From the IMG/VR virus record IMGVR_UViG_3300009488_000018, positions 32,001 through 96,000 of that record: a stretch of DNA of 64,000 nt. One strand, given 5' to 3'. How positions within the stretch are numbered: position 1 is the stretch's first letter; each line of letters starts with the position of its first letter. The DNA comes from a virus. The translations under genes and the position numbers were made by a program. This document shows, piece by piece, positions 1 to 64,000 of this stretch. The notes beneath the pieces were generated by a model that made no database searches, was not told the DNA's origin, and worked only from the letters and a program-made list of their open reading frames with translations.

Positions 1-101
1 TACGGCGCAAAAGGTACATCTAAGACGTCATCACGGTCTCTAATCTCTTGCTTAAACAACGCATCTTGTAACTGTTTTAAAATATCAGAAGGATTGGCCA
101 T
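1..101 (-). CDS. Hypothetical protein, N-terminus only (runs off the window)
   Basis: ATG at 101 preceded by AAGGAAG; open frame MANPSDILKQLQDALFKQ... to the window edge. Confidence 0.6.
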   Translation of the reverse strand, partial: MANPSDILKQLQDALFKQEIRDRDDVLDVPFAP

Positions 102-114
102 CCAATTGCTTCCT

Positions 115-330
115 TTATAACGCTAGTAACTGAGCCATTTGCGCAGCAGTTACTGGTGCACCATGATTATCTACCTGTATTCCAGTCCATCCACAAGCAG
201 GACAAGTCCATCTAATAACTCCGTCTTGCGCAATAACATCTTCTTGTGTCCCAGGAATAAACGTCCGAACAACATCTTTTTCCATTCGGATAGCCCAACC
301 TCTATTTTTACAATTATGTCTATTTTCCAC
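115..330 (-). CDS. Small Cys-containing hypothetical protein, paralog of 363..569
   Basis: GGAGG RBS before GTG at 330; C-x-NRG, CPAC and C-terminal G-x-x-VTAA motifs. Confidence 0.6.
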   Translation of the reverse strand: MENRHNCKNRGWAIRMEKDVVRTFIPGTQEDVIAQDGVIRWTCPACGWTGIQVDNHGAPVTAAQMAQLLAL

Positions 331-362
331 TTTATTTTCCTCCGTCCTAAGCAAAAATAATC

Positions 363-569
363 TTACATTGCTTGTAACACAGCTAGTCTTGCTGCGGTTA
401 TCGACCTCCCATAAACTTCAACGAACGTTTGAGTAGGAGCATTACAACAAGGATAATCATAATGCTTAACTATTTCCCAAGAGCCTCCTCTCCAAGCTCT
501 ACGAACGTTAGTCACCTTAGCAGTTTGTGGAATACCTCTGTTATTACAAAAACATTTGCTGTAACTCAT
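363..569 (-). CDS. Small Cys-containing hypothetical protein, paralog of 115..330
   Basis: GGAGG RBS before ATG at 569; CFCNNRG...PCC...GRSITAA. Confidence 0.6.
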   Translation of the reverse strand: MSYSKCFCNNRGIPQTAKVTNVRRAWRGGSWEIVKHYDYPCCNAPTQTFVEVYGRSITAARLAVLQAM

Positions 570-624
570 ATTATTTTCCTCCTGTACATTATTTATAATT
601 TGTTCTATTATAAGAGACCTTTTG

Positions 625-2532
625 TTAGAAAGCAGCTGTTCCCATTCCGCCCATTCCACCCATGCCTTCTTCTTCTTTCTTCTTCTCTGGATCTAACTCT
701 TTCTCAATTTTACTACTAATTTCATACTTTTTAACTTCTTCCCAATCAACTTGTGACAGATATTTTTTCTTAGAATATTCTCGAGGAATTCCAATTCTTT
801 CAAGCGTCTCAACTAAACTTGCTAACTCACCCATATATCTTGCTTCACGTTCATATTGAAGTGACCGAGGAACTGGTAAAGCTATATTAACAACGTCAAG
901 GATTGTTAGTGCTTCCTCTGGATTAGTTAAATCAAATACTTTCTCAATCAATTCATTAATCTGGTGTGTAAAATACTTTTGGTGACCAATTATCGTTCTA
1001 GCAAACAAAACATTTTCTTCGGTTAAAGCAGCTTTATTTGAAAGATTTTCTTCAATATTAATAAAACTTGGAGGAACACCTAAACTAGCAGTTAATTGGT
1101 CTCTCATAAATTTGAGTTCGTCAACCTTAGACCTAATGTCCACATTTCCTTCATTAAATGTTGAAATATCAACAAAAGCTTTACCATCTTTCTGAGGAAT
1201 ATAAACATCTTCGAAAGTTGTAATCATACTAGGAATTGTATCAACTGTTCCGAATGAATCAAGACTAACTTTTCTCTTTCTAAATTCTTCTTTCATCGCC
1301 TCAATTGCTTTCTTTGCGTCTCGTGGCAGTCCAACCTCAATTGCAATTTTTCTTTTCTCAGTCGAACGTGAAAGTCTCTGAATTGCTAAAGCAGTTTCTA
1401 ATGCGATTAAAACTTTCGCAGAAAATTGACCACTATCAAATATAGACTCACCATAAGGATAGTACTTAGTAGAAGGAACCATAAAATGGATAACTCGATC
1501 TGGTGGAACATACCTAACATTCATTGTATTATTAATATCTGTCTGTGAAAGCATTGCTTTAATTATATCTTTTAAGTCTTTAATTTCTTTAAACTCTTTC
1601 ATCTGTGGTAATTTTTTCTGTAAACTTTTAATAATTGACATACAGATATTATTAATTGGTTCGTCTTGTATTGATATTCCAGGAAAAAGTGTTATCTGTG
1701 GAAAAACTAGATAACCAAAACATAAAGGAAAAAGAGAACTTTGTAATTTTACTACAAATTTTGGCTCGTGAAATATTAATTTTATATCACTAAGGCTCAT
1801 TTTATCGTTTTCTTTTTCTTCTTTTTCTTTACTTGTTTCTTCAGACTCTGCAAAAGACGAATAGTCCATTGTTATCTCAAATTTCTCTTCTTTATTCAAT
1901 GGAACTTTTAGGACCTCTTTTTTTCCTTCTTCTATATCTTGACTAACATGTGTAAAATATTCAGCCTCAGTTAAAATTGATCTACTAGTTAAAGCAGTTT
2001 TTGGATCACCAATCTCACAGAAAAGGTCACCGAACTCAAGAGTGTTTCGAACTATTAAATTTAAATGTCTTTCAAGGTCTAATTGTTTTACTACTTCTTG
2101 AACAATTCTAACTTTCGATTCTGATGGTGCAGTCTCATCCTCTAAGAGGGTGGATGGTTTAATCTCTAACGAAATTTTTGATATATCATCTGGTGACAAA
2201 ATACTATCAGTTAAAACACTTAATGCTCTATAACAATAGTTTATATTTGATACTATTGCTTCATAGGTCTTATAACGTAGAAGTCTACCACCTTGGCCGA
2301 ATGCAGCAGGGGTAGAACCTTGTGTAAATAAACCACCAGAAGCAGCAACCTGTACATCTGTTGCACCTTTAGATATTAAACTTCGAACCAATTCAATATA
2401 ACCATTTCGACCAGACTGTGATTTATAAGCTACAATGTTCTTAACAGCTTGGTCTAGCTTTTTATCAATTTTTACTGTCGAAGTTCCAATGATACTAGTT
2501 TTTAGTTTTGAAAAAACATCTTTTAATGGCAT
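625..2532 (-). CDS. Portal (vertex) protein, T4 gp20-like
   Basis: gp20-like motifs RLSRSTEKRKIAIEVG, EDVYIPQKDG, DELKFMRDQLTASLGVP; 635 aa. Confidence 0.85.
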   Translation of the reverse strand: MPLKDVFSKLKTSIIGTSTVKIDKKLDQAVKNIVAYKSQSGRNGYIELVRSLISKGATDVQVAASGGLFTQGSTPAAFGQGGRLLRYKTYEAIVSNINYCYRALSVLTDSILSPDDISKISLEIKPSTLLEDETAPSESKVRIVQEVVKQLDLERHLNLIVRNTLEFGDLFCEIGDPKTALTSRSILTEAEYFTHVSQDIEEGKKEVLKVPLNKEEKFEITMDYSSFAESEETSKEKEEKENDKMSLSDIKLIFHEPKFVVKLQSSLFPLCFGYLVFPQITLFPGISIQDEPINNICMSIIKSLQKKLPQMKEFKEIKDLKDIIKAMLSQTDINNTMNVRYVPPDRVIHFMVPSTKYYPYGESIFDSGQFSAKVLIALETALAIQRLSRSTEKRKIAIEVGLPRDAKKAIEAMKEEFRKRKVSLDSFGTVDTIPSMITTFEDVYIPQKDGKAFVDISTFNEGNVDIRSKVDELKFMRDQLTASLGVPPSFINIEENLSNKAALTEENVLFARTIIGHQKYFTHQINELIEKVFDLTNPEEALTILDVVNIALPVPRSLQYEREARYMGELASLVETLERIGIPREYSKKKYLSQVDWEEVKKYEISSKIEKELDPEKKKEEEGMGGMGGMGTAAF

Positions 2533-2564
2533 CTATTTTTATCCTCAAGAAAAAGAGATAACAC

Positions 2565-2981
2565 TTATTCTCCTGTCTCCATTAAGTTTTCGATAGCGTC
2601 TTTACGTATCTCATCACCCTCATATTTAGTACTAAAAACTTCCATGAGATTAAAAAGAAAAGTGTCTTCATCACCATACAAGTTAGTAAACTCATTTGTA
2701 AGCATCGGTCCCATCAACTTTATAACAAGACTTGCGAAGTCCTTTGCGAATTCGTTAAACTGTTTATCATCTATTTTTGTTGCTTCTATTGAATAAATTA
2801 ACATTCTGTCTTTATGAATTATATCATAGGCTTTTTCTATAAAAAGACTCTGGACTCCAATATAAGTCTCAAAATTAATTACGTACTGAAGATTTTGTTC
2901 TTTCTTTCTAGGTATAAATTTTAGCAAACCAAAAAGGACAAGGACAATTAATGCTCCAAGTAATAATGCTTCCAAACCCAT
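2565..2981 (-). CDS. Hypothetical protein with N-terminal membrane anchor
   Basis: Hydrophobic N-terminal ~22 aa; contiguous with neighbouring genes. Confidence 0.6.
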   Translation of the reverse strand: MGLEALLLGALIVLVLFGLLKFIPRKKEQNLQYVINFETYIGVQSLFIEKAYDIIHKDRMLIYSIEATKIDDKQFNEFAKDFASLVIKLMGPMLTNEFTNLYGDEDTFLFNLMEVFSTKYEGDEIRKDAIENLMETGE

Positions 2982-3287
2982 CTAATCACCCTCTGTTATT
3001 ATGTCGACTTCTTCTTCGTTTTCGAGTTCAGTTGACTCAACTGGTTCTGACTTTTGATCTACAATATCTTCACTAGTTTTTTCTTCATTTACCAAAATTG
3101 ATATAACTTTATTTGGTCTCAAAACTACAGAACTAGAAGTAGTATGTAATATCGAAATATTCCCTAACTCTAATACTGCAGATAATTTCTTTATATAACT
3201 AGACAGGTCAGAATCATCTAAGTCAACAAGTTCTATATTACTAACGTTCTCTTGAAAGATTACTATTTTCTTCATTGTCTTCTCCAA
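2982..3287 (-). CDS. Hypothetical protein
   Basis: Tightly packed ORF in the minus-strand block. Confidence 0.55.
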   Translation of the reverse strand: MEKTMKKIVIFQENVSNIELVDLDDSDLSSYIKKLSAVLELGNISILHTTSSSVVLRPNKVISILVNEEKTSEDIVDQKSEPVESTELENEEEVDIITEGD

Positions 3288-3300
3288 AATTACTATCCGT

Positions 3301-3558
3301 CTAAAAACCTTCTAAAGTCGACTTCATTTCTAACTCTTCTATCAAGGGTTCTGTAACAACGCTAATTTCCTCTTTTAACTTATCTTCCCTAGTAGATAAC
3401 ACAATTGAGTAATCAATGACTTTAGAAGCAAATCTTACTTTAAATATATCCAATTCATCTTTAGTCATTTCTAACTCAACTGGCGACCTTACAACTCGAT
3501 TTCTGAAAAAGATCTTTTTTCCTGGTGTTCTAACCTTTACTATATAAAATTCTGACAT
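3301..3558 (-). CDS. Hypothetical protein
   Basis: AGGA RBS, packed ORF. Confidence 0.55.
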   Translation of the reverse strand: MSEFYIVKVRTPGKKIFFRNRVVRSPVELEMTKDELDIFKVRFASKVIDYSIVLSTREDKLKEEISVVTEPLIEELEMKSTLEGF

Positions 3559-3624
3559 TTTGATTCCTAATTCAGAAGTTAGGTGAGTTCTATAAAGAAC
3601 TCGTTTAGGAACGTTCCAATAAAT

Positions 3625-4488
3625 TTAAACTACAACGTCTTCGGACTCAATTTCGTCGACGTCGTCTTCAATCTGTTCTTTGAAAATTTGGAAAGTTTCT
3701 TCTAACTCATCTTCGTCTTCTTCATTACCTTTTGTTCCTGGCTTACCCGGACCACTACCTAATGCCGCAGGCGCAGGTGGAACTTGTTCCTCAACTTCTT
3801 CCATTTTCTTATCTACATCTAATTCCTCTTCCTCTTCCTCTTTCTCTTCTTCTCCAGCTACTTCTTCTTGTTCAAGTTTTGCAGCTTTGACTGGATGTCC
3901 TTCTCCCTTATCCTTGTCAGGCGGGACCTCTTTCTCGGCAGTACCTGTACCAGCAGCTTCTGTTCCGGCTCCCTCATCACCTTCTTCTTCCATCTCACCA
4001 ATTAGTTTCTCAATAATTGCATCTTCAACACTTTCCCCAACTTTTTCAGTACTCTCTCCAACTTCTTCCACTTCTTCCTCAGCTTCTTCTGCCGCTTTTT
4101 CTTCTTCCGGCGTTAATTCATCTTGTTCTGCTACTTTCTTTTCTTCTTTTTCTTCCTCTTCCTCTTTCTCTTCTTCTCCAGCTACTTCTTCTTTTTCCGT
4201 AACTTCTTTCTCAATGTCTTTCTTTGCAGCTGCGATATTATCATCAGGAACTTCGTCAACCACGTTATCTTCATGTTCTTCAATAGAAACTCCTTCGTCA
4301 GCACCTTCATTGAAGTAGTATCTCTCTAAAATACTTGCAGCATCCTTATGAGTAGGGAGTTCTCCAGCGCCATCATAGGACATAATAGGATCTAACATCG
4401 GACCTTTCATGTCAACTGTCTTTGAAGTATCAAACTCAGCAATAGCTTCTTTTAACAGTTTAACATATGAAACTTGTTTTTTGCCCAT
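3625..4488 (-). CDS. Highly acidic protein, possible prohead core/scaffold
   Basis: Extremely Glu-rich, low complexity, near the portal gene; function inferred from context. Confidence 0.5.
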   Translation of the reverse strand: MGKKQVSYVKLLKEAIAEFDTSKTVDMKGPMLDPIMSYDGAGELPTHKDAASILERYYFNEGADEGVSIEEHEDNVVDEVPDDNIAAAKKDIEKEVTEKEEVAGEEEKEEEEEKEEKKVAEQDELTPEEEKAAEEAEEEVEEVGESTEKVGESVEDAIIEKLIGEMEEEGDEGAGTEAAGTGTAEKEVPPDKDKGEGHPVKAAKLEQEEVAGEEEKEEEEEELDVDKKMEEVEEQVPPAPAALGSGPGKPGTKGNEEDEDELEETFQIFKEQIEDDVDEIESEDVVV

Positions 4489-4577
4489 AACAAAAACCTC
4501 CTCTTACTTTGACTATAAAATTTCTTATTAGTATTATTTTGTTCTGATCTAACTTGCTTATTAAACTTAGTTCGAAT

Positions 4578-6071
4578 CTAAAAACCACTTTTCAATTCCG
4601 AAAAACCTTTAAATAAATTGTCAGAAGTAACAGTCGCTTTGTCAATATTAGACGCTTTAGTTCCAGAAACAAATTGGAACTTATTAAAATTAACTGTAAA
4701 GTCAATCCCCACATTCGCTCTTCCACTTCTATTCTTCCCCACTTTAGCATGGACTATATCATCTCTTACAGGATCTTTTGCTAATAAACATACAAAGTCA
4801 GCATGCTCCACTTTCTTAATTGACTCTGACGTTTGGTCTAAATTCAACTCACTAGCTTCTTTTACTCGATACGCTGCTCTTCCTAGTTGTGTAGCAGTAA
4901 CTACAGGGATACCATATTGTACTGCCAATGTCTTCAATGACAAAGTAATATGACCCAACTCTAATCTATATAAATCATACTTTGTATCAGATTTTAGAAG
5001 GTCTATGTAATCAACAAAAATCCCACAAATAGATTCTTTTCCATATTCCTCTATTACATCATCTAAAACTCCCATCAAATCAATAGCACTTATAGTCATT
5101 GCTGGAAAGTACTTCATAATTATTGTTGCATTACTTTCCATTAACTTATCGTAGATCATCTGTTTCATATCTACTTTTTCTTCTCGAATATCTCTCATAA
5201 CTTCTATAGTTGTTTTTTGAAACAACGGTTGGTAAGTCCTCATTAAGGACTCGTCAATTGTATTCTCCATAGTTACATAAACATAAACCTTATCTATTTC
5301 GCCTTCTTTTAAAACTTTTTCCGAAAGAAAACCTCGTCCTGTTTCAGCAGATTTAATTATTAAGTTATTCAAAATAGTTGATTTCCCAGCGCCAGTTCCT
5401 CCACCAAACAAATATAACCTTGAGGGTTCGAATCCCCCATACATGATGTCACCATCAAAAATCGGAAAGCCAGTTGGAGTTTTACTCTCCCGATCATACT
5501 TCTTTTTTATAACTTCTATAACACGGGTATAATCATCCTTAACTAAATCTAATGATGCAGCTGCTTCAATAGTCACAGCTCGATTTGCTTCCATCATATT
5601 AGCGTATAACTGTTTAATTGTAACTTCATAATCTTCAACCAAGTCTTCAATAGAGTCAAACGACCCATCTTTTATAGTATCTAAAACTTTACTTAACTCA
5701 TCATAATTACTAAAAATCAAGTTTATTTTCTTCCTTAACCTAATTTGTCTAACAATGTCATTTATCTTTACACTAGACAATTTCTCATTCGCTTTTAAGT
5801 CTAAAAAGTCTTTATATTGCTTAAACTTTTCACCAAACGTTATACTCTCTATAATAGACTCAACAGTTTTATCTTCCAGAAACATCGTACAAATTTTTCT
5901 TAAACAGTCTAATTTACTTTTTACTGTTAACGGAACTTCTATTTCCTCTTTCTTTTCATAAGAATCAAGAATTTCTATAATATCCCTATACAAACTTTTA
6001 CTTTTCTTAACTTTAGATTCCTTACAGAGTATTAAAGAAAAACACGAATTCAAAAAAGATTCAGTTATCAA
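4578..6071 (-). CDS. DnaB/T4 gp41-like replicative helicase
   Basis: Walker A GGTGAGKS, TMEN, VDYIDL, TATQLGR, KNRSG motifs. Confidence 0.9.
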   Translation of the reverse strand: MITESFLNSCFSLILCKESKVKKSKSLYRDIIEILDSYEKKEEIEVPLTVKSKLDCLRKICTMFLEDKTVESIIESITFGEKFKQYKDFLDLKANEKLSSVKINDIVRQIRLRKKINLIFSNYDELSKVLDTIKDGSFDSIEDLVEDYEVTIKQLYANMMEANRAVTIEAAASLDLVKDDYTRVIEVIKKKYDRESKTPTGFPIFDGDIMYGGFEPSRLYLFGGGTGAGKSTILNNLIIKSAETGRGFLSEKVLKEGEIDKVYVYVTMENTIDESLMRTYQPLFQKTTIEVMRDIREEKVDMKQMIYDKLMESNATIIMKYFPAMTISAIDLMGVLDDVIEEYGKESICGIFVDYIDLLKSDTKYDLYRLELGHITLSLKTLAVQYGIPVVTATQLGRAAYRVKEASELNLDQTSESIKKVEHADFVCLLAKDPVRDDIVHAKVGKNRSGRANVGIDFTVNFNKFQFVSGTKASNIDKATVTSDNLFKGFSELKSGF

Positions 6072-6122
6072 AACTATCCCTCCTTTGTTTTTTTGTTCAA
6101 AAAACTATCTTAAAGTACATAC

Positions 6123-6449
6123 TTACATTAATCTTGTAAGTTCTCTAAGTATTTCTTCATCTACTTCTTTTGCGATTTCTTTCGATAAAGCCTCAATTAG
6201 TCCTTTTTCTACATCGTAAGAATAGATTGTTTTTACATTAACAGACGAAGAAAAAGACCAATCAGCTGAAAGAATCTTTCGAACTTTTCCTATTATATTC
6301 TCGATCCAGTCTAGTTTTCCATGACCAAAACACTTACCACAAATTTCTGTACATAACTCATCATTATCACTACTGTTCGGTTCATGACATGTACCTTTAC
6401 ATCTATCACAAATAACTTCGCCTTCTTTAAGGTGTATCTTATTACCCAT
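6123..6449 (-). CDS. Zn-finger protein (CxxCxG...CxKCFG-KLDWIE family), copy 1
   Basis: EGEVICDRCKG...CGKCFGHGKLDWIE. Confidence 0.7.
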   Translation of the reverse strand: MGNKIHLKEGEVICDRCKGTCHEPNSSDNDELCTEICGKCFGHGKLDWIENIIGKVRKILSADWSFSSSVNVKTIYSYDVEKGLIEALSKEIAKEVDEEILRELTRLM

Positions 6450-6669
6450 TTACTAATATCCCCAATGAACTCGTTGGTCTCCACGACGAATGAACATGAG
6501 ATGGGTCCGTTAGTTCTTGTTTTCCAATAACAACCTCAATCCAATCTAGTTTCCCACAACCAAAACATTTATCACAACGTCTAGGATAAGGAGTATATAA
6601 GTCAGGAATTAGCTTACCAGATCCCTTACATTTATTACAAACTACTTCACCTTCATTAATTTCTACCAC
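6442..6669 (-). CDS. Zn-finger protein (KLDWIE family), copy 2
   Basis: EGEVVCNKCKG...CDKCFGCGKLDWIE. Confidence 0.7.
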   Translation of the reverse strand: MVEINEGEVVCNKCKGSGKLIPDLYTPYPRRCDKCFGCGKLDWIEVVIGKQELTDPSHVHSSWRPTSSLGILVNG

Positions 6670-6983
6670 CTTTCATAATCCTCCGTTGTCGTTGAAGATG
6701 AAAACGAAGTTGAATATGAAGTAGTTGAACTACATGTAGTAGAAGTACAAGTTTTCCCTAATACATTCTCAATCCAGTCTAACTTCCTATCACCAAAACA
6801 CTTTGGACAAAGTTTACCATCTTTCCGTCCCCACCCTTTACATACATCGCATATAATGTCTCCTTCACCTAATGGAACTTCAGGGTCTACATCTTCCTTA
6901 CCTTCATCTTTAAACCACTTTGGCAAAGGAAATCCAAATCTACTTAACCACAATTTTTTAGTAATTTTTTCTACAAAACTCAT
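6663..6983 (-). CDS. Zn-finger protein (KLDWIE family), copy 3
   Basis: EGDIICDVCKG...CPKCFGDRKLDWIE. Confidence 0.7.
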   Translation of the reverse strand: MSFVEKITKKLWLSRFGFPLPKWFKDEGKEDVDPEVPLGEGDIICDVCKGWGRKDGKLCPKCFGDRKLDWIENVLGKTCTSTTCSSTTSYSTSFSSSTTTEDYERW

Positions 6984-8359
6984 ATCGTTAGAACTCTTCC
7001 ATTATCTTCAAGTTTCGAAAATTCATCTTTACTAAGAAACTTGCTTACCAAGTATTCACAATATTCTTCATCCAAATTTGTTAAGATATCTAACGACTTT
7101 GCAATACTATATGATTTTATTCGTTGCTTTTTGGTTATCTTTCCACCGTTCAGGTTCTTAGTAATATCAATAACTGAGTTTGTAAACTCCTCTAAAAAAC
7201 CGTTCTCATAAAATATATATACCTTTTCTGCTGACTCTTTACAAATAGACTGTATCTCAGAGTATTGGTTCAACATATGTAACATAGTATATACTTTTAT
7301 CTCTTCAAAGAATGTCCCTGTTTCACTACTATAAATTCCGTCTTTTCCAACTTCTTTAAAATTAAATTTTCTAAAAAGTTGGTTCATTTCTTGAATATAT
7401 ATATCTACTACTTTTGTTCCACCTTTAAATCTCTTATCCAAATTAGTCGATTTAATATCTACTTTATGTATGATATTATTATCGAGTACATGGATATACC
7501 TTCCAACCATCAAACCTTTATAAAGACCTGACGAGTCATATGTTATATTAACTTCAATATTGTGTTTGTTTCGGATATGAATTTTGAAAAGCTCATAAAA
7601 GAAAACATCTCTAAAGGTTGCTCCACCAAGTATATGAAAATCTAAAGCATTTAAACCACTTCTTTTACATTCATTTAACAATATAACTAACGGGAGCACA
7701 TAAACAATACATGGAATTGCTAAATCACCAGCTAAATTAGCAACCATTCCTCCAACACCAAAATGATTAAACTTCGAGAATAAGTCATACTCTCGTAAAA
7801 GTTTTAAAAATATTTCCCACAATCTAGGTGTTCGAAAGTGGTGAATATAAATGATCTTCTTTATAACATCTGGGCTCAACCCCGCTGCCTTAGTATAGGA
7901 CTCAATATTCATCTTTTCTACTTCATCAAAACTATCAAAAGCAACACAGTTCGGTCCAGGTATAAGATCTAAAATAAATGCTCTATCAAGAACTTCATGA
8001 TGTTCTTCTAAAAAGTCGTAGAACATTCTAAGAAGAAGTTTTGTTGTATCTTTAGCTAGACCAATAGAAACTTGGTATCCCCCAGAATCTGTAATAAGTA
8101 AAGAACCATCAAATAAACCAAACTCTCTACAATTCTTAAACAACGTAGCTTCTGATTTATTAAATTTAGAATAACTTCTTCTCATTGCAAAATTTTGTCC
8201 ATAAGAATGGAGGAAACCAGAACATGTTTTTAAAAGGAAATCTGAAATATCTTCTCGAGAAAAATTACTCTCATACCGGTTTTTTGTATTTTTTATAAAG
8301 TTATTTATTATTGTGGCGAGAGTTTCAAAACCTGCTACTACATATCCAGACTGTGTCAT
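6980..8359 (-). CDS. TGT/DpdA-like guanine transglycosylase-fold protein
   Basis: LITDSGGYQ, FILD, FHILG and TYDSS motifs of the TGT/DpdA barrel; queE and queC in the same window. Confidence 0.7.
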   Translation of the reverse strand: MTQSGYVVAGFETLATIINNFIKNTKNRYESNFSREDISDFLLKTCSGFLHSYGQNFAMRRSYSKFNKSEATLFKNCREFGLFDGSLLITDSGGYQVSIGLAKDTTKLLLRMFYDFLEEHHEVLDRAFILDLIPGPNCVAFDSFDEVEKMNIESYTKAAGLSPDVIKKIIYIHHFRTPRLWEIFLKLLREYDLFSKFNHFGVGGMVANLAGDLAIPCIVYVLPLVILLNECKRSGLNALDFHILGGATFRDVFFYELFKIHIRNKHNIEVNITYDSSGLYKGLMVGRYIHVLDNNIIHKVDIKSTNLDKRFKGGTKVVDIYIQEMNQLFRKFNFKEVGKDGIYSSETGTFFEEIKVYTMLHMLNQYSEIQSICKESAEKVYIFYENGFLEEFTNSVIDITKNLNGGKITKKQRIKSYSIAKSLDILTNLDEEYCEYLVSKFLSKDEFSKLEDNGRVLTI

Positions 8360-8361
8360 AA

Positions 8362-8601
8362 CTAAACTGTACCGCTTTCTGCATATGCTTTACTTTCTTC
8401 ATCGAGTATTTCTCCACATTTCTTACAAACCAAAACAGGAATCAGAAATCTCTGTTCATTACCATCTTTTGTGAGAAACGAAGAAAGTTTCTTGATTCTA
8501 AGAGCTTGGTCAAATATTTCATTACCACATTTACATTTCATATCTGGTAAATTGTCTAGACTCATCCCAGGTGGTAATGATGGAATATCTTGTCCATTCA
8601 T
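8362..8601 (-). CDS. Small Zn-ribbon protein
   Basis: CKCG...CKKCG. Confidence 0.6.
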   Translation of the reverse strand: MNGQDIPSLPPGMSLDNLPDMKCKCGNEIFDQALRIKKLSSFLTKDGNEQRFLIPVLVCKKCGEILDEESKAYAESGTV

Positions 8602-9431
8602 TTCTGTTCTCCCTCTATTAATAATATATCCTCTTTCATCCTCAAAACTTTTGCTATATCAAAACAATGATCATAGAGATGAAGACCTTTGCTCGATGCA
8701 ACCATTTCACCATCTCCAACACCTATACTCTCGGCCATATACTCCTTCAATAATTGGATAGAAGCCAAATTAGCGGGAAATCCACTCCACAGGTCCCATG
8801 ACCTAAAATATACAAAGAAATGTAGTTTATTATCTTGTATTCTTGTATCTATCTGTCGTAAACAGGGTGGGTCTTTTATTAACATATCAGAAGGGTGAGC
8901 TACTTGAAGAGTTATTTGATTATTTCTAAATCCAGACTTCTTATATCTCCAAATCGCATACTCGATTTGGTTTAGAAATGTAGGAGAACTGTATCTAGGA
9001 CCACTAGAAATTATCTCTTCATTATCCCACAAGTCTGATTCAATATGGTAAATAGGTTCTTGACGACAATTTACAATATCTTCTTCTATTCTTGCTAGGT
9101 AACTTTCTGGAATCTCGTATTTTGTAAGTCTTTGACCATAAGTATATGACTCATTCTCCTCCATATATGAAGTCAGCAAATAAGGAAGATATTTATCTAA
9201 GTAGTCATTAGATACTGGATTCGGAATTCCATAATGGCCAGGAATTTGTGGGAGAAGAGGTTTAGTCCCAGGATATCGAATATAAATAGTTACATAATCA
9301 AACTCAAGTCTTTTTTTACCAGAGTATGATCCCTTATCAATTGTAAAAACCTTACCTTTCTCAAGTGCTGTATAAACACATTGAAACCAAGCATCTGGTA
9401 AGTCTCTAGCGACAATATTCACTAGTTCCAT
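8598..9431 (-). CDS. Thymidylate synthase-family protein (ThyA or dNMP hydroxymethylase)
   Basis: YTYGQRL, DPPCL, FRSWD, PAN, LHLY motifs; start moved to 9431 to avoid the tRNA. Confidence 0.85.
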   Translation of the reverse strand: MELVNIVARDLPDAWFQCVYTALEKGKVFTIDKGSYSGKKRLEFDYVTIYIRYPGTKPLLPQIPGHYGIPNPVSNDYLDKYLPYLLTSYMEENESYTYGQRLTKYEIPESYLARIEEDIVNCRQEPIYHIESDLWDNEEIISSGPRYSSPTFLNQIEYAIWRYKKSGFRNNQITLQVAHPSDMLIKDPPCLRQIDTRIQDNKLHFFVYFRSWDLWSGFPANLASIQLLKEYMAESIGVGDGEMVASSKGLHLYDHCFDIAKVLRMKEDILLIEGEQK

Positions 9432-9452
9432 ATTAATTCTCCTTTTCTCGTT

Positions 9453-9528
9453 TAGTAGCACCGGATGGTCTTGAACCATCGACCTCACGATTATCGGTCG
9501 TGCGCTCTACCAACTGAGCTACGGCGCT
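9453..9528 (-). tRNA. tRNA-Ile(GAU), C33
   Basis: Cloverleaf; anticodon arm CACGA-CCGATAA-TCGTG. Confidence 0.9.
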
Positions 9529-9537
9529 TTATATCCT

Positions 9538-9717
9538 TTACCATTCAAACACTGTAGCGTGAAAAAGTTTCATTATTTGTTTAGCTACTTCTTCTGAGTT
9601 ACTATCATTTTTCTTTGCTTCTACTATAATGTTTTTAATTTCTTCTAACATCGTCTCTTCTAGATCTTTTCCATTCTTATAACATCTATCCACAAAATCA
9701 CTATAGTCTTTATTCAT
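9538..9717 (-). CDS. Hypothetical protein
   Basis: AAGGAG RBS; lies between two tRNAs. Confidence 0.5.
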   Translation of the reverse strand: MNKDYSDFVDRCYKNGKDLEETMLEEIKNIIVEAKKNDSNSEEVAKQIMKLFHATVFEW

Positions 9718-9743
9718 TTCCACTCCTTTCAACCTTCAAACTT

Positions 9744-9819
9744 TGGAGCGGGCGACAGGAGTCGAACCTGCAGCTTTCGGGTTGGAAGCCCGCTACTCTA
9801 CCATTAAAGTTACACCCGC
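9744..9819 (-). tRNA. tRNA-Gly(UCC)
   Basis: GCGGGTG acceptor, CTTCCAA loop, U73, encoded CCA. Confidence 0.93.
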
Positions 9820-9822
9820 TAA

Positions 9823-10125
9823 TTATTTTTTAATAGATGTTACTGTCGCTTTTTGTCTTTCTTCTAAAATACCATATACTTCGGGATAACCCAAAACTTT
9901 CATGGTCCTATTATCAATTAACATTACTTGGCCACCGAATTTCGCAAACAGAATAATATCTCCCTCTTTGATTGTAGGAACTTCTTCACCAACAGAAAGG
10001 ACACGACCATATCCTTGTGGGTCTTTCTCAGCAGTAGCTGGTATAATAATTCCTCCTTCTGTTTTCTCGTCCTGTTTTAGGACCTCCACAACTATTTTGT
10101 CTTTTACTGCTTTAACAAATTTCAT
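9823..10125 (-). CDS. groES: Co-chaperonin GroES (Cpn10)
   Basis: KTEGGIIIP, GRVLSVG, GDIILFAKFGG. Confidence 0.92.
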   Translation of the reverse strand: MKFVKAVKDKIVVEVLKQDEKTEGGIIIPATAEKDPQGYGRVLSVGEEVPTIKEGDIILFAKFGGQVMLIDNRTMKVLGYPEVYGILEERQKATVTSIKK

Positions 10126-10427
10126 TTACTTTTCTCCTTTATTCTAAGTTCATCCTCTTCTATAATCCTTAAAGGTGAAAATTCTTCAGATTCAAAAACT
10201 TCTTTTCCTACAAAGATTTTAGGAATTCTATATCGTTCTATTTTACTACCATCTTCAAAATAAGCAAACTGATCATCCAACCTTGCTATCTTTTGTATCC
10301 TCATATTGACTGTAGGAATTGGGTAGACGCTACTTCCTGGTTTTGTATCCTCTAGTAGACGCGCAGGATATTGTACTAATACAGGATTACCAATGCTAAG
10401 ATGAAGTGCTATTTTTATCTTCTCCAT
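10122..10427 (-). CDS. Hypothetical protein
   Basis: Overlaps both neighbours, suggesting translational coupling. Confidence 0.55.
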   Translation of the reverse strand: MEKIKIALHLSIGNPVLVQYPARLLEDTKPGSSVYPIPTVNMRIQKIARLDDQFAYFEDGSKIERYRIPKIFVGKEVFESEEFSPLRIIEEDELRIKEKSK

Positions 10428-10660
10428 TTCTTCCCCTCCTTTAAAAGTCTTTCTTCTTCTCTTATTCGTCGTCTTCTGGCAATCTCTTTCTTCTTTTTCT
10501 TCTTTATACTAGGTTTTTCAAAAAACATCCTCTCTCGCATTTCTAAACTTAAACCACTTCTCGTATATTTCTTCTTAAATCTCCTTAATAATTCATGTAA
10601 ACTTTCACCTGGCCGAGTAACTACAGAGATACCTTCTTCATATTGACGTCGATAATACAT
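10415..10660 (-). CDS. rpsU: Ribosomal protein bS21 homolog
   Basis: GESLHELLRRFKK...RERMFFEKPS.KKK. Confidence 0.85.
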   Translation of the reverse strand: MYYRRQYEEGISVVTRPGESLHELLRRFKKKYTRSGLSLEMRERMFFEKPSIKKKKKKEIARRRRIREEERLLKEGKKWRR

Positions 10661-10680
10661 TTTTAGAATTCACCTCCATT

Positions 10681-11358
10681 CTAAACAAAACCATAAATTA
10701 TATGTGATCTTGTAGAAAAGTTGAACTTATATTTTTCACAGGCATTAAATACTTTACCAGCTCGTTCAATAAGTTCTTCTCTTGTACTCCCTTCTGGCAT
10801 AAGATAAACTCGATGATATTCGTTACTATAACCACAGAGAGACGATAACATCTCTAAATAAGTATGTATTAAATCGACATCTTCATATACTATCTTAAAA
10901 TAAACACTTCGAAAAGAGAGAAAATCCTTTGTCTTAGTAATTGCTAATTCTAAGTCTTCCTCACTAAAGATTTTTGGCGAATAGATAAATTTTATAGATT
11001 TTTTTAAGTCAACTCGACTAATTAGTCCTTCAAGATTATAACCGTTTGTTTCGACATTAGCTATTAGATAATTAAGTTCATTTAAAATTGCTACTGAATC
11101 ATCTATATGTTTCCCAACAGTAGGTTCTCCACCAGTAACAAGAATACCTACTTTTTTCTGGTCTATAATATCCTGAAGTTCTTGTAACGAATAATTGGCT
11201 TCATTAGAAATTCGCATCTTGACTTTCGTATCACACCATGGACAGTCTAAATTACAAGTCTTACAACGCAGAATTACCATCGCCCGTCCTAAATCTGGAC
11301 CCTCACCTTGAAAACTACAAAAATTCTCAATTAAACGAACTTCTGTATTCACTATCAT
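10681..11358 (-). CDS. queE: QueE-like radical SAM enzyme
   Basis: SFQGEG, CNLDCPWCDT, TGGEP, ETNG, SPK, YLMPEG. Confidence 0.85.
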   Translation of the reverse strand: MIVNTEVRLIENFCSFQGEGPDLGRAMVILRCKTCNLDCPWCDTKVKMRISNEANYSLQELQDIIDQKKVGILVTGGEPTVGKHIDDSVAILNELNYLIANVETNGYNLEGLISRVDLKKSIKFIYSPKIFSEEDLELAITKTKDFLSFRSVYFKIVYEDVDLIHTYLEMLSSLCGYSNEYHRVYLMPEGSTREELIERAGKVFNACEKYKFNFSTRSHIIYGFV

Positions 11359-11381
11359 CCTCCTATAATTTAATATTTGTT

Positions 11382-14300
11382 CTAAAACGTTAAAATCTTT
11401 TCTCTAGTTTCCATTATTGGTTTTAATAATTGCTCATATCTATCTTGCCAAACAAACTTATACATTAACTTTGTATCTGGAACAAAATAATCTGGAAGTC
11501 TTAACTCTTCATCTGGCAAACAAATTACGTCTAATTTTTTCCCTTCACTTAAAAACTCTTTTTCATACTTCTTAACAACATCTTCTGGTGCTTTTAAAAC
11601 ATCAATTCCTTTTGTCTTAAAAAGATATCCCCGATCACCGGGACTAAAGGCTTCATACATTAACTTATTCCAGTTAATACATCCTCTAACATTCTGTGGA
11701 ATTACTTTATAACTTTCAACTTTTTTAGTGAACGCAGCTGGTTTTCCAACTGACTTATTCCCCTCTTCAATCAACTTAATAACCTCTTTTCCTTTTCTTT
11801 CAACAAACTTATTAATTGTTATTAATGAAAACCTCTCATTCTTTAAGATAATATCAAGAAGTTCAACTAAAAATTCTTTAGTTACTGAAGGAAAATCTGA
11901 CCTTTTAATTTCCATCCCCATATAAATTACATCATCGGTTCTTCTTCCTTCCTGAGAAATTACATTAATTATATACCTTTTCTTAGCCAGAAACAATCCT
12001 CGTCTGATAACTAACTCATTCTTCAACTCGAGTCTGTTTCTTTCTGGAGGAACATTATGACTCAAAACTAACTTCTGAATAATATCCTCATTTAAATGTT
12101 TTTGTATCTCAACGCAAAACTTATTTATCTCTAATATTTTGTCGTCTTCTGACCGATCTCCGTCTTTAATCAAGCTGTCCAAAATAGCGAACAAAGAATC
12201 TGTATCCCCAGTTATTACATTCTCAGTATACCTACTTATGTCACCAAACATCTCTTGTTTAGTTATCTTCTCTGGTTTAATATAGGGATTCCCTTTTAGT
12301 TTGTCAATAAATGCATTCCCTTCAAGAATCGATGCTTTAATAGCTTCTTGACCAGAAAGAGTAATAGTCCTTCCCGTATCAATATTAAAAAATCTAAAAA
12401 CGTTATTACCAAGAACTCCATATAATGCGTTCGCAAAGATCTTAAAAACTTGTTGTTTATTATCATAAATAGACTTCAAGTTCTCGTCACCTAATTGTTT
12501 AGCCTCAAACATCTTTTGTTTAAACTCTCTCCTAGACGATAAGAGAATATCGAGAACTTCGCTATAAATAGATAACTCATTCTCATGTGCTTTAAAGAAA
12601 CAACCGTTTATTGTAGATATTAACTTACATTCTTCAATTTTCTTTAATAACTGTTCTTTAGTTATTTCAACTTCTTTTTTCGAATAAGCTGGATCAATTA
12701 CCATAGTAAACTTTTCAGGAAGGTTATCAATATCATAAATGAGATCATATCCATGTGTGTAATCTTTGAACTTCATTACAAATGTGTTAATTCCAATATT
12801 ATAAGTTATAATTAAACTTGGATACAAAGAAGTAAAATCAAAATCGACAATGTTATTATGAACACCTACAATTGGTTCTTTTACAAACGCACCTTCAAAT
12901 TGTTCTTTCTTCTCATGAATGTTTGCATTCTTTGACGCAATTCCCCTTTCTTTTAAGAATGATATTACCAGAGAATCTAACATTCCCATGTTACTCGTAG
13001 AACCTTTAAAACTATTCTTACTTATCTTCTTAATCTCATTCTGTAACAAAATATGTTGTAGTTTCTTCTCTAAGTCCACTAACAATGTAACGTCTCGCCG
13101 GTTATATTTAATAGATTTATTCACATCAGATCTGTACATCTCTGAAAAGTTACTTCCAGTATCTAACTTTTCCTTATTAATTTCAAGCTTCGCAATTGTT
13201 CCAAGTCGATAATTTTCTCTCTTTGTATATGTAAAGTTTCTATATAAAATCAATTGGTCTAAAGTAACAAAACCAAATATATCAGCATAATTCTGTATTA
13301 AGTCTATCGAAACTTCTCCAAACTTTGACATACTTTCTGATCTAAGACCTATTTTAGGACATCGATTATGAATATATGGGAGGTCAAATCCATTAGAGTT
13401 CCAACCACAAATAAAATCTGGATCTAACTTCTTGAAATTCTTGATAAAACTGTTAACCAGTTCCTTTTCTGTTTTAAAAACAATAACCGAACCTTTGTCT
13501 ATATCTATATCAGCTGCGTTAGGATTCTTCAACAGAATTTTATTGTCTAATACATAGCTTACAAGTTCACCATGATAGTAATATGAAATCATACATATGG
13601 TATGTCTTGCTTCCTCTGGGTGTGGAAATCCTTTCTCTTCTGAATAAGTTTCAATATCAAGAAAAAAGATATTAAGATCAATTTCAGGTGCTTCGTTCTT
13701 TGTTTGAAGGTAATAATCTTGAGCATGTTTCGTAGTTATTTTCTCATCTCCCTCATAAGTAATATCTGAGTCTAACATAATTTTCTGTTTATATGGAATT
13801 TTAACTTGTACTAAGTCGTCATACTTAACGAAATGTCTTGACTCAACTTTACTTCCTTTCGGAACTTGATAACAATAATAATCATCTTTTTCTTTATGAT
13901 AAACTTTATTATTTTCTTTGTCTCTAAAAATATATAAAACATCTCTAGTTCTACCTAAATACTGAATATCTACTAACCTATATTTGTCAGTATAGAACTC
14001 CTCAGGAATCTTATAGTAATGCACTCCTTTTTTGTTTAAAACTTTTGCTCCACCACTTTCTTTTATATCGACTTTCGTTCCTAAAATCTCAGCTACTGTT
14101 TTCATATCATCTGAAAATCTCTGTTCAAAAGAGGGATTACGATTTACAAAACTTGGGTGGACTGTCAAGAAGATATCGAAGTTATTCCATTTATAAATAT
14201 TCCCTCTTAAGTTAGTAACTCCAGATTTAGCAATTCCAAAAGCACTCATCGGAACTGTACCCATAGCTACAACTAGTTTGGGATTACATTGCTCTATAAA

Positions 14301-14633
14301 TTTGAAACAATTTTCTTTACAAATGTTAATTACTTCTTCTGTAGGATTACCAGTAGTTCCATCTTTATTTAAGGTTTGACAGAGAACAACATTTGTAAGA
14401 AGGTACTCAATTTTATTAAGACTGAACTGTCTAAAATATTTTCTAAATTTTTGTCCTGCTTTTCCAATTAACGGAACTCCCTTTTCAACTTCATCTTTCC
14501 CTGGATTCTCAGCTACAAAAACTACCTTAACCTTAGTCAAGTCATCCCTACAATTAGTTTCTAAAATACAAGAAGGTGAAAAAAGGAGGGAACAAACAGA
14601 GCAGTTAGCAAATGATTTCTTAATAGATTCCAA
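11382..14633 (-). CDS. Family B DNA polymerase with N-terminal family-4 uracil-DNA-glycosylase-like domain
   Basis: N-terminal CxxC, AENPG, PLIGKAG, TNVVLC, HPS; exonuclease DIET and FD; polymerase DFTSLYPS, KIFANALYG, GDTDS, KKRY. Confidence 0.92.
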   Translation of the reverse strand: MESIKKSFANCSVCSLLFSPSCILETNCRDDLTKVKVVFVAENPGKDEVEKGVPLIGKAGQKFRKYFRQFSLNKIEYLLTNVVLCQTLNKDGTTGNPTEEVINICKENCFKFIEQCNPKLVVAMGTVPMSAFGIAKSGVTNLRGNIYKWNNFDIFLTVHPSFVNRNPSFEQRFSDDMKTVAEILGTKVDIKESGGAKVLNKKGVHYYKIPEEFYTDKYRLVDIQYLGRTRDVLYIFRDKENNKVYHKEKDDYYCYQVPKGSKVESRHFVKYDDLVQVKIPYKQKIMLDSDITYEGDEKITTKHAQDYYLQTKNEAPEIDLNIFFLDIETYSEEKGFPHPEEARHTICMISYYYHGELVSYVLDNKILLKNPNAADIDIDKGSVIVFKTEKELVNSFIKNFKKLDPDFICGWNSNGFDLPYIHNRCPKIGLRSESMSKFGEVSIDLIQNYADIFGFVTLDQLILYRNFTYTKRENYRLGTIAKLEINKEKLDTGSNFSEMYRSDVNKSIKYNRRDVTLLVDLEKKLQHILLQNEIKKISKNSFKGSTSNMGMLDSLVISFLKERGIASKNANIHEKKEQFEGAFVKEPIVGVHNNIVDFDFTSLYPSLIITYNIGINTFVMKFKDYTHGYDLIYDIDNLPEKFTMVIDPAYSKKEVEITKEQLLKKIEECKLISTINGCFFKAHENELSIYSEVLDILLSSRREFKQKMFEAKQLGDENLKSIYDNKQQVFKIFANALYGVLGNNVFRFFNIDTGRTITLSGQEAIKASILEGNAFIDKLKGNPYIKPEKITKQEMFGDISRYTENVITGDTDSLFAILDSLIKDGDRSEDDKILEINKFCVEIQKHLNEDIIQKLVLSHNVPPERNRLELKNELVIRRGLFLAKKRYIINVISQEGRRTDDVIYMGMEIKRSDFPSVTKEFLVELLDIILKNERFSLITINKFVERKGKEVIKLIEEGNKSVGKPAAFTKKVESYKVIPQNVRGCINWNKLMYEAFSPGDRGYLFKTKGIDVLKAPEDVVKKYEKEFLSEGKKLDVICLPDEELRLPDYFVPDTKLMYKFVWQDRYEQLLKPIMETREKILTF

Positions 14634-14711
14634 ATAGATACCTCCATTTTAGTTTTATTTTTTGTTCTACAAATATGAAATAATTTCTTAGTTATTTTCT
14701 TAGAAACTTTC

Positions 14712-14729
14712 TATATATATAAATAATTG
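14712..14729 (+). promoter_or_regulatory. Conserved TATATATATWAATW motif (putative phage promoter)
   Basis: One of 7 copies, each at the head of a plus-strand block. Confidence 0.6.
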
Positions 14730-14770
14730 ATTAGAATAATTATTGTTTAAAACATTTAGGAGGTGGTAAA

Positions 14771-15202
14771 ATGAACCAAGAAATTCCAATTCCAGGAGCC
14801 AATCCAGTCTCAATTAGACAAGTTAAGAAACTTGCAGACCGACTTGCTTATTCAGAGATCCAGGTTCCAAAAATCGTCATGGACGAAACAATCCAATGGC
14901 AAGATATCATGCCAGAGTCTTACGGGGAAGACCAAGAAGGAAGATTCTTCTTGGTTACTCAACTTGTAACTACTATAACAACAGTTGAAACATTCAAAGA
15001 AGGAATATTCAAAGGAAAATCGATAACTTCCTTCGAACCAGTTTGTTTATGTATGTTCCAAAGATTTCCAGACAAGGAAGACTTCGTTGAATTTACATCA
15101 AACACAACAGGTCTTTTCTTCCGGTTGTCAATTAAATCTTTCAAAGAAATAGTTGACCAGTTAGACAAAGGCAAGGGACATACAGTTAACATTTATACCT
15201 AG
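14771..15202 (+). CDS. Hypothetical protein
   Basis: GGAGGT RBS, downstream of the conserved motif. Confidence 0.65.
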   Translation: MNQEIPIPGANPVSIRQVKKLADRLAYSEIQVPKIVMDETIQWQDIMPESYGEDQEGRFFLVTQLVTTITTVETFKEGIFKGKSITSFEPVCLCMFQRFPDKEDFVEFTSNTTGLFFRLSIKSFKEIVDQLDKGKGHTVNIYT

Positions 15203-15295
15203 AAAACGGGTGGACTTCAGTCTAAGAAATACTAGACTTGTCCACCTATTTATTTGTCAAAACCCTTAATCTTCAAAAAGGAGGAACAATATGAA

Positions 15296-15919
15296 ATGAA
15301 AGAAGAACTTCTAAAAGCAACTGACCTCTTGGGACTTCAAATAGATTATAAAGATACTACGGTTCTCCAAACATACAAAAATATTTTTGAAGAAACCAAC
15401 AGAAAGATTCAAAAAAAGAAACTTACAGAAGCAAAGAACTTAATAATCCGCGACATTATTGAAAAGCAACTAACAGAACAGAACTTTTTTAGTATAGAGG
15501 TTCCTCCGGACTTCAACCCTTGTGAATCATGCAAAGGAACAGGAGAAATTTACAGACTCGAAATTATAAAGATCGTAGATAAATGTAGTTATTGTAAAGG
15601 AAGTGGAACCTATACAGAACCCTGTAAGCGATGTAACGGTACTGGTCTAATAGACAACAAGAAATGTCCTACCTGTAAAGGAACTAAAATATATGTACAT
15701 AAGAAGATGTTTCCAAAAAGACCCGAAGATAAAATATGTAGTCACTGTGAAGGATCAGGAGACGCAATTAAAATAATAAAAACAGGAAAGATCGACATAC
15801 ATACGACTTGTATTACATGCCGAGGAAGTGGAATGAAAAAAGTAAAACATAAACGAGGTCTTCCTCATCCAGTCATTACAACAGACATAGGAAAAATAAT
15901 CAAAAAGTTACTCCCGTAA
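15296..15919 (+). CDS. DnaJ-type zinc-finger (CxxCxGxG repeat) protein
   Basis: Six CxxCxG(x)G-like repeats; AGGAGG RBS. Confidence 0.75.
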   Translation: MKEELLKATDLLGLQIDYKDTTVLQTYKNIFEETNRKIQKKKLTEAKNLIIRDIIEKQLTEQNFFSIEVPPDFNPCESCKGTGEIYRLEIIKIVDKCSYCKGSGTYTEPCKRCNGTGLIDNKKCPTCKGTKIYVHKKMFPKRPEDKICSHCEGSGDAIKIIKTGKIDIHTTCITCRGSGMKKVKHKRGLPHPVITTDIGKIIKKLLP

Positions 15920-15923
15920 ACTC

Positions 15924-15969
15924 TTCTCTGTTATAAAGATCTCTTAACTCAGATCTTTATAACAGAGAA
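15924..15969. terminator. 19-bp perfect inverted repeat at convergent gene ends
   Basis: TTCTCTGTTATAAAGATCT-8nt-AGATCTTTATAACAGAGAA. Confidence 0.65.
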
Positions 15970-16464
15970 ATTTCTAGACAACAAATCTTGTAAAGAGATC
16001 TTCCCTTCATTTTTTTGTTCAACAGATGTCAACTTCTTTTTCTTTGGTTTATCAATCCCTAGAGAACTATAGATACGTTCAACATCTGGTGATTTCTCGA
16101 CTAGGTCACATAATAAACTAACATCATAATTTTTTATTATAGGTATTTTTGCTCTAAGAGAGTCAAACAATTTAGTATTTTTCTTATACTGAACAAAGGG
16201 TATGTTCTTCCTCTGAACCTTAAAATCTATAACACACTTTTTTATAAAGAAAAGGAGTTCTTCTTTATCTATATATCGAAGGTTTATATTATTAAAGTAA
16301 GAATCTAAATAGAAATTTAATGGTCCATTATTTAAGAATAATGAAATAACATAAGTTGAGGTAATTGGACTGTTATATTTTAGAATATCAGGAACCTTTT
16401 CTCCTCTTGGAATAGGAGATTTAATATCATTGTTAAAAAGCCATGAGAAAAATGTTTTATACAT
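15949..16464 (-). CDS. Hypothetical protein
   Basis: 171-aa ORF in the minus-strand block. Confidence 0.6.
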   Translation of the reverse strand: MYKTFFSWLFNNDIKSPIPRGEKVPDILKYNSPITSTYVISLFLNNGPLNFYLDSYFNNINLRYIDKEELLFFIKKCVIDFKVQRKNIPFVQYKKNTKLFDSLRAKIPIIKNYDVSLLCDLVEKSPDVERIYSSLGIDKPKKKKLTSVEQKNEGKISLQDLLSRNFSVIKI

Positions 16465-16476
16465 TCTAGAAAACCT

Positions 16477-17265
16477 TTATAACCCTCGTTTTATCCTTTC
16501 ATTAATCTCAAAAATAAGTCTCATTATTCGAGGATCATCATCAACTCTACTTCTCAAATCAACTAACAGTTTTTTCTCTAGTTCCCACTTAGTTATTAAA
16601 AGTCTCCGTACATTTAGTTCGTTTTTATCTTTGGAGTTCTCTATTGGAAACTGCAGAATTTGTTCTAAATCATATACCCTCTTTTCTTGTAAGTCAATTT
16701 CTTTATGTAGCTTATTATGGAAACCAGTTTGGACTACTTTAATACTTCCTACTTTATCCCAGAACTTATCTCTCGTATGATGTAGTATCCAATTATTTGC
16801 CAAGGTTGTTCTAAAAAGAAATTCAAGACCATGATAAATAATAAACGAAAAATTATGTCTCGCTAATCCAATATTCAATGAATTACTTCCTTTCGATGCT
16901 AATTCCATAAACGGCGACTTCCTTCCCTGAGCACTAAATCGTAACTTCATTTGACAAATCTTCGTATCATAACATGATTTCGGTCTTGGTAAAATGTTTC
17001 CAGAACATGTCCAACAATCGTCATAAATAATATAGTGATCTACTATTTTTTGAACTATCTTTTCTATATTATTTATATTATAGTTTATACTAAATAAATG
17101 GAAGGGTTCATATTTTCTATTATTAAAAAGATATTTTCCATACGGACTTATCTCTTTATAAAAACATATTAACTTCATTAGCATATCATAGTCTACTTTG
17201 TTCTCTCGTTGTAATTTTAATAGTCGTTTGAATTCTACAAGATCCGCTAGTGGCAGTTTCATCAT
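16477..17265 (-). CDS. Possible degenerate HNH homing-endonuclease-like protein
   Basis: DDCWTCSG, ARHNFSFIIYHG, ILHH...HNKLH resemble HNH_3-type motifs. Confidence 0.45.
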   Translation of the reverse strand: MMKLPLADLVEFKRLLKLQRENKVDYDMLMKLICFYKEISPYGKYLFNNRKYEPFHLFSINYNINNIEKIVQKIVDHYIIYDDCWTCSGNILPRPKSCYDTKICQMKLRFSAQGRKSPFMELASKGSNSLNIGLARHNFSFIIYHGLEFLFRTTLANNWILHHTRDKFWDKVGSIKVVQTGFHNKLHKEIDLQEKRVYDLEQILQFPIENSKDKNELNVRRLLITKWELEKKLLVDLRSRVDDDPRIMRLIFEINERIKRGL

Positions 17266-17284
17266 TCTACATCCTCCAAAACAC

Positions 17285-17584
17285 TTACTTTTGTAAAACT
17301 AACGTATTAAATTTATAACTACATCGTCCTAAATCACAAAGAAAATCAAGAGACGATTTTCTAGCAATTTCATCCATTATAAAAGTTACACGTCCCTGAT
17401 TATCTTTTTCTTTATGAACCCAGTGTCCTAAGTAAGTATTCTCTACAATTCTTCTAAGTTCGTCTCTTACTGATTTAGATTTCCAACCAATCAACTGAGA
17501 TATATCTTGTACTGACACTTTACCAAATTCTTTCAGGACCCACAATGTTCCCTTTCCTAGTTCTTCAAACGGTGATGTTTTCAT
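17285..17584 (-). CDS. Possible winged-helix DNA-binding protein
   Basis: VSVQDISQLIGWKSKSVRDEL HTH-like pattern. Confidence 0.4.
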   Translation of the reverse strand: MKTSPFEELGKGTLWVLKEFGKVSVQDISQLIGWKSKSVRDELRRIVENTYLGHWVHKEKDNQGRVTFIMDEIARKSSLDFLCDLGRCSYKFNTLVLQK

Positions 17585-18553
17585 TTACTCTTCTCCTTTC
17601 ATTTCTTTTATTATTCTTTGAAAAAAACAACACATTTCTGAATGGTTCAATAAAATTGGACATGGTAGTTCTCTATCTAATCCCTTATTAATTATTTCAA
17701 ATAACTCTTCTTCATTATCATATAAATATTCTCTAGGCAAGAGTTCTGGATAAGAAAACTTATTCGGAGCAACAGGAATACAACCATTTAAAACCGCATC
17801 AACAACTTGATAACCAAATGTCTCTTCCTTACTAGTTATAAGCATAACTTTACACATACTTATACATCTATAATAATTATCCCACGATATAAAATTCCTT
17901 CTTATAATTTTACCAAATTTCTTCTCAACCTTCTTTTCTAATCGTTTATTAACTTTCTGGATATTTGGACGAGCAACAGATATTGTATCTTTTACTTTAC
18001 CAGCAATATTATAAGTTTTAAAAGGTGGGTAAGGCAGGGCAGTAACAACTACGTTTCTCCAGTCTGAATTTCGTCTATAATACTTTAACTTATATTCATG
18101 GTACTCACTAGCAACAAAGACTTTATCAAATAATTTAGAATGACCAGTTTCAACTAACCATTTTGATTTCCTAACAGGTTGGAAGATATCATATGCATTC
18201 CTACTTGTACCATGACAAAAAGCAAAATTCTTACTTGGTCTTTTATGGTGAAGGATATTAGAAAAGAAACCTGGATAACTTAAATCTGACAAAAATAAGA
18301 TGTCATTATCTTTTAAGTCAAGACTCATAAACTCCCATATTTGATGTCGCTCTAACTCAACAGATAATTGTAAATTAGAAAATACATTTGGACTATCAGT
18401 AGGTTGGTCTTTAAAGTTACTGATAAAAGATTTTCCTAGAACAATTACTTCGTCAAATTCTTTCTTAAACTCCTCTTTGAATACAGGTAACCACCATTCT
18501 TGATACCTCATTTTAACTGGAAACTGAGGTACGAAAATCAATCTATTCATCAC
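17585..18553 (-). CDS. GT-B (GT4-like) glycosyltransferase
   Basis: TSKEETFGYQVVDAVLNGCIPVAP...SYPEL signature. Confidence 0.8.
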   Translation of the reverse strand: MMNRLIFVPQFPVKMRYQEWWLPVFKEEFKKEFDEVIVLGKSFISNFKDQPTDSPNVFSNLQLSVELERHQIWEFMSLDLKDNDILFLSDLSYPGFFSNILHHKRPSKNFAFCHGTSRNAYDIFQPVRKSKWLVETGHSKLFDKVFVASEYHEYKLKYYRRNSDWRNVVVTALPYPPFKTYNIAGKVKDTISVARPNIQKVNKRLEKKVEKKFGKIIRRNFISWDNYYRCISMCKVMLITSKEETFGYQVVDAVLNGCIPVAPNKFSYPELLPREYLYDNEEELFEIINKGLDRELPCPILLNHSEMCCFFQRIIKEMKGEE

Positions 18554-19016
18554 TCTCCTGTTTTAAAATTTGTTCGCCATATTCATCTAAAAGATCCATT
18601 TCTTTTAGTCTTTTGTTCAGATAATCTTTAATTTGTTCTAGCTTTCCTTTGTATTCTTCGGAATCCCCATTAAAAGCATATTTAAAAGGCTTAGGAACTT
18701 CTACTGGTACTTTCTCAATTTCTTCCATCGGCCAAGCAGTACCAAAACCATCACTCAAGTCAACGTGGTTTTCATCGAATAAGATGTTATAACCCGTCTT
18801 AAATCTTGAGACCAAAAAAGTTCCCATCTCCTCAATCCAAATTCCTAGTTTAGACTTTCTAGCATCAATCTTATATAAATATCGATCCTTTAATTTACTG
18901 ATATTTATAGACCGTTCTCTTTTCTCATCTTCTAGTTGCTTTAACCTTTCGCTAAAGTTATAATAACTATCTGATTTCTCTTTTAACTCGTTCAAAAAAG
19001 GGTTCCTTTTCTCCAT
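18543..19016 (-). CDS. Hypothetical protein
   Basis: Packed ORF. Confidence 0.55.
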   Translation of the reverse strand: MEKRNPFLNELKEKSDSYYNFSERLKQLEDEKRERSINISKLKDRYLYKIDARKSKLGIWIEEMGTFLVSRFKTGYNILFDENHVDLSDGFGTAWPMEEIEKVPVEVPKPFKYAFNGDSEEYKGKLEQIKDYLNKRLKEMDLLDEYGEQILKQESDE

Positions 19017-19323
19017 AAGCTTCTTTAACGACTTCGCTTTTAGTAATTCCTACTGGAATTTCCACTACTCTCATATAAACACCATGGCTTACATGTTCTA
19101 GATAACCCGAAGCAGTTAGATACCTACGATATACATCAACTGTTTGATATAGGTATCTATTTCGTCTAGTTTCTCTTAAACGATTCTCACCATAAAGAGA
19201 ATCTAAAAGTTCTTGTCTAGAAACTTTATCTTGTAAATTTTTCTCTCTAAAAAAATCTACTACCGATGTCCACAAATTCTTTTGTTTTGACATTCTATTC
19301 CTCCTCATAACCTTAGTTCTCAA
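18967..19323 (-). CDS. Hypothetical protein
   Basis: Packed ORF with GAGGAGG RBS before an internal ATG. Confidence 0.5.
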   Translation of the reverse strand: MRTKVMRRNRMSKQKNLWTSVVDFFREKNLQDKVSRQELLDSLYGENRLRETRRNRYLYQTVDVYRRYLTASGYLEHVSHGVYMRVVEIPVGITKSEVVKEAYGEKEPFFERVKREIR

Positions 19324-19338
19324 TAAATATTAAGTAAT

Positions 19339-19809
19339 TTAGATGATCCACTTATAATAACCTTCAAACAAAATATACTTCTTATCATGTTCCCATAAGT
19401 CTTTCTGACTCGGATAAACATTGTTTAACAAAGTTTCTTTCTGACTCGGATTTTTAACTTCATGACAATATGGTGCTCGCATATTTGTACTATAAAATAT
19501 TACGTCGAAACCACCTCTAACTAGTTGCTCACCTATTGTTCCCTGTAAACGATGTGCTGGATGAGTCTCGTAGATTGGATCCGGAAAGTAAAATATATTC
19601 TGTCTATTTAGAAGTTGGGAAGGGATTGATCTAAGAAAAAACTGGGCTTTAATATCTACAAACTTCTTAATTCTTAAAGCTTCTTCTTTCCTTTTTTCTT
19701 CAATATCTTCTGTATAGATAATAATAGGTTTCTGATCTTCCATTAAGATTCTTGTACAACCAATTATTTCATCATCAGGGTGAGGCGATATAATCACAAT
19801 ATCAAACAT
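19339..19809 (-). CDS. PIG-L/LmbE-family deacetylase-like protein
   Basis: ISPHPDDEIIG and HPAH metal-binding motifs. Confidence 0.75.
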   Translation of the reverse strand: MFDIVIISPHPDDEIIGCTRILMEDQKPIIIYTEDIEEKRKEEALRIKKFVDIKAQFFLRSIPSQLLNRQNIFYFPDPIYETHPAHRLQGTIGEQLVRGGFDVIFYSTNMRAPYCHEVKNPSQKETLLNNVYPSQKDLWEHDKKYILFEGYYKWII

Positions 19810-19935
19810 CTACATTTTCTCCTTTCTATTTACTTTTTGTTCTACTTCTTTTCAAAAAAATCTCAGAGTTTATCTCTGTAAGATTATTTATTTGTTCATT
19901 AAAATAAAATAGTTTTCCAATGAAAACAAAACAAT

Positions 19936-19953
19936 TATATATATTAATTACTG
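19936..19953 (+). promoter_or_regulatory. Conserved TATATATATTAATTACTG motif
   Basis: Identical to the copy at 48558; heads the long plus-strand block. Confidence 0.65.
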
Positions 19954-20007
19954 AGTAAGGGTCGAGTTGTTTATTTTTTCAAATTTAAGTTTAAAGGAGG
20001 AACTCTC

Positions 20008-20538
20008 ATGGAAATGAAAGTGGTAGAAGGTATGAAAAAACTTAAGATTATTGAGAAAAAAATGAGGTCTAACTGCCAGAACATAACTAGGTATGCTAGT
20101 ATGGTAGATATAGAACGACCACTTTTTGAAACGGAAAAAAAACAAGTGGAAGAAGTTAAATCTCTCGTACAGTCTAATGTAGACCTAATGAAAGAAGCAT
20201 TAGGACTAAAGAAAAAGATTGAACAGACTAACCTAGAAACCACCGTTCAAATTGAAGGCGAGTCTTATACAATCAGTGACCTCCTTTTCATTCATCATAG
20301 AATGGGAGAACTAATGTTGAGTACATTCTACTCCATGAATGATACAGAAGGGCAGAAAAGACTGAGGAACTCTCCTTCAATAGAAGGAAGAACTCCACAA
20401 GTGGTTCGTATGTACAAAGAAGAAACAAGAAACGAAGGTCTTAAAAAATGGCAAAACCTTCTTGACAATATTACCATGCGTCTAGAGGTGATAAACGCCA
20501 CAACAAACCTGGTCGAGGATGAACCTCAACAAGAGTAA
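20008..20538 (+). CDS. Coiled-coil protein, DIP1984/septicolysin-like
   Basis: MKVVEGMKKL..., IEQTNLETTVQIEG.SYTISDLL, INATT pattern recalled for this family; not verified by search. Confidence 0.5.
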   Translation: MEMKVVEGMKKLKIIEKKMRSNCQNITRYASMVDIERPLFETEKKQVEEVKSLVQSNVDLMKEALGLKKKIEQTNLETTVQIEGESYTISDLLFIHHRMGELMLSTFYSMNDTEGQKRLRNSPSIEGRTPQVVRMYKEETRNEGLKKWQNLLDNITMRLEVINATTNLVEDEPQQE

Positions 20539-20550
20539 GAACAAAATACT

Positions 20551-20863
20551 AAAGGGGTTCGGTAGCGTAAAAATGGAAACTTTGGGAGCCCGCTAACTGG
20601 GACAATGTTAGAGTGAAATAATAAAGTAAATCTGATTCGACAACTTCGAATATTTTTTACTTCCATTATAACAATGGTGTTAAGACTCATGACATAAGGT
20701 TAAAGACTAAGACGATCTCCACGTCGATAAAGAACGGAGATGGTCAAGTTTAAAGACAAAAGTTTCAAGATACGCTAAGGTAAAACTTCTGCGGGAAAAA
20801 TCCAGACTAAGGTGTAGCCCTCTCAAGCAACCTATCACTTCTGGCTGTTATTTGGACCCTTTT
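20551..20863 (+). ncRNA. Candidate structured ncRNA (~310 nt)
   Basis: ORF-less; AAAGGGGTTC pairs with GGACCCTTTT at the far end; internal hairpins; periodic AAG units. Confidence 0.55.
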
Positions 20864-20942
20864 CTCAAAAAATCTTAAGTAACTCTACATTATATCTAAA
20901 AATTCCCAACCCAATGTCGTATCCTTCTCAAGGTTGGTCACA

Positions 20943-20977
20943 TGTTGTGAGGGTAAGACTATTTTACTCTCACAACA
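20943..20977 (+). terminator. Strong hairpin, possible terminator or processing site
   Basis: TGTTGTGAGGGTAA / TTACTCTCACAACA. Confidence 0.5.
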
Positions 20978-21022
20978 AACCTAATTCTTAGGAACTATTT
21001 TTTTCTTCTGGGAGACTGTTAT

Positions 21023-21098
21023 GGAGACTGTGGTGAAGAGGTTACCACGAAGGGCTGTGGCCCCTTTATACGCCAGTTCGAATCTGGTCAGTCTCCCC
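21023..21098 (+). tRNA. tRNA-His(GUG)
   Basis: 8-bp acceptor including G-1; loop CTGTGGC. Confidence 0.9.
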
Positions 21099-21127
21099 CT
21101 TTAGAAGCTATTTAAAGGAGGTTACTA

Positions 21128-21583
21128 ATGGTTTCGTTTGTAAATAAAGATATAACTACTATAACTGAAGGTATCATTTGTCATCAAGTTAATTGTCGCG
21201 GTGTTATGGGTGCGGGACTAGCTAAACAAATCAGGAATAAGTTTCCAAAAGCCTATGAAGATTATATACAACAATATAGAAATAATAAGCTTCAACTTGG
21301 CAATGTTATATTTACAACAATTAACACTTATCCATTCTTGGTTATAGCTAACTTATGCGGACAAGATGGATATGGAAGACAAGGAGTATTTACAATTTAT
21401 CAAGCCGTCAGACAATGTCTTTATAAAGTAGTAAATTACAAAAATTTCCTTGTGGGACCATATTTATTGCCAATATATATTCCAGATCATATGGGGTGTA
21501 CATTGGGTGGTGGAGACTGGAAAAAAATACTACAAATAATAGATAAAATAATACCAGATGCTATAATAACACAATATGGATAA
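21128..21583 (+). CDS. Macrodomain protein (ADP-ribose binding or hydrolase)
   Basis: ICHQVNCRGVMGAGLAKQI...MGCTLGGGDW. Confidence 0.88.
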   Translation: MVSFVNKDITTITEGIICHQVNCRGVMGAGLAKQIRNKFPKAYEDYIQQYRNNKLQLGNVIFTTINTYPFLVIANLCGQDGYGRQGVFTIYQAVRQCLYKVVNYKNFLVGPYLLPIYIPDHMGCTLGGGDWKKILQIIDKIIPDAIITQYG

Positions 21584-21601
21584 ATTGAGCGGAGGATAAA
21601 A

Positions 21602-22003
21602 GTGAAAATTTATAAGATACAATTTTATAGGTTTAATACTCGTGTTAAACCAATGATGGAAGCGAATGTTGATGTAGTGTTTAGAACTAATTTTCCCCCA
21701 GAGGAAGACGATTTGTTCAATGACGAGTTTCTCAATATAATGTGGAAAGAAATGTGGAAACAGAATCCTGGATGGCTGTTATGTCATGGGCCCTCAACAT
21801 TAGGATTTCATGGTTGGTCATCTGTTATGTGGAAAAGGGAGTCATTAGTGGAGGTTAAAATAGATGAAAGGGATATGCCAGAAGATCTGACAGGAGAAGG
21901 GAATATGCTTACCGCATTAACATTTCATCCACTACTTCCCTCTGATATAAGAACGGCATTAAAAAAAGCCTACGAGCGCGGATTGAGAGACAAAACAAAA
22001 TAA
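21602..22003 (+). CDS. Hypothetical protein
   Basis: GGAGG RBS before GTG. Confidence 0.55.
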   Translation: MKIYKIQFYRFNTRVKPMMEANVDVVFRTNFPPEEDDLFNDEFLNIMWKEMWKQNPGWLLCHGPSTLGFHGWSSVMWKRESLVEVKIDERDMPEDLTGEGNMLTALTFHPLLPSDIRTALKKAYERGLRDKTK

Positions 22004-22005
22004 CC

Positions 22006-22097
22006 GGAGAGGTTGACCACAGTGGGAACGCGTGGCCTGGTCTTGAAAACCAGTGGTCGTTAACAGCGGCTTCGGGGTTCGAATCCCCGTCTCTCCT
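22006..22097 (+). tRNA. tRNA-Ser(UGA)
   Basis: CTGGT-CTTGAAA-ACCAG, long variable arm. Confidence 0.85.
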
Positions 22098-22369
22098 TCT
22101 AATATCAAACAAAAGAGGTAATAAAGTGGGAACGACCGGAGAATTACATAAAGAATTATTCAAGATGAATATAAAGTTGGTTAAAGTACATCCATTCTAT
22201 GAAACCTTCAAAGACGAACTTAGAGACATCTTAAGGAAATGTTTAACATATGAAAATAAATTTATAGCGACAAATTGTTTTCTTTCTGACAAAATTGATG
22301 AGCTAGAAAGAATAATGAAAGGATCTGGAAAATATCTTCATTAATTTTAATAAAAGGAATTATTGAACT

Positions 22370-23053
22370 ATGATTTTAGCAGTAGGCGACATCCACAGTG
22401 AGTTCAAACACTTAAATTCTCTAATCAGTGAGAAACAACCATCAATAATTCTTCAAGTTGGTGACTTCGGATACTGGCCAAAAGACAAGAAAAGTCAGAA
22501 AATAAAAAATAAAGATACTATAATCTACTTTTGTGACGGAAATCATGAAGACCATGAAAGTTTGAAGAACCTCGAAAACAACGAAATACAACAGAACATA
22601 TTTTATATGAGAAGAGGTTCTACTTTAACTCTACCGGATGGTCGAACTGTTTTATTTATGGGAGGTGCTTTCTCTCACGATTGGAGATATAAAGAATTTG
22701 GCAGTGATGAATGGAAATATAGAGAACCTGGAATTGACTGGTTTCCATTTATGGAACTAATTACTCAAGACGATATTAACAAAATTCCAAATATAAAAAT
22801 AGATATTGTTATTAGTCATACTGCTCCAGAAGAATTCTTCATGCCACCAAGAGACGGAGGATTAAAAGTTAAAGATCCATCAAGAGAATGTTTATCTCAA
22901 ATATTAAAAAAGTATAAACCAAAAGAGTGGTACTTTGGTCACTATCACTACTTTAAATATGGTTTTGATTATGGATGTAAATGGACAGCATTATCATATT
23001 CCAGATCAAATAGTAGATGGTGGGTTGGTTTAGATTTATGCAGGGTCGAGTAG
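22370..23053 (+). CDS. Calcineurin-like metallophosphoesterase
   Basis: GDIH, GDFG, GNHE, SHTAP, GHYH. Confidence 0.9.
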   Translation: MILAVGDIHSEFKHLNSLISEKQPSIILQVGDFGYWPKDKKSQKIKNKDTIIYFCDGNHEDHESLKNLENNEIQQNIFYMRRGSTLTLPDGRTVLFMGGAFSHDWRYKEFGSDEWKYREPGIDWFPFMELITQDDINKIPNIKIDIVISHTAPEEFFMPPRDGGLKVKDPSRECLSQILKKYKPKEWYFGHYHYFKYGFDYGCKWTALSYSRSNSRWWVGLDLCRVE

Positions 23054-23121
23054 TGGTCTAGCTCAGTGGTTTCATATGCCACGGACATGTGTCTTCATGG
23101 GTTCGAATCCCATCCCTGCTA
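23039..23121 (+). tRNA. tRNA with CAU anticodon (Met/fMet-like), unusual long variable arm
   Basis: GTGGT-TTCATAT-GCCAC; U1:U72 mismatch; variable arm GGACATGTGTCTT. Confidence 0.8.
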
Positions 23122-23132
23122 CATTAACATTA

Positions 23133-23204
23133 GACGGTGTAACCGAAATGGATAGGTGACGGGTTGCAACCCCGTTTATGCAGGTTCAAGTCCTGTCACC
23201 GTCT
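23133..23204 (+). tRNA. tRNA-Cys(GCA)
   Basis: Anticodon GCA in a 7-nt loop, U73. Confidence 0.9.
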
Positions 23205-23209
23205 CTAAC

Positions 23210-23294
23210 GGGCGAGTCGATTAGTATGGTGACATCAGCGGACTGTAAATCCGTGGCCCCTGGCTTGTAGGTTCGAATCCTTCCTCGCCCACCA
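23210..23294 (+). tRNA. tRNA-Tyr(GUA)
   Basis: GCGGA-CTGTAAA-TCCGT, long variable arm, CCA. Confidence 0.92.
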
Positions 23295-23323
23295 AAATCA
23301 TTATAAAAGGGAAACAAGAACAT

Positions 23324-23692
23324 ATGGGAAAAGAATTGTTATTCTCTGTTACTGCAAAGGACTGTGATTGGGGTTACTATCGAGGAAGTGGTAAAGGAGG
23401 ACAAAAGAAAAACAAAACAAGTAACTGTGCTAGGTGTACCCATCGTGATAGTGGAGCAGTTGGGAAGTCAGAAAAAGGACGATCTAAAGAACACAATCGA
23501 AGAGAAGCTTTCCTCCATATGATCGAAACTAATAAATTTAAAGTATGGCACAGAGTTGAGATTGCAAGGAGACTTGGAACCCTTGCAAAGATAGAAGAAA
23601 AGGTCGATCAAGAAATGAAGAAAATTAAAGTAGAAGTTAAGTCCGAAGATGATAAATGGGTAGAATGGACAGACAATTTAGAATCTATTTAA
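23324..23692 (+). CDS. Single-domain GGQ peptidyl-tRNA hydrolase (release-factor domain 3; ArfB/PrfH-like)
   Basis: RGSGKGGQKKNKT...RS..HNR..A. Confidence 0.85.
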   Translation: MGKELLFSVTAKDCDWGYYRGSGKGGQKKNKTSNCARCTHRDSGAVGKSEKGRSKEHNRREAFLHMIETNKFKVWHRVEIARRLGTLAKIEEKVDQEMKKIKVEVKSEDDKWVEWTDNLESI

Positions 23693-23948
23693 AATAGAGA
23701 AATATGAAAGGGTAATAAAATGAACCCACAACAAATCTACCTTAAGAAGGAAAAACTACAAAAAAGCATCAAACTTTTATGTAGAAATTTTGAGAAAGAA
23801 ACAAACACAGTCGTTACAGAGATTACTAACCGGAATACCGATAACAATGGTTGTCTAGATAGTACTAAAGAAGTTTCCGTAATTTGTGAAGATGACTACT
23901 GCATTTATAAATGAGAATTGTCACAACCAAACTGAAAGGAGAATTGTT

Positions 23949-24587
23949 ATGAGAAGAATAACTCGTTCTTATTGGGGAAAAGGTCAAATAGAAGCAGTAC
24001 CTGAGGAGACAAAGACAGAAGATAAAGCGGAAGTATTAGTTAGAGAACCTTCTGTCTTAGAACAAGTAGATAACAGGATCTATTTCTATGCAGAAATAAA
24101 TCGTCAGAATATTTTAAAATTAAACAAAAGTTTACGACGGTTAAGTAATGATCTTATAACAACAAGCAATTTACAAGAGTTTAATATGTATCCACCTATA
24201 ATTCTACATATCAACACTTATGGTGGTAACCTTTTTGATGGACTAGCAGGACTGGATGAAATAACAAATTGTAAAGTAGAAGTCAGAACTATTGTAGATG
24301 GTTGTTGCGCAAGTTCAGGAACTTTCCTTAGTGTTGCTGGAAAGGAACGATTTATAAACAAACATGCTTTTATGCTTATCCACCAACTTTCTTCGTTCTT
24401 TTGGGGTCCATATAGTGAATTTCAAGACGAGAAGAAAAACTTAGATTGGTTGATGGACATGATAAAGGACGTCTACAAAGAATACACTAAGGTACCAGAG
24501 AAGACGATAGACGAGATTTTGAAACATGATTTATGGTTCGACGCAGAAACATGTCTGGAATACGGGCTAGTTGATAAAATTCTCTAA
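23949..24587 (+). CDS. ClpP-family protease subunit
   Basis: HINTYGG, CASSG (catalytic Ser), MLIHQ, DLWFDAETCLEYGLVDKI. Confidence 0.85.
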   Translation: MRRITRSYWGKGQIEAVPEETKTEDKAEVLVREPSVLEQVDNRIYFYAEINRQNILKLNKSLRRLSNDLITTSNLQEFNMYPPIILHINTYGGNLFDGLAGLDEITNCKVEVRTIVDGCCASSGTFLSVAGKERFINKHAFMLIHQLSSFFWGPYSEFQDEKKNLDWLMDMIKDVYKEYTKVPEKTIDEILKHDLWFDAETCLEYGLVDKIL

Positions 24588-25021
24588 GAAGGAAACTACT
24601 ACATGGAAGAGGGCGATCAGGTAAATAATGTTGTTGTATCTACTGATGGTTGCACCTGTCAAGGATGCGGTAAAATCTATAAAGTAGATATTATAGTCCC
24701 TGACGAACTCTGGAAACTTATTAAGCCTAAAGATAAGTCAGACGAAGGAGGGCTGTTATGTGGAATGTGTATAATGGATAGAATAGAAGCCTTCAATAAA
24801 TTTGATGCTTATGAATTAAGACCATTGTAATGGAGAGTGGAAATGAGTAAAATAGAGAAAGATAGTGAATTGCGTTACTATGCTTCCATTTTATGCGAGT
24901 ATTTTGTGCCTGAAATGGATGGGTATACGTGTTTATGTCACGAGCCTAAAAGAATGGAAGACCCGATAGGGTTGAAAAAATGCGTAGTAAAATATTGCCC
25001 TAAGCTCAATAAAACTGACTA

Positions 25022-25105
25022 GGGAGGTTAAACCGTAGGGGTAGCGGGCTTGGCTGTAGACCAAGTGTCATTGCGTACTCGGGTGGTTCGACTCCATCAC
25101 CTCCC
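25022..25105 (+). tRNA. tRNA-Tyr(GUA), second divergent copy (G37)
   Basis: CTTGG-CTGTAGA-CCAAG, long variable arm, A73. Confidence 0.8.
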
Positions 25106-25142
25106 ATCAAAAACAAATAATGTATAGAAGAAGGAGATACTT

Positions 25143-25604
25143 ATGAGGAAACCAATTGGATACAGCTTTGAGATCGGGATTAATGAAAACAAAACACCAT
25201 CTTTATGTATGTATCCAACACAATTCTGTAACATAAGACCGATAGCTGTAATGAGTAATCTATTTCATGCTGTCATACCAAGTATGGTTCGTAACGTGTT
25301 TGGAGGGATAAAAGTAGATCTCCTCTTTGGTAAAATAAAGAGACCTGTTTCAAACCCTTTTGCAATACAAAATCCATGGACCAGCGGAAACCATTGGTTT
25401 GTTATCGATATACCATTCCCATTACCAGCATTCTTTATTTCCTTTGGGTTTGGTAAACGAGGGAAACAGTTTGGATTTTATTTCGGCTGCAAGACATACC
25501 GAATAGATCATATTTCAAATGCTGGTAAATGGTGTGATGAGTCTGAGATGGGAAACATTTACCTTTGTCCATCATGCAGTATCCGCGAAACAATGTGGGA
25601 TTAA
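25143..25604 (+). CDS. Hypothetical protein
   Basis: AAGGAG RBS. Confidence 0.6.
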   Translation: MRKPIGYSFEIGINENKTPSLCMYPTQFCNIRPIAVMSNLFHAVIPSMVRNVFGGIKVDLLFGKIKRPVSNPFAIQNPWTSGNHWFVIDIPFPLPAFFISFGFGKRGKQFGFYFGCKTYRIDHISNAGKWCDESEMGNIYLCPSCSIRETMWD

Positions 25605-25605
25605 T

Positions 25606-25681
25606 GGGAGAGTAGCTCAGCGATCGAGCAGTCGGCTGTTAACCGATTGGCACGTAGGTTTAAATCCTACCTCTCCCGCCA
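25606..25681 (+). tRNA. tRNA-Asn(GUU)
   Basis: GTCGG-CTGTTAA-CCGAT, G73, CCA. Confidence 0.88.
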
Positions 25682-25699
25682 ACTAGGTTTATTATTTTA

Positions 25700-25860
25700 T
25701 GTACTTGTTAGGTGCGTTATGTGATGGAGGTCTGGGTGGAAGACTGTAGTTATCCCAGTTCAGTGGAAAGGATACGGTCGTACGGAGGCATGGCTGGCTA
25801 CAGAGCAATCCTCCAGCGTCGAGGACGTATGGGCCATACATTTCGCGTCTAACAAGTACA
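25700..25860 (+). ncRNA. Candidate structured ncRNA (~160 nt)
   Basis: 17-bp terminal stem with G.U pairs; internal hairpins. Confidence 0.6.
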
Positions 25861-25869
25861 ATTAACTAC

Positions 25870-25948
25870 GGGCTGTGGGATTGCATGGGGTGATCACCTC
25901 GCTTGCACCGAGGATATCAGCAGGGTTCGATTCCCTGACGGTCCACCA
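25870..25948 (+). tRNA. tRNA-Ala(UGC)
   Basis: G3.U70 pair, CTTGCAC loop, CCA. Confidence 0.92.
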
Positions 25949-25952
25949 GTTT

Positions 25953-26106
25953 AGGTTGTTAGTTTGTTGATGACGATTATAGCAAAGATTAGTACGCACT
26001 ATAAGCATTCACTTGGTATGATATGGGACGACGTTCCCATGATAGGAATGCGGGAAGACGTTCCCAAGGTCAGTGAGAGACTGGCTTGTCGATGAACTAA
26101 CAATCT
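25953..26106 (+). ncRNA. Candidate structured ncRNA (~155 nt)
   Basis: 19-bp terminal stem with five G.U pairs; two GGGA-n-GACG-TTCCC hairpins. Confidence 0.6.
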
Positions 26107-26114
26107 TTTAATTT

Positions 26115-26191
26115 GCTGAGGATACGGTAATATTATAGCCTGCGGCGTCTAAGTATAAAAGATGTACATAGGGTGATCCCGTATCTTCGGC
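26115..26191 (+). ncRNA. Candidate small structured RNA (~77 nt)
   Basis: 13-bp terminal stem GCTGAGGATACGG/CCGTATCTTCGGC. Confidence 0.45.
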
Positions 26192-26197
26192 CCATAT

Positions 26198-26274
26198 CTG
26201 AGTGTAGTTCAGTCTGGTAGAACGCCTGGTCTGGGGCCAGGATGTCGGTGGTTCAAATCCATTCACTCAGACCA
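26198..26274 (+). tRNA. tRNA-Pro(UGG), C33
   Basis: CCTGG-TCTGGGG-CCAGG; C1-G72, A73, CCA. Confidence 0.85.
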
Positions 26275-26275
26275 T

Positions 26276-26350
26276 TCTGGGGTAGCTCAATGGTAGAGCT
26301 TTCGGGTGATAACCGAAGGGTTGCTGGTTCGAGTCCAGCTCCCAGAACCA
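26276..26350 (+). tRNA. tRNA-Ile(GAU), G32
   Basis: TTCGG-GTGATAA-CCGAA, CCA. Confidence 0.88.
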
Positions 26351-26351
26351 T

Positions 26352-26378
26352 GTCGATATAACTCAAACAGGTAGAGTC
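26352..26378 (+). pseudogene. tRNA 5-prime fragment (acceptor strand plus D arm)
   Basis: GTCGATA-TA-ACTC-AAACAGGTA-GAGT with no anticodon or T arm. Confidence 0.45.
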
Positions 26379-26434
26379 CTGGCGGTCCATTAATTTATTA
26401 TAAAGTGAAAATAAATAAAAGAAAGAGGAATTAC

Positions 26435-26842
26435 ATGAAAACAGAAAATCAAAATTGTCTATCATGTCAAGCAATGAGGAATCGTCTTATCTCTATTGCA
26501 AAAGGATGTATACATATTGAACAATTAAACGATAGAAATAAGTGTGATGAGCATGAAGGTTGTTTTGAACGTGATTTAGTACTGAGGTCAATTTACGAGA
26601 TTGCAACAGGCAAACATAATTGGCCAGAAGCAAGACCATACGATCCAGTAACAGAAGAGGAATTAAATATAGAAGAATTTTCTTGTAAAGTCTGCAAAAA
26701 TGCTATTTGGTTAGAGGGAATCCAAAATTGGATATGTACAAAAATGCCAAATGTAGATAATATCCTTCATTGGGTACTCACAAAAACAATCCACAAAGAG
26801 TGTCCCCTAAGTCACAAGGAGAAAATGGAGAATCGAATATAG
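26435..26842 (+). CDS. Cys-rich hypothetical protein
   Basis: GAGG RBS; CxxC motifs. Confidence 0.55.
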   Translation: MKTENQNCLSCQAMRNRLISIAKGCIHIEQLNDRNKCDEHEGCFERDLVLRSIYEIATGKHNWPEARPYDPVTEEELNIEEFSCKVCKNAIWLEGIQNWICTKMPNVDNILHWVLTKTIHKECPLSHKEKMENRI

Positions 26843-27330
26843 TGAAGAAACATAATTGTGTTCTACAAGATTGGGTTCATGAACTGTCTTTTATGCAACA
26901 ATCTGTATTAATTACAGCCACTCGTGGACCAGATGGATTACGAAAAGACCATATATCTAAAGTCTTGCTACGTTGGTTAAGACGTTGTTACATGATATCT
27001 GCTTTTGAGAAAACAGTTTTATCTGACCCCTATGACCCAAGAGGAGGTTCTTTTACAGGTCCTTGTACAATGGAATTAGAAAAGGCAGTGGATTTATATC
27101 TGAGATCGATTGATGAAATACCACACCACTTCCATCTTCATCTAATGCATGCTTCAGAGATTTTAGGTTACAAACATCCTAGTCCAAAAATACGGAGCTT
27201 TTGGAACAAATTCTATTCAAGAATTGTTAGAGACGCACATTTAAACCCTGAATCTGAAGAACAAATGGACAGAAGATTAGGAAACAATCGAGATACTTGG
27301 AGACAAGCTGAAGAAGTAACTGCTTATTAG
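26842..27330 (+). CDS. His-rich hypothetical protein
   Basis: RGPDG, PHHFHLHLMH, HLNPE; GTG start after GGAG. Confidence 0.6.
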   Translation: MKKHNCVLQDWVHELSFMQQSVLITATRGPDGLRKDHISKVLLRWLRRCYMISAFEKTVLSDPYDPRGGSFTGPCTMELEKAVDLYLRSIDEIPHHFHLHLMHASEILGYKHPSPKIRSFWNKFYSRIVRDAHLNPESEEQMDRRLGNNRDTWRQAEEVTAY

Positions 27331-27355
27331 ATTACAAAAAAATTAGAAATAATAT

Positions 27356-27431
27356 GGAGTCGTCGTCTAGTCAGGTCGAGGACACAAGGCTTTCACTCTT
27401 GTAATCGTGGGTTCGAATCCCGCCGGCTCCA
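27356..27431 (+). tRNA. tRNA-Glu(UUC)
   Basis: CAAGG-CTTTCAC-TCTTG. Confidence 0.9.
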
Positions 27432-27455
27432 CTTAAAAGAAAAGGAGAATTAGTT

Positions 27456-29487
27456 ATGTATCTAATTAAATATGAAGGATTATGGGATGGAATTTCACTG
27501 TATGGTTTTGCGTTTATACCTATAGATGAGTGGGAAAAGATAATGAAACTAATATCAGATTATAAAGATTATCCAGTTATAGTAACAATCGGTTCAAACG
27601 GAGAGAAAATATGTTACAATAACAGTCGTGAAGTACTAAAAGAATATACAACACAAATAATCTCATATGATATGAGCGCAAAAATTAAAAATATATTTGG
27701 AAACTTTCAATTCGGTATGTTTCCAATATTCCTAGTTGAAGAAGAAATAAAAGAAAGAAAAGAATCATGAAAAATGCATTCTTAGAGATTCTTACTTGGA
27801 AGGGTACGTCTGCCTTCGGGGCAACTCACTACTACGGTAAAATCCGTTTCGGTAAGGATAGTGTCGATGTTGAGTTCATCTTAACTAAGAACGAAGCTAC
27901 TAAAATGAACATGGATAGGGATGTTGACGTTTTTGGTCGCTATCACGCAGGAGAAGAATCTACTGCATTTACTGACGAGAAGAAAGTCATAAAAGAGGCG
28001 ATTAAATTATTCAAGAAGGATCCTCATGGATATGATGTCTTATTAAAGGGAAACCATTGTACCTGTGATCCCCAAGAAATAATAACAGGCCCTAAGAATG
28101 TTATGATAAGAGCTAACATTATATACGAGGAATTTGAAAGCTATAATGGATGGGGCTGCCAGGAAGGAGATCATAAGAAAGTACAAGCGATATGTGACAA
28201 ATGGGACATAGTTCTTGGAGGCAAGTTCTGGGAAAGAGATTAAGGTTTAATTTTATTAAAAGGTAAGAATCATGAAAAATGGATACGGTAGAATCTTTCC
28301 AGGAGGCAATAAGAAAGATTTTGTATGGATAAAACGATCATTAAAAAGAAGAAATATCCCATATAAACAAATAAAATTGCACCACGATGGATGTATATTT
28401 CTAATTCAACAAGAAGACTTACACAAATTACCAAAAGATAAAGATGGTCCTTATCTCGGAAACAACCAAAGGGGTTTTTCTATTTACTCTATAACAGAAG
28501 AGATGATAGCGGACGTATTAAAATAAAGGTAGTCCTTACTAAACCAAGTAGATAACAACTTTTGAAAGGAGATAGAAGACAATGAAGATTGGTGACAAAG
28601 TTTGGACATATAATCATTGGCATAGTTTAATAGAGATAAAAATTTGGTCTATTATAAATGATGATAAGACATATGTAGTTAACGGAGAATTTCTATTAGA
28701 CAACTGTTCTCTTACAAAGGAAGAAGCAAGAGACAAGTTAATAGAACATATGTGTCGTCAAATAGAAATTAAGAAGAAGAATATTATTCACCTAGAAAAA
28801 GAGGTACAAAATATTCGGAAACTAATTTTGTAAACTAAACACTAAACTAATAAACTGAGGAAATAAATGGGAAGAACTTTTATTGGATGGATAGAAGGAA
28901 AACTTCAGGATAAACGTAAACTTCGAAAGTTAGGCGTTAAAGGAAGAATGAAATATAATCTAAATTTAAGATGTTTTGAGAACTGTGAGATCGATGAAGA
29001 TATAGTAGACAACTTAAGAAAAGAACATCCTCCATTCTGGTCACCTGCTTTTACTGGTGTAAGTCTTAATGGAAGTCAAGAATTTTTGAATTTCAAAGTA
29101 TAAGGATTAGTCATGGGAATAATAATGTGGGACAAACCGAAAAAAATGATGACTGAAAAAACAAGACAAAAAAGATTTCAGTCAGACTGTGATATTCCTG
29201 GAACTTACTTTCCAAATATGAGTCTAGAAGACAGGAAACGTTGGAAAGGTAAAGTTGTTGGAAAAACAACAGGTTCTCCACAAGTAGAAATAAGAAAAAA
29301 TACATTTGTTATAATAGTTTCTTTAGGTGGTGGATACAAATACAAATATTATAGTAGAGACAAAACAAAAAGAACAAATATACATATTGGAGCTTCTGGA
29401 CCGATCCAATTAACTTTTAAAGAATGGGAAGAGATGAAATATGTAGTAGATGAAGCAACACAGGTGTTAAGGGAGTTAAGTGATTAG
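27456..29487 (+). other. Run of six small hypothetical CDSs (27456, 27767, 28272, 28582, 28867, 29113)
   Basis: Co-oriented, RBS-bearing ORFs without recognisable motifs. Confidence 0.6.
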
Positions 29488-29495
29488 AAACATAT

Positions 29496-29572
29496 CGGCG
29501 TGTAACTCAGCCTGGTAGAGGGCATGGTTTGGGACCATGCAGTCGGCGGTTCAAATCCGTCCACGCCGACCA
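29496..29572 (+). tRNA. tRNA-Pro(UGG)
   Basis: CATGG-TTTGGGA-CCATG, CCA. Confidence 0.92.
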
Positions 29573-29804
29573 TTAAGAAAGGAGCGAATATGGGTTTACT
29601 TGGTGGAACAATAAAAGAAGGTTCTTGGTGGTTAAATAGCAAGTCAGATCCTAGATGGAACGTAGAAGGACGTTCATCATATGTGGGCGGACTTGTGATG
29701 CCATCTGACTGCGAATCTAAAATTGAAGAACTAAAAAAAGAACTTGGTGAGCCCCCAGACGATTTGGAATGGGGATACATGAAAGATTAAGAAAAGGAGA
29801 AAGA

Positions 29805-32258
29805 ATGGCAATAAAATATCCACCTTTACCAGTAACATTTAATGTTGAGAAAGAAGTGGCTTTTTATTATTCGTCAGTTATTTCGCAAATACTAAATTGC
29901 AGTTTCAAAGCGAGATTTAATACAGATGGTCTTTTTGAATCGTCTGAAATTAAACTCCTTGCCGAATATAAATGTGGTGTTTCACTAACTAAAAAAGGTT
30001 TAATTCAATGTGTTGTACAAAATTTATTCTATATCAAAAGGATTGAGAAGGCAGGAGAATTATTACCAAATGTTATTTTTATTGGTAATGAAGAAAACTA
30101 TTGTATCTTTGATTCTTCAAATTTAAATGAGTATCTTAAATTAGACGTAAATTGGTTTGAAATATCTCCAAGTCAAGCTTTTATAAAACCACCAGAAGTA
30201 CTTTATAACGCTATCGAAAAAAGTTTTACTGTGCACCTATATTCATTATCTAATATACCAATTTTAGAACAAATTATTAATAATTTTAGGAATAATAATA
30301 TAGGATTAAAGATGACAGTAAACAATGATAATGTTGGAATGTTATTTGAAGAATTTATAACTTCAAATATTGTAGCGCAAAAATTAGAACCGCATGAAGT
30401 GGTAGCATTATTTGCTAGCATTCTCTTTGGTGAATGTTCTGATATTGTGAAAGATGAAAACAAAATAACAACACCCTTGTCAAACAAACAAATAGTAAAA
30501 ATTTATCGAAAAAATTACGACTCATTTTTAAAGATTGTAAAAGAAGTTGGTGATATAAAAATAAAAGACGAGATAATGGCTCAATCAGATCGCCTAATCG
30601 AAGAAGTTTATCGACGATTCCACGGAGAATTCTACACACCAAAGATCTGGGTTAATGAAGCTCATAAAATGATTTGTGAAACAATTGACCCACATTGGTA
30701 TGAAAATTATGTTGTCTGGGATACTTGTTGTGGTCTTGCAAATCTCACTAGAGATTATACATTTACAGAATTATATATGTCAACGTTACATCAAGAAGAT
30801 ATTGATATCATAAAACAGAGAGGATATAATCCAGAGGCTAAAGCAATATTTCAATATGATTTTTTAAATGATGATGTTCTAGCAGATGAAAATGTACTAC
30901 CAATGGTTCCAAACAATTATATTTCTAAACTAGAACAACTGGCTCCAGGTTTAATCGAAGCTTTTCAGGAGAACAAGAAGATCTTAATTATTATGAATCC
31001 ACCATACGGAGCTGCAGGAGGAAGCAAGATCCTTTCAATTAGAAAAGAAAATATTTCGAACACTAAAATTAAAAATATTATGAAAAATCAAAAGTTAGCT
31101 CACGCATCTTTACAACTATTTTGTCAGTTTTTATTTAGAATTATTGGATTTAAGAAATACTATAACGAAACAAATATAAGTATAGCATCTTTTTCAACAC
31201 CAATATTTTTAGCTGGTCCTTCATTTAAGAATTTTAGAAAGTTATACTTAAATGAATTTAGCTACATAAGAAGCATTTTTTTCAGATCAGATGAATTTGA
31301 TTCTGTTTCTGGAATTTGGGGAATCTTATTTAGTCTTTGGAATAGCGGTAAAACAATAATTCAAGACTCCTTTGTAACAACAATGGTTGACAAAGATACT
31401 ACATTAAACAAAGTACTATACAATACTGACAATGTGGAACCAGCTACTAGTCACTTAAAAAGAACAGTTCCAGAAAAAAGTTGGATTGAATATCCGAACT
31501 TTAGTAGTGGATTGGTAGTTAAAGAGACACATAACTTGTTTTTGAAAAATTCAATTGGTACATTTGTTACAGCAAGTAATGATGTGAATCAATCAATTTT
31601 TGTTACTGGCGTCCTAAGCGGTGCATCATCAATTGGTGGAATTCCTATTACAAAAAACAATTTTTTAGATTTTGTTAGCTTATTTACTGCAAAAACAAGA
31701 GCTCCCAGACACTGGAGTACAATGCATGACCAATTTTTAGTTCCTAATAAACAAATAGATGGATATCAACAATGGAATTATGATGCTATTGTATATACAA
31801 TTTTTAAAGAGGCACAAGTATCTACGTCTGTTCGTAATATATTTTATAAAAATAAGCAATGGAATATCAAAAACGAATTCTTCTGGTTACCGAACCAATT
31901 TATGCAAGATTTAGCAAACCAGAACAATTTTGAAGAGTTATACAGAGATGCAAATACATTTAATCAAGAAAGATTTGTATATCAAGAACTACAAAAAGTT
32001 AACTTAAGTCCAGATGCAAAAGAAGTATTAGATAAAACTATTGAGTTAGTAATAAAAATATTTCCCTATAGAAAAAAGTGGCATGATCTACATCCAGATT
32101 GGCATTTACAAACTTGGGATGCAGGTTGGTATCAAACTAAGTTAATATTAAAGAATGAACCAGATTTGAAAAAAGACTTCGATGATTTTAAAGAGCTTTA
32201 TAAAAAGTTTGAAGACAGAATGAGAGAAGGAGTGTATAAATTTGGATTTTTGAAGTAA
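29805..32258 (+). CDS. Type IIG-like fused restriction endonuclease/adenine methyltransferase
   Basis: N-terminal TDG...AEYK (PD-(D/E)xK-like); GEFYTP, WDTCCG (motif I), NPPY (motif IV); C-terminal TRD-sized region. Confidence 0.78.
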   Translation: MAIKYPPLPVTFNVEKEVAFYYSSVISQILNCSFKARFNTDGLFESSEIKLLAEYKCGVSLTKKGLIQCVVQNLFYIKRIEKAGELLPNVIFIGNEENYCIFDSSNLNEYLKLDVNWFEISPSQAFIKPPEVLYNAIEKSFTVHLYSLSNIPILEQIINNFRNNNIGLKMTVNNDNVGMLFEEFITSNIVAQKLEPHEVVALFASILFGECSDIVKDENKITTPLSNKQIVKIYRKNYDSFLKIVKEVGDIKIKDEIMAQSDRLIEEVYRRFHGEFYTPKIWVNEAHKMICETIDPHWYENYVVWDTCCGLANLTRDYTFTELYMSTLHQEDIDIIKQRGYNPEAKAIFQYDFLNDDVLADENVLPMVPNNYISKLEQLAPGLIEAFQENKKILIIMNPPYGAAGGSKILSIRKENISNTKIKNIMKNQKLAHASLQLFCQFLFRIIGFKKYYNETNISIASFSTPIFLAGPSFKNFRKLYLNEFSYIRSIFFRSDEFDSVSGIWGILFSLWNSGKTIIQDSFVTTMVDKDTTLNKVLYNTDNVEPATSHLKRTVPEKSWIEYPNFSSGLVVKETHNLFLKNSIGTFVTASNDVNQSIFVTGVLSGASSIGGIPITKNNFLDFVSLFTAKTRAPRHWSTMHDQFLVPNKQIDGYQQWNYDAIVYTIFKEAQVSTSVRNIFYKNKQWNIKNEFFWLPNQFMQDLANQNNFEELYRDANTFNQERFVYQELQKVNLSPDAKEVLDKTIELVIKIFPYRKKWHDLHPDWHLQTWDAGWYQTKLILKNEPDLKKDFDDFKELYKKFEDRMREGVYKFGFLK

Positions 32259-32704
32259 TAAAGGAGAATAAAATGAACGAAGAAACAGTAGAACTAACAT
32301 TTGATGACATTGAACCTTTACAAAAGGCTTTAAATGAAATGAACCCCAGTTCGGGTGGTCTTGAATATAAAGGTTTCTTTTGGGACTGGAGGATGGCTCA
32401 AAATGCTTTAGAAGATTTGAAGGAAAGGCAAGAACATTTACAAGAGGAAGAGTAAAATGAAAAAGATACTAATAATGTTGTTATTCCTTGGTGGATGCGT
32501 AACAACTCCAGCAACATATAATCCAGTAGCAGAAAGACAGTTAGAACGTCACTATGACTCACGAGGAAGATACAGTGGTTATACTCAAATAAAGATATAT
32601 AAAGATGGAAGTGTTGTTAAAGAACATTTTGATAAGAAAGGAAAATACATAGGACGTTCTCGTATAAATTAAATGAATACTAGAACTTAGAAAGGAGAGT
32701 AAGA

Positions 32705-33826
32705 GTGAAATATTTTTATCAAATATATAGAATAACAACTTACGAAATTTTTATGAACAGTGACAGAACAATAACTGGAGTTACAATTCGTTCGCAAAAT
32801 CTATGTGATAAGGTTGAAGTCGGTGATAGATTTATATGTTATTTATCAGGTATTAGTAGATGGTTTGGAGTTTTAGAGGTAGAGTCAAAAAGTCACTTAG
32901 ACAAAGAAAAGAAAATATTCTACGAGAAAGATCCTTTCGTTATTCACTTTAAAGTGAAACCATTAGTATTGTTAGATATTGAAAACTCAATTCCACGTTC
33001 TGACCCGTCTCTCGCTTCTACTTATTTTTCGTCACATGACAGATCTGTTAATATTAAATTATGGCGATCAATTGGTCCATTAGATCCTTCTGACGGTTCT
33101 ATTTTAGAGAAAGAACTAACTTTCCAATCTTCCTCTAAAAAAGTTTTTCCATTGCAAAAAAATATAGTAGAAAATTGCAGATCATTTGATAGACGAGAAC
33201 TAGAAAAGAAAGGATATTGTACACTAAGTGAAAATCAAATAACAACCTCCAAGGAGTTATCTGAGCCAGACAAAGAAGAGAACGAAGAAGATATCAATCA
33301 AGGAACTAGAGAATCATTAAAGATTCAAGCTCTCCTTGCCAAAATTGGAGAGACAATGGGATTCAAAATTTGGATACCAACACAAGACAGAAATAGAGTC
33401 ATCAAAGAGTGTCAAATTAATGAAGAATCTGTTCTGTCTACTTTACCTTTTAATTACAATAATATCACAACAAAAACTATTGAACAAATTGATATTATCT
33501 GGGTTCAAAAAAGTTATATCGTTCGAGCTTTTGAAGTAGAAGACACAACTTCAATATACTCTGGTTTATTAAGAATGTCAGATTTAATTTCTTTACAGTC
33601 AAACTTAGATATTAAATTACATATTGTTGCTCCAGATTCTCGAAGAGAAAAAGTTCTCGGCGAGATTAAACGACCTACTTTCGACAGTCTTCCAAAGCCA
33701 CTACCTGATATATGTAGTTATTTATCATATGACAGTATCGTCGAGATATCTAGAAATAGACATCTTAATAGACTAAAAGATAGTATCTTAGACGATTATG
33801 AAGAAATAGTAGATCCATTACTATAA
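32705..33826 (+). CDS. EVE/PUA-domain protein fused to a PD-(D/E)xK nuclease
   Basis: N-terminal VEVGDRFICY...GVLEV; C-terminal IDIIW...AFEVEDTTSIYSGLLRMSDL. Confidence 0.72.
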   Translation: MKYFYQIYRITTYEIFMNSDRTITGVTIRSQNLCDKVEVGDRFICYLSGISRWFGVLEVESKSHLDKEKKIFYEKDPFVIHFKVKPLVLLDIENSIPRSDPSLASTYFSSHDRSVNIKLWRSIGPLDPSDGSILEKELTFQSSSKKVFPLQKNIVENCRSFDRRELEKKGYCTLSENQITTSKELSEPDKEENEEDINQGTRESLKIQALLAKIGETMGFKIWIPTQDRNRVIKECQINEESVLSTLPFNYNNITTKTIEQIDIIWVQKSYIVRAFEVEDTTSIYSGLLRMSDLISLQSNLDIKLHIVAPDSRREKVLGEIKRPTFDSLPKPLPDICSYLSYDSIVEISRNRHLNRLKDSILDDYEEIVDPLL

Positions 33827-34635
33827 TAAGAAAATGCACATGGTATACAAAACTGGATATAATCACTTTCTAAAAAAGGTGAAGAAATGAGAAAAATATT
33901 AAGTTTCGAAGAAGAAAACGGACTTTATGTTTGTCAAATGCAATATAAAGAGGAAACTACAGGTGTAGCTTACCTTACTAAAGCAGAATTCTTTCGAGCA
34001 AAACTAGAAGAGAAACTTGAGACAATTGACCCTTCTTTAGTTAACGACTTAAATAAAGTTATTGATCTTACTATAGAAGAAGTAGAAAGTTGGTAGATTA
34101 AAATGAGAAAGTTAACACTTAAATTCATAGATGCTTGGAAAATATACTCAGAAAAAGCACCAGTAAATTATCTTGGACCACAACTTAAAGCAAATCAAGC
34201 TTACAGAATTATTGAACCATATTTAACTGGAGATGAAAAGTTCTTATTAAGCGTAGCTCGAAATCATTCTTCTATTGGAGAGGGACGAGAAGAATTTGAC
34301 GATATTTGTAAACAAATCAGACAGAGGTTAAAGTTAGATGAGAAAACGAGCAGTAAAAGATACAGAAAAAGAAATTGATGACGAACATGATTTAGACTTC
34401 TGGAGGAATAGAGGTTTATACTTCTGTACTAAGTGCTTCCACTCTGCAAAAGAAGCATCAACATGTATCAAATGTAGAGAAGAAGCAGTATACCTAAATA
34501 GTCTACGAGTAAGACCTCCAAGACAGAAAGCATCTAAAATGAGATGGAGAGAATTTTTCGAAACATGGTTACCAAATATAGATTTTAGTAATGCGTGGGA
34601 AAGAAGAAAATTGTATCTAAAAAACAGGTAAAGAA

Positions 34636-34941
34636 ATGGGAGAAATAATCACATACATATCTGATAAAAGACATGAAGGCATTCTCCTCATTCTCTGGAT
34701 TTCAATGGGTGGTATATCACTTATCTTCATGATAATCTTTGACTTTCTTAAAAACAACGGTAATATAATTGCTGATCTTGATGGTGATGACATGATAATT
34801 ATCATAATGTTTATGATGTTAGGACCGATGGGCGGTGCTTTCACAATAATAATTTACATGAAAGAATATAAAGAGTATAGAGAGAAAGCCAAGAAAGACG
34901 CACGATGGTGGGAACTAAGAGAATATGGAGGATGGAAATGA
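34636..34941 (+). CDS. Two-TM membrane protein with C-terminal WWELREYGGWK
   Basis: Two hydrophobic segments. Confidence 0.65.
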   Translation: MGEIITYISDKRHEGILLILWISMGGISLIFMIIFDFLKNNGNIIADLDGDDMIIIIMFMMLGPMGGAFTIIIYMKEYKEYREKAKKDARWWELREYGGWK

Positions 34942-35249
34942 GAATATATCAATTACTTTCTACACTGAGTACAGATCCTAAAATCTATGTTATTATTTGG
35001 CTCTTATTACCTACTATAATGATCATGACTCTTTTAACCATCGATTTATTCCGACGTGGTATTAAAGAATTTAAAAGAAAATATATAAACGGTTTTCCCT
35101 TTACGGGTTGTTTAATATTAATACTCTTTGGTCCAGCAAGTTGTGGAGTTTTAATAGTAGCTTACAAAAACGCAATAAAAAAAGAAAGAGAAAAAGCTGC
35201 AAGAATGTTTCCATGGTGGCAACTCAAAGAATATGGAGGATGGAAATGA
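34938..35249 (+). CDS. Two-TM membrane protein with C-terminal WWQLKEYGGWK
   Basis: ATGA overlap with the upstream gene; two hydrophobic segments. Confidence 0.65.
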   Translation: MRIYQLLSTLSTDPKIYVIIWLLLPTIMIMTLLTIDLFRRGIKEFKRKYINGFPFTGCLILILFGPASCGVLIVAYKNAIKKEREKAARMFPWWQLKEYGGWK

Positions 35250-35446
35250 AAAGTACATTAATAATTTGGTTTTCAATTTCTATCATTACTATGATTTTAG
35301 GTACTTGTATTAATATCAAAAAAAGAGGTTTTAAAAATGCTTCAAAACAAATACTTTACTATTACCCACAGTTTATAATACTACTTTGTCTTGGACCAGT
35401 TACTCCTCTCATGTTTATACATAGATACATACAAACAAAACTTTAA
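35246..35446 (+). CDS. Two-TM membrane protein
   Basis: ATGA overlap; LGP motif shared with the two upstream proteins. Confidence 0.55.
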   Translation: MKSTLIIWFSISIITMILGTCINIKKRGFKNASKQILYYYPQFIILLCLGPVTPLMFIHRYIQTKL

Positions 35447-35662
35447 TAAGAGGAAGATAAAATGGAAGCATGGAAATTAATTATAACTTTGATTTTATCG
35501 ACAATAGTTGCAACATCATTTGGAGTACTAATAATTCCTCCAGAATGTAGATCATTATATATGATATTATCTATAGGAATACCTGTATTAATAATTGGAA
35601 CAATCTGTTACTTTATCATATATATAACAGATAAGAAATTACGTAGAAGAAAAACTAAAACT

Positions 35663-35750
35663 GGTCGAGTGATGTAACTGGCAGGCATATCGGACTTAAA
35701 ATCCGGTGGGGTTTATCCTCGTGGGGGTTCAACTCCCCCCTCGACCACTA
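35663..35750 (+). tRNA. tRNA-Leu(UAA)
   Basis: TCGGA-CTTAAAA-TCCGG, long variable arm. Confidence 0.9.
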
Positions 35751-36091
35751 AGGAGAATATATGAAGTTTATACTATACAAAATCGAAAGATTTCTTATAC
35801 GAATTGAACTTTTCTTCACCGGACACTGGACATATTGTGATGGTTGTAAAAGGTTCAGTCCACAATATTATTGTCCTTATTGTAGATAGCCTAAAGGAGA
35901 ACTGACATGAAAGTATTTCTGACTAAGGCATTTGATGTTACTATCTTCAGAGCATTTACTCCGTCGCCAGCAGGATTTGTACATGAGAAAGTTGCTAAAG
36001 AGTACTGTAAAACATGTAACGATGCTCATCCAGATATAGTTTATGCTTACGAGGAAGTAGAAATCTCTGAAGCAAATAGTTTAAAACCCTA

Positions 36092-36175
36092 GCCTGAGTG
36101 GTGGAATTGGTATACACGCACGGTTTAGGCCCGTGTGTCTTTGACATGGAGGTTCGAGTCCTCTCTCAGGCACCA
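36092..36175 (+). tRNA. tRNA-Leu(UAG)
   Basis: CACGG-TTTAGGC-CCGTG, long variable arm, CCA. Confidence 0.92.
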
Positions 36176-36377
36176 AACATTAAAAGGAGGTAACATGACT
36201 AGTTACAAAAAGGCTCTCAAAAAGTATCAAGAGTCTTTCGGAGACGATCTAAGTTTTTTTAATAAACTAACAATATTTCTTACTAAAGACACTCCGACTT
36301 ACGTACTGTTTTGCCTTGGATTAGTTTTAATCGTGGGAGTAATTATGTTTATTTCAAGTTAACCATATAGTAATCAG

Positions 36378-36464
36378 GTCTGAGTGGTGGAATTTGGTAG
36401 ACACGCTTGATTCAAACTTAAGTGTTCTTAGAACGTGGGGGTTCGAGTCCCTCCTCAGACACTA
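36378..36464 (+). tRNA. tRNA-Leu(CAA)
   Basis: CTTGA-TTCAAAC-TTAAG, long variable arm. Confidence 0.88.
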
Positions 36465-36486
36465 ACTTAGAAAGGAGATTTTCAGA

Positions 36487-37236
36487 ATGAAGTCCGAACT
36501 ATCATTAACGTTCGATAACGAATTTCAGTTATGTTTCAAAAGTTTTACACCAAGAGGAGAGTGGAAACTTACACCAATCAAATATGGTTGTCAAATCGTT
36601 GGTTTTGGGGGTGAAATAGCAATCGTTGTTCAATATGTTACTCGTCAGAGTGGTTACGCTGATGCAATGATCTCAGTTACCGAAGTTGATGGAGAAATTT
36701 TCTTAATGAAAGAACATGTTAAAACTGATAAACTTATTGATACGATTAACAACATGATTAATACAATGTTACCACATGAACCTGGTGAAATACCTGGAGA
36801 AAGTAAATCCCATTCTCGTAAAAAAAGAGATCCTGAAATGAATAAAGAAATATATAATATTGCCTTAACAGAAAAACAAGTAACTGGTCTTCATATTGAA
36901 CCCAGAACTATTGAGAGAGTTATTGACAACATTACCAAACAAGCTACAGATCAGGGATATATTCCCGTTAGAAAAATAATCAGCAAGAGACTTACCGAGA
37001 TCAAGACTGACCTTGAAAATCTTATTTCTGAAGCAGATGGAATTCTCGAAGAAACTGATCCCGAATTACATAAAGCCGCTGCTAAAAAGGGTATGGGCTG
37101 GATAAATATTATAACAGCTTCACTCAGTCCCGAGGAAATGAACGTCTTCAGTGAATCAATGATTTACATGGAAGATACTATTCATGTTTTAGAAGGTTCG
37201 GTAGACCGTGGACTTGGTTTACATGGCCGAGGTTAA
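36487..37236 (+). CDS. Hypothetical protein
   Basis: 249-aa ORF with AAGGAG RBS. Confidence 0.65.
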   Translation: MKSELSLTFDNEFQLCFKSFTPRGEWKLTPIKYGCQIVGFGGEIAIVVQYVTRQSGYADAMISVTEVDGEIFLMKEHVKTDKLIDTINNMINTMLPHEPGEIPGESKSHSRKKRDPEMNKEIYNIALTEKQVTGLHIEPRTIERVIDNITKQATDQGYIPVRKIISKRLTEIKTDLENLISEADGILEETDPELHKAAAKKGMGWINIITASLSPEEMNVFSESMIYMEDTIHVLEGSVDRGLGLHGRG

Positions 37237-37577
37237 ATACACTGTAAGGAGTTAATTGGTAGAAAGAGGAGAAGAAAAAATGTTAAATTACATAAGAAAG
37301 GCAGTTATCTGGTTACAGTGGTATTGGGTCAAGAAAACAAGATGGAGGAAGTACGATACCACCTTACCAAAACAAGGAGAATGATATGAAAAAGAAAGAA
37401 AAAACATATCTTGTAGTACAGTTAACAGAAACCGACGGTGAAATTGTAGTCAAAAGAATGACAGGAGAAGAAATAAGGTCACTGACTCAGGATAGTTCTG
37501 AACAAATAGGTATGACTATTATTGAAGGTAACTTAATAAAAGGACCTGATTCTGTTATAGATCTTAAACATTTATAA

Positions 37578-37653
37578 GCCGGTGTAGCTCAGATGGCCAG
37601 AGCTGGGGTTTTGTAAACCTCATGCCGGGGGTTCGACTCCCTCCGCCGGCCCA
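37578..37653 (+). tRNA. tRNA-Thr(UGU)
   Basis: GGGGT-TTTGTAA-ACCTC. Confidence 0.9.
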
Positions 37654-38188
37654 TTCAAAAGGAGTAAAATGTATAAAGTAACACTTGTGACATTAGAAGG
37701 TGGTAAAAATCTACGCACTAAAACAGTTAAAGGGATAACTAATAAGTTACCCAAAATAAACGAAAGATTTTTCATGGTAAGTAGCGCTTTAGAAAAAGGA
37801 AAAAGTATCAGAACAATAGATACGAGTCCTGTAGAAAGTATTGAATATAGCGACGAAAAGAATACAAGAGTATTTAAAACGAAATATTCTAGATACAAAA
37901 TTACTCACGAAAAAATAAAAGAGGTGAACTATGGACGTACTTTTAATAATATCGTCAATAATAGCAGGACTTGCCACTGATATTATTATTATAATGTTTT
38001 GTTTAATAGTATTAACATCTGTTATATGTTACTGGAAAGAAATCGAAACCAAATTTGAGAACAAACGTTATAAAAGAATATTTTGGTTAAGTTTTGTTAT
38101 CATAGCTACTATTATGATAATAATAAGCTACTCAATAAAAACACCTGGTGAACATCTATGTAAATTTTTAGTCAGCGCAATAAATTAA

Positions 38189-38261
38189 TCGCGGGTCGAT
38201 CAGTGGTTTAGGTCACAGGGCTTTGAACCCTGCAACGGAGGTTCGAATCCTCTCCCGTGAG
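38189..38261 (+). tRNA. tRNA-Gln(UUG)
   Basis: CAGGG-CTTTGAA-CCCTG, U1-A72, G73. Confidence 0.9.
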
Positions 38262-38269
38262 TAAAAATT

Positions 38270-38347
38270 GGGGGTATGGTCTAGTTGGTCAAGGACGTCT
38301 GCCTGTCACGCAGAAGGTCTCGGGTTCAAATCCCGATACTCCCGTCA
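38270..38347 (+). tRNA. tRNA-Asp(GUC)
   Basis: TCTGC-CTGTCAC-GCAGA, G73. Confidence 0.92.
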
Positions 38348-38713
38348 AAAAAGAAAGGAAAATTTCGTGGATCTGAATAATCAAACAACAATACAAATAA
38401 TTAAGTGTGTAAAAGATTATCCGATGGTTGGGGGCTTTGTTAAAAAAGATACAATATTAACAGAAGATTTAGAAACCACAAAAAACGAATTTGATGGTAC
38501 AGTATTCATTTCTAAAGAAGGAACTGAATATCACTTCAACAATAGTGAAATAGTTTTTTCAACAGATTTCCAAAAATCATTTAAGTTACTCTGCAGAAGA
38601 AATATTAGCTAAATTATAAAGGATAGGAGAGAATAAACAAGAAAAAGACTACTATTAAGAGACAGCATGTTCGCTCAAAGAAAACATGAAATGATCGATA
38701 AAATATTAACATT

Positions 38714-39000
38714 GTTAGATTTTAGGAGGTAATAAAATTGACAAAGGTATTGATAATCGAGAGCGAAGCTGGTTGGGGGCGAAAAGTTGAAAAAGAAAAA
38801 GAGTTCGATAGTCGGGAAGAAGCCATACAGTATTGTAAGGATTATAACAACGAATATAATCCGGCTGACAAACCTACCCCAGTATGGTATATGTATGCTC
38901 GATTGGAAGATCAGGTTGAATATGGAATGTTGCGTTAAAAATCTAACCAACATATCGAGCAGGCCAGCTAACGCTAGCAGCTCATGTAAGACTGTTAGAG
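38714..39000 (+). mobile_element. Isolated integron-like gene cassette (ORF 38738..38938 plus attC-like site 38941..39000)
   Basis: Begins GTTAGATTTT; the ORF is followed by its exact complement AAAATCTAAC and a 60-bp imperfect palindrome ending GTTAGAG. Confidence 0.65.
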
Positions 39001-39139
39001 AAGTCAAAAAACTCACAAATAGCAAGATCTTTAAGGAAGAGGTCTGGAACTGAACTAGTTAAGATTTATCGTAGAGAAAAGGCTAAGAGAGGAATAACAT
39101 CAAGTTTAAATAGAATATCAACCAAAACAAGGGAAATAA

Positions 39140-39754
39140 ATGAATCCATTTGGAAAGATCATAGAAAAAAAAGATGGTACCCTGGATGCTATAATGACTC
39201 GCCAACTTACACAAAATGAATTGGAAGGGACAACAGTAGTAAATTTGAGACATATGTGTATTCGCTACTATAACATTCCAGGTATGACCCATAAAAGAAA
39301 AAATGTGATTATCGATGCTATCCTTAAAAAATATAAGACATTAGATAAAATAAAATATCAACTATTTATTTCTGAAAAACAAGCTAGAGTAATCACATCT
39401 GCTCTTGACTTGTTTTCTAGGATAGGAATTGGTCAACTCGAAGAAATTTTGAGACATCCACAATATGCAAATGTAATTTTCAACAACAATGCCACTTACA
39501 AAGTTTGCAAAGAATTATTAGATGAAACAAAAAAGCTTCTTACGAATTTTCCTCCTAATGCATCTTATGGCATAGGAAATCCTGAAGTACATAGCGATTG
39601 TACTATATCTTACGATCTTATGCAAGTTATTAGACATAGACTTGCATGGGATAATAATCCTGAAGGAGGATTACAAGTCAGCTTTGGTAAACCAATGCGC
39701 TTTTCTAATGAAGAAGAATTAGCAAAGATCAAACAGAAGACAACTAAATTTTAG
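39140..39754 (+). CDS. Hypothetical protein
   Basis: 204-aa ORF. Confidence 0.6.
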   Translation: MNPFGKIIEKKDGTLDAIMTRQLTQNELEGTTVVNLRHMCIRYYNIPGMTHKRKNVIIDAILKKYKTLDKIKYQLFISEKQARVITSALDLFSRIGIGQLEEILRHPQYANVIFNNNATYKVCKELLDETKKLLTNFPPNASYGIGNPEVHSDCTISYDLMQVIRHRLAWDNNPEGGLQVSFGKPMRFSNEEELAKIKQKTTKF

Positions 39755-39828
39755 CGCCTGTAGCTCAGTGGATACAGAGCACCAGGCTACGAACTTGGGG
39801 GTCGGGGGTTCGAATCCCCCCAGGCGTT
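39754..39828 (+). tRNA. tRNA-Arg(ACG)
   Basis: CCAGG-CTACGAA-CTTGG. Confidence 0.92.
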
Positions 39829-39861
39829 TCACAAACTAGAACAAATCTGAAGAGGTTAAAA

Positions 39862-40038
39862 ATGTTTCCAGAATTATTAGTACATCCACTAACTTGGATA
39901 ATATTAGCTTTTAATACAGCAATATTAGCACTTATAATATGTATTCTTATGGGAATACTTATAATAATAATCCTATTGTTTTTTCCAGAAAGATCAAAAT
40001 TAAGACAACGACTTGTAGACTTTGCAAGCCAAGAATAA
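39862..40038 (+). CDS. Small hydrophobic membrane protein
   Basis: GAGG RBS; MFPELLVHPLTWIILAF...; below the ORF-track length cutoff. Confidence 0.55.
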   Translation: MFPELLVHPLTWIILAFNTAILALIICILMGILIIIILLFFPERSKLRQRLVDFASQE

Positions 40039-40093
40039 ACGCCTGTAGCTAGAGCACCAGGCTACGAACTTGGGGTTCGAATCCCCAGGCGTT
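40039..40093 (+). pseudogene. Internally deleted copy of tRNA-Arg(ACG)
   Basis: Near-identical acceptor stem, identical anticodon arm and T loop; D loop and variable region missing. Confidence 0.8.
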
Positions 40094-40104
40094 CTATAGA
40101 GAAG

Positions 40105-40548
40105 ATGTATAAAGAGAAATATAAGATGATAAACAAAATATATAAAATAGCTGAAATTAATGATCCTTTTTATAGTAAACTAATTCAAGAAACATGTACA
40201 GAACTACAAATTAATCTACATAAAAGGGACGAGAAGAATCAATCATTTATTGCTGGAAAAGACATTTTCTTAGGTAAGTATGAAGACGAAGAACTAATGA
40301 TTATCTCATTCTTTCATGAAGTGGGACATATTTTAGTCAAATGGAAATACAAAAAAAGAACAAGACTTAACACTCTAATGATCGAACTAAAGGCATGGGA
40401 CTTAGGTATTCAATATGCATTAAATAAAGGGTTATTATTTTCCGACAATGCTCTCAAGTGGGGTTACGAACGGGCGATAGGATACGCAGGGCATGATAAA
40501 AGAGAACGTGTAGGATGGAAATTTAATAAACATGCTTTAGATGTTTAG
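40105..40548 (+). CDS. HExxH metallopeptidase-like protein
   Basis: FFHEVGH...ELKAW. Confidence 0.55.
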   Translation: MYKEKYKMINKIYKIAEINDPFYSKLIQETCTELQINLHKRDEKNQSFIAGKDIFLGKYEDEELMIISFFHEVGHILVKWKYKKRTRLNTLMIELKAWDLGIQYALNKGLLFSDNALKWGYERAIGYAGHDKRERVGWKFNKHALDV

Positions 40549-40822
40549 AGTACCAAAATTAGAAAGGAAATAAAATATAATGGCAGGAATAGATAAAATT
40601 TATGGAAATAAAGCGCAGTATAGTGAACTTCGTTCTTGGTGTGAGAGAAATAAACCAGAGGCATTATTATATTTCTATCCTTGGGAAGGTGAATGGTTGA
40701 CGGACAATGAACAACATCCCATTACTAATTTCCCAGAAAAAATTGATAAGTGGCTCTTAAAAAACTGTACTCTCAGTTGGGTAGTTAAATACATCAAAGA
40801 GCAGTATGGTAACAGATTATAA

Positions 40823-40896
40823 ACGCCTGTAGCTCAGTCTGGGAGAGCGTCGGTCCTACAAACCGACAGTCATAGGTTCAAACCCTATCAGGCGTA
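40823..40896 (+). tRNA. tRNA-Val(UAC), C33
   Basis: TCGGT-CCTACAA-ACCGA, A73. Confidence 0.85.
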
Positions 40897-40903
40897 TAAT
40901 TAT

Positions 40904-40980
40904 AGTACTGTAGCTCAGCGGTCCAGAGCACGCGACTTATAATCGTGAGGCCGATGGTTCGAATCCATCCAGTACTACTA
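40904..40980 (+). tRNA. tRNA-Ile(UAU)
   Basis: CGCGA-CTTATAA-TCGTG, A73; body resembles tRNA-Ile at 9453. Confidence 0.9.
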
Positions 40981-43891
40981 AAACTTAGTGGACATAAAGT
41001 AGAGACGGGGAACTTTACAAAGGAGGTAGAATGAGACCAGGCGATAGAAAACAAAGATGGCAGAGTACATGTACCATTGAGGGAATAATATTATTCCTGA
41101 TTGGGTTGTTTTTTGCCTACTCTGGATTGATGGCTCCAAGAAACGGTTGGATCGTTTTATTAATAGCCTTGGGTGCATTATGGGGGTCAATGAAATCTTT
41201 TACTGATGCAAAACGCGGATGGAAGATGACGGATAAGCGCCCGCCTTGGGCTGATAGGCATGACGCTATAGACAGGGGCGATTTAACATTATATAAAAGA
41301 TACCCTCATTGGCGACCTAATATACAATCTAACAAAGTACTCAACTCCAAACCAACTAAAGCTGGCGGGGTTAATTAATTGTTAAGGAGAGTCTTATGAT
41401 TACACCATCAGAGAGAATTCAGGCAGTTAAAGAATGGAACGAGTCAGGGTTTCATGAGTTAACGTGTGGAATTGATTCCAACCATCCTCCACTCGTAGCG
41501 GCAGAAACTCCATTTGGCGTGTATCTCTTCTGTACAGCGAATAAATGTGGATATACTCAGCCATTTTGGAAAGTCCCAGCTGTGGTATGGTTATCGTTTT
41601 TTGAGCGACACGCCTCCCCACAAGTCACTCAAGATGAAGTAGACTCACCATGGTTTTGTATTGAATGTAAACATGATGGCAATACAGGCCCAAAGTGTGA
41701 CAATTGCCTTATGCCACGCCGATGATCTTAATTTGGGAGGCTGACAATGAAAAAAGCTATATGCAATCGTGTAGATCTTAAACATAAGAAATGCCAAATA
41801 ACTTCATGTTATCATTATAGCATACATGAATCAATAGGATGTGAAAAATGGCACGAATGTCATTACTACAAAGTGCCAGTTAGATGCTTTTATGTCTCCA
41901 GAAGAATATGGAGTGAAGAGAGAAGACTAGAGCAGCTTAGTTCAAATATTAGGACGAATTCTAAAGGAGACATTTATGAGTTTATATTATGCTGAAACAG
42001 GTCTTGGTTGTTGTATTAGAGAAGCAACCAGTTTAAAAAATGCAAGAAATATAATTCTTAGAGAGGTTGGTACATATAATGGTCCCAAAATTGTTCGTAA
42101 GGCCAGTAAAGATGATATAAATTGGGTTAATAGTATGGGTGGATATGTACCAAAAATTCACCCCCAACCAAGTACTTAACTCCAAACCAGCCAAAGCTGA
42201 TTAGTTTTTCGTTATGTTTCAAGGAGGATAAAATGAATGAACAACTTTATGAGCAAGCATCAGAGGCTATAGAAAAATTGTTCTCTGATAAATCTGTATC
42301 ACAAGAACAGGCAAGGGAAAATTTGGAATCACTCATTGGTGAAATCGAAATAATGCTTGAAAGTATGGAGGAAACCTAACAACGCGCTCAACTCACTGTT
42401 AGGATTCAAACCAAATAACAATAACGCAGTATCTTAAGTGTAGACAATCCAGTAGTTGTGAGGGTTAGCTCCACGTTAGATTGCTCTTTAAGGAGTTATT
42501 ATGAGTTGTAAAGAAGGATATAGGGGCGAATGTTGCTGTGAGTGTGAACATCAACTTAAAATCCATGTTTGCACTTGTGGAATCTGCCCCACCATAGAAG
42601 GATATATCTGTATTTTATCCCATGTCATAGATCATAACTATCATTGTACCTATAAGACGAATAAGCATGGTGCGTGTGAGTGTTTTATGTTGAGAAAGTA
42701 ATCGAACAAAACACTCAACCCAGACCCATAAATATCAAGCTGATGAGTTTTGTTATACAGAAAGGAGGAAAGAGATATGAGTTACTTTTGGTTTTCATTT
42801 TCTAAGAATGGGAAAAATCAGGGATGTATTAATGTTGAAGCTGATACATCAGAAATAGCAATGAAAAATGCGATAGAATTAAATATCGTACCAAAACATG
42901 ACGATGTCGAAACATACAAAATCGATGAACCAGAGATACCCATTAATGTTTTAGTGTCTCCAGAAGAAATGAAGCAGATGGAGTATGATTCAGTAAAATA
43001 TAAAAAAAACTCAACCTAAACCCATAAATATCAATTTTGTTATGCCGCTATGTATGGTGCAAGATCATACTCATCGGGGGCAGTAAACCTACGGGCTGCT
43101 GGCTGTCTATGGTGCCTGAGATGGAACCAGCTAGCGGCATAACAAATCGCTGAAGTCGGAATCGGGAATGCTATGGAGTAAGTGAAGAACCCGAGTGCAC
43201 TTGGGTTGCAGGTGACCGAGCCTGACGTTCCCGAATTTTCCTTAGCCCAACTGATTAGTTTAATGTTATACAAAAGGAGGAAAGATGAAGAAATGGCCAG
43301 AGGATGGTTCTACGGTACAGTTTGCAGAAATAGTTGAGTCCGTCAGAAAGGCAATACTCTTTGCATATAATATTAAAAGGAAAAACAGGAATAGAAGCAT
43401 ACCTTGGGATGGACTTGATATTGGAAATGATTCAAAAGCGACTTGCTTTTCTCCAGAGGAACAACTTCAACTAGAACATTTGCGTTATTCTGAAAATGAT
43501 CAAGGACGGGATGCTCTAGATGAAATACTAAGTATAGCTGTCCGATTAGGGATTGAACAAGGACAGAGGATTTTTAAAAAAGGTACAGAATATCAAATGA
43601 TGAAAATACGGTTGAACTTAATAGAAAATCTAACAAATCACTCAGTCCAACCGAACAGACCAACTGGTTAGTTTAACCGTTAACAATCCTTCTTCAGGAG
43701 ATTAATATGCAAATATGTAAATTTTGTCAAAAGTCCTATGATGTAAAAGAAACCAAAAGGGTTTTCGGTGATATGTGGTGGATATACATTTATTGCTCTG
43801 CACAATGTTATACAAAAGATCAGGTTGTTAACAAAACACCTAACTCAGACCATGCTAACCGTCCGTCCGGATGAACTCAGCTGCGTAAAAC

Positions 43892-44535
43892 TCTATATAA
43901 AATGTAAGTGAAACTGCGGGCCAGGCTTTAAAAGAAAGGAGATAAAGGCCATGCGAATAATTAAATCCAAAAGATTAATGTTACTACTCATTAGTTTCGC
44001 TTCGATCTTTGCTCTTGTAACGACCTCTCTTGCACAGGAGAAGATTAAGCTCGCGGGGAAGCGATACGGGGTCAGAACTAAAGCGGAAGTGATTAAGCTT
44101 GATGACACCAAGGGGCACATCCTTATCCTCTCGGAGTCAAAGGGCACCGATGCCACTACTGGTGCCCAGTTTGTTAGCACTGCATTCGGTGATTATATTA
44201 AGGGAAATGGACCACATTGGGGCTACGGAAAAGCTATAGACCCAGATGGCGATGTCACTTTTAGTACATTTAAATCAAAGTTTACCACCACCCTTTCCCC
44301 CGAAGGCAAACCGATCACTACATTTGAAGGGACTTGGTCTTTCACAAAAGGAACTGGTAAGTATGAGAACGCCCAGGGGGGCGGCACCTTCAAGGGAAAG
44401 GTTATAGGACCAGGAATATTCACATATGATTGGGAAGGCGAATACTCTATTAAGAAGTAAGAGACAGCCTTCTCTTACAACCCCTAGTATTACAATCTTT
44501 TGCTAGTTCGCAGTTTCACTTACATTTTATATAGA
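43892..44535. mobile_element. Element bounded by perfect 27-bp terminal inverted repeats, carrying one gene
   Basis: TCTATATAAAATGTAAGTGAAACTGCG (43892-43918) / CGCAGTTTCACTTACATTTTATATAGA (44509-44535). Confidence 0.7.
43951..44460 (+). CDS. Secreted beta-rich protein
   Basis: Signal peptide ending SLA-Q; GTWSFTKGTGKY; visibly higher GC than the flanks. Confidence 0.7.
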   Translation: MRIIKSKRLMLLLISFASIFALVTTSLAQEKIKLAGKRYGVRTKAEVIKLDDTKGHILILSESKGTDATTGAQFVSTAFGDYIKGNGPHWGYGKAIDPDGDVTFSTFKSKFTTTLSPEGKPITTFEGTWSFTKGTGKYENAQGGGTFKGKVIGPGIFTYDWEGEYSIKK

Positions 44536-45026
44536 ACATAACTAATTAGTTTTTCATTGGGCGGTTTCGTCCAGAAAGGAAAATCATGAGCGAGAAATTA
44601 ACTGATGAACAAATTAAGAACTGGCGCGAAGTTCTTGTCGGAATGATTGGACCATACGCTCTAATAATGCCAAGGGAAGAAATCCAGGCATTTCGTGACA
44701 AAACGCAAAATGCCGTCCAACAAGTCGCTCAACCAAATCTGGATAAACCGGCAGCTTAATTCTGTCGTTAGACTATACAGGAGATCATAATGATAGAACT
44801 AAAACGATACACCATAATGTCAAGTGCTAAGGGTCCAAATCGTGATACTATTGAAGATCCAGATGGACAATGGATCTTCGATCCAGGTCATAAGATAAAT
44901 TTAGATAAATCCAACGATCGTCGTTGTGAATATTGTGGTGCTGAGAAGGATCCAACAATAAAAACTTTGTGTGGCAAATGCCGTATGTAAGAGGATGTTA
45001 AACCAAAGAAATAACAGGAGGTAAAA

Positions 45027-46010
45027 ATGAAGACCGTAACTTCACAAGCTGAATTTGAAGAGAAGCTAAAAGAAGGTTTGAGATCTTTTAAATTTAAGGG
45101 TTTCAGTGGTGTATTGAAGGGAGATACTCATATTCATCTTTATGGTAATTCTCAAGCCTATCTACTGGGAAACTCTCACACTACATTACATCAAAGCGCT
45201 TTTGCTGCATTATGGGGAAACTGTCATGCTAGGCTTCATGACAGTTCTCATGCCGTGTTACGAGGTAACTCTTCTGCTGAGCTACATGGAACCCCTTATT
45301 CTTCCCCCCATGTTTCACTTCAGGACAATTCTTATGTCATACTACGCGGACATTCTCATGCTGATTTATGGGGGCATTCTTTTGCTGAGATACGGGAAAG
45401 TTCTCATGCTATACTACGGGGATATTCCCAAGCTATATTATGGGGACATTCTCATGCTGATTTACGTGATGATTCTTTTGCTGAGCTATGGGGAAGTTCT
45501 TCCGTTATCTTACAAGGGAGATCTCGTGCTATGCTACGGGATTTCTCGATAGGTTATCTAAGGAGCAAGAGAGCAAAGGCTAAAGCTGGAAAACGTGCAA
45601 CCATAATTGAAATGATCTACCCTGAAGATATCAAACAATGGGCAGCACTGAAAAGGGTGTGTATTAGACGAAACAGAATAATGCTTTGGAAAGCTGTGAG
45701 ACAAAATGGTACTGACTTCTATACTGGTCAAGTTAATTATGATACTAAGAAAGAAATTACCGCACCAGACTGGGATTCGAAATATTCTCAAGAATGTGGT
45801 TTTGGTTTGCACCTTGCCGATTCTCCTAGTGCTGCACGACTATTTTGTTCAAGAGATCAGCGTAAAACTGCCCGGTTATTCCGAGTGTCAGTTAATATAA
45901 ATGATTGTATCTGCTTTCCAGGCATGCCACATTATCCAATGAAATTACGAGCACGAGCATGTCGGAAAGTGAAAGAATATCCAATTAGTTATAACCTTTG
46001 GGAGGAGTAA
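45027..46010 (+). CDS. Octapeptide-repeat (beta-helix-like) phage protein
   Basis: Tandem G/D-x-S-x-A-x-L-x units; C-terminal ECGFGLHL. Confidence 0.7.
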   Translation: MKTVTSQAEFEEKLKEGLRSFKFKGFSGVLKGDTHIHLYGNSQAYLLGNSHTTLHQSAFAALWGNCHARLHDSSHAVLRGNSSAELHGTPYSSPHVSLQDNSYVILRGHSHADLWGHSFAEIRESSHAILRGYSQAILWGHSHADLRDDSFAELWGSSSVILQGRSRAMLRDFSIGYLRSKRAKAKAGKRATIIEMIYPEDIKQWAALKRVCIRRNRIMLWKAVRQNGTDFYTGQVNYDTKKEITAPDWDSKYSQECGFGLHLADSPSAARLFCSRDQRKTARLFRVSVNINDCICFPGMPHYPMKLRARACRKVKEYPISYNLWEE

Positions 46011-46156
46011 TATTAGACTAAATACTTCAGAGAGGAGGTGAATAAGGAGTGTGGGGAGCCACAGCAATTATAGTAGGTTTCGTTATACTTTGGATTATAG
46101 CTATCAAGCTTATAACGAATAGGTAGAAACCTTAAAGAGAAAGAGAGGTAGTTAAG

Positions 46157-46516
46157 ATGAAAAAAGGAGAAATAAAATTACTTAGCTGGGGTTTCGTGAT
46201 TGGCGCAATTGTAATGCTTATTTTCATTTTCGCGTCAGGATGGGCAGTGACAAGAGGCTCTGCCAAAGCTAAAGGTGAGGAAATGGCCAAACAGGCTGTT
46301 ATAGACCAACTGGCACCGATCTGTGTCGAGCAGTTTTTACAGGATCCAAACAGGGAAGAGCTATTTAAGAAGTTGGAAAAAGAAAGCTCCTGGAGACGGG
46401 GTGATACTGTAAAAGAAGCAGGTTGGGCGGCAATGCCTGGCGCCAAATCTCCTGCTCCTGGTGTTGCCGATGAATGTGCAAAACGGCTCATAGAGCTCAA
46501 GAAGACCAAGAAATAA
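46157..46516 (+). CDS. Membrane-anchored periplasmic protein, probably host-derived
   Basis: N-terminal TM, LAPICVEQF, GWAAMPG, VADECA. Confidence 0.65.
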   Translation: MKKGEIKLLSWGFVIGAIVMLIFIFASGWAVTRGSAKAKGEEMAKQAVIDQLAPICVEQFLQDPNREELFKKLEKESSWRRGDTVKEAGWAAMPGAKSPAPGVADECAKRLIELKKTKK

Positions 46517-46534
46517 GTGATATGAGCTAGGTGG

Positions 46535-46631
46535 TAGCAAGACATGAGAAGTATTCGGGCAATGGGCAAGTGACTGCAGGCATGACCCTAATCTTGAATG
46601 ATTAATCCGTAACGCTTCTCATGTTTTGTTA
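46535..46631 (+). ncRNA. Candidate structured RNA (~97 nt)
   Basis: 18-bp terminal stem with G.U pairs; inner ATTCGGG/CTTGAAT stem. Confidence 0.5.
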
Positions 46632-46651
46632 ATTTGGCCACTTAAAACTAA

Positions 46652-46726
46652 GCGCCTGTAGCTCAGTGGACATAGAGCACAAGATTTCTACTCTTGGTGT
46701 CGTGGGTTCGAATCCCTCCAGGCGTT
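46652..46726 (+). tRNA. tRNA-Arg(UCU)
   Basis: CAAGA-TTTCTAC-TCTTG. Confidence 0.9.
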
Positions 46727-46729
46727 TAA

Positions 46730-46804
46730 GCGTTCGTAGCTCAGCCCGGTAGAGCGGGAGGGTGAAGTCCTCCGTCGTCAGAGGTTCAAATCCTTTCGAG
46801 CGCA
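46730..46804 (+). tRNA. tRNA-Phe(GAA), G32/G37
   Basis: GGAGG-GTGAAGT-CCTCC. Confidence 0.87.
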
Positions 46805-46812
46805 CTTTTCAT

Positions 46813-46885
46813 GCGTCCGTAACTCAGTTGGTAGAGTACAGGACTTTTAATCCTGGAGTCGCAGGTTCAATCCCTGCCGGACGTA
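46813..46885 (+). tRNA. tRNA-Lys(UUU)
   Basis: CAGGA-CTTTTAA-TCCTG. Confidence 0.92.
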
Positions 46886-46980
46886 TTAACAACAGTTTCT
46901 AACAAACATTTATAGAACAAATAAATGTATAAATGTTAGATCGTAATAACATTATCTACCAGAAGAAAGAGAGGCAAAAA

Positions 46981-47115
46981 ATGAAAGAAACTGAGTATTA
47001 GATAAAAATCCCTCCATAGGCTCAGCCAAGAGGTCCTCCGAACTTTTAAACTTTTAAGGAAATTTTGTCAAAACGTCAAAAAAGTTTAAAACTTCAAAAG
47101 TTCAAAAGGAGGACT
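46981..47115 (+). promoter_or_regulatory. Putative leader-peptide translational attenuator (MKETEY*IKIPP*AQPRGPPNF*) with RBS-sequestering hairpin
   Basis: GAGAGG RBS, ATG at 46981, in-frame TAG at 46999 and 47017, TAA at 47047; GGTCCTCC (47032-39) pairs with GGAGGACT (47108-15). Confidence 0.7.
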
Positions 47116-47119
47116 TGTC

Positions 47120-47425
47120 ATGCATCCATTAACAGAAATCAAAAACCAACAAAAAGAAAGAGGGTTTACAATACGTAAACTCAAAAAAGAAAGAAAAGGA
47201 ATCAAAACCGAAGACGAATTTTCCAATACATTATGGAGCTTATACAAACTTCGGATCGAGTTCAGACATACTCATATTGCTTATTGTGAAGTAAGAGGAA
47301 AAACTAGAGAACAGATTGAAATACCCAGAGAAGATAATCAACCCAATGAAGACAAAATTAGTAAGGTTAAAGAGGAAATTATTGGGAGGATTAGAGAACA
47401 TGAAACTCTACGTAATAGTTCGTAA
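47120..47425 (+). CDS. Hypothetical protein, first gene after the leader
   Basis: FRHTHIAYCEVRGKTREQIE; overlaps the next gene. Confidence 0.7.
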   Translation: MHPLTEIKNQQKERGFTIRKLKKERKGIKTEDEFSNTLWSLYKLRIEFRHTHIAYCEVRGKTREQIEIPREDNQPNEDKISKVKEEIIGRIREHETLRNSS

Positions 47426-47693
47426 AGATCTTACTTCATCGCAACAAGCAGTTCAAGCTGGACATGCACTTGCAGAATATTTACTTAGAAGATCATGGAG
47501 TTCTGATTGGAATAACGGAACTTTAGTTTATCTCGGAGCAAAAAATAAACTCGAACTAGAGAAACTAATGTACAAGCTTGAAATGAGAAATATAAAGTGG
47601 GTTAGTTTTATTGAACCAGACTTAAACAATGAAGTTACTGCTATAGCAACAGAATATGATGGTAGTTTAATATCTGGACTAGACTTGTTGTAA
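47400..47693 (+). CDS. Peptidyl-tRNA hydrolase type 2 (Pth2)-fold protein
   Basis: KLYVIVRKDL...QQAVQAGHA...FIEPDL..EVTAIA. Confidence 0.75.
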   Translation: MKLYVIVRKDLTSSQQAVQAGHALAEYLLRRSWSSDWNNGTLVYLGAKNKLELEKLMYKLEMRNIKWVSFIEPDLNNEVTAIATEYDGSLISGLDLL

Positions 47694-47701
47694 ATAGTGA
47701 A

Positions 47702-48445
47702 ATGGAGGATATTATGTGTCTCGACTGTATCGACTGTAATATAGAACCCCATGATGAAGGTTTCAAAATTCTGCAGAGACTAACGTCAGGAATATTTACA
47801 CCGATCTATTTCCCTAAAACGCAATATACATTTAGAAAATGGTTTAATGCCAAAACCTTCGATAAAGATAATGAAATCAAAATAGTTAAAACTTCAGATG
47901 GAAAACCTTATCCAGCTGGATTTCATTATTATCTAAATCTTGAAGACGCTATATCACATGCTGCAAGAAACAGAATAGTTGCTCGAATTAAAATTAAGAA
48001 TATTCTTGTAACTGGTCTTCAAGACGAGAAACAAGCCGGAGTTTCAGAATATATAATGTTAATGAAAATAGTTAAAGATACTATACCAGTTGAGAAGTAT
48101 AGAATTAATCCACAAATAAATGATATCATAACTGAATCTCTGAAACCCTTACTAAATATACTAAGACATAGTCACGGAAAAGTTAGTGACAAAACAGTAC
48201 AAAAAATAGGAGAGTTAGTTTCAGAAACAGATGAAAACTTCGTTGATTATGTCACAATTGTAGACAATCTAAGAAGACAAGGAGAAGCATTTAAAACTGC
48301 CACTACAATACACTATAGAGCTTTAAAGTTAGTACCGAGATATTTAGACTATCATACTAGAATAATGTCATCAGACTCATCTCTTCTAGACAAATTATCT
48401 TCTCGTAAAAATGAGCTTTTCGACCAGGGGTATCGAGACTTGTAA
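47702..48445 (+). CDS. Hypothetical protein
   Basis: 247-aa ORF with YPAGFH motif. Confidence 0.6.
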   Translation: MEDIMCLDCIDCNIEPHDEGFKILQRLTSGIFTPIYFPKTQYTFRKWFNAKTFDKDNEIKIVKTSDGKPYPAGFHYYLNLEDAISHAARNRIVARIKIKNILVTGLQDEKQAGVSEYIMLMKIVKDTIPVEKYRINPQINDIITESLKPLLNILRHSHGKVSDKTVQKIGELVSETDENFVDYVTIVDNLRRQGEAFKTATTIHYRALKLVPRYLDYHTRIMSSDSSLLDKLSSRKNELFDQGYRDL

Positions 48446-48460
48446 CTATACTTTACAAAT

Positions 48461-48535
48461 TCCCCTGTAGCTTAGTCAGGTCAAAAGCAGAGGTCTCTAA
48501 AACCTTGGACGTGGGTTCAAATCCCACCAGGGGAT
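48461..48535 (+). tRNA. Amber suppressor tRNA (anticodon CUA)
   Basis: TCCCCTG/CAGGGGA acceptor, GAGGT-CTCTAAA-ACCTT anticodon arm, GTGGG-TTCAAAT-CCCAC T arm. Confidence 0.9.
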
Positions 48536-48544
48536 TTCATAAAT

Positions 48545-48575
48545 AGAACATAAATACTATATATATTAATTACTG
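48545..48575 (+). promoter_or_regulatory. Tandem AGAACATA and TATATATATTAATTACTG motifs
   Basis: Both recurrent motifs sit upstream of the 339-nt candidate RNA. Confidence 0.6.
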
Positions 48576-48637
48576 TTAAGGAATAAGGTATGGTTGTTGA
48601 CTTGTAGCCGAGTCCCCTTATTCCTCTTTTATTAGTT

Positions 48638-48976
48638 TGAGAAAAACAGAGTTGGTCGCTTGTAGTGACTCTTCAACCTTGCAGTGTATATGTAACGATC
48701 GCAAGAAATACCTGACGTTGGGGCATATATACTGTTTGAGAGAGAAACACCAATAAACAGTGATACCGGCTATGTTGTTAGCCCTAAACTGGCCGACGGC
48801 TGCTCGTGAATCCCAAAACCGGGACACGAACCGGGTCACTGCCAACAGGAGACTATCCTAGAACATTGTATTCGGACGTTCATCTTCGGACGAATATTTG
48901 GTCGGTGTTTGAAATAGTAAACGGTAGGTTTCTCTACTAACCAAAGTAGGGGGAAATCCGTTCTCTGTTTTTCTCA
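48638..48976 (+). ncRNA. Candidate large structured ncRNA (339 nt)
   Basis: 14-bp perfect terminal stem, several nested stems, raised GC, no plus-strand ORF. Confidence 0.65.
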
Positions 48977-49013
48977 TTCATTTTGATTCAGTTAACCTAA
49001 ACGGAGGAGTATA

Positions 49014-49634
49014 ATGAAAAAAATACTCATAGTTACTTTAGTCTTAAGTTTTATTATGGCTCTGTCAGTTCCTACTCTGGCAATCTCTGGTTCACCTCCA
49101 AGCCCTGGTGAGTGGACAGGGAATATCAATGCTTTTCTAGGGATGAAGTATCTTGATGAAGGTGATTGGGAACCCCTTGACGAGCAAGAAGAATTCGGCA
49201 TAAAGGTTGACTTTAAGCAGCAAGGCTGGCCGGTGAGCATTGCTATTGACTATTTATCCTCAAGCGATGATGGAACTATGCTGATGTATCATCCAAGGTT
49301 TGGAACTGTTCCATTCAATTTTGAGGGGGAGACATCGGAGTTATGCTTTGGAGTCCGAAAAATCTGGGACTACTTCCCAACCATGCGACCCTTTATTGGT
49401 GGCGGTATAGCGTTTATTAACGCTGAAATAGAGGGACGTGCGTTAGGAAAAAGACTCTCTGTTGATGATGACGCAGTAGGAATATGGGTCAATGGTGGAA
49501 TATACTGGACTCTAGCTGAACATTTCAACATAGGGTTTGACTTGAGATGGTCCAAAGCTGAGGTCACGTTACTCGGTATAAAAGGTGAAGCTGGAGGTAC
49601 CCACGCTGGGGTATTAGTAGGCTATCATTGGTAA
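49014..49634 (+). CDS. Outer-membrane beta-barrel protein (8-strand OmpW/Ail-like)
   Basis: Signal peptide, RPFIGGG, amphipathic strands, C-terminal VGYHW beta-signal. Confidence 0.82.
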   Translation: MKKILIVTLVLSFIMALSVPTLAISGSPPSPGEWTGNINAFLGMKYLDEGDWEPLDEQEEFGIKVDFKQQGWPVSIAIDYLSSSDDGTMLMYHPRFGTVPFNFEGETSELCFGVRKIWDYFPTMRPFIGGGIAFINAEIEGRALGKRLSVDDDAVGIWVNGGIYWTLAEHFNIGFDLRWSKAEVTLLGIKGEAGGTHAGVLVGYHW

Positions 49635-49668
49635 TTAGATTTTCTTGACTCTACTTTAGAGACTAATA

Positions 49669-49759
49669 GTTTTGCAGGATAAAAGATACCCTAAGTCCAA
49701 GACAGCATCATGCTTGAGGCAGCTATCTGCGGGTCCATGACTGACCCATCCTGCAAAAC
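49669..49759 (+). ncRNA. Candidate structured RNA (~91 nt)
   Basis: 12-bp perfect terminal stem GTTTTGCAGGAT/ATCCTGCAAAAC enclosing hairpins. Confidence 0.45.
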
Positions 49760-49800
49760 CCGATAAGTATTGAAGTTTAACTTTTATTATTTTTTTGTAA

Positions 49801-49889
49801 GGCGAGTTGTCCGAGTGGCTTTAAGGAGGCAGTTTGCTAAACTGTTGAGTGTAACAGCTCCCCGGGTTCGAATCCCGGACTCGCCGCCA
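49801..49889 (+). tRNA. tRNA-Ser(GCU)
   Basis: GCAGT-TTGCTAA-ACTGT, long variable arm, G73, CCA. Confidence 0.93.
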
Positions 49890-49892
49890 CTA

Positions 49893-50567
49893 TTAATATA
49901 TTAATTTCGGTACATCACTCATTAACCCCTTTCTTGGGTCCCAACTCCAATTTCTTTTTTCTATCATTTTCATAATATTATCTATACTTCTATGTTTAGA
50001 ATATGCCTCAAGAAACACATTTATTCTTTCTTTTTCTCTAACACGTTTCAATAATATTTGTACTACTGAATCATCAGAATTCAAATTAGTTTTTAACCTA
50101 TCATGATCAACAATATACACTTTCTTATCTTTAGTCCAAACAGCATTCGTACTACTAAACTCTGCATTCGTTAAAAACCTTTTACTTACCGGGTCTTTAA
50201 CAAGATTAAGCCTTCCAACTAAATCTCCCGATTTCATAAAAACTTCTGCTATATTCCAAACTCTAACTAACATAACACCATCTATCCATTCACTAAACTT
50301 ATGTTTTCCATCAACAAAAACAACTTTCGGAAACTCAATATCATTTTTGACTGCTACATTCTGAAGTTTCATTATTCTAGAGTCAAACTTCAGATCAAGT
50401 CTTAAAGACGAACTACCTCGAATATCAACTTTATATGTTTTTACTCCTCTATTAGTATATATCTTAGTAACACTAGTAACTGTTCGTCCTAGTTTTCTCT
50501 TTACAATATTCTCTGTATATTTTAATAACTTTCCTTTAACTGGCGCAACTTTAAATAGTTGTTCCAT
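49893..50567 (-). CDS. Kinase-fold (APH/phosphotransferase-like) protein
   Basis: FPKVV, SEWIDG, N..W...VYIVDHD; the catalytic-loop Asp appears replaced by Glu. Confidence 0.5.
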   Translation of the reverse strand: MEQLFKVAPVKGKLLKYTENIVKRKLGRTVTSVTKIYTNRGVKTYKVDIRGSSSLRLDLKFDSRIMKLQNVAVKNDIEFPKVVFVDGKHKFSEWIDGVMLVRVWNIAEVFMKSGDLVGRLNLVKDPVSKRFLTNAEFSSTNAVWTKDKKVYIVDHDRLKTNLNSDDSVVQILLKRVREKERINVFLEAYSKHRSIDNIMKMIEKRNWSWDPRKGLMSDVPKLIY

Positions 50568-50581
50568 GCTACCTCCAAATC

Positions 50582-51220
50582 TTATCTTTCATATAAAATC
50601 AAAGTTCTTTTTCCCTCAGGTATAATCTTAGACGGAGTAAACCCTAAACTTTTAAAAATACTATTGTAATATTCAGGAGTCTTATTTTTTCCAGTTCTTG
50701 CTCTTACAACAAACTTATTTGTAATTTTTGACAAAAGAGAAATCATATTTTTTTGTTCTTTAATTGTTTTAGGAGTCCCTTTACCATATTTATGCTTACC
50801 AATATGGTATAAAATCGCTAGCGCAAAAATACAGTCAAACTTTCCAAATTTGTCAAAATCTACATCTAATATATCCTTATTTATATACGTAATATCTAAC
50901 TTCTTATTCCATAACTGCTCATAAAAATCTTTTAGAAATATAGCCTGTCTAAAGAAGACCTTAGTTAACTCAATACCAACAACTTTAGCTCCTTGATTTG
51001 CTGCCATAATCGAGTAGAAACCTGCATTACAACCTAAGTCTAAAATATTTAACCCTTCAAAATTACTACCAAGAAGATTTAATATTTTTTTCCATGTTGT
51101 TTCAGCACTCTCTATACCAGAATAAGGACCACCTTTTGTAGTTATAATACCATCTATATTTATCTTCTGATACCAAGGTCTTAACTGTTTTATCTTAGAC
51201 TTCAGTTCTTGACTTTCCAT
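50582..51220 (-). CDS. Class I SAM-dependent methyltransferase (CmoB/DUF1698-like)
   Basis: WYQKI, ILDLGCNAGFYS, FDCIFALAILYH. Confidence 0.82.
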   Translation of the reverse strand: MESQELKSKIKQLRPWYQKINIDGIITTKGGPYSGIESAETTWKKILNLLGSNFEGLNILDLGCNAGFYSIMAANQGAKVVGIELTKVFFRQAIFLKDFYEQLWNKKLDITYINKDILDVDFDKFGKFDCIFALAILYHIGKHKYGKGTPKTIKEQKNMISLLSKITNKFVVRARTGKNKTPEYYNSIFKSLGFTPSKIIPEGKRTLILYER

Positions 51221-51242
51221 AAGTTACTTCCATCCCTTTATA

Positions 51243-51316
51243 AGGTGGAGGTGGGACTCGAACCCACATATCACGGGTTAACGGCCCGTTGCTCAAAACC
51301 ATTAAGCTACACCACC
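51243..51316 (-). tRNA. tRNA-Asn(GUU), C33
   Basis: ACGGG-CCGTTAA-CCCGT. Confidence 0.8.
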
Positions 51317-51586
51317 AAAACAGGTCATTCTTTATTTAAAACTCCTTATAAACCTCATCAAACTTGTCTCTTGCTTCCTTCTTGTTCTTAAAAGAGCTCT
51401 TCTTTATGACCTCTCCATCCTTGTATACTAAAACCCTATTGTCTGACCAAAGTTCGACTTTGAGATTATCATCACCTTTCTTCGAGTCTATTACCTTAAC
51501 TTTCTCTTTTGCCTCTAGTTCGTCTAAAAATTTTTGAATTAGTTGAGTCATCTTCTCTTCCTTTTTAATTAAGATATACTACTAAA

Positions 51587-51658
51587 CAGGCCGCCGAGGA
51601 ATTGAACCCCGAGTCCATGATTTGGAGTCATGTGGTTTACCAGTTAACCGAGCGACCC
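51587..51658 (-). tRNA. tRNA-Trp(CCA)
   Basis: CATGA-CTCCAAA-TCATG, G73. Confidence 0.9.
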
Positions 51659-51669
51659 AATATTTATGA

Positions 51670-51742
51670 TGGACTGAAGGAGAATCGAACTCCCAACTTC
51701 CTACTTACAATGTAGGGCTTTCCTACTTTAAGCTACCAGTCC
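51670..51742 (-). tRNA. tRNA-Thr(UGU), divergent
   Basis: CCTAC-ATTGTAA-GTAGG. Confidence 0.75.
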
Positions 51743-51752
51743 ATCTTTTATT

Positions 51753-51950
51753 TTACTTCCACCCACCATGTTCCTTCAACTGCCACCATGGAGTATGTGG
51801 CGCATGTAAGGGACATCCATCATTAACCCAAAAACAAGTTTCTTTATATGGTAATCCCTCTCCATGATAGTTATCTAAAACTGGACATGTACAACCTTGT
51901 TTAACAGCCTCATCTGAACCGGGGTTGGGAATTTTTTCTTTCTTATCCAT
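51753..51950 (-). CDS. Small Cys/His protein with C-terminal WWQLKEHGGWK
   Basis: PNPGSDEA..GCTCP...CPLH. Confidence 0.65.
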   Translation of the reverse strand: MDKKEKIPNPGSDEAVKQGCTCPVLDNYHGEGLPYKETCFWVNDGCPLHAPHTPWWQLKEHGGWK

Positions 51951-52400
51951 AATTAAATATGTGGTAAAGTCTGTATTATACTAAATAACTCCTGTTTACA
52001 ACTAGCATGAACCATAAAGTCTCCCCAGAGAGAACTACAAAAACATTTATCCCAGTAAGCAAGAACAGCTACTCCCTCAACACAACCCCGTTTAACTTTA
52101 TCATAATGACTAATAACTTTATCACTTAATAACCCACAAAAGTTCCTCTGTGACTGAATATCGTTTTTTATCAAACCTGCTCTTATACATTCATCAATAC
52201 ACTCATAAACAACTTGATCTAGGTCCGACAACGATACATCACATATTAAGGAGATAAACAAGGGCCAACCAAATGCCTGATATTTTCTTACTATCAAGGG
52301 TGAGTAATTCTTCTCTAATAAACGAGTAGCTGTTTTACTGTCATCCACTTCTATTCTCTTTACTTTCTCTTCTTTCGCCATTACATTTCTCCATTCTTTG

Positions 52401-52822
52401 TTTTTTGTTCTTACTAAAACAAATTCAATCTTTTAAACACCATCTATAATTTCACATGTTTCTGCTATTATCTCTACTTTATTATAATCAGAGAACTTTA
52501 CAACAAATAAAATATTCCAATCTCCAACTTTTATTTCACCACCATTTCCTCTATATATTCCTTCTTCTTTCACAGAAACTTCTTTCAATATAGGTAAATT
52601 TAAATATTCTGTTTTAGTAATTTTTCTATGATTTCCATGCTTACTCTTTATCTTACTAAATTCGTCTCTTGTTATTTTACCAGACTCAATATCTTCTCTT
52701 GCTTGTTGAATAACTAGTTCGTTTTCGTTCAATTTACTTTTATCTATTTCATAATCAAAAATTCCTGTTTTCATTTTATTCTCCTTCTATTTTTTGTTCT
52801 TACTAAAACAAATTCAATCTTT
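52401..52822. repeat. 33-bp direct repeats (52401-52433, 52790-52822) flanking one gene
   Basis: TTTTTTGTTCTTACTAAAACAAATTCAATCTTT occurs twice. Confidence 0.85.
52433..52774 (-). CDS. Hypothetical protein between the direct repeats
   Basis: AAGGAG RBS. Confidence 0.6.
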   Translation of the reverse strand: MKTGIFDYEIDKSKLNENELVIQQAREDIESGKITRDEFSKIKSKHGNHRKITKTEYLNLPILKEVSVKEEGIYRGNGGEIKVGDWNILFVVKFSDYNKVEIIAETCEIIDGV

Positions 52823-53381
52823 CTCGAGCTCGTACCAAGGACTGGTAAAGTCTTCCAGCATCATTAAATGCTCGATGCTCCAATTGTTTTGGATTTCCAA
52901 TTCCAGATAACTCAAGTAACATAGAACTATCCCAAGCAGAATAGTGGAAAGGAAATTCTACACTCGAATCTTCAAATATCTTCTTCATAAACCAAAATTC
53001 AAACTGCGCATTATCAGAAAGTATTATAACCTTTCTTTCTCCTTTATTATAAATAGAACATAATTCATAAAGTTGTTCTGCTATAATATGTGGTGGTTTT
53101 ATACCTATTAATCTGTCTTCAGAGCTACCAACTTCACAAGATATAACTAAAGCGTCAATCTTATGTGTTTTATAAGCATCAAGGTATTTCTCTGGCCACT
53201 GATCAGCGTTCTTCGTAATTTCTGTAATTAACCCAGAAAATTTTATTAGAGACCTATAAGTTCCTAAAACATTAAAATTAGAGTCTGTAAACATACCTCC
53301 AATCTCAATCGGATAATCTTTCCTAAAGTCAAAACCGGTAGTTTCAAAATCACATATAAAAAAAGTCATATTTTTATCCAT
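52803..53381 (-). CDS. DEDDh 3-5 exonuclease
   Basis: DFETTG, NAQFE, WD, HRAFND. Confidence 0.85.
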   Translation of the reverse strand: MDKNMTFFICDFETTGFDFRKDYPIEIGGMFTDSNFNVLGTYRSLIKFSGLITEITKNADQWPEKYLDAYKTHKIDALVISCEVGSSEDRLIGIKPPHIIAEQLYELCSIYNKGERKVIILSDNAQFEFWFMKKIFEDSSVEFPFHYSAWDSSMLLELSGIGNPKQLEHRAFNDAGRLYQSLVRARERLNLF

Positions 53382-53518
53382 TACTTTTCTCCTCTTCTTC
53401 GATAAACTCTCTTACCTTTTGAGCACAACTGATGGGAATAATAAAAGTTTTTCGTATTATTCCATACGACCTTCTCATAGGGAACTTATTAGCAATTCTA
53501 ATTTCTTCCTCTTCAGTC

Positions 53519-53890
53519 TCAGGAGTGACCAATAGAACTTCCTCGGTCCGGAACATCTTTATAACCCTCCTTATCTTCGTCATGTTCATGTTCCAAATAA
53601 AATCCCATCTTTAACCATATAATATAAAGATACGTAGTAGCTTTTAAAATATCCTTTTCACGAAGTGTGTTTGAAAATCTTCCTAAATATTTTATGATAG
53701 TTCCAATTACCCAATCAACTCCAGTCTTACCAGGAACTAACTCACAAACAAGATCTGTCATCTCCTTATCTTCTGTTAACTGATATTTCTTCTCTCCAGC
53801 AAACTCAAACTGACTAGAAATTAACTTCACAAAAGCAGGAAAATTTTCTCTTTTTGCTTTCAAACTTGTATTATAAATCTTCTGTTTCAT
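53519..53890 (-). CDS. DUF3310-like hypothetical protein
   Basis: IIKYLGRF...KDILKA..Y. Confidence 0.45.
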   Translation of the reverse strand: MKQKIYNTSLKAKRENFPAFVKLISSQFEFAGEKKYQLTEDKEMTDLVCELVPGKTGVDWVIGTIIKYLGRFSNTLREKDILKATTYLYIIWLKMGFYLEHEHDEDKEGYKDVPDRGSSIGHS

Positions 53891-54125
53891 TTTTTTCCTT
53901 TCTCCAAAAGGCTCGTTCTATAAGTTCTCGACCACTTACCTCTTTAGCACCCATGCTAATAGCTTTCTTTATCATTCTTTTTGTAGTCAAGTCATAATGA
54001 GGACGTTTAAAGTTAACACTTAACTGAAACCAACTACGTCTCAAACCTAACCACTCAGCAAACCTATGAAGCTCTTCAACATTATCTGTTGAAACCATAT
54101 GTCCACTTTTGTCTATTAAAATCAT
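53871..54125 (-). CDS. DUF4031-like protein
   Basis: HMVS...EELHRFA..LGL.RSWFQ...HYDL. Confidence 0.75.
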   Translation of the reverse strand: MILIDKSGHMVSTDNVEELHRFAEWLGLRRSWFQLSVNFKRPHYDLTTKRMIKKAISMGAKEVSGRELIERAFWRKEKNETEDL

Positions 54126-54864
54126 AGCTTCCTCATAAAATTTTTATTAAGCCAAAACTCAACTCTAGGTTGACTTGCATGTTCCATATAATATTTAGAA
54201 CAATACGGTGGTTTCTTCGAAACTTCCGCAGGAACACATCTTTTAACAAATGGCCAAATAGTATCATTAAATCTACCAAGGTCACCACTCTTTATCCACA
54301 AACAGTCCCTACGATACCAAAGCACAGCCATTATGAACTCACTAAAATCATACATATTGAATTTGTCTTGTTCATCATGGTCATCAAATATTATCAATGG
54401 TTGAACTGCTGGAGACGAATAAAGTATTGATTCAATTATCCAATATGTATGTTGCCAATCCATCCCATCTACCCATACTTCAGCATAGTAACAATCATTA
54501 GGAACACCAGATCTAAACTTAGTAGGATATGGCCAATTCTCTGAAGCTATATCAAAGTCATTCCTTGCTTGTTTAATCAACTCAACTGGTGCTAAAAGGT
54601 AGGTCGGGTGGACTGTTGTTGTATTACAATCAATATATTCTTTCATAATAGACCCCAATTATAAAGGTTTAAGATTATAACGATTCGCTATTCTTTTATA
54701 TTTCCCATAAATGTAATCTATATTCTTCAAATGGTCTCCATAATTATACAGAAAACATGTTGCAAGTCCAATGGTAAAACATAAGTAAACACGATATAAT
54801 TCAACATAAATTCTAGCTATTCTCATATTACATGCCTCCACAACCACATAAACAAAAAGGTAAA

Positions 54865-55419
54865 TTAATATTTTCTACCATCTTCATATTCCCTTAAATG
54901 ACCAAACACTCTACATTTTAAATTTGAATTTCCAAGTAAATATTTTGAAGGGATATCATAAAAGGTTTTCTTTATAATAATTATCTCTTCAATTCCCGCA
55001 TTTATAATTTCAGTCAAACAATCCTTACAAGGAATTCCACAACTCATATATAACTTAGCATCTTTAGTTTTAATACTCTCTCTCGCTGCATTTATCAAAA
55101 CGTTCCTCTCTGCATGCCCAGACACACACCATTCTAACCCTTCTCCTGATTTAAAGCCTAACACATATCTTGGACAAGTTGTATGATTTGAAACATCATC
55201 TGGATCTATGTTCTTTTCTATTAAAGCTTTTCTTAATTCTGAGTCAATATAATAACGTTCACCACAATGAGGAACTCCTCGTGGGGGTCCACAATATCCT
55301 GTACTAATAATCGACTTATCTTGGACTAAAATTGCTCCAATTTGTCTTGACAAACACTTACTATTACTAGCCACTGTTTCACATACTCGGTGATAATACT
55401 TATCCCATTCTATTGTCAT
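54865..55419 (-). CDS. dCMP deaminase
   Basis: SKCLSRQIGA, HAERN, PCKDC. Confidence 0.9.
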   Translation of the reverse strand: MTIEWDKYYHRVCETVASNSKCLSRQIGAILVQDKSIISTGYCGPPRGVPHCGERYYIDSELRKALIEKNIDPDDVSNHTTCPRYVLGFKSGEGLEWCVSGHAERNVLINAARESIKTKDAKLYMSCGIPCKDCLTEIINAGIEEIIIIKKTFYDIPSKYLLGNSNLKCRVFGHLREYEDGRKY

Positions 55420-55666
55420 AAACTTTCCTCTCTTCTAAAAGTTGTTTATATTCTCTAAGACCCCCTGTTTCATGATAATTTTCATTCGAAAATTCCACTA
55501 TCATTGGTTCGCCACAGTTTATACACTCAGTTTTTATAAGCCATTTATTTTCTATATAGACCGGACTTCCACATATCCATTCATGTTTACATGGTTTAAC
55601 TTCGTCCATAAAAGAAAACGATAACTGTTCATATATCCCCACTATTTGACTCATAACACAAAACCT

Positions 55667-56233
55667 CTATTTCCGGTCTGGTTTTTCGGCATACCCACTA
55701 AATAATTCTGACTCATTTATTTTAAAAACTTTCTCTAATATTTCAAAAACGACCTCTTTCGACATTCCTAAAAGTGGCGCTTCAAGCTTCATTGGCTTAC
55801 TTCCATTAATCTGAAGGAGTTCATTTACTTTTACAACCCATTCTTGAGTACAATCTGGAAAAAGATCAAGCCGGTCTGAAAAATTTGCTCCGTACCAAAT
55901 TGTATCAATTTCCCAACTTTCAGCAATTGAACAAGCTAATGAAACAAATAATAAATTTCTAGAAGGAACATACCACTCTGATACATCTTCATATCTTCCT
56001 CTTTGATTATCACCAGTTAAAGCACTATCTACAGACAAATCTTTAACAGTAACTATAGTCCCTACAACTCCAAGTTTTTCTAATTGGTTCTTAGCTACTT
56101 CTAACTCTTTGCGATGTTTTTGTCCATAATTAACCAATAAACAATAAACATTCTTTTTCATCTTTAGTGCTAATTCTAACATTAACCTACTATCAGCACC
56201 ACCACTATAAAGAATTAATATATCCTTACTCAT
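55667..56233 (-). CDS. queC: QueC-like PP-loop ATPase lacking the C-terminal Zn-Cys cluster
   Basis: YSGGADS, NYGQKH..E, YVPSRN, FPDC, APLL. Confidence 0.85.
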   Translation of the reverse strand: MSKDILILYSGGADSRLMLELALKMKKNVYCLLVNYGQKHRKELEVAKNQLEKLGVVGTIVTVKDLSVDSALTGDNQRGRYEDVSEWYVPSRNLLFVSLACSIAESWEIDTIWYGANFSDRLDLFPDCTQEWVVKVNELLQINGSKPMKLEAPLLGMSKEVVFEILEKVFKINESELFSGYAEKPDRK

Positions 56234-56357
56234 TCGTTACTCCTCTTTAATTTTGTTTTTTTGTTCCAATAAAAAGAAGAAATTTCCAGGTCTAAAACAC
56301 TGTTCTGAACTGAGATTCTATATATATAAATATTAGAATAAAGGAAAGGAGGTTTTT

Positions 56358-57035
56358 ATGTATATTCCCCAAGTACTAAACGAATCAAAGAAACGAGATA
56401 GAAGTTTACCACAAGGACAATCTTTTGAGTTCATTCTTGGAAACTTCTCAAAGATAGCGTCCAGATTCATAGCGATCCAAAAGACAAAAATAAACAAGAG
56501 TAGAGTTAAGAACGAACTAAAGAAAGTCCGGGCTAGGGAGTTAGAGTTTGAAAGAAGTCAAAAAGAACTTTCAAGAGCTGACAAAATGGAACTAAGAATA
56601 AGAAGAGAGGAAATTGAAAAAGTACTAACAGGAGAAGTTTACTTCAAAGATGGAAGCCCAGTAATGACTGACCAACTCACTTATATAGCTCAAAAACATA
56701 TTCTATTCAAGTCACTTAATTTCCTTATTGGAGCTATCAGAATTGAAGTTAACGTCGTAGCTTACATCCTAAAGGAAACAATAGAAAAATCTCAGCCAAT
56801 CATCTCCATGTATCTAAAAGAACGGGAACGACGAAAAGAAGAGAAGCGACAAAAAGAAGAGAAACGAAAGGAAGAACAGGATGTAAGAAAAGAAGAGGAA
56901 AATGGTTCTATCATTCTTGATTCCAAACAAGTACATGACCGTATACTTGAACTAAGTAAATCATTTAAAGAAAGAAAATGGAGACAACTTCCATTTTCTA
57001 AAAAACCAAAACCTAGAGGAGGACAAAAACAATGA
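56358..57035 (+). CDS. Charged coiled-coil hypothetical protein
   Basis: Downstream of the conserved motif at 56319; GGAGG RBS. Confidence 0.6.
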   Translation: MYIPQVLNESKKRDRSLPQGQSFEFILGNFSKIASRFIAIQKTKINKSRVKNELKKVRARELEFERSQKELSRADKMELRIRREEIEKVLTGEVYFKDGSPVMTDQLTYIAQKHILFKSLNFLIGAIRIEVNVVAYILKETIEKSQPIISMYLKERERRKEEKRQKEEKRKEEQDVRKEEENGSIILDSKQVHDRILELSKSFKERKWRQLPFSKKPKPRGGQKQ

Positions 57036-58081
57036 GACAAACAACCAAAAATCTAAAAAACGAGAGGGGATCTGTGATGGTGCTAGTTTTAATGATACTA
57101 GCTGTGCTGACTGTAATCGGTATATCAGCAACAAAAACAACGCAGGTCGAACTGCAACTTGCAGGCAATCATAAACTTATAACCCAGTCTCTTTTCCATG
57201 CTGAGAGTGGAATAGCAGTTACTACAGCATTTAACTGTGATATTCCAGAGGAATACGGTGATTCTGATTTCCACTATGTTGATCCCAACTACTGTGTAAA
57301 TGTATTCATAAAATTAGACGAGAACGGAGACGAGGTTCTAGTAAACGACTACCCAGAACTTATCGTCGAAAGTACGGGTTACGCCCCGAATAAGGACCAC
57401 CCAAGTTGTGCTATTACGGTTATAGAAGCGACCTTTATAAGGATAAAGAGTGGCTGGGAACAACTGGAAGCTACATTATATGTTGGTGGTAATTTAACAG
57501 ATAACGGAATTGCCCATGTTGCCGAAGGAGAGTACGGAACTAGTCAAAGTCAAGAAAACTGTGAAGCAAAGTGGGATATTATTACTACTGGAGACGCCGA
57601 CGAGGGTTATGAAGCTTCTAACTGGACTGGAGATTACGGAGACTACTCAGAGTTACATAACGACGAACCCCCATTCCCATTCGACCAGGTGTTCAACCTA
57701 TACAAAAGTAGATCCACAACGATAGAAAAGGACGTATCTAATAACTTAGAAATTGGTAGCGAAGACGATGCAACTGAAGTTTACTACTACCAAGCAGACG
57801 AATTCAAAGTGAATAACATTACAGGTTGGGGAATTCTGCTAATTGACGGTGATATGGTCCTCGGTGGGAATATTGAGTGGCACGGAATAATTATGGTAAC
57901 TGGTAATTCTTCCACATTTGATGGTGGCGGAAACCAAACCGTGTACGGTGCTTTCCTTGGTAAAGGAGACGTTACAATTAATGGGACACCCAGCTTCTTA
58001 TGGGATTGTGATGTTATCAACGCTATTAAGGATAAACACTCAATATACAAAATGACTAGTTGGCAAAACAAAATAACGTAA
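57032..58081 (+). CDS. PilX-N-domain (type IV minor pilin-like) protein
   Basis: NERG-SVMVLVLMILAVLTVIG prepilin-like leader, AESG, C-terminal SWQ. Confidence 0.78.
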   Translation: MRQTTKNLKNERGSVMVLVLMILAVLTVIGISATKTTQVELQLAGNHKLITQSLFHAESGIAVTTAFNCDIPEEYGDSDFHYVDPNYCVNVFIKLDENGDEVLVNDYPELIVESTGYAPNKDHPSCAITVIEATFIRIKSGWEQLEATLYVGGNLTDNGIAHVAEGEYGTSQSQENCEAKWDIITTGDADEGYEASNWTGDYGDYSELHNDEPPFPFDQVFNLYKSRSTTIEKDVSNNLEIGSEDDATEVYYYQADEFKVNNITGWGILLIDGDMVLGGNIEWHGIIMVTGNSSTFDGGGNQTVYGAFLGKGDVTINGTPSFLWDCDVINAIKDKHSIYKMTSWQNKIT

Positions 58082-58377
58082 ACTTAAACAGGGAGGTAGA
58101 AGTGGACTTATATCAAGAAATCTTGAATTTCCAAACAAATGACATTTTCAAAAATGAATCGCCAATACTCATAACAGACCGTGAGCTTCTATGCTACCAG
58201 AATGAGATGGTCAAGATTTATTTCTCACGTCAGTTTAACAAAATGGGTATTCCTGGTAAGATACGTGCAATCTTAGACTGGTGTAAAGAAAACGACCGTA
58301 TAGTGAGTGAAGAACAAGTCTACAGAATAGCACAAAATCCAGTTTGGAAACTCATCGAGTGAGTTCATAACCTCACA

Positions 58378-58413
58378 AAAAAATCTTACTCCGTCAGACG
58401 GGTGAGATTTTTT
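58378..58413. terminator. Bidirectional intrinsic terminator
   Basis: AAAAAAATCTTAC...GTGAGATTTTTT between convergent genes. Confidence 0.7.
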
Positions 58414-58415
58414 GT

Positions 58416-59426
58416 TTATTCCCATAAATCCAAATTCATCTTACAAATAGTATCAAATGAAAGTCGATTAATAGAAAGCATATTATCTTCAAAATATTTT
58501 TTATAATTAGAAAGAGCTTGTTTTACTTTTTCTTCTAGAGTATTATCACTAAACTCAACAACTCCTATTTTCTTGTAATAATTTAAAAGTCTAGTTTGGT
58601 CTCTAATTAATAACGGAGTTCCACTACACAATATTTCAGTAGATGCTCGTGGACAACCATCCATGGAGTTGCTAGTAACAATACCAAACTTACTCTTGTT
58701 TATCAACTTGTTTAGATCCGGTCGTTTCACCCAACCCGCAAATTTAATATTAGTTACATTAAAGCGTCTACAAAGCTCTTCTCCAACTTCTGGTTTATTA
58801 CCAACATGTACTATATGTAAACTTTTTAAGAAGCTAGATTTAGCAACAGTTGAAATAAAGAACTTTTGACCTTTATGGCGGATTTGAGTAAAATTGCAAA
58901 TCCAAGATAAATCATATTTTTTTGTTTCAAAGTCTAATGACTTAAAGATTCTAGGATTAGCAGTTTTATAGAACGGAAAGCAATTATAAGATTTGTTAAA
59001 ATCCCTTTCGTCTTCTAGTAAAATAATATCATATTTACCACCATATTGTGGAAAAAGTCTTCTTCCGGCTCCAAGATAGAGCTTTTTATTGAAGAGACTA
59101 GAGTTCTCTCTTACGACTTCGCCATACTCTGGAAAACCCCCACGAAACAAAGAAATGTCTGGGCTTGAGTACTTGTAAACTTCTCTAAAAGACTTAACCC
59201 ACCGTTGAATAAACTTCTTACCATTGACGTCAAAAACAATATCTCTAGTCTTTCTCTTGGAGAGACGCCAAACAATCACTTCATCAAAAATATCATTTTT
59301 CAAATAATACAATAATATTAACAAATAAAAATCATGACAATTGTTTTCAAACGTCTCTAAGTCTCGGTACTTATGATAGTACTCTAGTTCTAAAATGTTA
59401 CTTCGAAACAACCATATAGTTCTCAT
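58416..59426 (-). CDS. GT-B glycosyltransferase-like protein
   Basis: KGQ, IVHVG, FAGWV, DGCPRASTEILCSGTP. Confidence 0.72.
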   Translation of the reverse strand: MRTIWLFRSNILELEYYHKYRDLETFENNCHDFYLLILLYYLKNDIFDEVIVWRLSKRKTRDIVFDVNGKKFIQRWVKSFREVYKYSSPDISLFRGGFPEYGEVVRENSSLFNKKLYLGAGRRLFPQYGGKYDIILLEDERDFNKSYNCFPFYKTANPRIFKSLDFETKKYDLSWICNFTQIRHKGQKFFISTVAKSSFLKSLHIVHVGNKPEVGEELCRRFNVTNIKFAGWVKRPDLNKLINKSKFGIVTSNSMDGCPRASTEILCSGTPLLIRDQTRLLNYYKKIGVVEFSDNTLEEKVKQALSNYKKYFEDNMLSINRLSFDTICKMNLDLWE

Positions 59427-59728
59427 TTCACATACTTCTTCAACCTCTTATGTGTTGTGACACTTTTCTTTACTTCTTTAGGAGTTTTTCCTTTGCCTCG
59501 CCAGTAAGTACTCGCATGTGCTATATCTTTTACTGAAGCACAAAAACCTTCTGGATCTTTCATAGTTCCCTTCATCTTCTCAACGCACTTGTCAAAAAAC
59601 TCTTTTTTTGTTGGGTCGATTGCTAACGACTTCGCAAATTTAATTACACTACCCTTATCCCAACCTCTTGGAAATTTCTTCCAACCAGCTTCTTGTATCT
59701 TTGTTAAGTATCTTTCTAAAATAGTCAT
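59423..59728 (-). CDS. Basic hypothetical protein
   Basis: FFDKCV...DPEGFCA...WRG. Confidence 0.6.
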   Translation of the reverse strand: MTILERYLTKIQEAGWKKFPRGWDKGSVIKFAKSLAIDPTKKEFFDKCVEKMKGTMKDPEGFCASVKDIAHASTYWRGKGKTPKEVKKSVTTHKRLKKYVK

Positions 59729-59801
59729 CTTACTTACCTCTAATTTTTTATTTTGTTCTTACTATATATATTAATAACTGAACATTAATTGGAGGTTTAT
59801 C

Positions 59802-60131
59802 ATGAGAGAAACTCAGATTTTTGGTCTCAGTGACATAGCAAGGGAATTCCTTGAAGAGAACGTAAAACATGTACCTTGTTCTCCATGTCCTCACTGTGGG
59901 AAAATGATGTCAACTCGAATGGATATGGAACAATACGAAGACGCTCGCCATGTTGGAATGTTCGACGATGGACCAATGCTCCATAAGTACACACTGAAAG
60001 ACAACTCTACTGTTAAAGAAATAGTACAAGCATCTCCATGGTCTAGTGGACCTTGTATCTTCTTATGTCTGGAGAGCAAAAGGGGAAAACGGATAGGAGA
60101 GTGGCTTGAAGAGGAAATCAACAAGGCCTAA
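59802..60131 (+). CDS. Hypothetical protein with CPHCG
   Basis: Lone plus-strand gene with its own conserved motif (59763) and terminator. Confidence 0.65.
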   Translation: MRETQIFGLSDIAREFLEENVKHVPCSPCPHCGKMMSTRMDMEQYEDARHVGMFDDGPMLHKYTLKDNSTVKEIVQASPWSSGPCIFLCLESKRGKRIGEWLEEEINKA

Positions 60132-60157
60132 CAAATCTCGTATACTTTTATACGAGT

Positions 60158-60184
60158 AAAAGGAGTTTCTAACTCCTTTTTTTT
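60158..60184. terminator. Intrinsic terminator
   Basis: AAAAGGAGTT-TCT-AACTCCTTTT followed by a T tract. Confidence 0.7.
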
Positions 60185-60194
60185 GTTTTACTCC

Positions 60195-61220
60195 TTAATA
60201 TTTAAAGTCAGGAATTTGTTCCAATCGACAATCATACTCTGTAGGTTTCTTATCCGGTCTCAGTCTTTCAAAAGTAGGATTCGAAAACGTTACTGACATC
60301 CTGTTACCAATAAAAACATATCTTCCTTTAACAAACTTGTACGTTGGAGTAGGTGTAATCCTTACTCGATAGTATTTCATTTGTACAACGATTTTTGGAC
60401 TAACAAGAAAGTCTCCTTTCTCTTCATATAATTTGTTACTCATAATATACTTGAAAAAATCTGCTCGTTTTTTATGAGTAAAACCAGTTCCGATCTTAGA
60501 ACTACTTCGAAAATTTCCATCTTTATCAATAAACGAAGACATAAGATATGATATATGTTTCTTCGGCCAAGCAGGCATTCCAACATTACCAGCACCAATA
60601 ATTGCTAAATCAACAGTTCCTGTCTCTTTAACTTTAATATTACGACCTTTAAGATCTCTTACTACAACTCCCTCAATCCCTGACTTATCTTTTACTTCAG
60701 CAAAAAGTCTCCTAAAAGCTCTCATATCGCCATAAACTATCTTAGGAACATGGACATGTGGAAGACCAATCTTTCCATAGTTCTTCGCTATAAAAGTAAT
60801 TGCCTCTTTAAAATTTAAACGTTTATTTCCAATTGAGTAAACGTCATAAACGTAATGGTGTACTAAATCTTGATGTTGAGGAAGATATGCCGTTTTTACA
60901 ATAGACAAAGTTTGATTAAACGGAAGAATTGTTCTAAACTTCTGAGCAACTAATTCACCAATCAAAATTATGTCTTTAATTCCAAGTTTCTTTAACCAAC
61001 TAGCTTGTTCATATAAAACTGGAGCATCACTCATTACTCCACCACCACTAAATTGAAATACAGGTGGTTTTCCTTCTCGATAAACTAAAGCACCAAGCAT
61101 ACCATCTACTTTTTCTAAAAGGTAAGTATTCGACATACCATAGTATTTAGTCACAAAATCATCGTAAGATACTTCTTTAAAATTAACATGTTTCTTCCAT
61201 AAATCAGCATAATTTTTCAT
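60195..61220 (-). CDS. ATP-dependent DNA ligase
   Basis: EKVDG (motif I), GELV, VYD, EGVV, KVK, OB-fold IGTGF, RLRPDK. Confidence 0.85.
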   Translation of the reverse strand: MKNYADLWKKHVNFKEVSYDDFVTKYYGMSNTYLLEKVDGMLGALVYREGKPPVFQFSGGGVMSDAPVLYEQASWLKKLGIKDIILIGELVAQKFRTILPFNQTLSIVKTAYLPQHQDLVHHYVYDVYSIGNKRLNFKEAITFIAKNYGKIGLPHVHVPKIVYGDMRAFRRLFAEVKDKSGIEGVVVRDLKGRNIKVKETGTVDLAIIGAGNVGMPAWPKKHISYLMSSFIDKDGNFRSSSKIGTGFTHKKRADFFKYIMSNKLYEEKGDFLVSPKIVVQMKYYRVRITPTPTYKFVKGRYVFIGNRMSVTFSNPTFERLRPDKKPTEYDCRLEQIPDFKY

Positions 61221-61256
61221 ATCTTAGTAACCTCACCGAGGTTTTCTTTTCCCTCC

Positions 61257-61949
61257 TCAAGGTTGTCTCTTTCCGAACTTGGTTCTTCCAAGTAATTCTT
61301 TCCTTTTGTCTTTCGGAATTCTTCTTGTTCGTGGACGACTAACACTTGGTGTCAGTTTAAGTAACTGATCTCTAAATTCAATCGCATTTAATGAACAAAA
61401 ACCATAAGCTTCGTCAAGTCTTGTAAAGAAACGATCTATAGGTTCTTTTATTGGCTTTCCAATAATAGACACTGAAAGTTTATAATTCGTAAAATACATT
61501 ATAACTTGATGATTCATATCTTTCTGTTCTTTACTTAAAGACTTATCTCTTATATTCAAAACAAAATGAAAAATCTCATGAAAAAGAACTGTCAAAGCTA
61601 AATGTTTATCTTCTGGAGTTACCATAACTTTTATATCTAACAAACTATGACTCTTTGTATAAGCTACACCAAGAAGATCATTAGCTCGTTCGTCTTTCCT
61701 TCCTACTACTAATATTGTAATTCGCCCTATTAAAGTCGTTAAGTCAATCCGACTAATCTCACACATCTTATCTAAATAATTATCAAAGCTATCTTCTAAG
61801 TAACTACTGTATTGGTCAAATCTTTCGAGAGAGTCTTCTAAAGTAGCCCTAATCTTCTTTTTCCTTCTATATTTTCTTATAACTCTTTCTTCGAACAACA
61901 ATCCAATCGGAATTCCAGTAGTAGTAATCTCTTTAGTCTTATAAATCAT
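61257..61949 (-). CDS. HExxH-containing hypothetical protein
   Basis: VLFHEIFH. Confidence 0.5.
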   Translation of the reverse strand: MIYKTKEITTTGIPIGLLFEERVIRKYRRKKKIRATLEDSLERFDQYSSYLEDSFDNYLDKMCEISRIDLTTLIGRITILVVGRKDERANDLLGVAYTKSHSLLDIKVMVTPEDKHLALTVLFHEIFHFVLNIRDKSLSKEQKDMNHQVIMYFTNYKLSVSIIGKPIKEPIDRFFTRLDEAYGFCSLNAIEFRDQLLKLTPSVSRPRTRRIPKDKRKELLGRTKFGKRQP

Positions 61950-62642
61950 CTAGGAAACCTTTACTGTCGCTTTAAAGGGAGTAAAACCCAAGACGTCACC
62001 ATGGTCTACTTCCATACAACGAAGTCCCCATATTGACAAAGCATGTAAACATACAAAATTACCGCGGAATTTATTTGGAGCTAAGTCAAGATTAGGAATC
62101 CCTGATCGCCGTCTTCCAGCAATCGTATATTTATCCCCTAACCCGCTTTCTCGTAAATGACTTGCTAATAAAACCCTTATAGCGTCAACACTAAATTTCT
62201 TTCCAAAAGTACAAAAAATATGGAAACTTGTTTTCCCAGTATAACGTATCTGGACGTCTCTTACAAAAGGAGCTTTTATCATTGCTTCAAATGTGTCAGT
62301 TGTTGCTATCTTAGCTCGTTTCCAATCATCTGCATCAATATCAATAATCCCAATTTCTTCATAACGTTTCATAGCCGAGTGGACGCTAATTGTCCTCCCA
62401 GTTATTACAGTATCATAGTTTGAATTAGTTAAACGAATGTAGATTGTCTCTTTTGCCCGTCTTCTCACAACTGGTTTATTGACATCTACCATAATAAAGA
62501 ATAATAAGTCTCGACCAGGAACTTCTCGTAGGATAGGACTTTTCACACGCTGGTAATAATTCCATACATCTATTTCTTTTAAACCTTTTCTATAGAAACG
62601 ATTTCTTAAAATAACAGTAGCAGGATGCTCTGGATATGACAT
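61950..62642 (-). CDS. LigD-polymerase-like AEP primase-polymerase
   Basis: HP.TV, D...YY, IDID, TGKTSFH, D...N. Confidence 0.75.
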   Translation of the reverse strand: MSYPEHPATVILRNRFYRKGLKEIDVWNYYQRVKSPILREVPGRDLLFFIMVDVNKPVVRRRAKETIYIRLTNSNYDTVITGRTISVHSAMKRYEEIGIIDIDADDWKRAKIATTDTFEAMIKAPFVRDVQIRYTGKTSFHIFCTFGKKFSVDAIRVLLASHLRESGLGDKYTIAGRRRSGIPNLDLAPNKFRGNFVCLHALSIWGLRCMEVDHGDVLGFTPFKATVKVS

Positions 62643-62717
62643 ATCTTCTTTCTCCCTATTTTTATTTTGTTCTACTATATATATTAATAAATGAATCTAA
62701 TTTTAGGAGGTAGTTTT

Positions 62718-62975
62718 ATGAGCGAATTAACTATTGACTTTGTGATAGACATCCACGATCACATGAAGGTTAGGTACTCTTCGGACGGAGAAATAATTAC
62801 TACGGCGTTCGTAACAAGAGGAGAAGGAAGTAGTGGACTTGTATATTACTTCATGCCTTGCCAAAGAACTGAAGTAAAATCTGTAGAAGTCCATGAACAA
62901 GAACATAACATTAACCATTTTGAAAATGTATTACGAGACCTTCATGACAAACATGTTCGTTTTATCTACTTCTAA
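62718..62975 (+). CDS. Hypothetical protein
   Basis: GGAGG RBS, conserved motif at 62676, downstream hairpin. Confidence 0.6.
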   Translation: MSELTIDFVIDIHDHMKVRYSSDGEIITTAFVTRGEGSSGLVYYFMPCQRTEVKSVEVHEQEHNINHFENVLRDLHDKHVRFIYF

Positions 62976-63033
62976 ATGTACTCAAACAGGAGTACTAAAA
63001 ATATTAGAGAGTTCTACTTTCTAATATTTTTTG

Positions 63034-63909
63034 TTAATAGTCAGTTGTAATTGTTAAATGAAACGGGTTAGAACATTCTTTACGTCGTAACCAAAGCCAT
63101 GAATCAATATCGGAAACTGTCCAACCAACCAATATAGAAAGCAGTTTACTAACAATAATTGTCGCAGCTCTAATCTCACATTCTTCTAACGAGTGTTTTG
63201 GAATTAAAACATGATTACCAATCTTATTCTTCAAGTCTTCAGAATATATAATACATTTGTAATGTTCTAACATCTTTGGAACTTGATAATCTGCTGGGAT
63301 TGGTAAAGACTGAATTGATTCTGGATACCAACCAAACCTTCTATTTAATTGAATAAAAAACAATGAAGCACGTTTTAGAAACATATCAGAAGCATAACCT
63401 GGAATTGTCCTAACAAGTGTTTCAAAAGGTTTATAAACAAACTCCTGGTCTTTAAGGATTTCTCGGATAACATCTGTTGAACTATCAGCAGCTTCAAGAA
63501 GATGTTTAGCCCTCTCTTCTAAAAGAGGAAATCTATATTCTGATAACAAACAAACATATTCGTCAATTACCTCTGTATCGGGAGTCTTTTCAGGAAACTT
63601 TTCGAAAGTTTCTTCTAATAATTTATACATCATATTTGAATCTGAACCACTCGGTCTAATATTATATTTCCCGTACCAATAACAATAGTTTATTGAATTC
63701 CCCAACAACTCCATAAAAACTAACTTCTTAACTGCTTTGGGTTCAAGTTCAAGTGGGTCAACTTCTGTTCCAAAACCAAACTTATTAACTCCAGTATCTT
63801 TCATCACTTGAGCAACTTCAGGTATTGTATCATAATCAATTGTTACATGTTTTGGATCTTTTATAAACTCTTTCGAAATTTCAAATACTGAATTAATGAT
63901 ACTCATCAT
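63034..63909 (-). CDS. Queuosine-salvage nucleotide N-glycosylase family (DUF2419/Qng1-like)
   Basis: INYCYW, PLLEER, FLKRASL, ADYQVPKML, E.EIRAA, D.WLW, HLTITTDY. Confidence 0.85.
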   Translation of the reverse strand: MMSIINSVFEISKEFIKDPKHVTIDYDTIPEVAQVMKDTGVNKFGFGTEVDPLELEPKAVKKLVFMELLGNSINYCYWYGKYNIRPSGSDSNMMYKLLEETFEKFPEKTPDTEVIDEYVCLLSEYRFPLLEERAKHLLEAADSSTDVIREILKDQEFVYKPFETLVRTIPGYASDMFLKRASLFFIQLNRRFGWYPESIQSLPIPADYQVPKMLEHYKCIIYSEDLKNKIGNHVLIPKHSLEECEIRAATIIVSKLLSILVGWTVSDIDSWLWLRRKECSNPFHLTITTDY

Positions 63910-64000
63910 TCACACCTCCACTCCAATTCAAAAATTTATTTATAGTATGTTCTATCTATATATATTAATATCTGAACGAGAAAGAGTAGATTGTAACTAA

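What the first reader, a model, noticed from the sequence alone, without database searches (positions are those of the whole stretch)
20008..20863. Coiled-coil gene followed by a ~310-nt structured RNA with periodic AAG units
Seen: an AGAACAAA motif at the stop codon, then an ORF-less region closed by a 10-bp end-to-end stem (20551-60/20854-63). Two runs of 6-7-nt units (TAAGAC TCATGAC ATAAGGT TAAAGAC TAAGAC at 20681-20713; TCAAGTT TAAAGAC AAAAGTT TCAAGAT..TAAGGT at 20744-20781) flank a hairpin (20711-20745). Inference: phased short repeats suggest binding by an oligomeric protein, as in TRAP. This could be a protein-RNA pair such as a type III toxin-antitoxin-like module or a scaffolded RNP with the adjacent DIP1984-like protein.
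Basis: partly seen in the sequence, partly recalled or inferred. Interest (0 to 1): 0.72.

Follow-up and report, generated by a model that had tools for sequence, protein, structure and literature searches.

The report
Unannotated phage RNA with partner protein
A roughly 310-base, heavily knotted RNA carrying two rows of seven-base repeats sits directly behind a small helical protein gene in many large phages, including the classic phage T5, and neither part has a known function or a correct annotation.

Summary
Window 20554-20860 (+) encodes a structured RNA. It has a 14-bp closing helix, two H-type pseudoknots and a third long-range pairing. It also has two single-stranded arrays of about four U-N-A-A-G-N-N heptads each. 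On 46 distinct relatives, 84% of cells pair, against 70% in shuffles and 37-45% in slid controls, and 43 of 48 pairs show compensatory changes. No Rfam family matches it.

The RNA follows the 176-aa gene in 59 of 67 metagenomic loci that have enough downstream sequence. The protein has the DIP1984 (PDB 3kdq) fold and is predicted to dimerise. All 46 family members match PHROG 1491, which is labelled "tail fiber protein".

That protein family occurs in 730 cultured-phage records, including T5 (gene T5.085). All 11 records I inspected have an unannotated gap of 360-640 nt after the gene. The gaps I parsed show the same architecture.

The gene's own leader carries the same heptads next to its ribosome-binding site in 19 of 48 genes, against 7 of 200 control genes.

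Best reading: a new phage RNA-protein particle in which protein dimers bind the heptads, and the leader copies give feedback control. Binding and expression have not been shown.

The parts
19978..20003 (+). Leader of the protein gene. It holds three heptad-like units (UUCAAAU UUAAGUU UAAAGGAGG), and the last one runs into the Shine-Dalgarno sequence.
   Evidence: two pattern matches here. The same feature occurs in 19 of 48 family leaders against 7 of 200 control leaders.
20008..20538 (+). Gene for a 176-aa helical protein. It matches PHROG 1491, has the DIP1984/3kdq fold and is a predicted homodimer.
20536..20545 (+). Stop codon plus the AGAACAAA motif.
   Evidence: Not enriched in the window. 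Seen at the stop codon in 6 of 46 relatives (my reading).
20554..20567 (+). P1, 5' strand of the closing helix (pairs with 20846-20860).
   Evidence: There are 14 pairs, 13 with compensatory changes and 94% of cells paired. The closing G20567-U20846 pair is G-U in 46 of 46 sequences.
20568..20580 (+). Junction UAAAAAUGGAAAC. The UAAA part is near-invariant.
20581..20588 (+). PK3, 5' strand (UUUGGGAG). It pairs with the apical loop of the 3' domain at 20820-20827.
   Evidence: own-sequence helix score 15.5 against 11.2 for cross-sequence pairs. helix 2 (5 of 6 pairs with compensatory change).
20589..20611 (+). PK1, an H-type pseudoknot. Stem 1 is CCCG 20589-92 with UGGG 20598-601. Stem 2 is CUAAC 20593-97 with GUUAG 20607-11.
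   Evidence: helices 3 and 4 (9 of 9 pairs with compensatory change).
20612..20679 (+). Variable hairpin region. Its length and sequence differ between relatives.
20680..20714 (+). Heptad array 1. It has five U-N-A-A-G-N-N-like units, and the last overlaps PK2 stem 1.
20711..20741 (+). PK2, an H-type pseudoknot with an A-rich third loop (GAUAAAGAAC).
   Evidence: own 13.5 against cross 10.0. helices 5 and 6.
20742..20772 (+). Heptad array 2, four units.
20773..20801 (+). Variable stem, then the conserved A-rich junction GGGAAAAAU.
   Evidence: AAA and C are invariant columns.
20802..20845 (+). 3' domain. The outer helix is CCAG 20802-05 with CUGG 20841-44. The inner helix is 20811-14 with 20836-39. 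The apical loop CUCUCAAG (20820-27) is the PK3 3' strand. C20845 is invariant.
   Evidence: helices 7-9..
20846..20860 (+). P1, 3' strand.
20861..20866 (+). U-rich tail after P1. It is a possible 3' end. In some relatives a tRNA follows instead.
   Evidence: tRNAs abut the RNA in L007 and L057.

Best explanation
Window 20554-20860 encodes a member of a previously undescribed class of phage structured RNA. It is made as the 3' part of the transcript of the upstream gene.

The RNA has a compact core of one closing helix and three pseudoknot-type pairings. This core holds out two single-stranded arrays of about four U-N-A-A-G-N-N heptads each.

The partner is the upstream 176-aa protein, which has the DIP1984 fold, matches PHROG 1491 and is probably a dimer. 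I propose that several dimers bind the heptads to form a defined RNA-protein particle. I also propose that surplus protein binds the two or three heptads next to the ribosome-binding site of its own mRNA and lowers its own translation. That is the same logic as ribosomal-protein feedback.

Shown here: the RNA's structure and conservation, the gene-RNA linkage, the heptads in both places, and the fold and predicted dimer.

Inferred: transcription, binding, feedback, and what the particle does. A role in translation or tRNA biology, or in countering host defence, is only a guess from the company it keeps.
For: (1) The structure is real.
- RNAalifold gives 30 pairs, 26 with compensatory changes.
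- With the pseudoknots added there are 48 pairs. 84.2% of cells pair, against 70.0% in shuffles and 37-45% in slid controls. 43 of 48 pairs have changes on both sides. The covariation score is 0.445 against 0.201, and 0 of 500 shuffles reach it.
- Many G-U pairs fix the + strand as the RNA strand.

(2) The gene and the RNA are linked.
- nhmmer finds the RNA in 59 of 67 loci that have at least 260 nt after the gene.
- All 49 distinct RNA loci have the gene upstream on the same strand. No other gene family occurs in more than 8 of the 49.
- No terminator-like site lies between gene and RNA on the + strand.

(3) The heptads are periodic and conserved.
- 77% of 291 spacings are 7-8 nt, against 13% in shuffled arrays.
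- U is at -2 in 84% of units and A at +1 in 82%.
- Array 1 has 4 units in 33 of 46 sequences. Array 2 has 4-5 units in 38 of 46.
- The arrays are unpaired in the consensus structure.

(4) The same units lie in the gene's leader.
- Loose two-unit pattern: 19 of 48 family leaders against 7 of 200 control leaders with a Shine-Dalgarno sequence in the same loci (Fisher p 2.4e-10).
- Strict pattern: 8 of 48 against 2 of 200 (p 3.9e-5).
- In T5-type phages both the arrays and the leaders use U-N-A-A-A units.

(5) Protein.
- AF2 mean pLDDT is 92.
- PDB 3kdq matches at Z 11.9, rmsd 5.6, 151 residues aligned.
- The homodimer model scores 0.72 against a best control of 0.00. That mark was reached by 20 of 30 proteins solved as pairs and 1 of 23 solved as single chains. 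The runs share at least 98% of contacts and the partner pLDDT is at least 87.

(6) Breadth.
- All 46 members match phrog_1491.
- HHalign against cultured-phage members gives 97.3% probability and E 2.7e-11.
- The family is in 730 cultured-phage records.
- 11 of 11 inspected records have an unannotated gap of 360-640 nt after the gene.
- An unbiased search for the best long-range helix recovers a P1 that sits beside the conserved GGC or GCUG junction in 9 of 11 gaps. The two misses are SSE121, cut off by the record's end, and Psa381.
- A 3' domain with the A-rich lead-in was parsed in 8 of the 9 gaps that were parsed. In My1 the script picked a different helix.
- The T5 RNA folds with a z-score of -5.69.
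Against: - No expression data. No RNA sequencing run holding this sequence was listed, so the transcript, its ends and any processing are unproven.
- No binding test of any kind was possible.
- The protein is not basic. The median pI is 7.9 in the metagenomic set and 5.6 in the cultured set. It has no recognised RNA-binding domain.
- 8 of 67 loci with enough downstream sequence have the gene but no detectable RNA within 2 kb.
- The leader statistic counts related genes as if they were independent. More than half of the leaders (29 of 48) lack the pattern.
- Leader AAG units overlap the AAGGAG of the ribosome-binding site. Part of that signal could therefore come from strong ribosome-binding sites.
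- The pseudoknot helices pair in only 62-66% of cells on the MAFFT columns. My structure-guided listings are better, but the PK1 script has no control.
- The architecture in cultured phages rests on 9-11 sequences parsed by script and by eye, not on a covariation test.
Confidence: 0.5

Rival explanations
1. Decoy or sponge for a host factor. The heptad arrays bind a conserved host single-strand RNA binder, such as ribosomal protein S1 or the 30S subunit, a cold-shock-domain protein or a nuclease. The neighbouring protein only helps to fold, protect or deliver the RNA.
For: The module occurs in phages of very different hosts, both Proteobacteria and Bacillota, while the unit stays similar. That fits a universal partner. 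The units resemble the A/U-rich sequences upstream of ribosome-binding sites. The protein is not basic.
Against: The only gene always next to the RNA is this protein (49 of 49 loci). Control leaders with Shine-Dalgarno sequences rarely carry the units (7 of 200). That argues against a general ribosome-binding signal.
Confidence: 0.2
2. Cis-acting 3' untranslated region only. The structure stabilises or terminates the mRNA of the upstream gene, or tunes its expression, and has no role as a separate particle.
For: The RNA starts within about 50 nt of the end of the protein match in most loci. No terminator-like site lies between gene and RNA. P1 is often followed by a U-run.
Against: Three pseudoknot-type pairings, invariant junction bases and eight phased units are far more than a stabiliser needs. 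In L012, L047, L050 and L057 an ORF or a tRNA lies between gene and RNA. In L007 and L057 tRNAs abut the RNA, so tRNA processing would release it.
Confidence: 0.1
3. DNA-level element. The repeats are iterons of a replication origin or another protein-binding DNA site. The upstream protein is its DNA-binding initiator, which also binds repeats in its own promoter, as in iteron plasmids.
For: A gene, an adjacent array of direct repeats and further repeats upstream of the gene make up the layout of iteron replicons (recalled knowledge). The protein atlas lists 'Siphovirus Gp157 family' clusters as look-alikes (feature score 0.94, TM 0.71). In Streptococcus thermophilus phages Gp157 lies beside a noncoding origin-like element (passages read in PMC6356513).
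Against: Invariant and frequent G-U pairs, and covariation in pseudoknots, show selection on the + strand RNA. A 7-bp period does not fit the turn of double-stranded DNA (inference). HHalign of the family against Sfi21 orf157 gives 0.2% probability. The Sfi21 noncoding region lies upstream of orf157 and I saw no resemblance to this RNA.
Confidence: 0.07
4. Catalytic or tRNA-handling particle. This would be a ribozyme or RNA scaffold acting on the phage's many tRNAs, in the manner of RNase P.
For: The RNA lies in or beside tRNA clusters in the window and in L007, L013, L057, Hena1, Deep Blue and phiCDIF1296T. All 5 carrier genomes that were counted encode tRNAs: 4, 18, 1, 4 and 16. In phiCDIF1296T the single tRNA is next to the gene. 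The A-rich strand plus CCAG...CUGGC next to P1 recalls the P4 region of RNase P RNA (recalled, not tested).
Against: No RNase P or other Rfam model matches at E up to 10 in the window. None matches at E up to 1 in 12 relatives and 3 cultured phages. The order of the helices differs from RNase P. In T5, My1, pVp-1 and phiPsa381 no tRNA gene lies directly next to the module; the nearest one seen is more than 1 kb away.
Confidence: 0.08
5. Type III toxin-antitoxin-like pair. The protein is toxic and the repeat RNA neutralises it.
For: A protein gene lies next to a repeat-bearing RNA that may bind it.
Against: The fold is helical, not the ToxN/AbiQ endoribonuclease fold. There is no PADLOC match. 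The units are 7 nt inside a scaffold, not tandem units of about 36 nt. The module is carried by strictly lytic phages such as T5.
Confidence: 0.03

Closest known systems
Ribosomal-protein feedback (an rRNA binding site plus a mimic of it in the protein's own mRNA leader)
   Same: The proposed logic is the same. A structural RNA carries the main binding sites, and a few copies of the same motif sit at the ribosome-binding site of the protein's own gene.
   Different: The RNA and protein are unrelated to ribosomal components. The sites are short phased single-stranded repeats, not a folded mimic. Binding is untested.
TRAP with the trp leader, and HutP with the hut leader (Bacillus)
   Same: Phased short purine-rich triplets in single-stranded RNA are read by a symmetric oligomer. 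From memory, HutP sites have a 7-nt period and come in two sets.
   Different: The unit here is U-N-A-A-G with a 7-8 nt period, and there are 4+4 units held on a pseudoknotted scaffold. The protein is a helical dimer, not a TRAP or HutP ring. The RNA lies 3' of the gene and is not an attenuator.
CsrB/RsmZ-type sponge RNAs with CsrA
   Same: One RNA presents many copies of a short motif for a dimeric protein. The same motif lies at ribosome-binding sites of regulated mRNAs.
   Different: There are no GGA motifs in hairpin loops. The protein fold is different. Here the gene and the RNA form one unit.
ToxIN-type (type III) toxin-antitoxin systems
   Same: A protein gene sits next to a repeat RNA.
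   Different: See the membership test. The fold, repeat length, gene order and lifestyle of the carriers all differ.
GOLLD and ROOL, large ornate RNAs of phages
   Same: They are large, pseudoknotted phage RNAs of unknown function, often near tRNA genes (recalled).
   Different: No Rfam match to either. This RNA is smaller (about 300-385 nt), has phased repeats and has an obligate neighbouring protein gene.
tmRNA
   Same: A closing helix made from the two ends encloses several H-type pseudoknots, and the gene lies in a tRNA-rich phage region.
   Different: ARAGORN finds no tmRNA. There is no T-arm, no tag reading frame and no Rfam match.
DIP1984 / DUF6847 proteins (PDB 3kdq)
   Same: The whole-chain fold is the same (Z 11.9; Foldseek E 4.9e-3).
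   Different: Sequence scores lie below the curated cut-offs. Only 9 of 46 members touch DUF6847 at E up to 1. No function is known for either group.

Membership tests
Any Rfam 15 family (including tmRNA, RNase P, 6S, Y RNA, GOLLD, ROOL) | A covariance-model match at or near the gathering score. | tested here: not met
   No match overlaps 20551-20863 at E up to 10. There is none in the RNA of 12 relatives at E up to 1, nor in T5, My1 or vB_CsaP_009. Only tRNAs reach the gathering score in the window.
tmRNA | A tRNA-like domain with a T-arm and a tag reading frame. | tested here: not met
   ARAGORN reports 30 tRNAs and no tmRNA.
TRAP-binding leader | 9-11 GAG/UAG triplets spaced by 2-3 nt (recalled definition). 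| tested here: not met
   77% of spacings are 7-8 nt, and the unit is U-N-A-A-G.
TRAP-binding leader | A TRAP (MtrB) protein is encoded. | tested here: not met
   Pfam gives no TRAP match for the neighbouring proteins.
Type III toxin-antitoxin (ToxIN, AbiQ, CptIN) | A toxin with the ToxN/AbiQ endoribonuclease fold. | tested here: not met
   The AF2 model is helical and matches 3kdq. Pfam and PADLOC give no match.
Type III toxin-antitoxin (ToxIN, AbiQ, CptIN) | Tandem RNA repeats of about 34-36 nt upstream of the toxin gene (recalled definition). | tested here: not met
   The repeats are 7-8 nt, lie 3' of the gene and are interrupted by a pseudoknot.
DIP1984 family (NCBIfam NF038048) / Pfam DUF6847 | A sequence score above the curated cut-off. 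| tested here: not met
   NF038048 scores 14.6 bits against a cut-off of 70. DUF6847 matches 9 of 46 members at E up to 1, best 2e-4.
DIP1984 family (NCBIfam NF038048) / Pfam DUF6847 | The fold of PDB 3kdq. | tested here: met
   VIA-align gives Z 11.9, rmsd 5.6 and 151 of 152 residues aligned, with the next row at 8.8. Foldseek probability is 1.00 and E 4.9e-3.
PHROG 1491 ('tail fiber protein') | A profile match. | tested here: met
   46 of 46 members match at E up to 0.001, best 9.7e-12. HHalign to 11 cultured members gives 97.3% probability over the first 100 residues. The name 'tail fiber' is untested, and I regard it as doubtful.
Siphovirus Gp157 (Pfam PF05565) | Sequence or profile similarity. 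| tested here: not met
   No Pfam match. HHalign against Sfi21 orf157 gives 0.2% probability. Only the atlas look-alike scores point there.
CsrB/RsmZ-type sponge | Repeated GGA motifs in hairpin loops and a CsrA partner (recalled definition). | tested here: not met
   The units are U-N-A-A-G in unpaired arrays. There is no CsrA match.

The most novel reading that the evidence does not exclude
T5 and hundreds of other large lytic phages, from enterobacterial T5-like and rV5-like phages to Bacillus phage G and uncultured jumbo phages, share an unrecognised ribonucleoprotein. It consists of a pseudoknotted RNA of 300-385 nt that displays 8-11 phased U-N-A-A-G units, loaded with dimers of a DIP1984-fold protein that also represses its own mRNA through the same units. 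It would be a new class of phage RNA-protein machine, conserved across hosts. It would act early in infection on a process common to all these hosts, for example translation, tRNA use or a widespread RNA-targeting defence.
Probability: 0.4. Interest if true: 0.9.

Novelty: categorically new. Interest (0 to 1): 0.82.

Why it matters
If the reading holds, one of the best-studied phages (T5) and at least 730 sequenced phages carry a conserved structured RNA and a partner protein that nobody has annotated. The RNA is labelled 'none' in most T5-like records, and the protein is called 'tail fiber protein' or 'hypothetical'.

Few non-coding RNAs of lytic phages have a known role. A 2024 review says the same (passages read in PMC10884466).

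This module offers several things:
- a tractable model, T5 in E. coli K-12;
- a clear structure to solve;
- a simple motif to mutate;
- a testable feedback circuit.

It also gives the DIP1984/DUF6847 fold its first candidate ligand. Finally, it would correct a widespread annotation error.

Tried and rejected
- **Close-relative searches.** Nothing was found with the single protein, a 23-nt exact pattern or blastn of the RNA against cultured phages. Relatives came only through a protein profile.
- **Expression.** No RNA holder was listed for window 19900-21200. I did not use read laying, because contigs of DNA runs cannot show RNA ends.
- **RNA without the protein.** A pattern scan of viral contigs gave 8 loci. 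Four were contigs already known, and each has both the RNA and the gene. The other four have neither by nhmmer or tblastn, so they are chance matches. The test is therefore uninformative.
- **nhmmer on cultured phages.** The metagenomic profile does not detect the RNA of T5, My1 or vB_CsaP_009. The link rests on protein homology plus shared architecture.
- **Siphovirus Gp157 / replication-origin lead.** It came from the atlas and is not supported by HHalign or by the Sfi21 sequence.
- **AGAACAAA as a promoter-like motif.** It is not enriched.
- **RNase P-like P4, Y-RNA-like stem, T-loop or anticodon-loop mimicry of the units, pairing between the two arrays.** I considered these from memory or by eye. 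None is supported by a test, and the unit's variable positions do not fit array-array pairing.
- **Conserved neighbours.** Apart from the protein there are none.
- **Papers.** Ten searches found no description of this RNA or of T5.085. 'T5.085' occurs in 0 papers. I read passages only of PMC10690425, a 2026 bioRxiv preprint on DRT4, PMC6356513 and PMC10884466. The catalogue of 10,006 candidate viral RNAs (PMC10690425) lists its candidates in supplements that I could not open, so part of this RNA may be among them. Papers in subscription journals, including the older T5 stable-RNA literature, were not searchable.
Full report
**What is in the window.** The window is part of a 124-kb viral record judged about 40% complete. 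It is a large phage with 30 tRNA genes in the window. The ORF 20008-20538 (+) encodes 176 aa. No ORF of 60 aa or more lies on the + strand from 20539 to the tRNA-His gene at 21023. Folded alone, 20540-20880 is only mildly unusual, with a z-score of -2.43. The RNA is single-copy in the record.

**Known RNA families.** Rfam finds only tRNAs at gathering score in the window. Nothing overlaps 20551-20863 at E up to 10. ARAGORN finds no tmRNA.

**Relatives.**
- A protein search gave 46 homologues of 168-227 aa, none with a Pfam domain or an informative name; they are aligned as A1.
- Profile-guided scans returned 16 viral loci, 57 metagenome loci and 3 contigs of metagenome-assembled genomes labelled Synergistaceae or Bacillota.
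- nhmmer with a seed from 13 sequences, then an iterated profile, found the downstream RNA in 59 of the 73 viral and metagenome loci. Of the 14 without it, 6 end within 26 nt of the gene. The other 8 (L022, L023, L031, L033, L035, L066, L072, L073) have 589-2000 nt downstream and no match.
- So the RNA is present in 59 of 67 informative loci.
- Many loci are the same contig in two collections. There are 50 distinct RNA sequences including the window's. I aligned 46 of them as A2. I left out L014, which is near-identical to L013, and the truncated L026, L045 and L046.
- The RNA begins within about 50 nt of the end of the protein match in most loci. In L012, L047, L050 and L057 an ORF or a tRNA intervenes.
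- L075 also has the RNA, and L076 has its 5' part at the contig end.

**Structure.**
- RNAalifold on A2 predicts the closing helix P1, stem 1 of the central pseudoknot and a three-helix 3' domain. That is 30 pairs, 26 with compensatory changes.
- Structure-guided scripts add three pairings.
  - PK2: the loop of stem 1 pairs 8-12 nt downstream. Examples are AUCUCC/GGAGAU, AUGGCA/UGCCAU and GUCCCA/UGGGAU against GUCCUA/UAGGAU. The mean helix score is 13.5 within a sequence and 10.0 between sequences.
  - PK1: an H-type pseudoknot just after the 5' junction. Examples are CUAAC/GUUAG, UCAUAUU/AAUAUGA, GUCUAAA/UUUAGAC and UGUUCGA/UCGAACA. The script reports a pseudoknot in all 46 sequences and has no control. 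By my reading, about 36 of them are at the homologous place.
  - PK3: the strand just 5' of PK1 pairs with the apical loop of the 3' domain. Examples are GAUAAG/CUUAUC, AAUGAG/CUCAUU, UGUGAG/CUCACA and UGGAAAGA/UCUUUCCA. The score is 15.5 within a sequence and 11.2 between.
- On the MAFFT columns, the full 48-pair structure has 84.2% of cells paired, against 70.0% in shuffles and 37-45% in slid controls. 43 pairs have changes on both sides. The covariation score is 0.445 against 0.201, and 0 of 500 shuffles reach it.
- The pseudoknot helices pair in only 62-66% of cells there. I put this down to misalignment of gap-rich columns.
- Invariant or frequent G-U pairs (G-U in 46 of 46 sequences at the inner end of P1, U-G in 40 of 46 at another position) show that the + strand RNA is the selected molecule.

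**The repeats.**
- The arrays are unpaired in the consensus structure.
- Units read U-N-A-A-G-N-N. U is at -2 in 84% of units, A at +1 in 82%, and the next U at +5 in 71%.
- Spacing is 7 nt (185 cases) or 8 nt (39 cases) in 77% of 291 cases, against 13% after shuffling.
- Array 1 has 4 units in 33 of 46 sequences. Array 2 has 4 or 5 units in 38 of 46.
- In one clade (for example L013, L057, L071) many units read A-C-G or A-U-G instead of A-A-G throughout the RNA. This looks like a concerted change.

**The protein.**
- Pfam, NCBIfam and PADLOC give nothing above threshold.
- All 46 members match phrog_1491, 'tail fiber protein'.
- The AF2 model is confident (pLDDT 92) and consists of helical hairpins plus a beta hairpin.
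- The only whole-chain match among solved structures is 3kdq, an uncharacterised Corynebacterium diphtheriae protein. Foldseek gives E 4.9e-3. VIA-align gives Z 11.9 against 8.8 or less for the other rows, which cover only residues 1-80.
- Viral models that match are uncharacterised proteins of about 200 aa from many phages.
- A two-copy model passes the test: 0.72 against a best control of 0.00. That mark was reached by 20 of 30 proteins solved as pairs and 1 of 23 solved as single chains. The runs agree in at least 98% of contacts, and the partner pLDDT is at least 87. Since 3kdq is a solved multi-chain crystal, the pass could owe something to memory.
- The protein is not basic.

**Cultured phages.**
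- tblastn with the window protein gave only weak hits, to genes annotated 'tail fiber protein' in Pectobacterium phage My1 and Cronobacter phage vB_CsaP_009.
- The My1 protein finds 730 records, and 718 of them cover at least 80% of the query. They include T5-like, rV5-like, Bacillus (Deep Blue, phage G), Lactococcus, Clostridioides, Pseudomonas, Vibrio and Erwinia phages.
- HHalign of A1 against 11 of these proteins (alignment A3) gives 97.3% probability and E 2.7e-11 over the first 100 residues.
- In all 11 records I opened, the gene is followed by an unannotated gap of 364 to 637 nt.
- An unbiased search for the best long-range helix in each gap returns a closing helix of 14-22 pairs enclosing 304-384 nt in 9 of 11 gaps. 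In seven of them the 3' strand directly follows GGC. In My1 and Hena1 the reported strand starts a few nucleotides after GAGCUG or GGCG. The exceptions are SSE121, cut off by the record's end, and Psa381, where the script picked another helix and I saw the expected one by eye.
- A second script, run on the 9 gaps with an assigned P1, lists further elements. An A-rich strand followed by a covarying 3'-domain helix (CCUAGA/UCUAGG, CCACUG/UAGUGG, CCUUG/CAAGG, CCCAG/CUGGG, CCAAG/CUUGG) appears in 8 of 9; in My1 the script picked a different helix. PK1 is clear in T5, My1, pVp-1 and phiCDIF1296T, and by my reading also in phage G and Hena1. PK3 is found by the script in T5, My1, vB_CsaP_009 and AM5, and by my eye in Hena1.
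- These gaps hold 5-11 U-N-A-A-A-G-like units with a period of 7-8 nt, or wider spacing in Deep Blue.
- The T5 RNA (L080 3142-3498) folds at -97.3 kcal/mol with a z-score of -5.69.
- It has no Rfam match.
- It is held at 89% identity or more by 440 records. Most of the 60 rows listed show no annotation under the match.
- In NC_005859 the gene is T5.085, and the RNA lies in the unannotated stretch 43142-43504.

**Context.**
- Among 49 distinct RNA loci the protein gene is the only constant neighbour. The next most frequent family occurs in 8 loci.
- tRNA genes often flank the module.
- Five carrier genomes have 4, 18, 1, 4 and 16 tRNA matches.

**The leader.**
- A window-wide pattern search for three phased units is not enriched overall (21 matches against 20.75 expected). 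However, its + strand hits cluster in the RNA (4 hits) and just upstream of the gene's start codon (2 hits).
- Printing 69 nt upstream of the start in 37 metagenomic and 11 cultured members shows two or three units abutting or overlapping the Shine-Dalgarno sequence in many of them.
- Two units spaced by 7-8 nt occur in 19 of 48 family leaders against 7 of 200 leaders of other SD-led ORFs in the same loci (p 2.4e-10). With a strict U-N-A-A-G pattern the counts are 8 of 48 against 2 of 200 (p 3.9e-5).
- L013 was left out because its start was unclear.
- The family members are related, so the p-values overstate the case.

**Interpretation.** The RNA is real, strand-specific, ornate and tied to one protein gene across very distant phages. 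The same short motif is displayed eight or more times on the RNA and a few times at the gene's own ribosome-binding site. The protein probably dimerises. The simplest model is a ribonucleoprotein with feedback on the protein's own translation. The steps that remain inferred are transcription and processing, binding, stoichiometry and the biological target. The rivals are a host-factor decoy, a pure 3' UTR, a DNA-level origin, a tRNA-handling ribozyme and a type III toxin-antitoxin. They are weighed in their own sections.

**Novelty.** No Rfam family matches, the RNA is unannotated in hundreds of genomes, and nothing turned up in ten full-text searches. The limits of those searches are given under Tried and rejected. 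The scan had noted this same stretch once more from an overlapping window (e1-6163726). It had not noted this RNA on any other DNA.

Noticed in passing
window 48461-48535 (+): A tRNA with anticodon CUA, which ARAGORN labels 'tRNA-Pyl'. It reads the amber stop codon. The phage may suppress or reassign TAG in some genes.
   Followed up: no
L022 about 2520-3000, L023 about 470-950 and L035 about 2515-3000 (downstream of the protein homologue): In the three loci of one clade that lack the RNA, the gene is followed by two copies of another module. In it, a tRNA-like sequence is nested between conserved flanks (GGAGCAGUCA ... UGACUUACUGCUCC), followed by a further conserved structured stretch. It could be a permuted, intron-bearing or scaffolded tRNA.
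   Followed up: no
window 21128-24587 (+): Between the tRNA genes lie a macro-domain protein (Pfam E 4.9e-8), a metallophosphatase-like ORF (22370-23053), an ORF with a GGQ motif like release-factor or ArfB domains (23324-23692) and a ClpP-like ORF (23886-24587). Only the macro domain was scanned. The other three are my reading of the translations.
   Followed up: partly
window 20931-20982 (+): A strong hairpin (UGUUGUGAGGG...CUCUCACAACA) lies between the RNA and tRNA-His. No U-run follows it.
   Followed up: no
L080 (T5, AY692264.1) 2477-3274: This T5 record annotates an ORF (T5p083) on the strand opposite to the conserved gene that NC_005859 calls T5.085. It is probably a mis-call.
   Followed up: partly
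L080 (T5) about 3171-3178, about 3382-3390 and about 3452-3459: In T5 the junction strand GCAUCUUAC can pair either with the 3'-domain loop (GUAAGAU) or with AAGAUGC at the end of the repeat array, which is the pairing the minimum-energy fold chose. This could be a switch between two conformations.
   Followed up: no
L081 (Erwinia phage Hena1) 2257-2442: Directly after the RNA gap come tRNA-Thr and a 108-nt gene annotated as a suppressor tRNA with anticodon UCA.
   Followed up: no
window 25700-25860, 25953-26106 and 48638-48976; also about 3.5 kb before the window start: Earlier scan notes flag further candidate structured RNAs in this genome and a second gene-plus-periodic-RNA module built from pentamer arrays. 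I did not examine them.
   Followed up: no

Follow-up and report, generated by a model that had tools for sequence, protein, structure and literature searches.

Multi-resistance is carried mainly by integron cassettes, which according to recent preprints also bear many anti-phage defence genes. The array described here touches on how such cassettes pass from one lineage to another and on the way in which a gene first comes by its attC site. An attC site forms an imperfect hairpin whose stems are termed R and L; it contains a central spacer that is unpaired and, near L'', an extrahelical base, and its terminal part is variable (PMC5027507, in the portion of that article available). In phages, clusters of attC sites and gene cassettes with no integrase nearby (CALINs) were described by Qi, Rajabal, Ghaly, Tetu and Gillings in 2023; the available text of their report gives 17 CALINs among 10,705 phage genomes and recombination of five out of six phage attC sites with attI1 under IntI1 (PMC9892861). 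Hence, integrons are indeed rarely reported in phages, as the initial annotation of this DNA had put it, and arrays of this kind have been published. Cassette insertion outside the att sites (attG) and isolated attC sites termed SALIN were described in bacterial genomes by Loot et al. (bioRxiv 10.1101/2022.09.11.507474, accessible part). In T4-type phages, promoter-stem-loop repeats (PeSL) were associated with shuffling and mini-circles (Arbiol et al. 2010, PMC2839356, accessible part). CALIN arrays in phages are therefore already known; in the present case, the same cassettes occur in a different order in other sediment samples.

The locus was found on a 124,327-bp record of an uncultured large phage, which was about 40% complete (about 60% of the genome is missing) and contained genes for a portal protein, DnaB, a DNA polymerase and a ligase, together with 30 tRNAs. 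The identity of the DNA polymerase to those of T4-like cyanophages was below 30%. A stretch of 64,000 nucleotides of this record, called the window, was analysed, and all positions refer to it. The region at 41.0-45.0 kb of the window is a genuine integron attC array. It consists of about a dozen small genes parted by attC sites, of which seven were intact (S1-S4, S6, S7 and S9), one was truncated (S5) and one was split (S8); an isolated cassette (C0) was located upstream of the array at 38.7-39.0 kb. A CALIN comprises at least two close attC sites with no integrase nearby, and here seven model-supported sites were present within 3.4 kb. Accordingly, the array is very probably a CALIN lying in an accessory region, rich in tRNAs, of a large phage with a distant likeness to T4.

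Since attC-type repeats break or misjoin short-read assemblies and the record is a metagenome-assembled fragment, we considered whether a bacterial cassette array had been joined to phage DNA by a chimeric assembly. Such an artefact was judged highly improbable. The tRNA-Val and tRNA-Ile genes (40823-40978, + strand) were situated directly upstream of the array, on either side the array was bordered by tRNA genes of the phage and by phage ORFs of the same orientation, and the passage from tRNA-Ile to C1 was bridged by an independent contig of another study. Additionally, in one run, possibly the source run, 98% of the words sampled from the stretch were present.

The array gave no blastn matches in 50,697 phage records, and the Rfam scan of 40.9-46.7 kb returned tRNAs only, the rest being noise below the threshold. 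Searches of IMG/VR with the 327-aa and 247-aa downstream proteins gave no close relative of the phage, and the search for close relatives with the polymerase yielded one fragment only, which was 50% identical. No close relative was retrieved for a comparison of the two loci.

The sites shared one layout, namely AAC, 5 nt, L'' with an extra base, a variable middle, L', about 5 nt and GTT. The AAC of R'' and the GTT of R' were invariant across the seven aligned sites, in agreement with the RYYYAAC and GTTRRRY boxes of attC. The left spacers measured 5 nt, as did most of the right ones, and the site lengths ranged from 56 to 135 nt. An extra L'' base relative to L' was read by hand in seven out of nine sites (S1, S2, S3, S6, S7, S8 and S9); on the top strand, S1, S3, S7, S8 and S9 had C at this place (hence G on the bottom strand), S2 had T and S6 had G. 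Standard pairs occupied 90.4% of the pair cells, compared with 3.6-50.7% when the partner was slid. The hairpins thus displayed the R and L stems, central spacer, extrahelical base and variable terminal part of attC. The left-arm motif was enriched in the window (58 matches versus 31.9 +/- 5.5 in shuffles), and its four exact matches all fell within the array; the right-arm motif alone was not enriched in the window (69 versus 64.4 +/- 8.4).

Two home-made covariance models were used, R2 built from the seven phage sites only and R3 from 30 bacterial attC sites only, the latter having been picked by R2. Over the whole 124-kb record, R2 matched the sites of this array alone. It also recognized the attC that belongs to aadA1 in plasmid R100, the match being on the strand of that gene (29.9 bits, E 5.8e-4; one out of one in R100). 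In 80 bacterial IntI loci (1.0 Mb), all 25 R2 matches with E <= 1, distributed over 15 loci, were upstream of intI on the opposite, cassette strand; a second run gave 30 out of 30 with the same placement. Conversely, the six best R3 matches in the 64-kb window were S3, S9, S7, S2, S1 and S6, with exact ends and scores from 41.1 to 12.3 bits, although three of the six had E > 0.05 and S4 was missed, so that six of the seven intact sites were ranked. Since recognition between these sites and bona fide attC was reciprocal, the results support the sites being integron-type attC and not look-alike hairpins. Together with the phage genes on the same contig, the two models also bear out the earlier description of the locus as an integron-like array in a large phage.

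A weak R1/R2 match at 22751-22829 was rejected as it was inside a coding region. R2 found nothing in records L001, L002 and L116 (348 kb), and the middle motif of S1/S2 had no matches in IMG/VR. A search with a two-arm pattern led to one contig with a single 15.3-bit match, which was taken as chance.

It could be argued that the hairpins are regulatory elements of the phage, such as terminators or PeSL-like motifs, which merely resemble attC, as they are imperfect palindromes in the gaps between small, co-oriented genes of a region that is hyperplastic and tRNA-rich. This explanation was considered very improbable in view of the reciprocal R2/R3 recognition and of the significant complementarity of cassette starts to their own ends given below. 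The stems were not followed by a T-run, and ORFs read through the sites. Moreover, neither promoter-like (28 versus 27.4 in shuffles) nor terminator-like sites (5 versus 5.8) were enriched, and none of them coincided with the attC sites. The strong sigma-70-like early promoter and terminator stem-loop that define PeSL were thus not seen.

All cassettes were on the + strand. Seven of the eleven sites listed initially were recovered by the covariance models at exact coordinates, and every ORF ended within its site or immediately upstream of it, much as had been described. The isolated cassette C0 (38714-39000) comprised an R' box (38714-38723), a 66-aa ORF (38738-38938) and the attC-like site S0 (38941-39000), which scored 14.3 bits with R2 (E 0.043 in a search of 2.5 kb only, not significant window-wide); its start and end were complementary at 10 out of 10 positions. 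In the array, cassette C1 (41031-41387) contained a membrane-like 115-aa ORF (41031-41378) reading through S1 (41327-41387; R2 63.5 bits, R3 14.3 bits). It was followed by C2a (41396-41725), a chimeric 109-aa ORF whose residues 1-76 led to one protein family and residues 70-109 to another. The degenerate site that had been placed at about 41612-41741 was confirmed in its left half, since an internal left arm was present near 41615-41637 (motif at 41619 with two mismatches) where the ORF is chimeric and contigs diverge at 41637, but a search for the right arm found none.

The next unit (41747-42217) combined the C2b and C2c ORFs (41747-41995 and 41976-42179) with S2 (42162-42217; R2 51.3 bits, R3 17.2 bits). 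Cassette C3 (42233-42481) had a 48-aa ORF (42233-42379) and the 108-nt S3 (42374-42481; R2 53.7 bits; R3 41.1 bits, E 2.5e-7), the middle part of which was composite. Cassette C4 (42501-42758) encoded a Cys-rich 66-aa protein (42501-42701) and ended with S4 (42701-42758; R2 46.2 bits, missed by R3). Cassette C5 (42777-43045) consisted of an 80-aa ORF (42777-43019) and S5 (42998-43045), where the site announced at about 43000-43045 turned out to be a truncated copy of the preceding S4 (90% identity over 31 nt; R2 13.8 bits) with a mutated R'' and without L'. Cassette 6 (43041-43271) had no ORF and matched no Rfam family; its start and end formed a 15-nt inverted repeat with 100% complementarity, and its S6 (43137-43271) was 135 nt long (R2 40.3 bits, R3 12.3 bits).

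Further, cassette C7 (43285-43685) was composed of a 128-aa ORF (43285-43671) and S7 (43628-43685; R2 44.4 bits, R3 21.5 bits). Cassette C8 (43707-43891) contained a 55-aa ORF (43707-43874) and the left part of S8 (43826-43891, left-arm motif at 43830). The candidate at 43826-44562 proved to be one site split by a 644-bp element (43892-44535) with perfect 27-bp inverted repeats and a 169-aa signal-peptide ORF (43951-44460). The right arm of S8 (44536-44562) was made up of L', a 5-nt spacer and R' with ATT replacing GTT, fell into one repeat family with its counterparts in S2 and S6, and paired with the left arm when read by hand. Cassette C9 (44586-44773) carried a 57-aa ORF (44586-44759) and S9 (44715-44773; R2 47.0 bits; R3 27.9 bits, E 2.3e-4). 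Beyond the last site was C10 (44790-44990), a zinc-ribbon-like 66-aa ORF with a weak DUF7577 match (E 0.01). The degenerate site expected at about 44909-45003 was rejected, as neither R2 nor R3 matched in 44900-45010 and the arms were unpaired.

When a cassette is inserted at G|TT, its first bases complement the R'' box of its own attC. At eight junctions, 36 out of 56 positions were complementary between cassette starts and their own ends, while the permutations averaged 19.8 (sd 3.8) and reached at least 36 in 5 of 100,000; the five complements quoted in the initial annotation were present in the sequence. This pattern is best read as the footprint of past G|TT insertion by integron-type recombination. 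We proposed that each cassette probably entered in this way, within an R' box at its G|TT, as the sequence signature suggests.

Nine array ORFs were scanned (a set without C3, C8 and C9), and there was no match at the Pfam cut-off and no PHROG match, the C1 ORF included; the 327-aa downstream gene was covered by the same scan, and the cassettes yielded no family. The array proteins had no tblastn matches in the 80 bacterial integron loci. Homologues of C7 were found at 27 other loci (158 kb), among them two large phage contigs, with no attC adjacent according to R2 and no second array gene in synteny. As these homologues have no neighbouring attC, C7 is not typical integron cargo. It had no tblastn match in isolated phages, and its structure model (pLDDT 78) had none in the PDB at E <= 0.001. 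The inverted-repeat ORF had 157 homologues, the named ones in sediment bacteria, and its Atlas clusters were mostly from Thermodesulfobacteriota and Acidobacteriota. The bacterial kinship of this ORF was regarded as only a lead on the host. The GC content of the cassettes was heterogeneous (0.31-0.45), several of them being above the core genes (0.30-0.33), and that of the inverted-repeat element was 0.449.

The same cassettes were present in other orders, at 88-99% identity, in contigs of four other sediment studies. The comparison was made with short Logan contigs, including those of runs X2, X3, X7 and X8; runs X4-X6 and X9-X17, with small word shares, were left out, and parts of the stretch that were uncovered in the compared runs are no evidence of absence. 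One X2 contig extended from 40968 in tRNA-Ile through C1 directly into C7, and C7 preceded C3 in X2, whereas in the window it follows cassette 6. The X2 and X7 contigs diverged from the window at 41637 and continued into a short attC. In X3 and X8, C2b was joined directly to C3 without C2c (41896 to 42201). C4 was absent from the X2 and X3 contigs (42391 to 42741), where a hybrid site with an S3 left arm and an S4 right arm lay between C3 and C5. The S3 form in X2 and X7 had 20 middle letters versus 76. Seven joints were seen across the four studies, and 13 of their 14 ends were in attC sites or at most 10 nt away, while only 22% of the stretch lies within that distance (binomial 3e-8, for ends that are not fully independent). 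These data showed that the array is not frozen: related DNA has undergone gains, losses and one translocation, with breaks at attC sites. Since a single compared contig included the phage flank, bacterial integrons could be the source of the rest. Breakpoints in contigs of 88% likeness are imprecise.

The translocation bears on whether the array could be a fragment of a chromosomal integron of the host, taken up passively and en bloc by illegitimate recombination and with no cargo turnover in the phage. The missing integrase, the bacterial family of the inverted-repeat ORF and the GC-richer cassettes would agree with this, and fragments of chromosomal integrons were reported in Vibrio phages (PMC9892861, in the available text). 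However, the X2 contig with the tRNA-Ile flank has C7 right after C1, thus the order changed in a phage context. In addition, C0 is separated from the array by 2 kb of phage genes and tRNAs, and the C7 family is present in other large phage contigs. Hence, passive capture appears unlikely.

According to the initial annotation, constant gene content at the GTT boundaries would speak against its reading. Content and order did differ at the sites, and the array thus passed this test. The joints between samples fell in the hairpin middle or arms and not cleanly at G|TT, and the same cassette had differing right half-sites between samples. This is not what clean IntI exchange predicts, and the present exchanges may be the work of either IntI or the phage's own homologous recombination. 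It is possible, though we do not favour it, that the sites are attC by descent and now serve as mere dispersed repeats, the cassettes being reordered by homologous recombination of the phage between similar arms with no further part for IntI. The joints in the left arm, middle and right arm, the hybrid S3/S4 site of X2 and X3, and the comparison of S1 with S2 (83% alike on the left, 38% on the right) would all fit, as would the T4-like polymerase, since PeSL repeats shuffle ORFans likewise in T4-type phages (PMC2839356, in its accessible part). Nevertheless, the start/end complementarity requires G|TT insertion at some time, and the transfer of C7 from its place behind cassette 6 to one behind C1 needs more than one deletion between repeats. 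The left and right halves were not independent either (Mantel r 0.405, a value reached in 1063 of 20,000 permutations), and the imprecision of the breakpoints weakens the argument from their position.

The CALIN reading is consistent with the search for a recombinase. Neither TIGR02249 nor PF00589 was matched across the 124,327-bp record, itself about 40% complete, at E <= 0.001 or E <= 1, while the controls were matched, and neither an IntI nor any other tyrosine recombinase was found; the absence of an integrase, noted earlier for the window, thus extended to the whole contig. No intI was adjacent to the array as in a complete integron, and for this reason the array was classed as a CALIN. 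Nothing recognizable as attI or Pc, as judged without an attI model, was present between tRNA-Ile (40978) and C1 (41031) or before C0. That the phage itself collects cassettes, as had been suggested, is at most a possibility, given a contig that has no integrase and lacks 60% of the genome. During infection, the IntI of the host may have acted in trans as the recombinase, or else the enzyme may be encoded on the missing part. The tRNA operon had been suggested to supply transcription; this was not corroborated by the promoter- and terminator-like sites, and none of the RNA runs contained the stretch. The cassettes are probably expressed by read-through, because the ORFs are short, have strong ribosome-binding sites and are co-oriented with the flanking phage genes.

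A more speculative and rather doubtful proposal is that the large virulent phages found in anoxic sediments have a working cassette exchange of their own. Integron-derived attC hairpins would serve as portable points of breaking and joining, genes of the phage, the C7 family for instance, would be recruited into cassettes, and exchange inside the hairpin would be performed by a phage recombination function or an unrecognized enzyme rather than by IntI at G|TT. If true, the array would be a natural case of cassette genesis and of IntI-independent cassette movement. In any case, it adds a well-documented example in a large tRNA-rich phage and evidence from four independent studies of cassettes being gained, lost and moved. 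The C7 cassette, whose family is free of attC in large phage contigs elsewhere, is a usable test case for cassette genesis, and the G|TT footprint set against present-day breakpoints inside hairpins makes the question of mechanism concrete and testable.

The array resembled chromosomal and mobile integrons in the R''/L''/L'/R' anatomy with an unpaired spacer, an extra L'' base and a variable middle, in the attC following its ORF and in the own-end complementarity; near-identical attC pairs as in chromosomal arrays were S1/S2 and S4/S5. It differed in that the 124 kb yielded neither intI nor attI nor Pc, that the sites were AT-rich (GC 0.36-0.47 versus 0.48-0.69 in the matched bacterial sites), and that the array resides in a phage with sample-to-sample exchange points off G|TT. 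The attG insertion offers a possible route by which a host IntI could have planted the first cassette in the phage genome, and the isolated C0 and the lack of a recognizable attI would fit such an origin; as far as the available text goes, that process was demonstrated in bacterial genomes, whereas the present case consists of sequence. The likeness to PeSL lies in repeated stem-loops next to small ORFans, in the hyperplastic parts of T4-like genomes, and in exchange between repeats. PeSL, as described in the accessible part of that report, combine a sigma-70 promoter with a terminator, while the present sites showed no such enrichment and are recognized by attC models. PeSL cassettes of T4-type phages were reportedly also treated by Comeau et al. 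in 2014 (PMC4122927).

The published phage CALINs, in the portion of the report available, have in common with the array attC sites with co-oriented small ORFs, a virulent-type phage and no integrase. In phage TJE1, the sites after orf1-orf3, taken as the published ones, scored 24.1, 23.9 and 14.8 bits with R3, compared with 41.1 to 12.3 bits here. TJE1 has three sites, whereas seven intact, one truncated, one split and one isolated site were present in this phage. Unlike those CALINs, the present array belongs to a large phage with 30 tRNAs, one of its attC sites is interrupted by an inverted-repeat element, and its cassette order varies among metagenomes.

Between 40.5 and 45.6 kb of the window, short ORFs, each provided with a Shine-Dalgarno motif, were followed by an imperfect palindrome beginning with ...AAC and ending with GTT.... 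The palindromes of the array at 41.0-45.0 kb were designated S1-S9, S5 being truncated and S8 split. The left arms were grouped by a repeat finder into families D3, D4 and D6 and the right arms into D7 and D14, and two pairs were near-identical, S1/S2 (88% over 34 nt) and S4/S5 (90% over 31 nt). The left-arm motif occurred 58 times in the window compared with 31.9 ± 5.5 times in shuffles; the stretch 41331-44733 contained ten copies on the plus strand, the four exact ones among them. The right-arm motif alone was not enriched in the window.

Laid arm against arm, the sites had the order R'' (...AAC), 5 nt, L'' (mostly CTCAAC), a variable middle, L' (mostly TTAG), about 5 nt and R' (GTT...). 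L'' contained one base more than L', and in S1, S3, S7, S8 and S9 this was a top-strand C, to which an extrahelical G would correspond in the bottom strand. Such an R''/L''/L'/R' anatomy, with a spacer and an extrahelical base, is listed among the features of attC sites in PMC5027507. Standard pairs filled 90.4% of the pair cells in the alignment of the phage sites versus 3.6-50.7% in slid registers, and covariation among the seven aligned sites was slight, as is to be expected of such similar sequences. Site S3 (42374-42481) looked composite, its first 30 nt forming a short hairpin whose ends, CCTAAC/GTTAGG, were perfectly complementary.

Rfam contained no family of such sites, and its search returned nothing for them. 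A home-made covariance model built from four sites (R1) recovered the three held-out ones with exact ends, S7 at 24.4 bits, S9 and S4 at just 15.9 and 13.8 bits, which was no better than three unrelated matches. The model R2 (61 positions, 11 pairs) was trained on all seven intact sites and matched only these in the whole 124-kb record; a window-wide search additionally found the truncated S5 (13.8 bits). The aadA1 attC of plasmid R100 (L003:13475-13534) was matched by R2 over its full length and on the aadA1 strand, with 29.9 bits and an E-value of 5.8e-4. Further, 80 bacterial loci (1.0 Mb in total) were fetched via an IntI alignment and oriented with intI on the plus strand. In this orientation, cassette arrays lie upstream of intI on the minus strand, and all 25 R2 matches with E <= 1, distributed over 15 of the 80 loci, were found there; a narrower run on bacterial IntI loci likewise gave 30 of 30 matches at the expected place.

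A third model, R3, was built solely from those 30 bacterial sites, which had been picked by R2 and so were biased towards the phage type, yet were much more GC-rich. In an unfiltered search of the window, its top six matches, all with exact ends, were S3 (41.1 bits), S9 (27.9), S7 (21.5), S2 (17.2), S1 (14.3) and S6 (12.3); the seventh-best match scored 9.9 bits, and S4 was missed in this search. R3 also found three sites (24.1, 23.9 and 14.8 bits) after orf1-orf3 of phage TJE1, which carries a published CALIN (an attC cluster lacking an integron integrase) whose sites recombined with IntI1 (PMC9892861). Recognition worked in both directions, R2 matching bacterial attC and R3 six of the seven intact phage sites, all seven being among those claimed by the initial annotation.

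Integron cassettes begin just past the G of the preceding R' box, and their first bases match the R'' at their own end. For each GTT, the 7 nt that follow were compared with the 7 nt preceding the AAC of the next site, and 36 of 56 positions were complementary. Random pairings gave 19.8 ± 3.8, with 5 of 100,000 attaining 36, and the control pairing of R' with R'' of the same site gave 20/63. The best junctions reached 6/7, 7/7, 6/7 and 5/7, and no complementarity signal was seen at the S1-S2 and S6-S7 junctions (2/7 each). The proposal that cassette starts complement their own ends was upheld by this comparison.

The extent of the array was also revised. An isolated plus-strand cassette, C0, consisted of an R' box at 38714, a 66-aa ORF and site S0 (38941-39000; 14.3 bits, significant only in a 2.5-kb search). 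Its start and end were complementary at 10 of 10 positions, and it was separated from C1 (41031-41387) by phage ORFs and three tRNAs. The attC-like site annotated at 44909-45003 was not confirmed, and that at 41612-41741 was reduced to a scar, although an attC left arm was indeed present there. This left arm coincided with a seam in C2a (41396-41725) between segments that resembled different small-protein families: residues 1-76 matched one of them (83% to the best match), and residues 70-109, a 40-residue zinc-ribbon tail, the C-terminus of another (82%). C2a is a fusion ORF, and the position of its seam suggests that exchange at attC sites can give rise to new fused genes.

Sampled words of the stretch were found at 98% in one sequencing run, probably the source, and at 5-18% in each of sixteen further runs, belonging to eight named studies (marine sediment, cold seep, sediment) apart from one run naming no study; no RNA run contained the stretch. 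One run from each of four studies (X2, X3, X7 and X8) was selected, and its contigs were compared with 40900-45100 at 88% likeness or more; pieces of most cassettes were present at roughly 88-99% identity. Variation of content at the cassette boundaries had been set beforehand as a test, and seven joints differing from the window were found across the four studies. In X2, C1 was joined to C7 (43285-43685) on a contig starting in tRNA-Ile, C2a to C7, C7 to C3 (42233-42481), and cassette 6, which holds no ORF, to an inverted-repeat block without C7 and C8, so that the block from 43872 onward was preceded by cassette 6 rather than by C8 as in the window. C2b was followed by C3 in X3 and X8, C2c being absent, and C3 by C5 in X2 and X3, C4 being absent. 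A variant of S3 with 20 other letters in place of its 76-letter middle part was present in X2 and X7. In X7, two separate contigs ended at 41637 and 43281, the same places as the C2a-C7 joint of X2; these loose ends overlapped and continued from 41637 into a short attC. Thirteen of 14 joint ends lay inside an attC or no more than 10 nt away from one, such sequence making up only 22% of the stretch (binomial 3e-8, the ends not being fully independent).

Present-day exchange may proceed by IntI, by homologous recombination between repeats, or by both. In a clean IntI exchange the whole attC stays with its upstream cassette. However, the breakpoints, inexact in position owing to short contigs at 88% likeness, fell within a site, in its left arm, middle or right arm, or a few bases past R', and none at G|TT. 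The same cassette carried a different right half-site in other samples: C1 departed from the window at 41367, and the C3-C5 site in X2 and X3 combined the left arm of S3 with the right arm of S4. Joints inside hairpins and half-sites swapped between samples count against a clean IntI exchange, and homologous exchange has a precedent in the PeSLs of T4-type phages (PMC2839356). Site halves in the window were partly mosaic as well, with 83% likeness between S1 and S2 in the left half and 38% in the right. However, left and right halves were not independent (Mantel r 0.405, 1063 of 20,000 permutations being as high).

The absence of an integrase, noted initially for the window, was extended to the whole record: TIGR02249 and PF00589 gave no match in 124 kb, while control genomes were matched. 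Since no integrase was matched, the recombinase would be either the host's or encoded on the unrecovered part of the genome. It may be proposed that the first cassette entered the phage by IntI insertion outside att sites, of which IntI is described as capable (bioRxiv 10.1101/2022.09.11.507474). Transcription of the cassettes may be supplied by the tRNA operon, as initially proposed; promoter-like and terminator-like sites occurred at shuffle level only.

Nine array ORFs scanned (C3, C8 and C9 left out) gave no Pfam match at the cut-off and no PHROG match; several were Cys-rich or zinc-ribbon-like. The GC content of the cassettes was 0.31-0.45 versus 0.30-0.33 for core genes. C7 had 10 homologues in a large protein collection, with W4, P5, RKN, QxRDAL and GxEQ invariant in the family, and relatives at 2 IMG/VR and 25 metagenome loci, none of these 27 containing an R2 match or another array gene. 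In a complete 181-kb phage (L001, 10001-10396) and a 140-kb phage fragment (L002, 10001-10360), the relatives stood among ordinary, unrelated phage genes. The last dozen C7 residues were attC-encoded and without counterpart in the aligned homologues, and a structure model (pLDDT 78) had no match among solved structures.

Site S8 was split by a plus-strand element of 644 bp (43892-44535) with perfect 27-bp inverted repeats, in which neither a transposase nor a clear target duplication was seen. Its sole gene (43951-44460) encodes a protein with a signal peptide that belongs to a bacterial family; among its 157 homologues the named ones belonged to a deltaproteobacterium and a Glassbacteria MAG, and its Atlas clusters were mostly of Thermodesulfobacteriota and Acidobacteriota.

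The array was situated within a 30-kb block of small genes and tRNAs, all on the plus strand. A shortened copy (40040-40095, not called by ARAGORN) of the tRNA-Arg gene at 39753-39830 lay 3' of a 58-aa ORF (39862-40038). The 327-aa gene 3' of the array (45027-46010) contained about nine 24-nt (8-residue) repeats at 45149-45519 and had weak PHROG matches, RIIB-like lysis-inhibitor families among them, and no relatives in IMG/VR. The window spans bases 32001-96000 of an IMG/VR virus record. This record of 124,327 bp was rated about 40% complete, and a portal protein, a DnaB-like helicase, a family-B DNA polymerase and a DNA ligase were encoded in the window, together with 30 tRNAs. One of these was a CUA suppressor (48461-48535; amber, called tRNA-Pyl by ARAGORN), 3.5 kb downstream of the array. 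The polymerase shared less than 30% identity with its counterparts in T4-like cyanophages, and its relatives in IMG/VR amounted to a single fragment, 50% identical. Because of these genes, tRNAs and polymerase distances, the source is judged to be a large phage of a distantly T4-like, poorly sampled lineage.

Integron components in phages have already been published: 3 complete integrons, 1 In0 and 17 CALINs were reported from 10,705 phage genomes, and recombination with attI1 was observed for 5 of the 6 phage attC sites assayed (PMC9892861). The present array is a further case of phage attC arrays. Without any claim of priority, its particular points are the turnover in four studies, the C7 family being otherwise attC-free, the split attC, and the gene-then-site orientation, which is also that of canonical integron cassettes.

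Follow-up and report, generated by a model that had tools for sequence, protein, structure and literature searches.

The 64,000-nt stretch of viral DNA analysed here (the window) carries a short leader ORF with two in-frame UAG codons, followed by an RGPP motif, at the head of a small operon that ends in a tRNA with a CUA anticodon. Comparison with related phage loci indicates that this leader is most likely a suppressor-gated translational switch, which heads a phage suppressor module and reports working stop-codon suppression. As judged from the same comparison, the module, consisting of the leader, ORF101, a PTH2-like gene and tRNA(CUA), is widespread in phages.

Organisation of the operon and its leader

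The features of the operon are as follows.

46913–46921, + strand: TAGAACAAA motif, repeated and strand-consistent; candidate promoter-associated element at the operon head
46969–46974, + strand: Shine-Dalgarno (SD)-like GAGAGG of the leader, with the ATG 6 nt downstream (direct sequence reading)
46981–47049, + strand: leader ORF, MKETEY-UAG-IKIPP-UAG-AQPRGPPNF-UAA (direct reading; design kept in relatives)
46999–47001, + strand: first UAG of the leader
47017–47019, + strand: second UAG of the leader
47029–47040, + strand: RGPP (AGA GGT CCT CCG), an arrest-type motif
47047–47049, + strand: terminal TAA of the leader
47031–47116, + strand: predicted hairpin; the 5′ arm consists of the Gly-Pro-Pro codons and downstream bases, the 3′ arm holds the SD of ORF101
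47108–47112, + strand: SD (GGAGG) of the 101-residue gene, paired inside the predicted hairpin
47120–47425, + strand: ORF101 (101 residues), small basic all-helical protein, conserved partner of the PTH2-like gene
47400–47693, + strand: PTH2-like gene, peptidyl-tRNA hydrolase 2 fold, with a 26-nt overlap with ORF101
47702–48445, + strand: ORF247 (247 residues), no Pfam or PHROG family
48461–48535, + strand: tRNA(CUA), amber suppressor (ARAGORN), 75 nt, normal cloverleaf without a long variable arm

The TAGAACAAA motif occurs 10 times in the window against 1.97 expected, a count reached by none of 100 shuffles. A sigma-70 promoter scan gives no enrichment (6 found, 7.6 expected). RNA-library run X22 was set aside as support for expression: its contigs, about 95% similar to 46894–47492, are those of a relative, and DNA carry-over is possible. 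None of the between-strain differences listed falls within 46963–47059; with 142 further differences beyond that list, no claim is drawn from this.

The leader motif has the R-[A/G]-P-P core of RAPP-like arrest peptides, with a stop codon three codons downstream. As in that class, the leader adjoins the gene to be regulated, and the stall site overlaps the structure predicted to mask the SD. A six-frame search of the 124-kb genome finds the tetrapeptide R-[GASD]-P-P only once, in the leader, so the leader design is more than chance. The 22 codons of the leader (two UAGs included) contain no hydrophobic stretch and no signal or membrane segment. By its sequence, then, the leader is arrest-peptide-like, yet it is not itself a monitoring substrate.

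RNAfold pairs 47031–47039 with 47108–47116 and also forms inner AT-rich helices. The 101-nt stretch folds at −28.3 kcal/mol (z −4.4), an equally good fold being found in one of 200 shuffles, and the probability that the SD of ORF101 is paired is 0.67 in the window. The stem begins 12 nt after the second UAG, and its 24-nt 5′ arm has no second copy in the window. An earlier note on this DNA had described the motif, GAGAGG, ATG, TAGs, RGPP and TAA, all of which are present where it placed them, and had proposed that the Gly-Pro-Pro codons pair with the SD of the next gene, which this fold and its inner helices bear out.

Across 40 related loci the mean probability of SD pairing is 0.66 versus 0.48 in 123 control genes (p 1e-7), so that predicted sequestration exceeds the controls only moderately; the fold z-score upstream of ORF101 genes is −2.96 versus −0.48 for control genes (p 3e-13). 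The stems vary in sequence from locus to locus, and the SD is paired mainly with arrest-motif codons in only 22 of the 40.

Match between the leader stop codon and the suppressor anticodon

In relatives the PTH2-like gene is closely linked to a same-strand tRNA(CUA), found near it in 16 of 16 loci in one set and in 76 of 80 in another. The tRNA lies mostly 10–50 nt past the PTH2-like stop codon, and in most loci it starts 280–335 nt after the PTH2-like start.

The main comparison set comprises 113 non-redundant related loci. IMG/VR contains more than 450 phage PTH2-like loci, of which 160 were read. Gating by UAG is seen at 83 of the 92 loci where CUA is the only suppressor anticodon; a leader provides it in 72, and a UAG at codons 3–6 of the PTH2-like ORF is present in 14. 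The leader has TGA as its only such stop in both loci with UCA alone (MKRI-TGA-TRN[KR]GPDN), and TAA in both with UUA alone (M[EK]LQHW-TAA-...RG(S)P). The search patterns detect no gating in the remaining 9 CUA-linked loci or in 7 of the 14 loci where no suppressor was detected, and none is visible by eye either in L057 and L071. By sequence, the leader stop codon and the linked suppressor's anticodon thus vary together, a relationship that draws on only four non-CUA loci, in two pairs with related members. This covariation and the UAG inside the PTH2-like ORF are two lines of observation beyond the earlier note.

The match bears on what the switch would sense. It might respond to release-factor activity, lowered RF1 (by depletion or a phage anti-RF1) allowing near-cognate readthrough as far as the arrest motif. 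In readthrough, tRNA and release factor compete for the codon, and the leader would answer to both; two consecutive UAGs would make the response steep, and the autoregulation of prfB shows that termination efficiency can indeed serve as a regulatory input. On the other hand, the leader stop tracks the anticodon of the tRNA beside it even where it is UAA with UUA, and UAA, which both release factors read, is easier to reconcile with tRNA sensing. If no suppressor were present, near-cognate readthrough would only very rarely pass two UAGs in a row, and the tight linkage of the tRNA gene likewise favours the tRNA. We regard release-factor sensing as the input unlikely, and take suppressor-tRNA decoding of the UAGs as the preferred reading.

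The tRNA(CUA) and the use of UAG in the genome

The tRNA at the end of the operon scores 67.4 bits against the Rfam tRNA family, and its nearest relative among the tRNAs of the same genome is Arg(UCU), with 75% identity. Its canonical cloverleaf and CUA anticodon make it a predicted amber suppressor. A U-run stem on its 3′ side is not significant as a terminator (z −0.95).

The earlier note's statement that UAG is elsewhere a stop in this phage holds: TAG terminates 31 of the 144 ORFs of at least 100 residues in this genome. TAG joins 13 pairs of ORFs that share a frame; in the 9 of these scanned against Pfam and/or PHROGs with TAG read as Q, no family spans the TAG. Long in-frame extensions follow 4 of 31 TAG stops versus 12 of 86 TAA stops, with no excess for TAG. 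Recoding of TAG as sense in this genome was rejected on both counts. Four further candidates for amber-gated genes (M-x(1–5)-TAG-ORF) lack an SD, look chance-like and were discarded, and no gene that requires UAG decoding is seen in the window's own genome. Among relatives, PTH2-like genes contain an internal TAG in 12 of 66 cases, often aligned with Q, and an internal TAA or TGA in none of the 66; to judge by these alignments, TAG is decoded as sense in relatives.

Conservation of the leader design

Leader architecture was compared in a subset of 68 non-redundant loci with a pattern in which at most 15 codons separate a start codon from TAG, and at most 15 more separate the TAG from PP or [RK][AGS]P. 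It is present in 53 of the 68 loci, whereas the TAA version occurs in 3 and the TGA version in 4. A stricter pattern gives 43 loci for TAG, 3 for TAA and none for TGA, and on the reverse strand 2, 9 and 8, respectively, although TAG is the rarest stop triplet there (629, versus 1439 TAA and 872 TGA).

The same counts bear on the idea of a plain arrest-peptide leader that would have TAG as no more than a Gln sense codon of recoded phages and would respond to some other input, e.g. PTH2-like activity, Pro-tRNA or EF-P. The internal TAGs of relatives' PTH2-like genes speak for such decoding. Yet the leader TAG keeps a fixed early position, never gives way to CAA or CAG in the leaders read, becomes TGA or TAA when the tRNA changes, and is retained here although 31 of 144 long ORFs end in TAG. 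A sense-codon leader therefore seems very improbable.

In the 45 nt on the 5′ side of the R[GASD]PP anchor, TAG is found 44, 3 and 10 times in frames 0, 1 and 2, respectively, against 6, 20 and 8 for TAA, and 1, 13 and 19 for TGA; ATG follows the motif frame (20, 4 and 9). By these counts UAG is in frame with the arrest motif, while other stops are excluded from that frame. Of 67 loci, 27 have the R[GASD]PP motif itself, for which 0.0047 occurrences per window are expected, and it is written with synonymous codons: Arg as AGA, AGG, CGG or CGT, Ser as AGT or TCT, and Pro with all four of its codons.

A sensor acting at the RNA level, with the stop triplet as a T-box-like specifier that pairs with the suppressor anticodon and refolds the leader without translation, would likewise produce the covariation of stop and anticodon, by direct codon–anticodon pairing. 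It would not account for a TAG in frame with both an SD-bearing upstream ATG and the downstream motif, for a motif kept at the amino-acid level, or for the exclusion of other stops from the motif frame only. The leaders are just 30–110 nt long and match no T-box or other Rfam family: apart from tRNA, no cis-regulatory RNA matches 46880–49050 at E up to 1, and at gathering score tRNAs alone match in the whole window. RNA-level sensing is given slightly less credence still than a sense-codon leader.

The ends of relatives' leaders read RGPP, RAPP, RSPP, RDPP or xPP-stop, motifs for which arrest or slow termination has been published, and many terminate in xPP-stop, RSP-stop or RGPD, which are not a proven arrest core. 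Their lengths span 8–25 residues, about 20 here and 8–12 in some relatives. Many begin M-x-TAG, and others have 6–12 codons before the TAG. The short form resembles a minigene, and minigene toxicity in phage lambda (bar) has an established link to Pth. Here, an M-x-stop ORF prone to drop-off would yield peptidyl-tRNA handled by the PTH2-like protein, the RGPP codons being a mere anti-SD. This leaves unexplained the in-frame PP or RxPP downstream of the TAG, the leaders with 6–12 preceding codons, the match between stop and tRNA, and the TAG within the PTH2-like ORF, and we consider a minigene highly improbable, a shade below RNA-level sensing. A chance short ORF beside a generic intergenic palindrome, the least credible reading with a probability close to nil, is refuted by the frame bias, the stop/anticodon match and the conservation of the leader design in dozens of loci whose proteins are merely 41–64% identical, and is at odds with a 5′ arm unique in the window and an RGPP-type motif unique in the genome.

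A second architecture, in which TAG stands at codon 3–6 of the PTH2-like ORF itself (e.g. MT*INRKMYVIVR), is found in 13 of the 68 loci, mostly where ORF101 is missing. The cultured Acinetobacter phage vB_AbaM_ME3 has this form in ME3_195 (ATG ACT TAG ATT...) with an annotated tRNA-CUA upstream. A blastn search against phage records returned tRNA matches only.

Overall, the comparison of relatives (frame, TAGs, PP/RGPP motif, hairpin and CUA tRNA) favours on every point the readthrough-sensing switch that the earlier note had proposed.

The genes under proposed control

ORF101 homologues sit immediately 5′ of the PTH2-like gene in relatives. The AlphaFold2 model of ORF101 (pLDDT 96.7) consists of three long helices, and the protein matches no Pfam family, no PHROG and, at E up to 0.001, no PDB fold. 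The PTH2-like protein matches Pfam PF01981 (PTH2) with 24.8 bits (cut-off 23), PHROG 3668 'hydrolase' with an E of 1.2e-11 and, by profile, PDB 2zv3 with an E of 1.3e-5. Its AlphaFold2 model (pLDDT 94.7) is matched to 2zv3 by Foldseek with a TM of 0.79 and a probability of 1.0. By profile and by its predicted Pth2 alpha/beta fold, the gene belongs to the PTH2 family.

Work on the Sulfolobus enzyme assigns catalysis in archaeal Pth2 to the GKGK-loop Lys and to an Asp farther downstream. In the 2zv3 profile alignment the archaeal KGK loop aligns with 'ksq' in the phage family, the Lys being replaced by Gln, so hydrolase activity of the PTH2-like protein is not assured. The family has an invariant E-P-D (D74), whose correspondence to the catalytic Asp falls outside the 2zv3 alignment. 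A role of the PTH2-like gene in rescue, and the minigene/peptidyl-tRNA rationale that goes with it, are things that we only infer.

What points to a common function of ORF101 and the PTH2-like protein is the overlap of their genes, their conserved adjacency and the fusion of ORF101 to the PTH2-like domain in one relative (L081); a predicted complex of the two scores 0.18, below a mark of 0.32, and weighs neither for nor against binding. Since the tRNA stands directly 3′ of the PTH2-like gene in most relatives, ORF247 was probably inserted between the two. Stenotrophomonas RAS14 and Xanthomonas Xoo-sp13 carry HD-domain::PTH2-like fusions, which were excluded from all counts; no suppressor tRNA was found near them in 3.2-kb stretches.

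Proposed mechanism

Ribosomes would initiate on the leader, and whenever release factor wins at either UAG they would terminate short of the hairpin. The SD of ORF101 would then remain paired, which would keep ORF101 off together with the PTH2-like gene coupled to it in translation. A charged UAG-reading tRNA that decodes both UAGs would bring the ribosome to Arg-Gly-Pro-Pro, where it would stall with Pro codons in the P and A sites, on the anti-SD arm. The stalled ribosome would melt the hairpin and free the SD, and ORF101 and the PTH2-like protein would be translated. Since access to the SD would require UAG decoding, the operon proteins would be made only under working stop-codon suppression, and the switch would thus gauge suppressor tRNA against release factor.

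Stalling, opening of the hairpin, decoding of UAG by the phage's own tRNA and what the two proteins do are points that we infer. The UAG reader is probably the operon's own tRNA, and the leader most likely switches on the PTH2-like/ORF101 gene pair. Our preferred guess is that these two proteins act on the suppressor tRNA or on readthrough ribosomes and close a feedback loop. Roughly ranked, negative feedback (homeostasis) is their most plausible role, clean-up of the side effects of readthrough comes second, and positive feedback (commitment) is the least plausible of the three.

More tentatively, and with some doubt, the module may be a self-contained controller of the state of the genetic code, in which the leader measures stop readthrough while the PTH2-like protein and ORF101 act back on the suppressor tRNA. 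They would target this tRNA in its peptidyl or its aminoacyl state, or else the way it competes with release factor. Such a controller would set, or lock, how far a stop codon is reassigned in the course of infection.

The accessible part of one study describes RGPP/RAPP arrest as robust, EF-P-refractory and tolerant of varied N-terminal contexts, RSPP and RDPP as partly permissive for arrest, and RGPP as the most avoided tetrapeptide in many phyla; the peptides used there are longer than the roughly 20 residues of this leader or the 8–12 of relatives (PMC12992588).

Comparison with known systems

Arrest peptides of the RAPP/RGPP type include ApdA, ApdP and ApcA, with SecM (RAGP) and the RAPP/RGPP uORFs of Streptomyces, as described in the accessible parts of PMC7897499, PMC10987492, PMC10951233 and PMC12992588. 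Like these, as far as those texts go, the phage leader is a small upstream ORF with an R-[AG]-P-P core (RSPP and RDPP variants are also present) and places the stall site over a stem-loop that hides an SD. It differs from them in being far shorter (8–25 residues) and in having no signal or membrane segment, so that pulling-force release would not apply. Its input would be stop readthrough, set by one or two in-frame stops that match a suppressor tRNA, and it would regulate a PTH2-like protein and its helical partner rather than localisation machinery; it is also phage-encoded.

The trpL and hisL leaders sense charged tRNA by attenuation, and TnaC is a stall leader. As in these, translation of a short leader would report a decoding activity and alter expression of the downstream operon. 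Unlike in these, the codon sensed here is a stop, the output would be translational, by unmasking of the SD, instead of transcription termination, and the phage leader would be on when the tRNA is present. The prfB gene (RF2) is autoregulated by a programmed +1 frameshift. It likewise uses an early in-frame stop to sense termination efficiency and to set the expression of a translation factor, but the frameshift is in the same ORF, with no suppressor tRNA, arrest motif or masked SD.

Engineered amber-codon leader switches for unnatural amino acids, in which a leader TAG also makes downstream expression suppression-dependent, are synthetic and act by rut/Rho transcription termination in the accessible text of PMC6412442, whereas the phage leader is natural, widespread in phages and combines an arrest motif with an SD hairpin. 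Code change modules of stop-recoded phages, with suppressor tRNA, aminoacyl-tRNA synthetase and release factor, similarly cluster stop-reading genes with a suppressor tRNA in phage genomes (bioRxiv 10.1101/2021.08.26.457843). The words 'hydrolase', 'leader' and 'readthrough' are absent from the available text of that preprint, and unlike the modules described in it the one reported here has PTH2-like and ORF101 genes with a putative readthrough sensor of their own and is also present in a standard-code phage. PTH2 genes, members of the same protein family as the PTH2-like gene, have been noted across jumbo phages and read as ribosome rescue (PMC7824862); the available text of that article does not contain 'suppressor' and describes no linkage to a suppressor tRNA and no stop gating.

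No description of a stop-codon-gated leader or of a link between PTH2 and a suppressor tRNA was found in the literature searched (for recoding papers, the articles apart from their supplementary tables).

Significance

How phages that carry suppressors control the switch in the meaning of a stop codon is an open question, for which phage recoding papers, in their available text, propose tRNAs, synthetases, release factors and ribozymes and no sensor. If the present reading is true, the leader would be a natural reporter of stop readthrough tuned to the phage's own tRNA. The RGPP arrest core would then be used beyond the control of protein localisation, and in viruses, and the leader would be a compact natural part for gauging suppression efficiency in genetic-code-expansion work. 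The element opens the question to simple reporter constructs, and cultured vB_AbaM_ME3 carries the direct-gated form. The PTH2-like protein and its three-helix partner are pointed to as components of stop-codon reassignment, and the feedback loop, if true, would make it safe for phages to carry suppressor tRNAs and let recoded genomes evolve.

Organization of the leader operon

The window takes in bases 32001–96000 of one 124,327-bp contig of phage-like character: the window carries 30 tRNA genes, and a PHROG match is QueC-like. A short leader ORF, MKETEY-UAG-IKIPP-UAG-AQPRGPPNF-UAA, heads the operon under study. Direct reading of the sequence places every leader element described in the earlier note where the note had put it, and the genes that it named downstream (a hypothetical gene, here ORF101, an overlapping Pth2-fold gene, here called PTH2-like, another ORF and a tRNA(CUA)) are all present.

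Features of the leader operon (coordinates, strand, feature, basis)
46913–46921, +, TAGAACAAA motif, sequence
46969–46974, +, GAGAGG of the leader, sequence
46981, +, leader ATG, sequence
46999 and 47017, +, leader TAG codons, sequence
47029–47040, +, AGA GGT CCT CCG (Arg-Gly-Pro-Pro), sequence
47047, +, leader TAA, sequence
47120–47425, +, ORF101, 101 aa, ORF
47400–47693, +, PTH2-like ORF, 97 aa, overlapping ORF101, Pfam PTH2, profile and fold
between the PTH2-like gene and the tRNA, +, 247-aa ORF, no known family
48461–48535, +, tRNA with anticodon CUA, tRNA prediction

The leader holds the single RGPP-type tetrapeptide in the six frames of the whole genome. The TAGAACAAA motif, possibly a phage promoter or some other regulatory signal, has 10 sites in the window versus 1.97 expected; the other nine are at 599, 11376, 14661, 16659, 18632, 19836, 30265, 39837 and 62666. 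Minus-strand copies occupy the left part of the window and position 62666, and the three sites from 30265 to 46913 are plus-strand copies. Directly past the tRNA (48578–48634) comes a terminator-like, large-loop structure whose 10-bp stem (GGAAUAAGG/CCUUAUUCC) precedes UCUUUUAUU; its fold is not significant (z −0.95). A 327-aa ORF at 45027–46010 consists mostly of a degenerate repeat of ~10 residues (…L.G.S.A.L…H…) and matches no Pfam family. Near-identical DNA (runs X1–X24) comes mainly from metagenomes labelled subsurface, sediment, marine-sediment and cold-seep.

The PTH2-like ORF scores 24.8 bits against Pfam PTH2 (cut-off 23), its family profile matches archaeal Pth2 structures (2zv3, E 1.3e-5), and its predicted model (pLDDT 94.7) has a Pth2 fold (TM 0.79). 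Q-x-G/A-H and E-P-D are invariant in the family, and the Lys in the GKGK loop of archaeal Pth2 is replaced in its alignment. ORF101 is predicted to form three long helices (pLDDT 96.7), for which there is no similar structure in the PDB. In the related locus L081, ORF101 and the PTH2-like domain make up one 188-aa protein (799–1362), which argues that the two act together. In Stenotrophomonas phage RAS14 (L099) and Xanthomonas phage Xoo-sp13 (L100), a domain with an HD motif (FHDIGKP) is fused before the PTH2-like domain; a valyl-tRNA synthetase or glutamyl-tRNA amidotransferase gene lies nearby, and there is no suppressor tRNA within the 3.2 kb examined.

Conservation of the module and its leader

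Relatives were gathered by IMG/VR search with the PTH2-like protein. A tRNA(CUA) on the same strand, the co-occurrence that the earlier note had asked for, accompanies the gene in 16/16 loci of a first set and 76/80 of a larger one; one of the 4/80 loci that lack it is cut by its contig end. The tRNA usually starts 280–335 nt past the PTH2-like start, i.e. just behind the gene, or, in one subgroup, ~140 nt in front of it. In most loci the PTH2-like gene is immediately preceded by an ORF101 homologue. In most relatives the PTH2-like gene and the tRNA are direct neighbours, so the 247-aa ORF looks like an insertion between them.

A short ORF with its own start lies upstream of the ORF101 homologue in nearly every locus and carries one or two in-frame TAGs followed by a proline motif. 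Among these leaders are E*VARPP*GQSRGPP*, MRRS*IFIPP*INESRGPPS, MIWT*ARAPP*, MK*INNYLNQQFRGPPW, MT*VNIPRSPPY, MTAFYFP*IRDPPF*, MK*VLKPP* and MT*TSKHPP* (asterisks, in-frame stops). The shorter leaders end in xPP-stop; Hayes et al. reportedly found in 2002 that termination is slow after a C-terminal proline. Among 68 non-redundant loci, the pattern of a start, at most 15 codons, TAG, at most 15 codons and then PP or [RK][AGS]P occurs in 53, compared with 3 when TAA is substituted and 4 when TGA is. A stricter pattern gives 43, 3 and 0 loci for TAG, TAA and TGA, and 2, 9 and 8 on the reverse strand; TAG is the rarest stop triplet of these upstream regions. R-[GASD]-P-P is found in any frame in 27/67 loci, against an expectation of 0.0047 per window calculated on the remainder of the loci. 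Over the 45 nt preceding this anchor, frames 0/1/2 hold 44/3/10 TAG, 6/20/8 TAA, 1/13/19 TGA and 20/4/9 ATG triplets. The motif itself is spelled with synonymous codons (Arg AGA, AGG, CGG, CGT; Ser AGT, TCT; all four for Pro). Frame bias and synonymous spelling therefore indicate that constraint acts on a translated peptide running through the TAG, and the in-frame TAG with PP or RGPP, proposed in advance as a test, is conserved in relatives.

In four loci (L018, L019, L022, L024), the leader lacks a separate start and extends, by readthrough, a conserved upstream ORF whose end reads ...C..EW.D[DE]-TAG, ~370–420 nt before the PTH2-like start; a genuine gene's own stop thus also serves as the first sensor codon. 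Loci L105–L184 include leaders such as MKKNSFW*VSDQFW*LRQIRGPDV and MNSFW*ITDQHW*LKRIRSPNI, a subfamily with two 'FW/HW-TAG' units before a terminal I-R-[GS]-P-[DN]-[IV], which is, to judge from its sequence, a distinct conserved stall-like motif with a single proline.

TAG is found at codon 3–6 of the PTH2-like ORF itself in 13/68 loci, mostly without ORF101 (e.g. MT*INRKMYVIVR, MK*ITNRLYVV, MK*VQKLYVV); the control counts are 3 for TAA and 3 for TGA. Such direct gating appears to be a second, independent architecture. The cultured Acinetobacter phage vB_AbaM_ME3 has this form, in the order annotated tRNA (anticodon CTA), ME3_196, then ATG ACT TAG ATT... into annotated ME3_195. By script, 4/68 loci have neither design; of these, L020 is truncated at the contig end and L023 has MT*INIRASP* on visual inspection.

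Stop codons and linked anticodons were compared in 113 non-redundant of 162 loci, after distant family members had been used as seeds for a second IMG/VR scan.

Gating by linked suppressor anticodon
CUA only, n = 92: TAG leader 72, direct TAG 14, either 83, neither 9
UCA only, n = 2 (L128, L137): TGA-only leader 2/2, MKRI-TGA-TRN[KR]GPDN-TAA
UUA only, n = 2 (L170, L177; Lak-phage-like): TAA-only leader 2/2, M[EK]LQHW-TAA-...RG(S)P

A TAA-only or TGA-only leader matches in 1/92 CUA-only loci, and about one locus in ten is without gating by the patterns used. The leader stop appears to follow the linked anticodon, exactly in the direction that a sensor of the cognate suppressor predicts, in a small non-CUA sample of four loci forming two related pairs.

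Hairpin and arrest motif

The claimed hairpin is reproduced by RNAfold, which pairs 47031–47039 with 47108–47116 and so hides the GGAGG of the next gene; the AT-rich inner helices named with it also form (RNAfold, inverted repeats). It folds at −28.3 kcal/mol (z −4.4), and 1/200 shuffles folds as well. The stem sequence differs locus by locus. Across 40 loci, the median z is −2.95, the mean probability of Shine–Dalgarno (SD) pairing is 0.66, the SD pairs mainly with arrest-motif codons in 22/40, and the proline codons lie 52–110 nt before the ORF101 start. Against 123 control genes with an SD, taken from the same loci and folded by the identical procedure, the regions upstream of ORF101 are more structured (z −2.96 vs −0.48, p 3e-13) and their SD is more often paired (0.66 vs 0.48, p 1e-7). 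The hairpin thus extends to relatives, as the earlier note had asked to be checked, and for SD pairing the predicted effect is genuine but moderate.

Ribosome positions were estimated from textbook footprints. Termination at the second UAG (A site 47017–47019) would leave the ribosome extending to ~47030, one base short of the stem, and a ribosome arrested with CCU/CCG in its P/A sites (47035–47040) would cover roughly 47020–47051, taking in the whole anti-SD arm.

The passages of Fujiwara et al. (PMC12992588) on arrest peptides describe RAPP and RGPP as causing robust arrest in varied N-terminal contexts that EF-P does not rescue, RSPP and RDPP as partly permissive, and RGPP as more under-represented in many phyla than any other tetrapeptide. 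According to the same source, regulation by RAPP-like uORFs also reaches genes beyond protein localisation. The phage leaders use exactly this set (RGPP, RAPP, RSPP, RDPP). The terms phage, amber and stop codon do not occur in that text.

Proposed function

Most likely, the leader would serve as a translational switch that is ON only when the suppressor beats the release factor: charged suppressor would outcompete the release factor at the leader stops, and ORF101 and the PTH2-like protein would then be translated. Precedents are known for control by arrest peptides, for the sensing of charged tRNA by leader peptides and for termination sensing (prfB). Engineered TAG-in-leader switches also exist, as passages of PMC6412442 describe. 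The literature searched, supplementary material aside, yielded no natural leader in which stops matching a neighbouring suppressor tRNA gate the arrest motif, nor was the same design found in the passages of recoding and theta-ribozyme papers.

The near-obligatory tRNA linkage, together with synthesis that twice evolved to be suppression-dependent, suggests that the PTH2-like protein may act on the linked suppressor tRNA or on the consequences of readthrough. In the passages of Iyer et al. (PMC7824862) on PTH2 in jumbo phages, the proposed role is ribosome rescue after tRNA cleavage, without any suppressor link.

Standard-code and recoded phages

TAG ends 31/144 ORFs of at least 100 aa in this genome, which bears out the claim that the phage otherwise uses UAG as a stop. 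Of 13 TAG-joined ORF pairs, 9 were scanned and no family spans the TAG in any of the 9; long in-frame continuations are in no excess after TAG over TAA. TAG recoding in this genome thus finds no evidence in ORF termination, pair scan or continuation counts. Two 230-aa ORFs at 61257–62642 (minus strand) share one frame and are split only by a TAG and an immediate ATG. They probably adjoin by chance, because no family spans both, though an active suppressor would make them a readthrough-fusion candidate.

Among relatives, 12/66 PTH2-like genes (L025, L048, L049, L050, L052, L056, L061, L064, L072, L076, L082, L083) carry one in-frame internal TAG, and none an internal TAA or TGA. Several of these TAGs align with Gln of other members, so TAG is probably read as Gln in those phages. 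Lak phages carry homologues as well. In Lak-type megaphages (L097, Prevotella phage Lak-C1, MK250029.1; L170; L177), the linked suppressor is UUA and the internal stop of the leader is TAA. Since TAG recoding has been described for Lak phages, a UUA tRNA able to decode UAA and UAG alike would be of interest. With a standard-code genome in the window, relatives that read TAG as sense and homologues in Lak phages, the module is therefore shared by phages with the standard code and recoded ones, a spread that fits the idea, put forward in bioRxiv 10.1101/2021.08.26.457843, that suppressor tRNAs are acquired before recoding.
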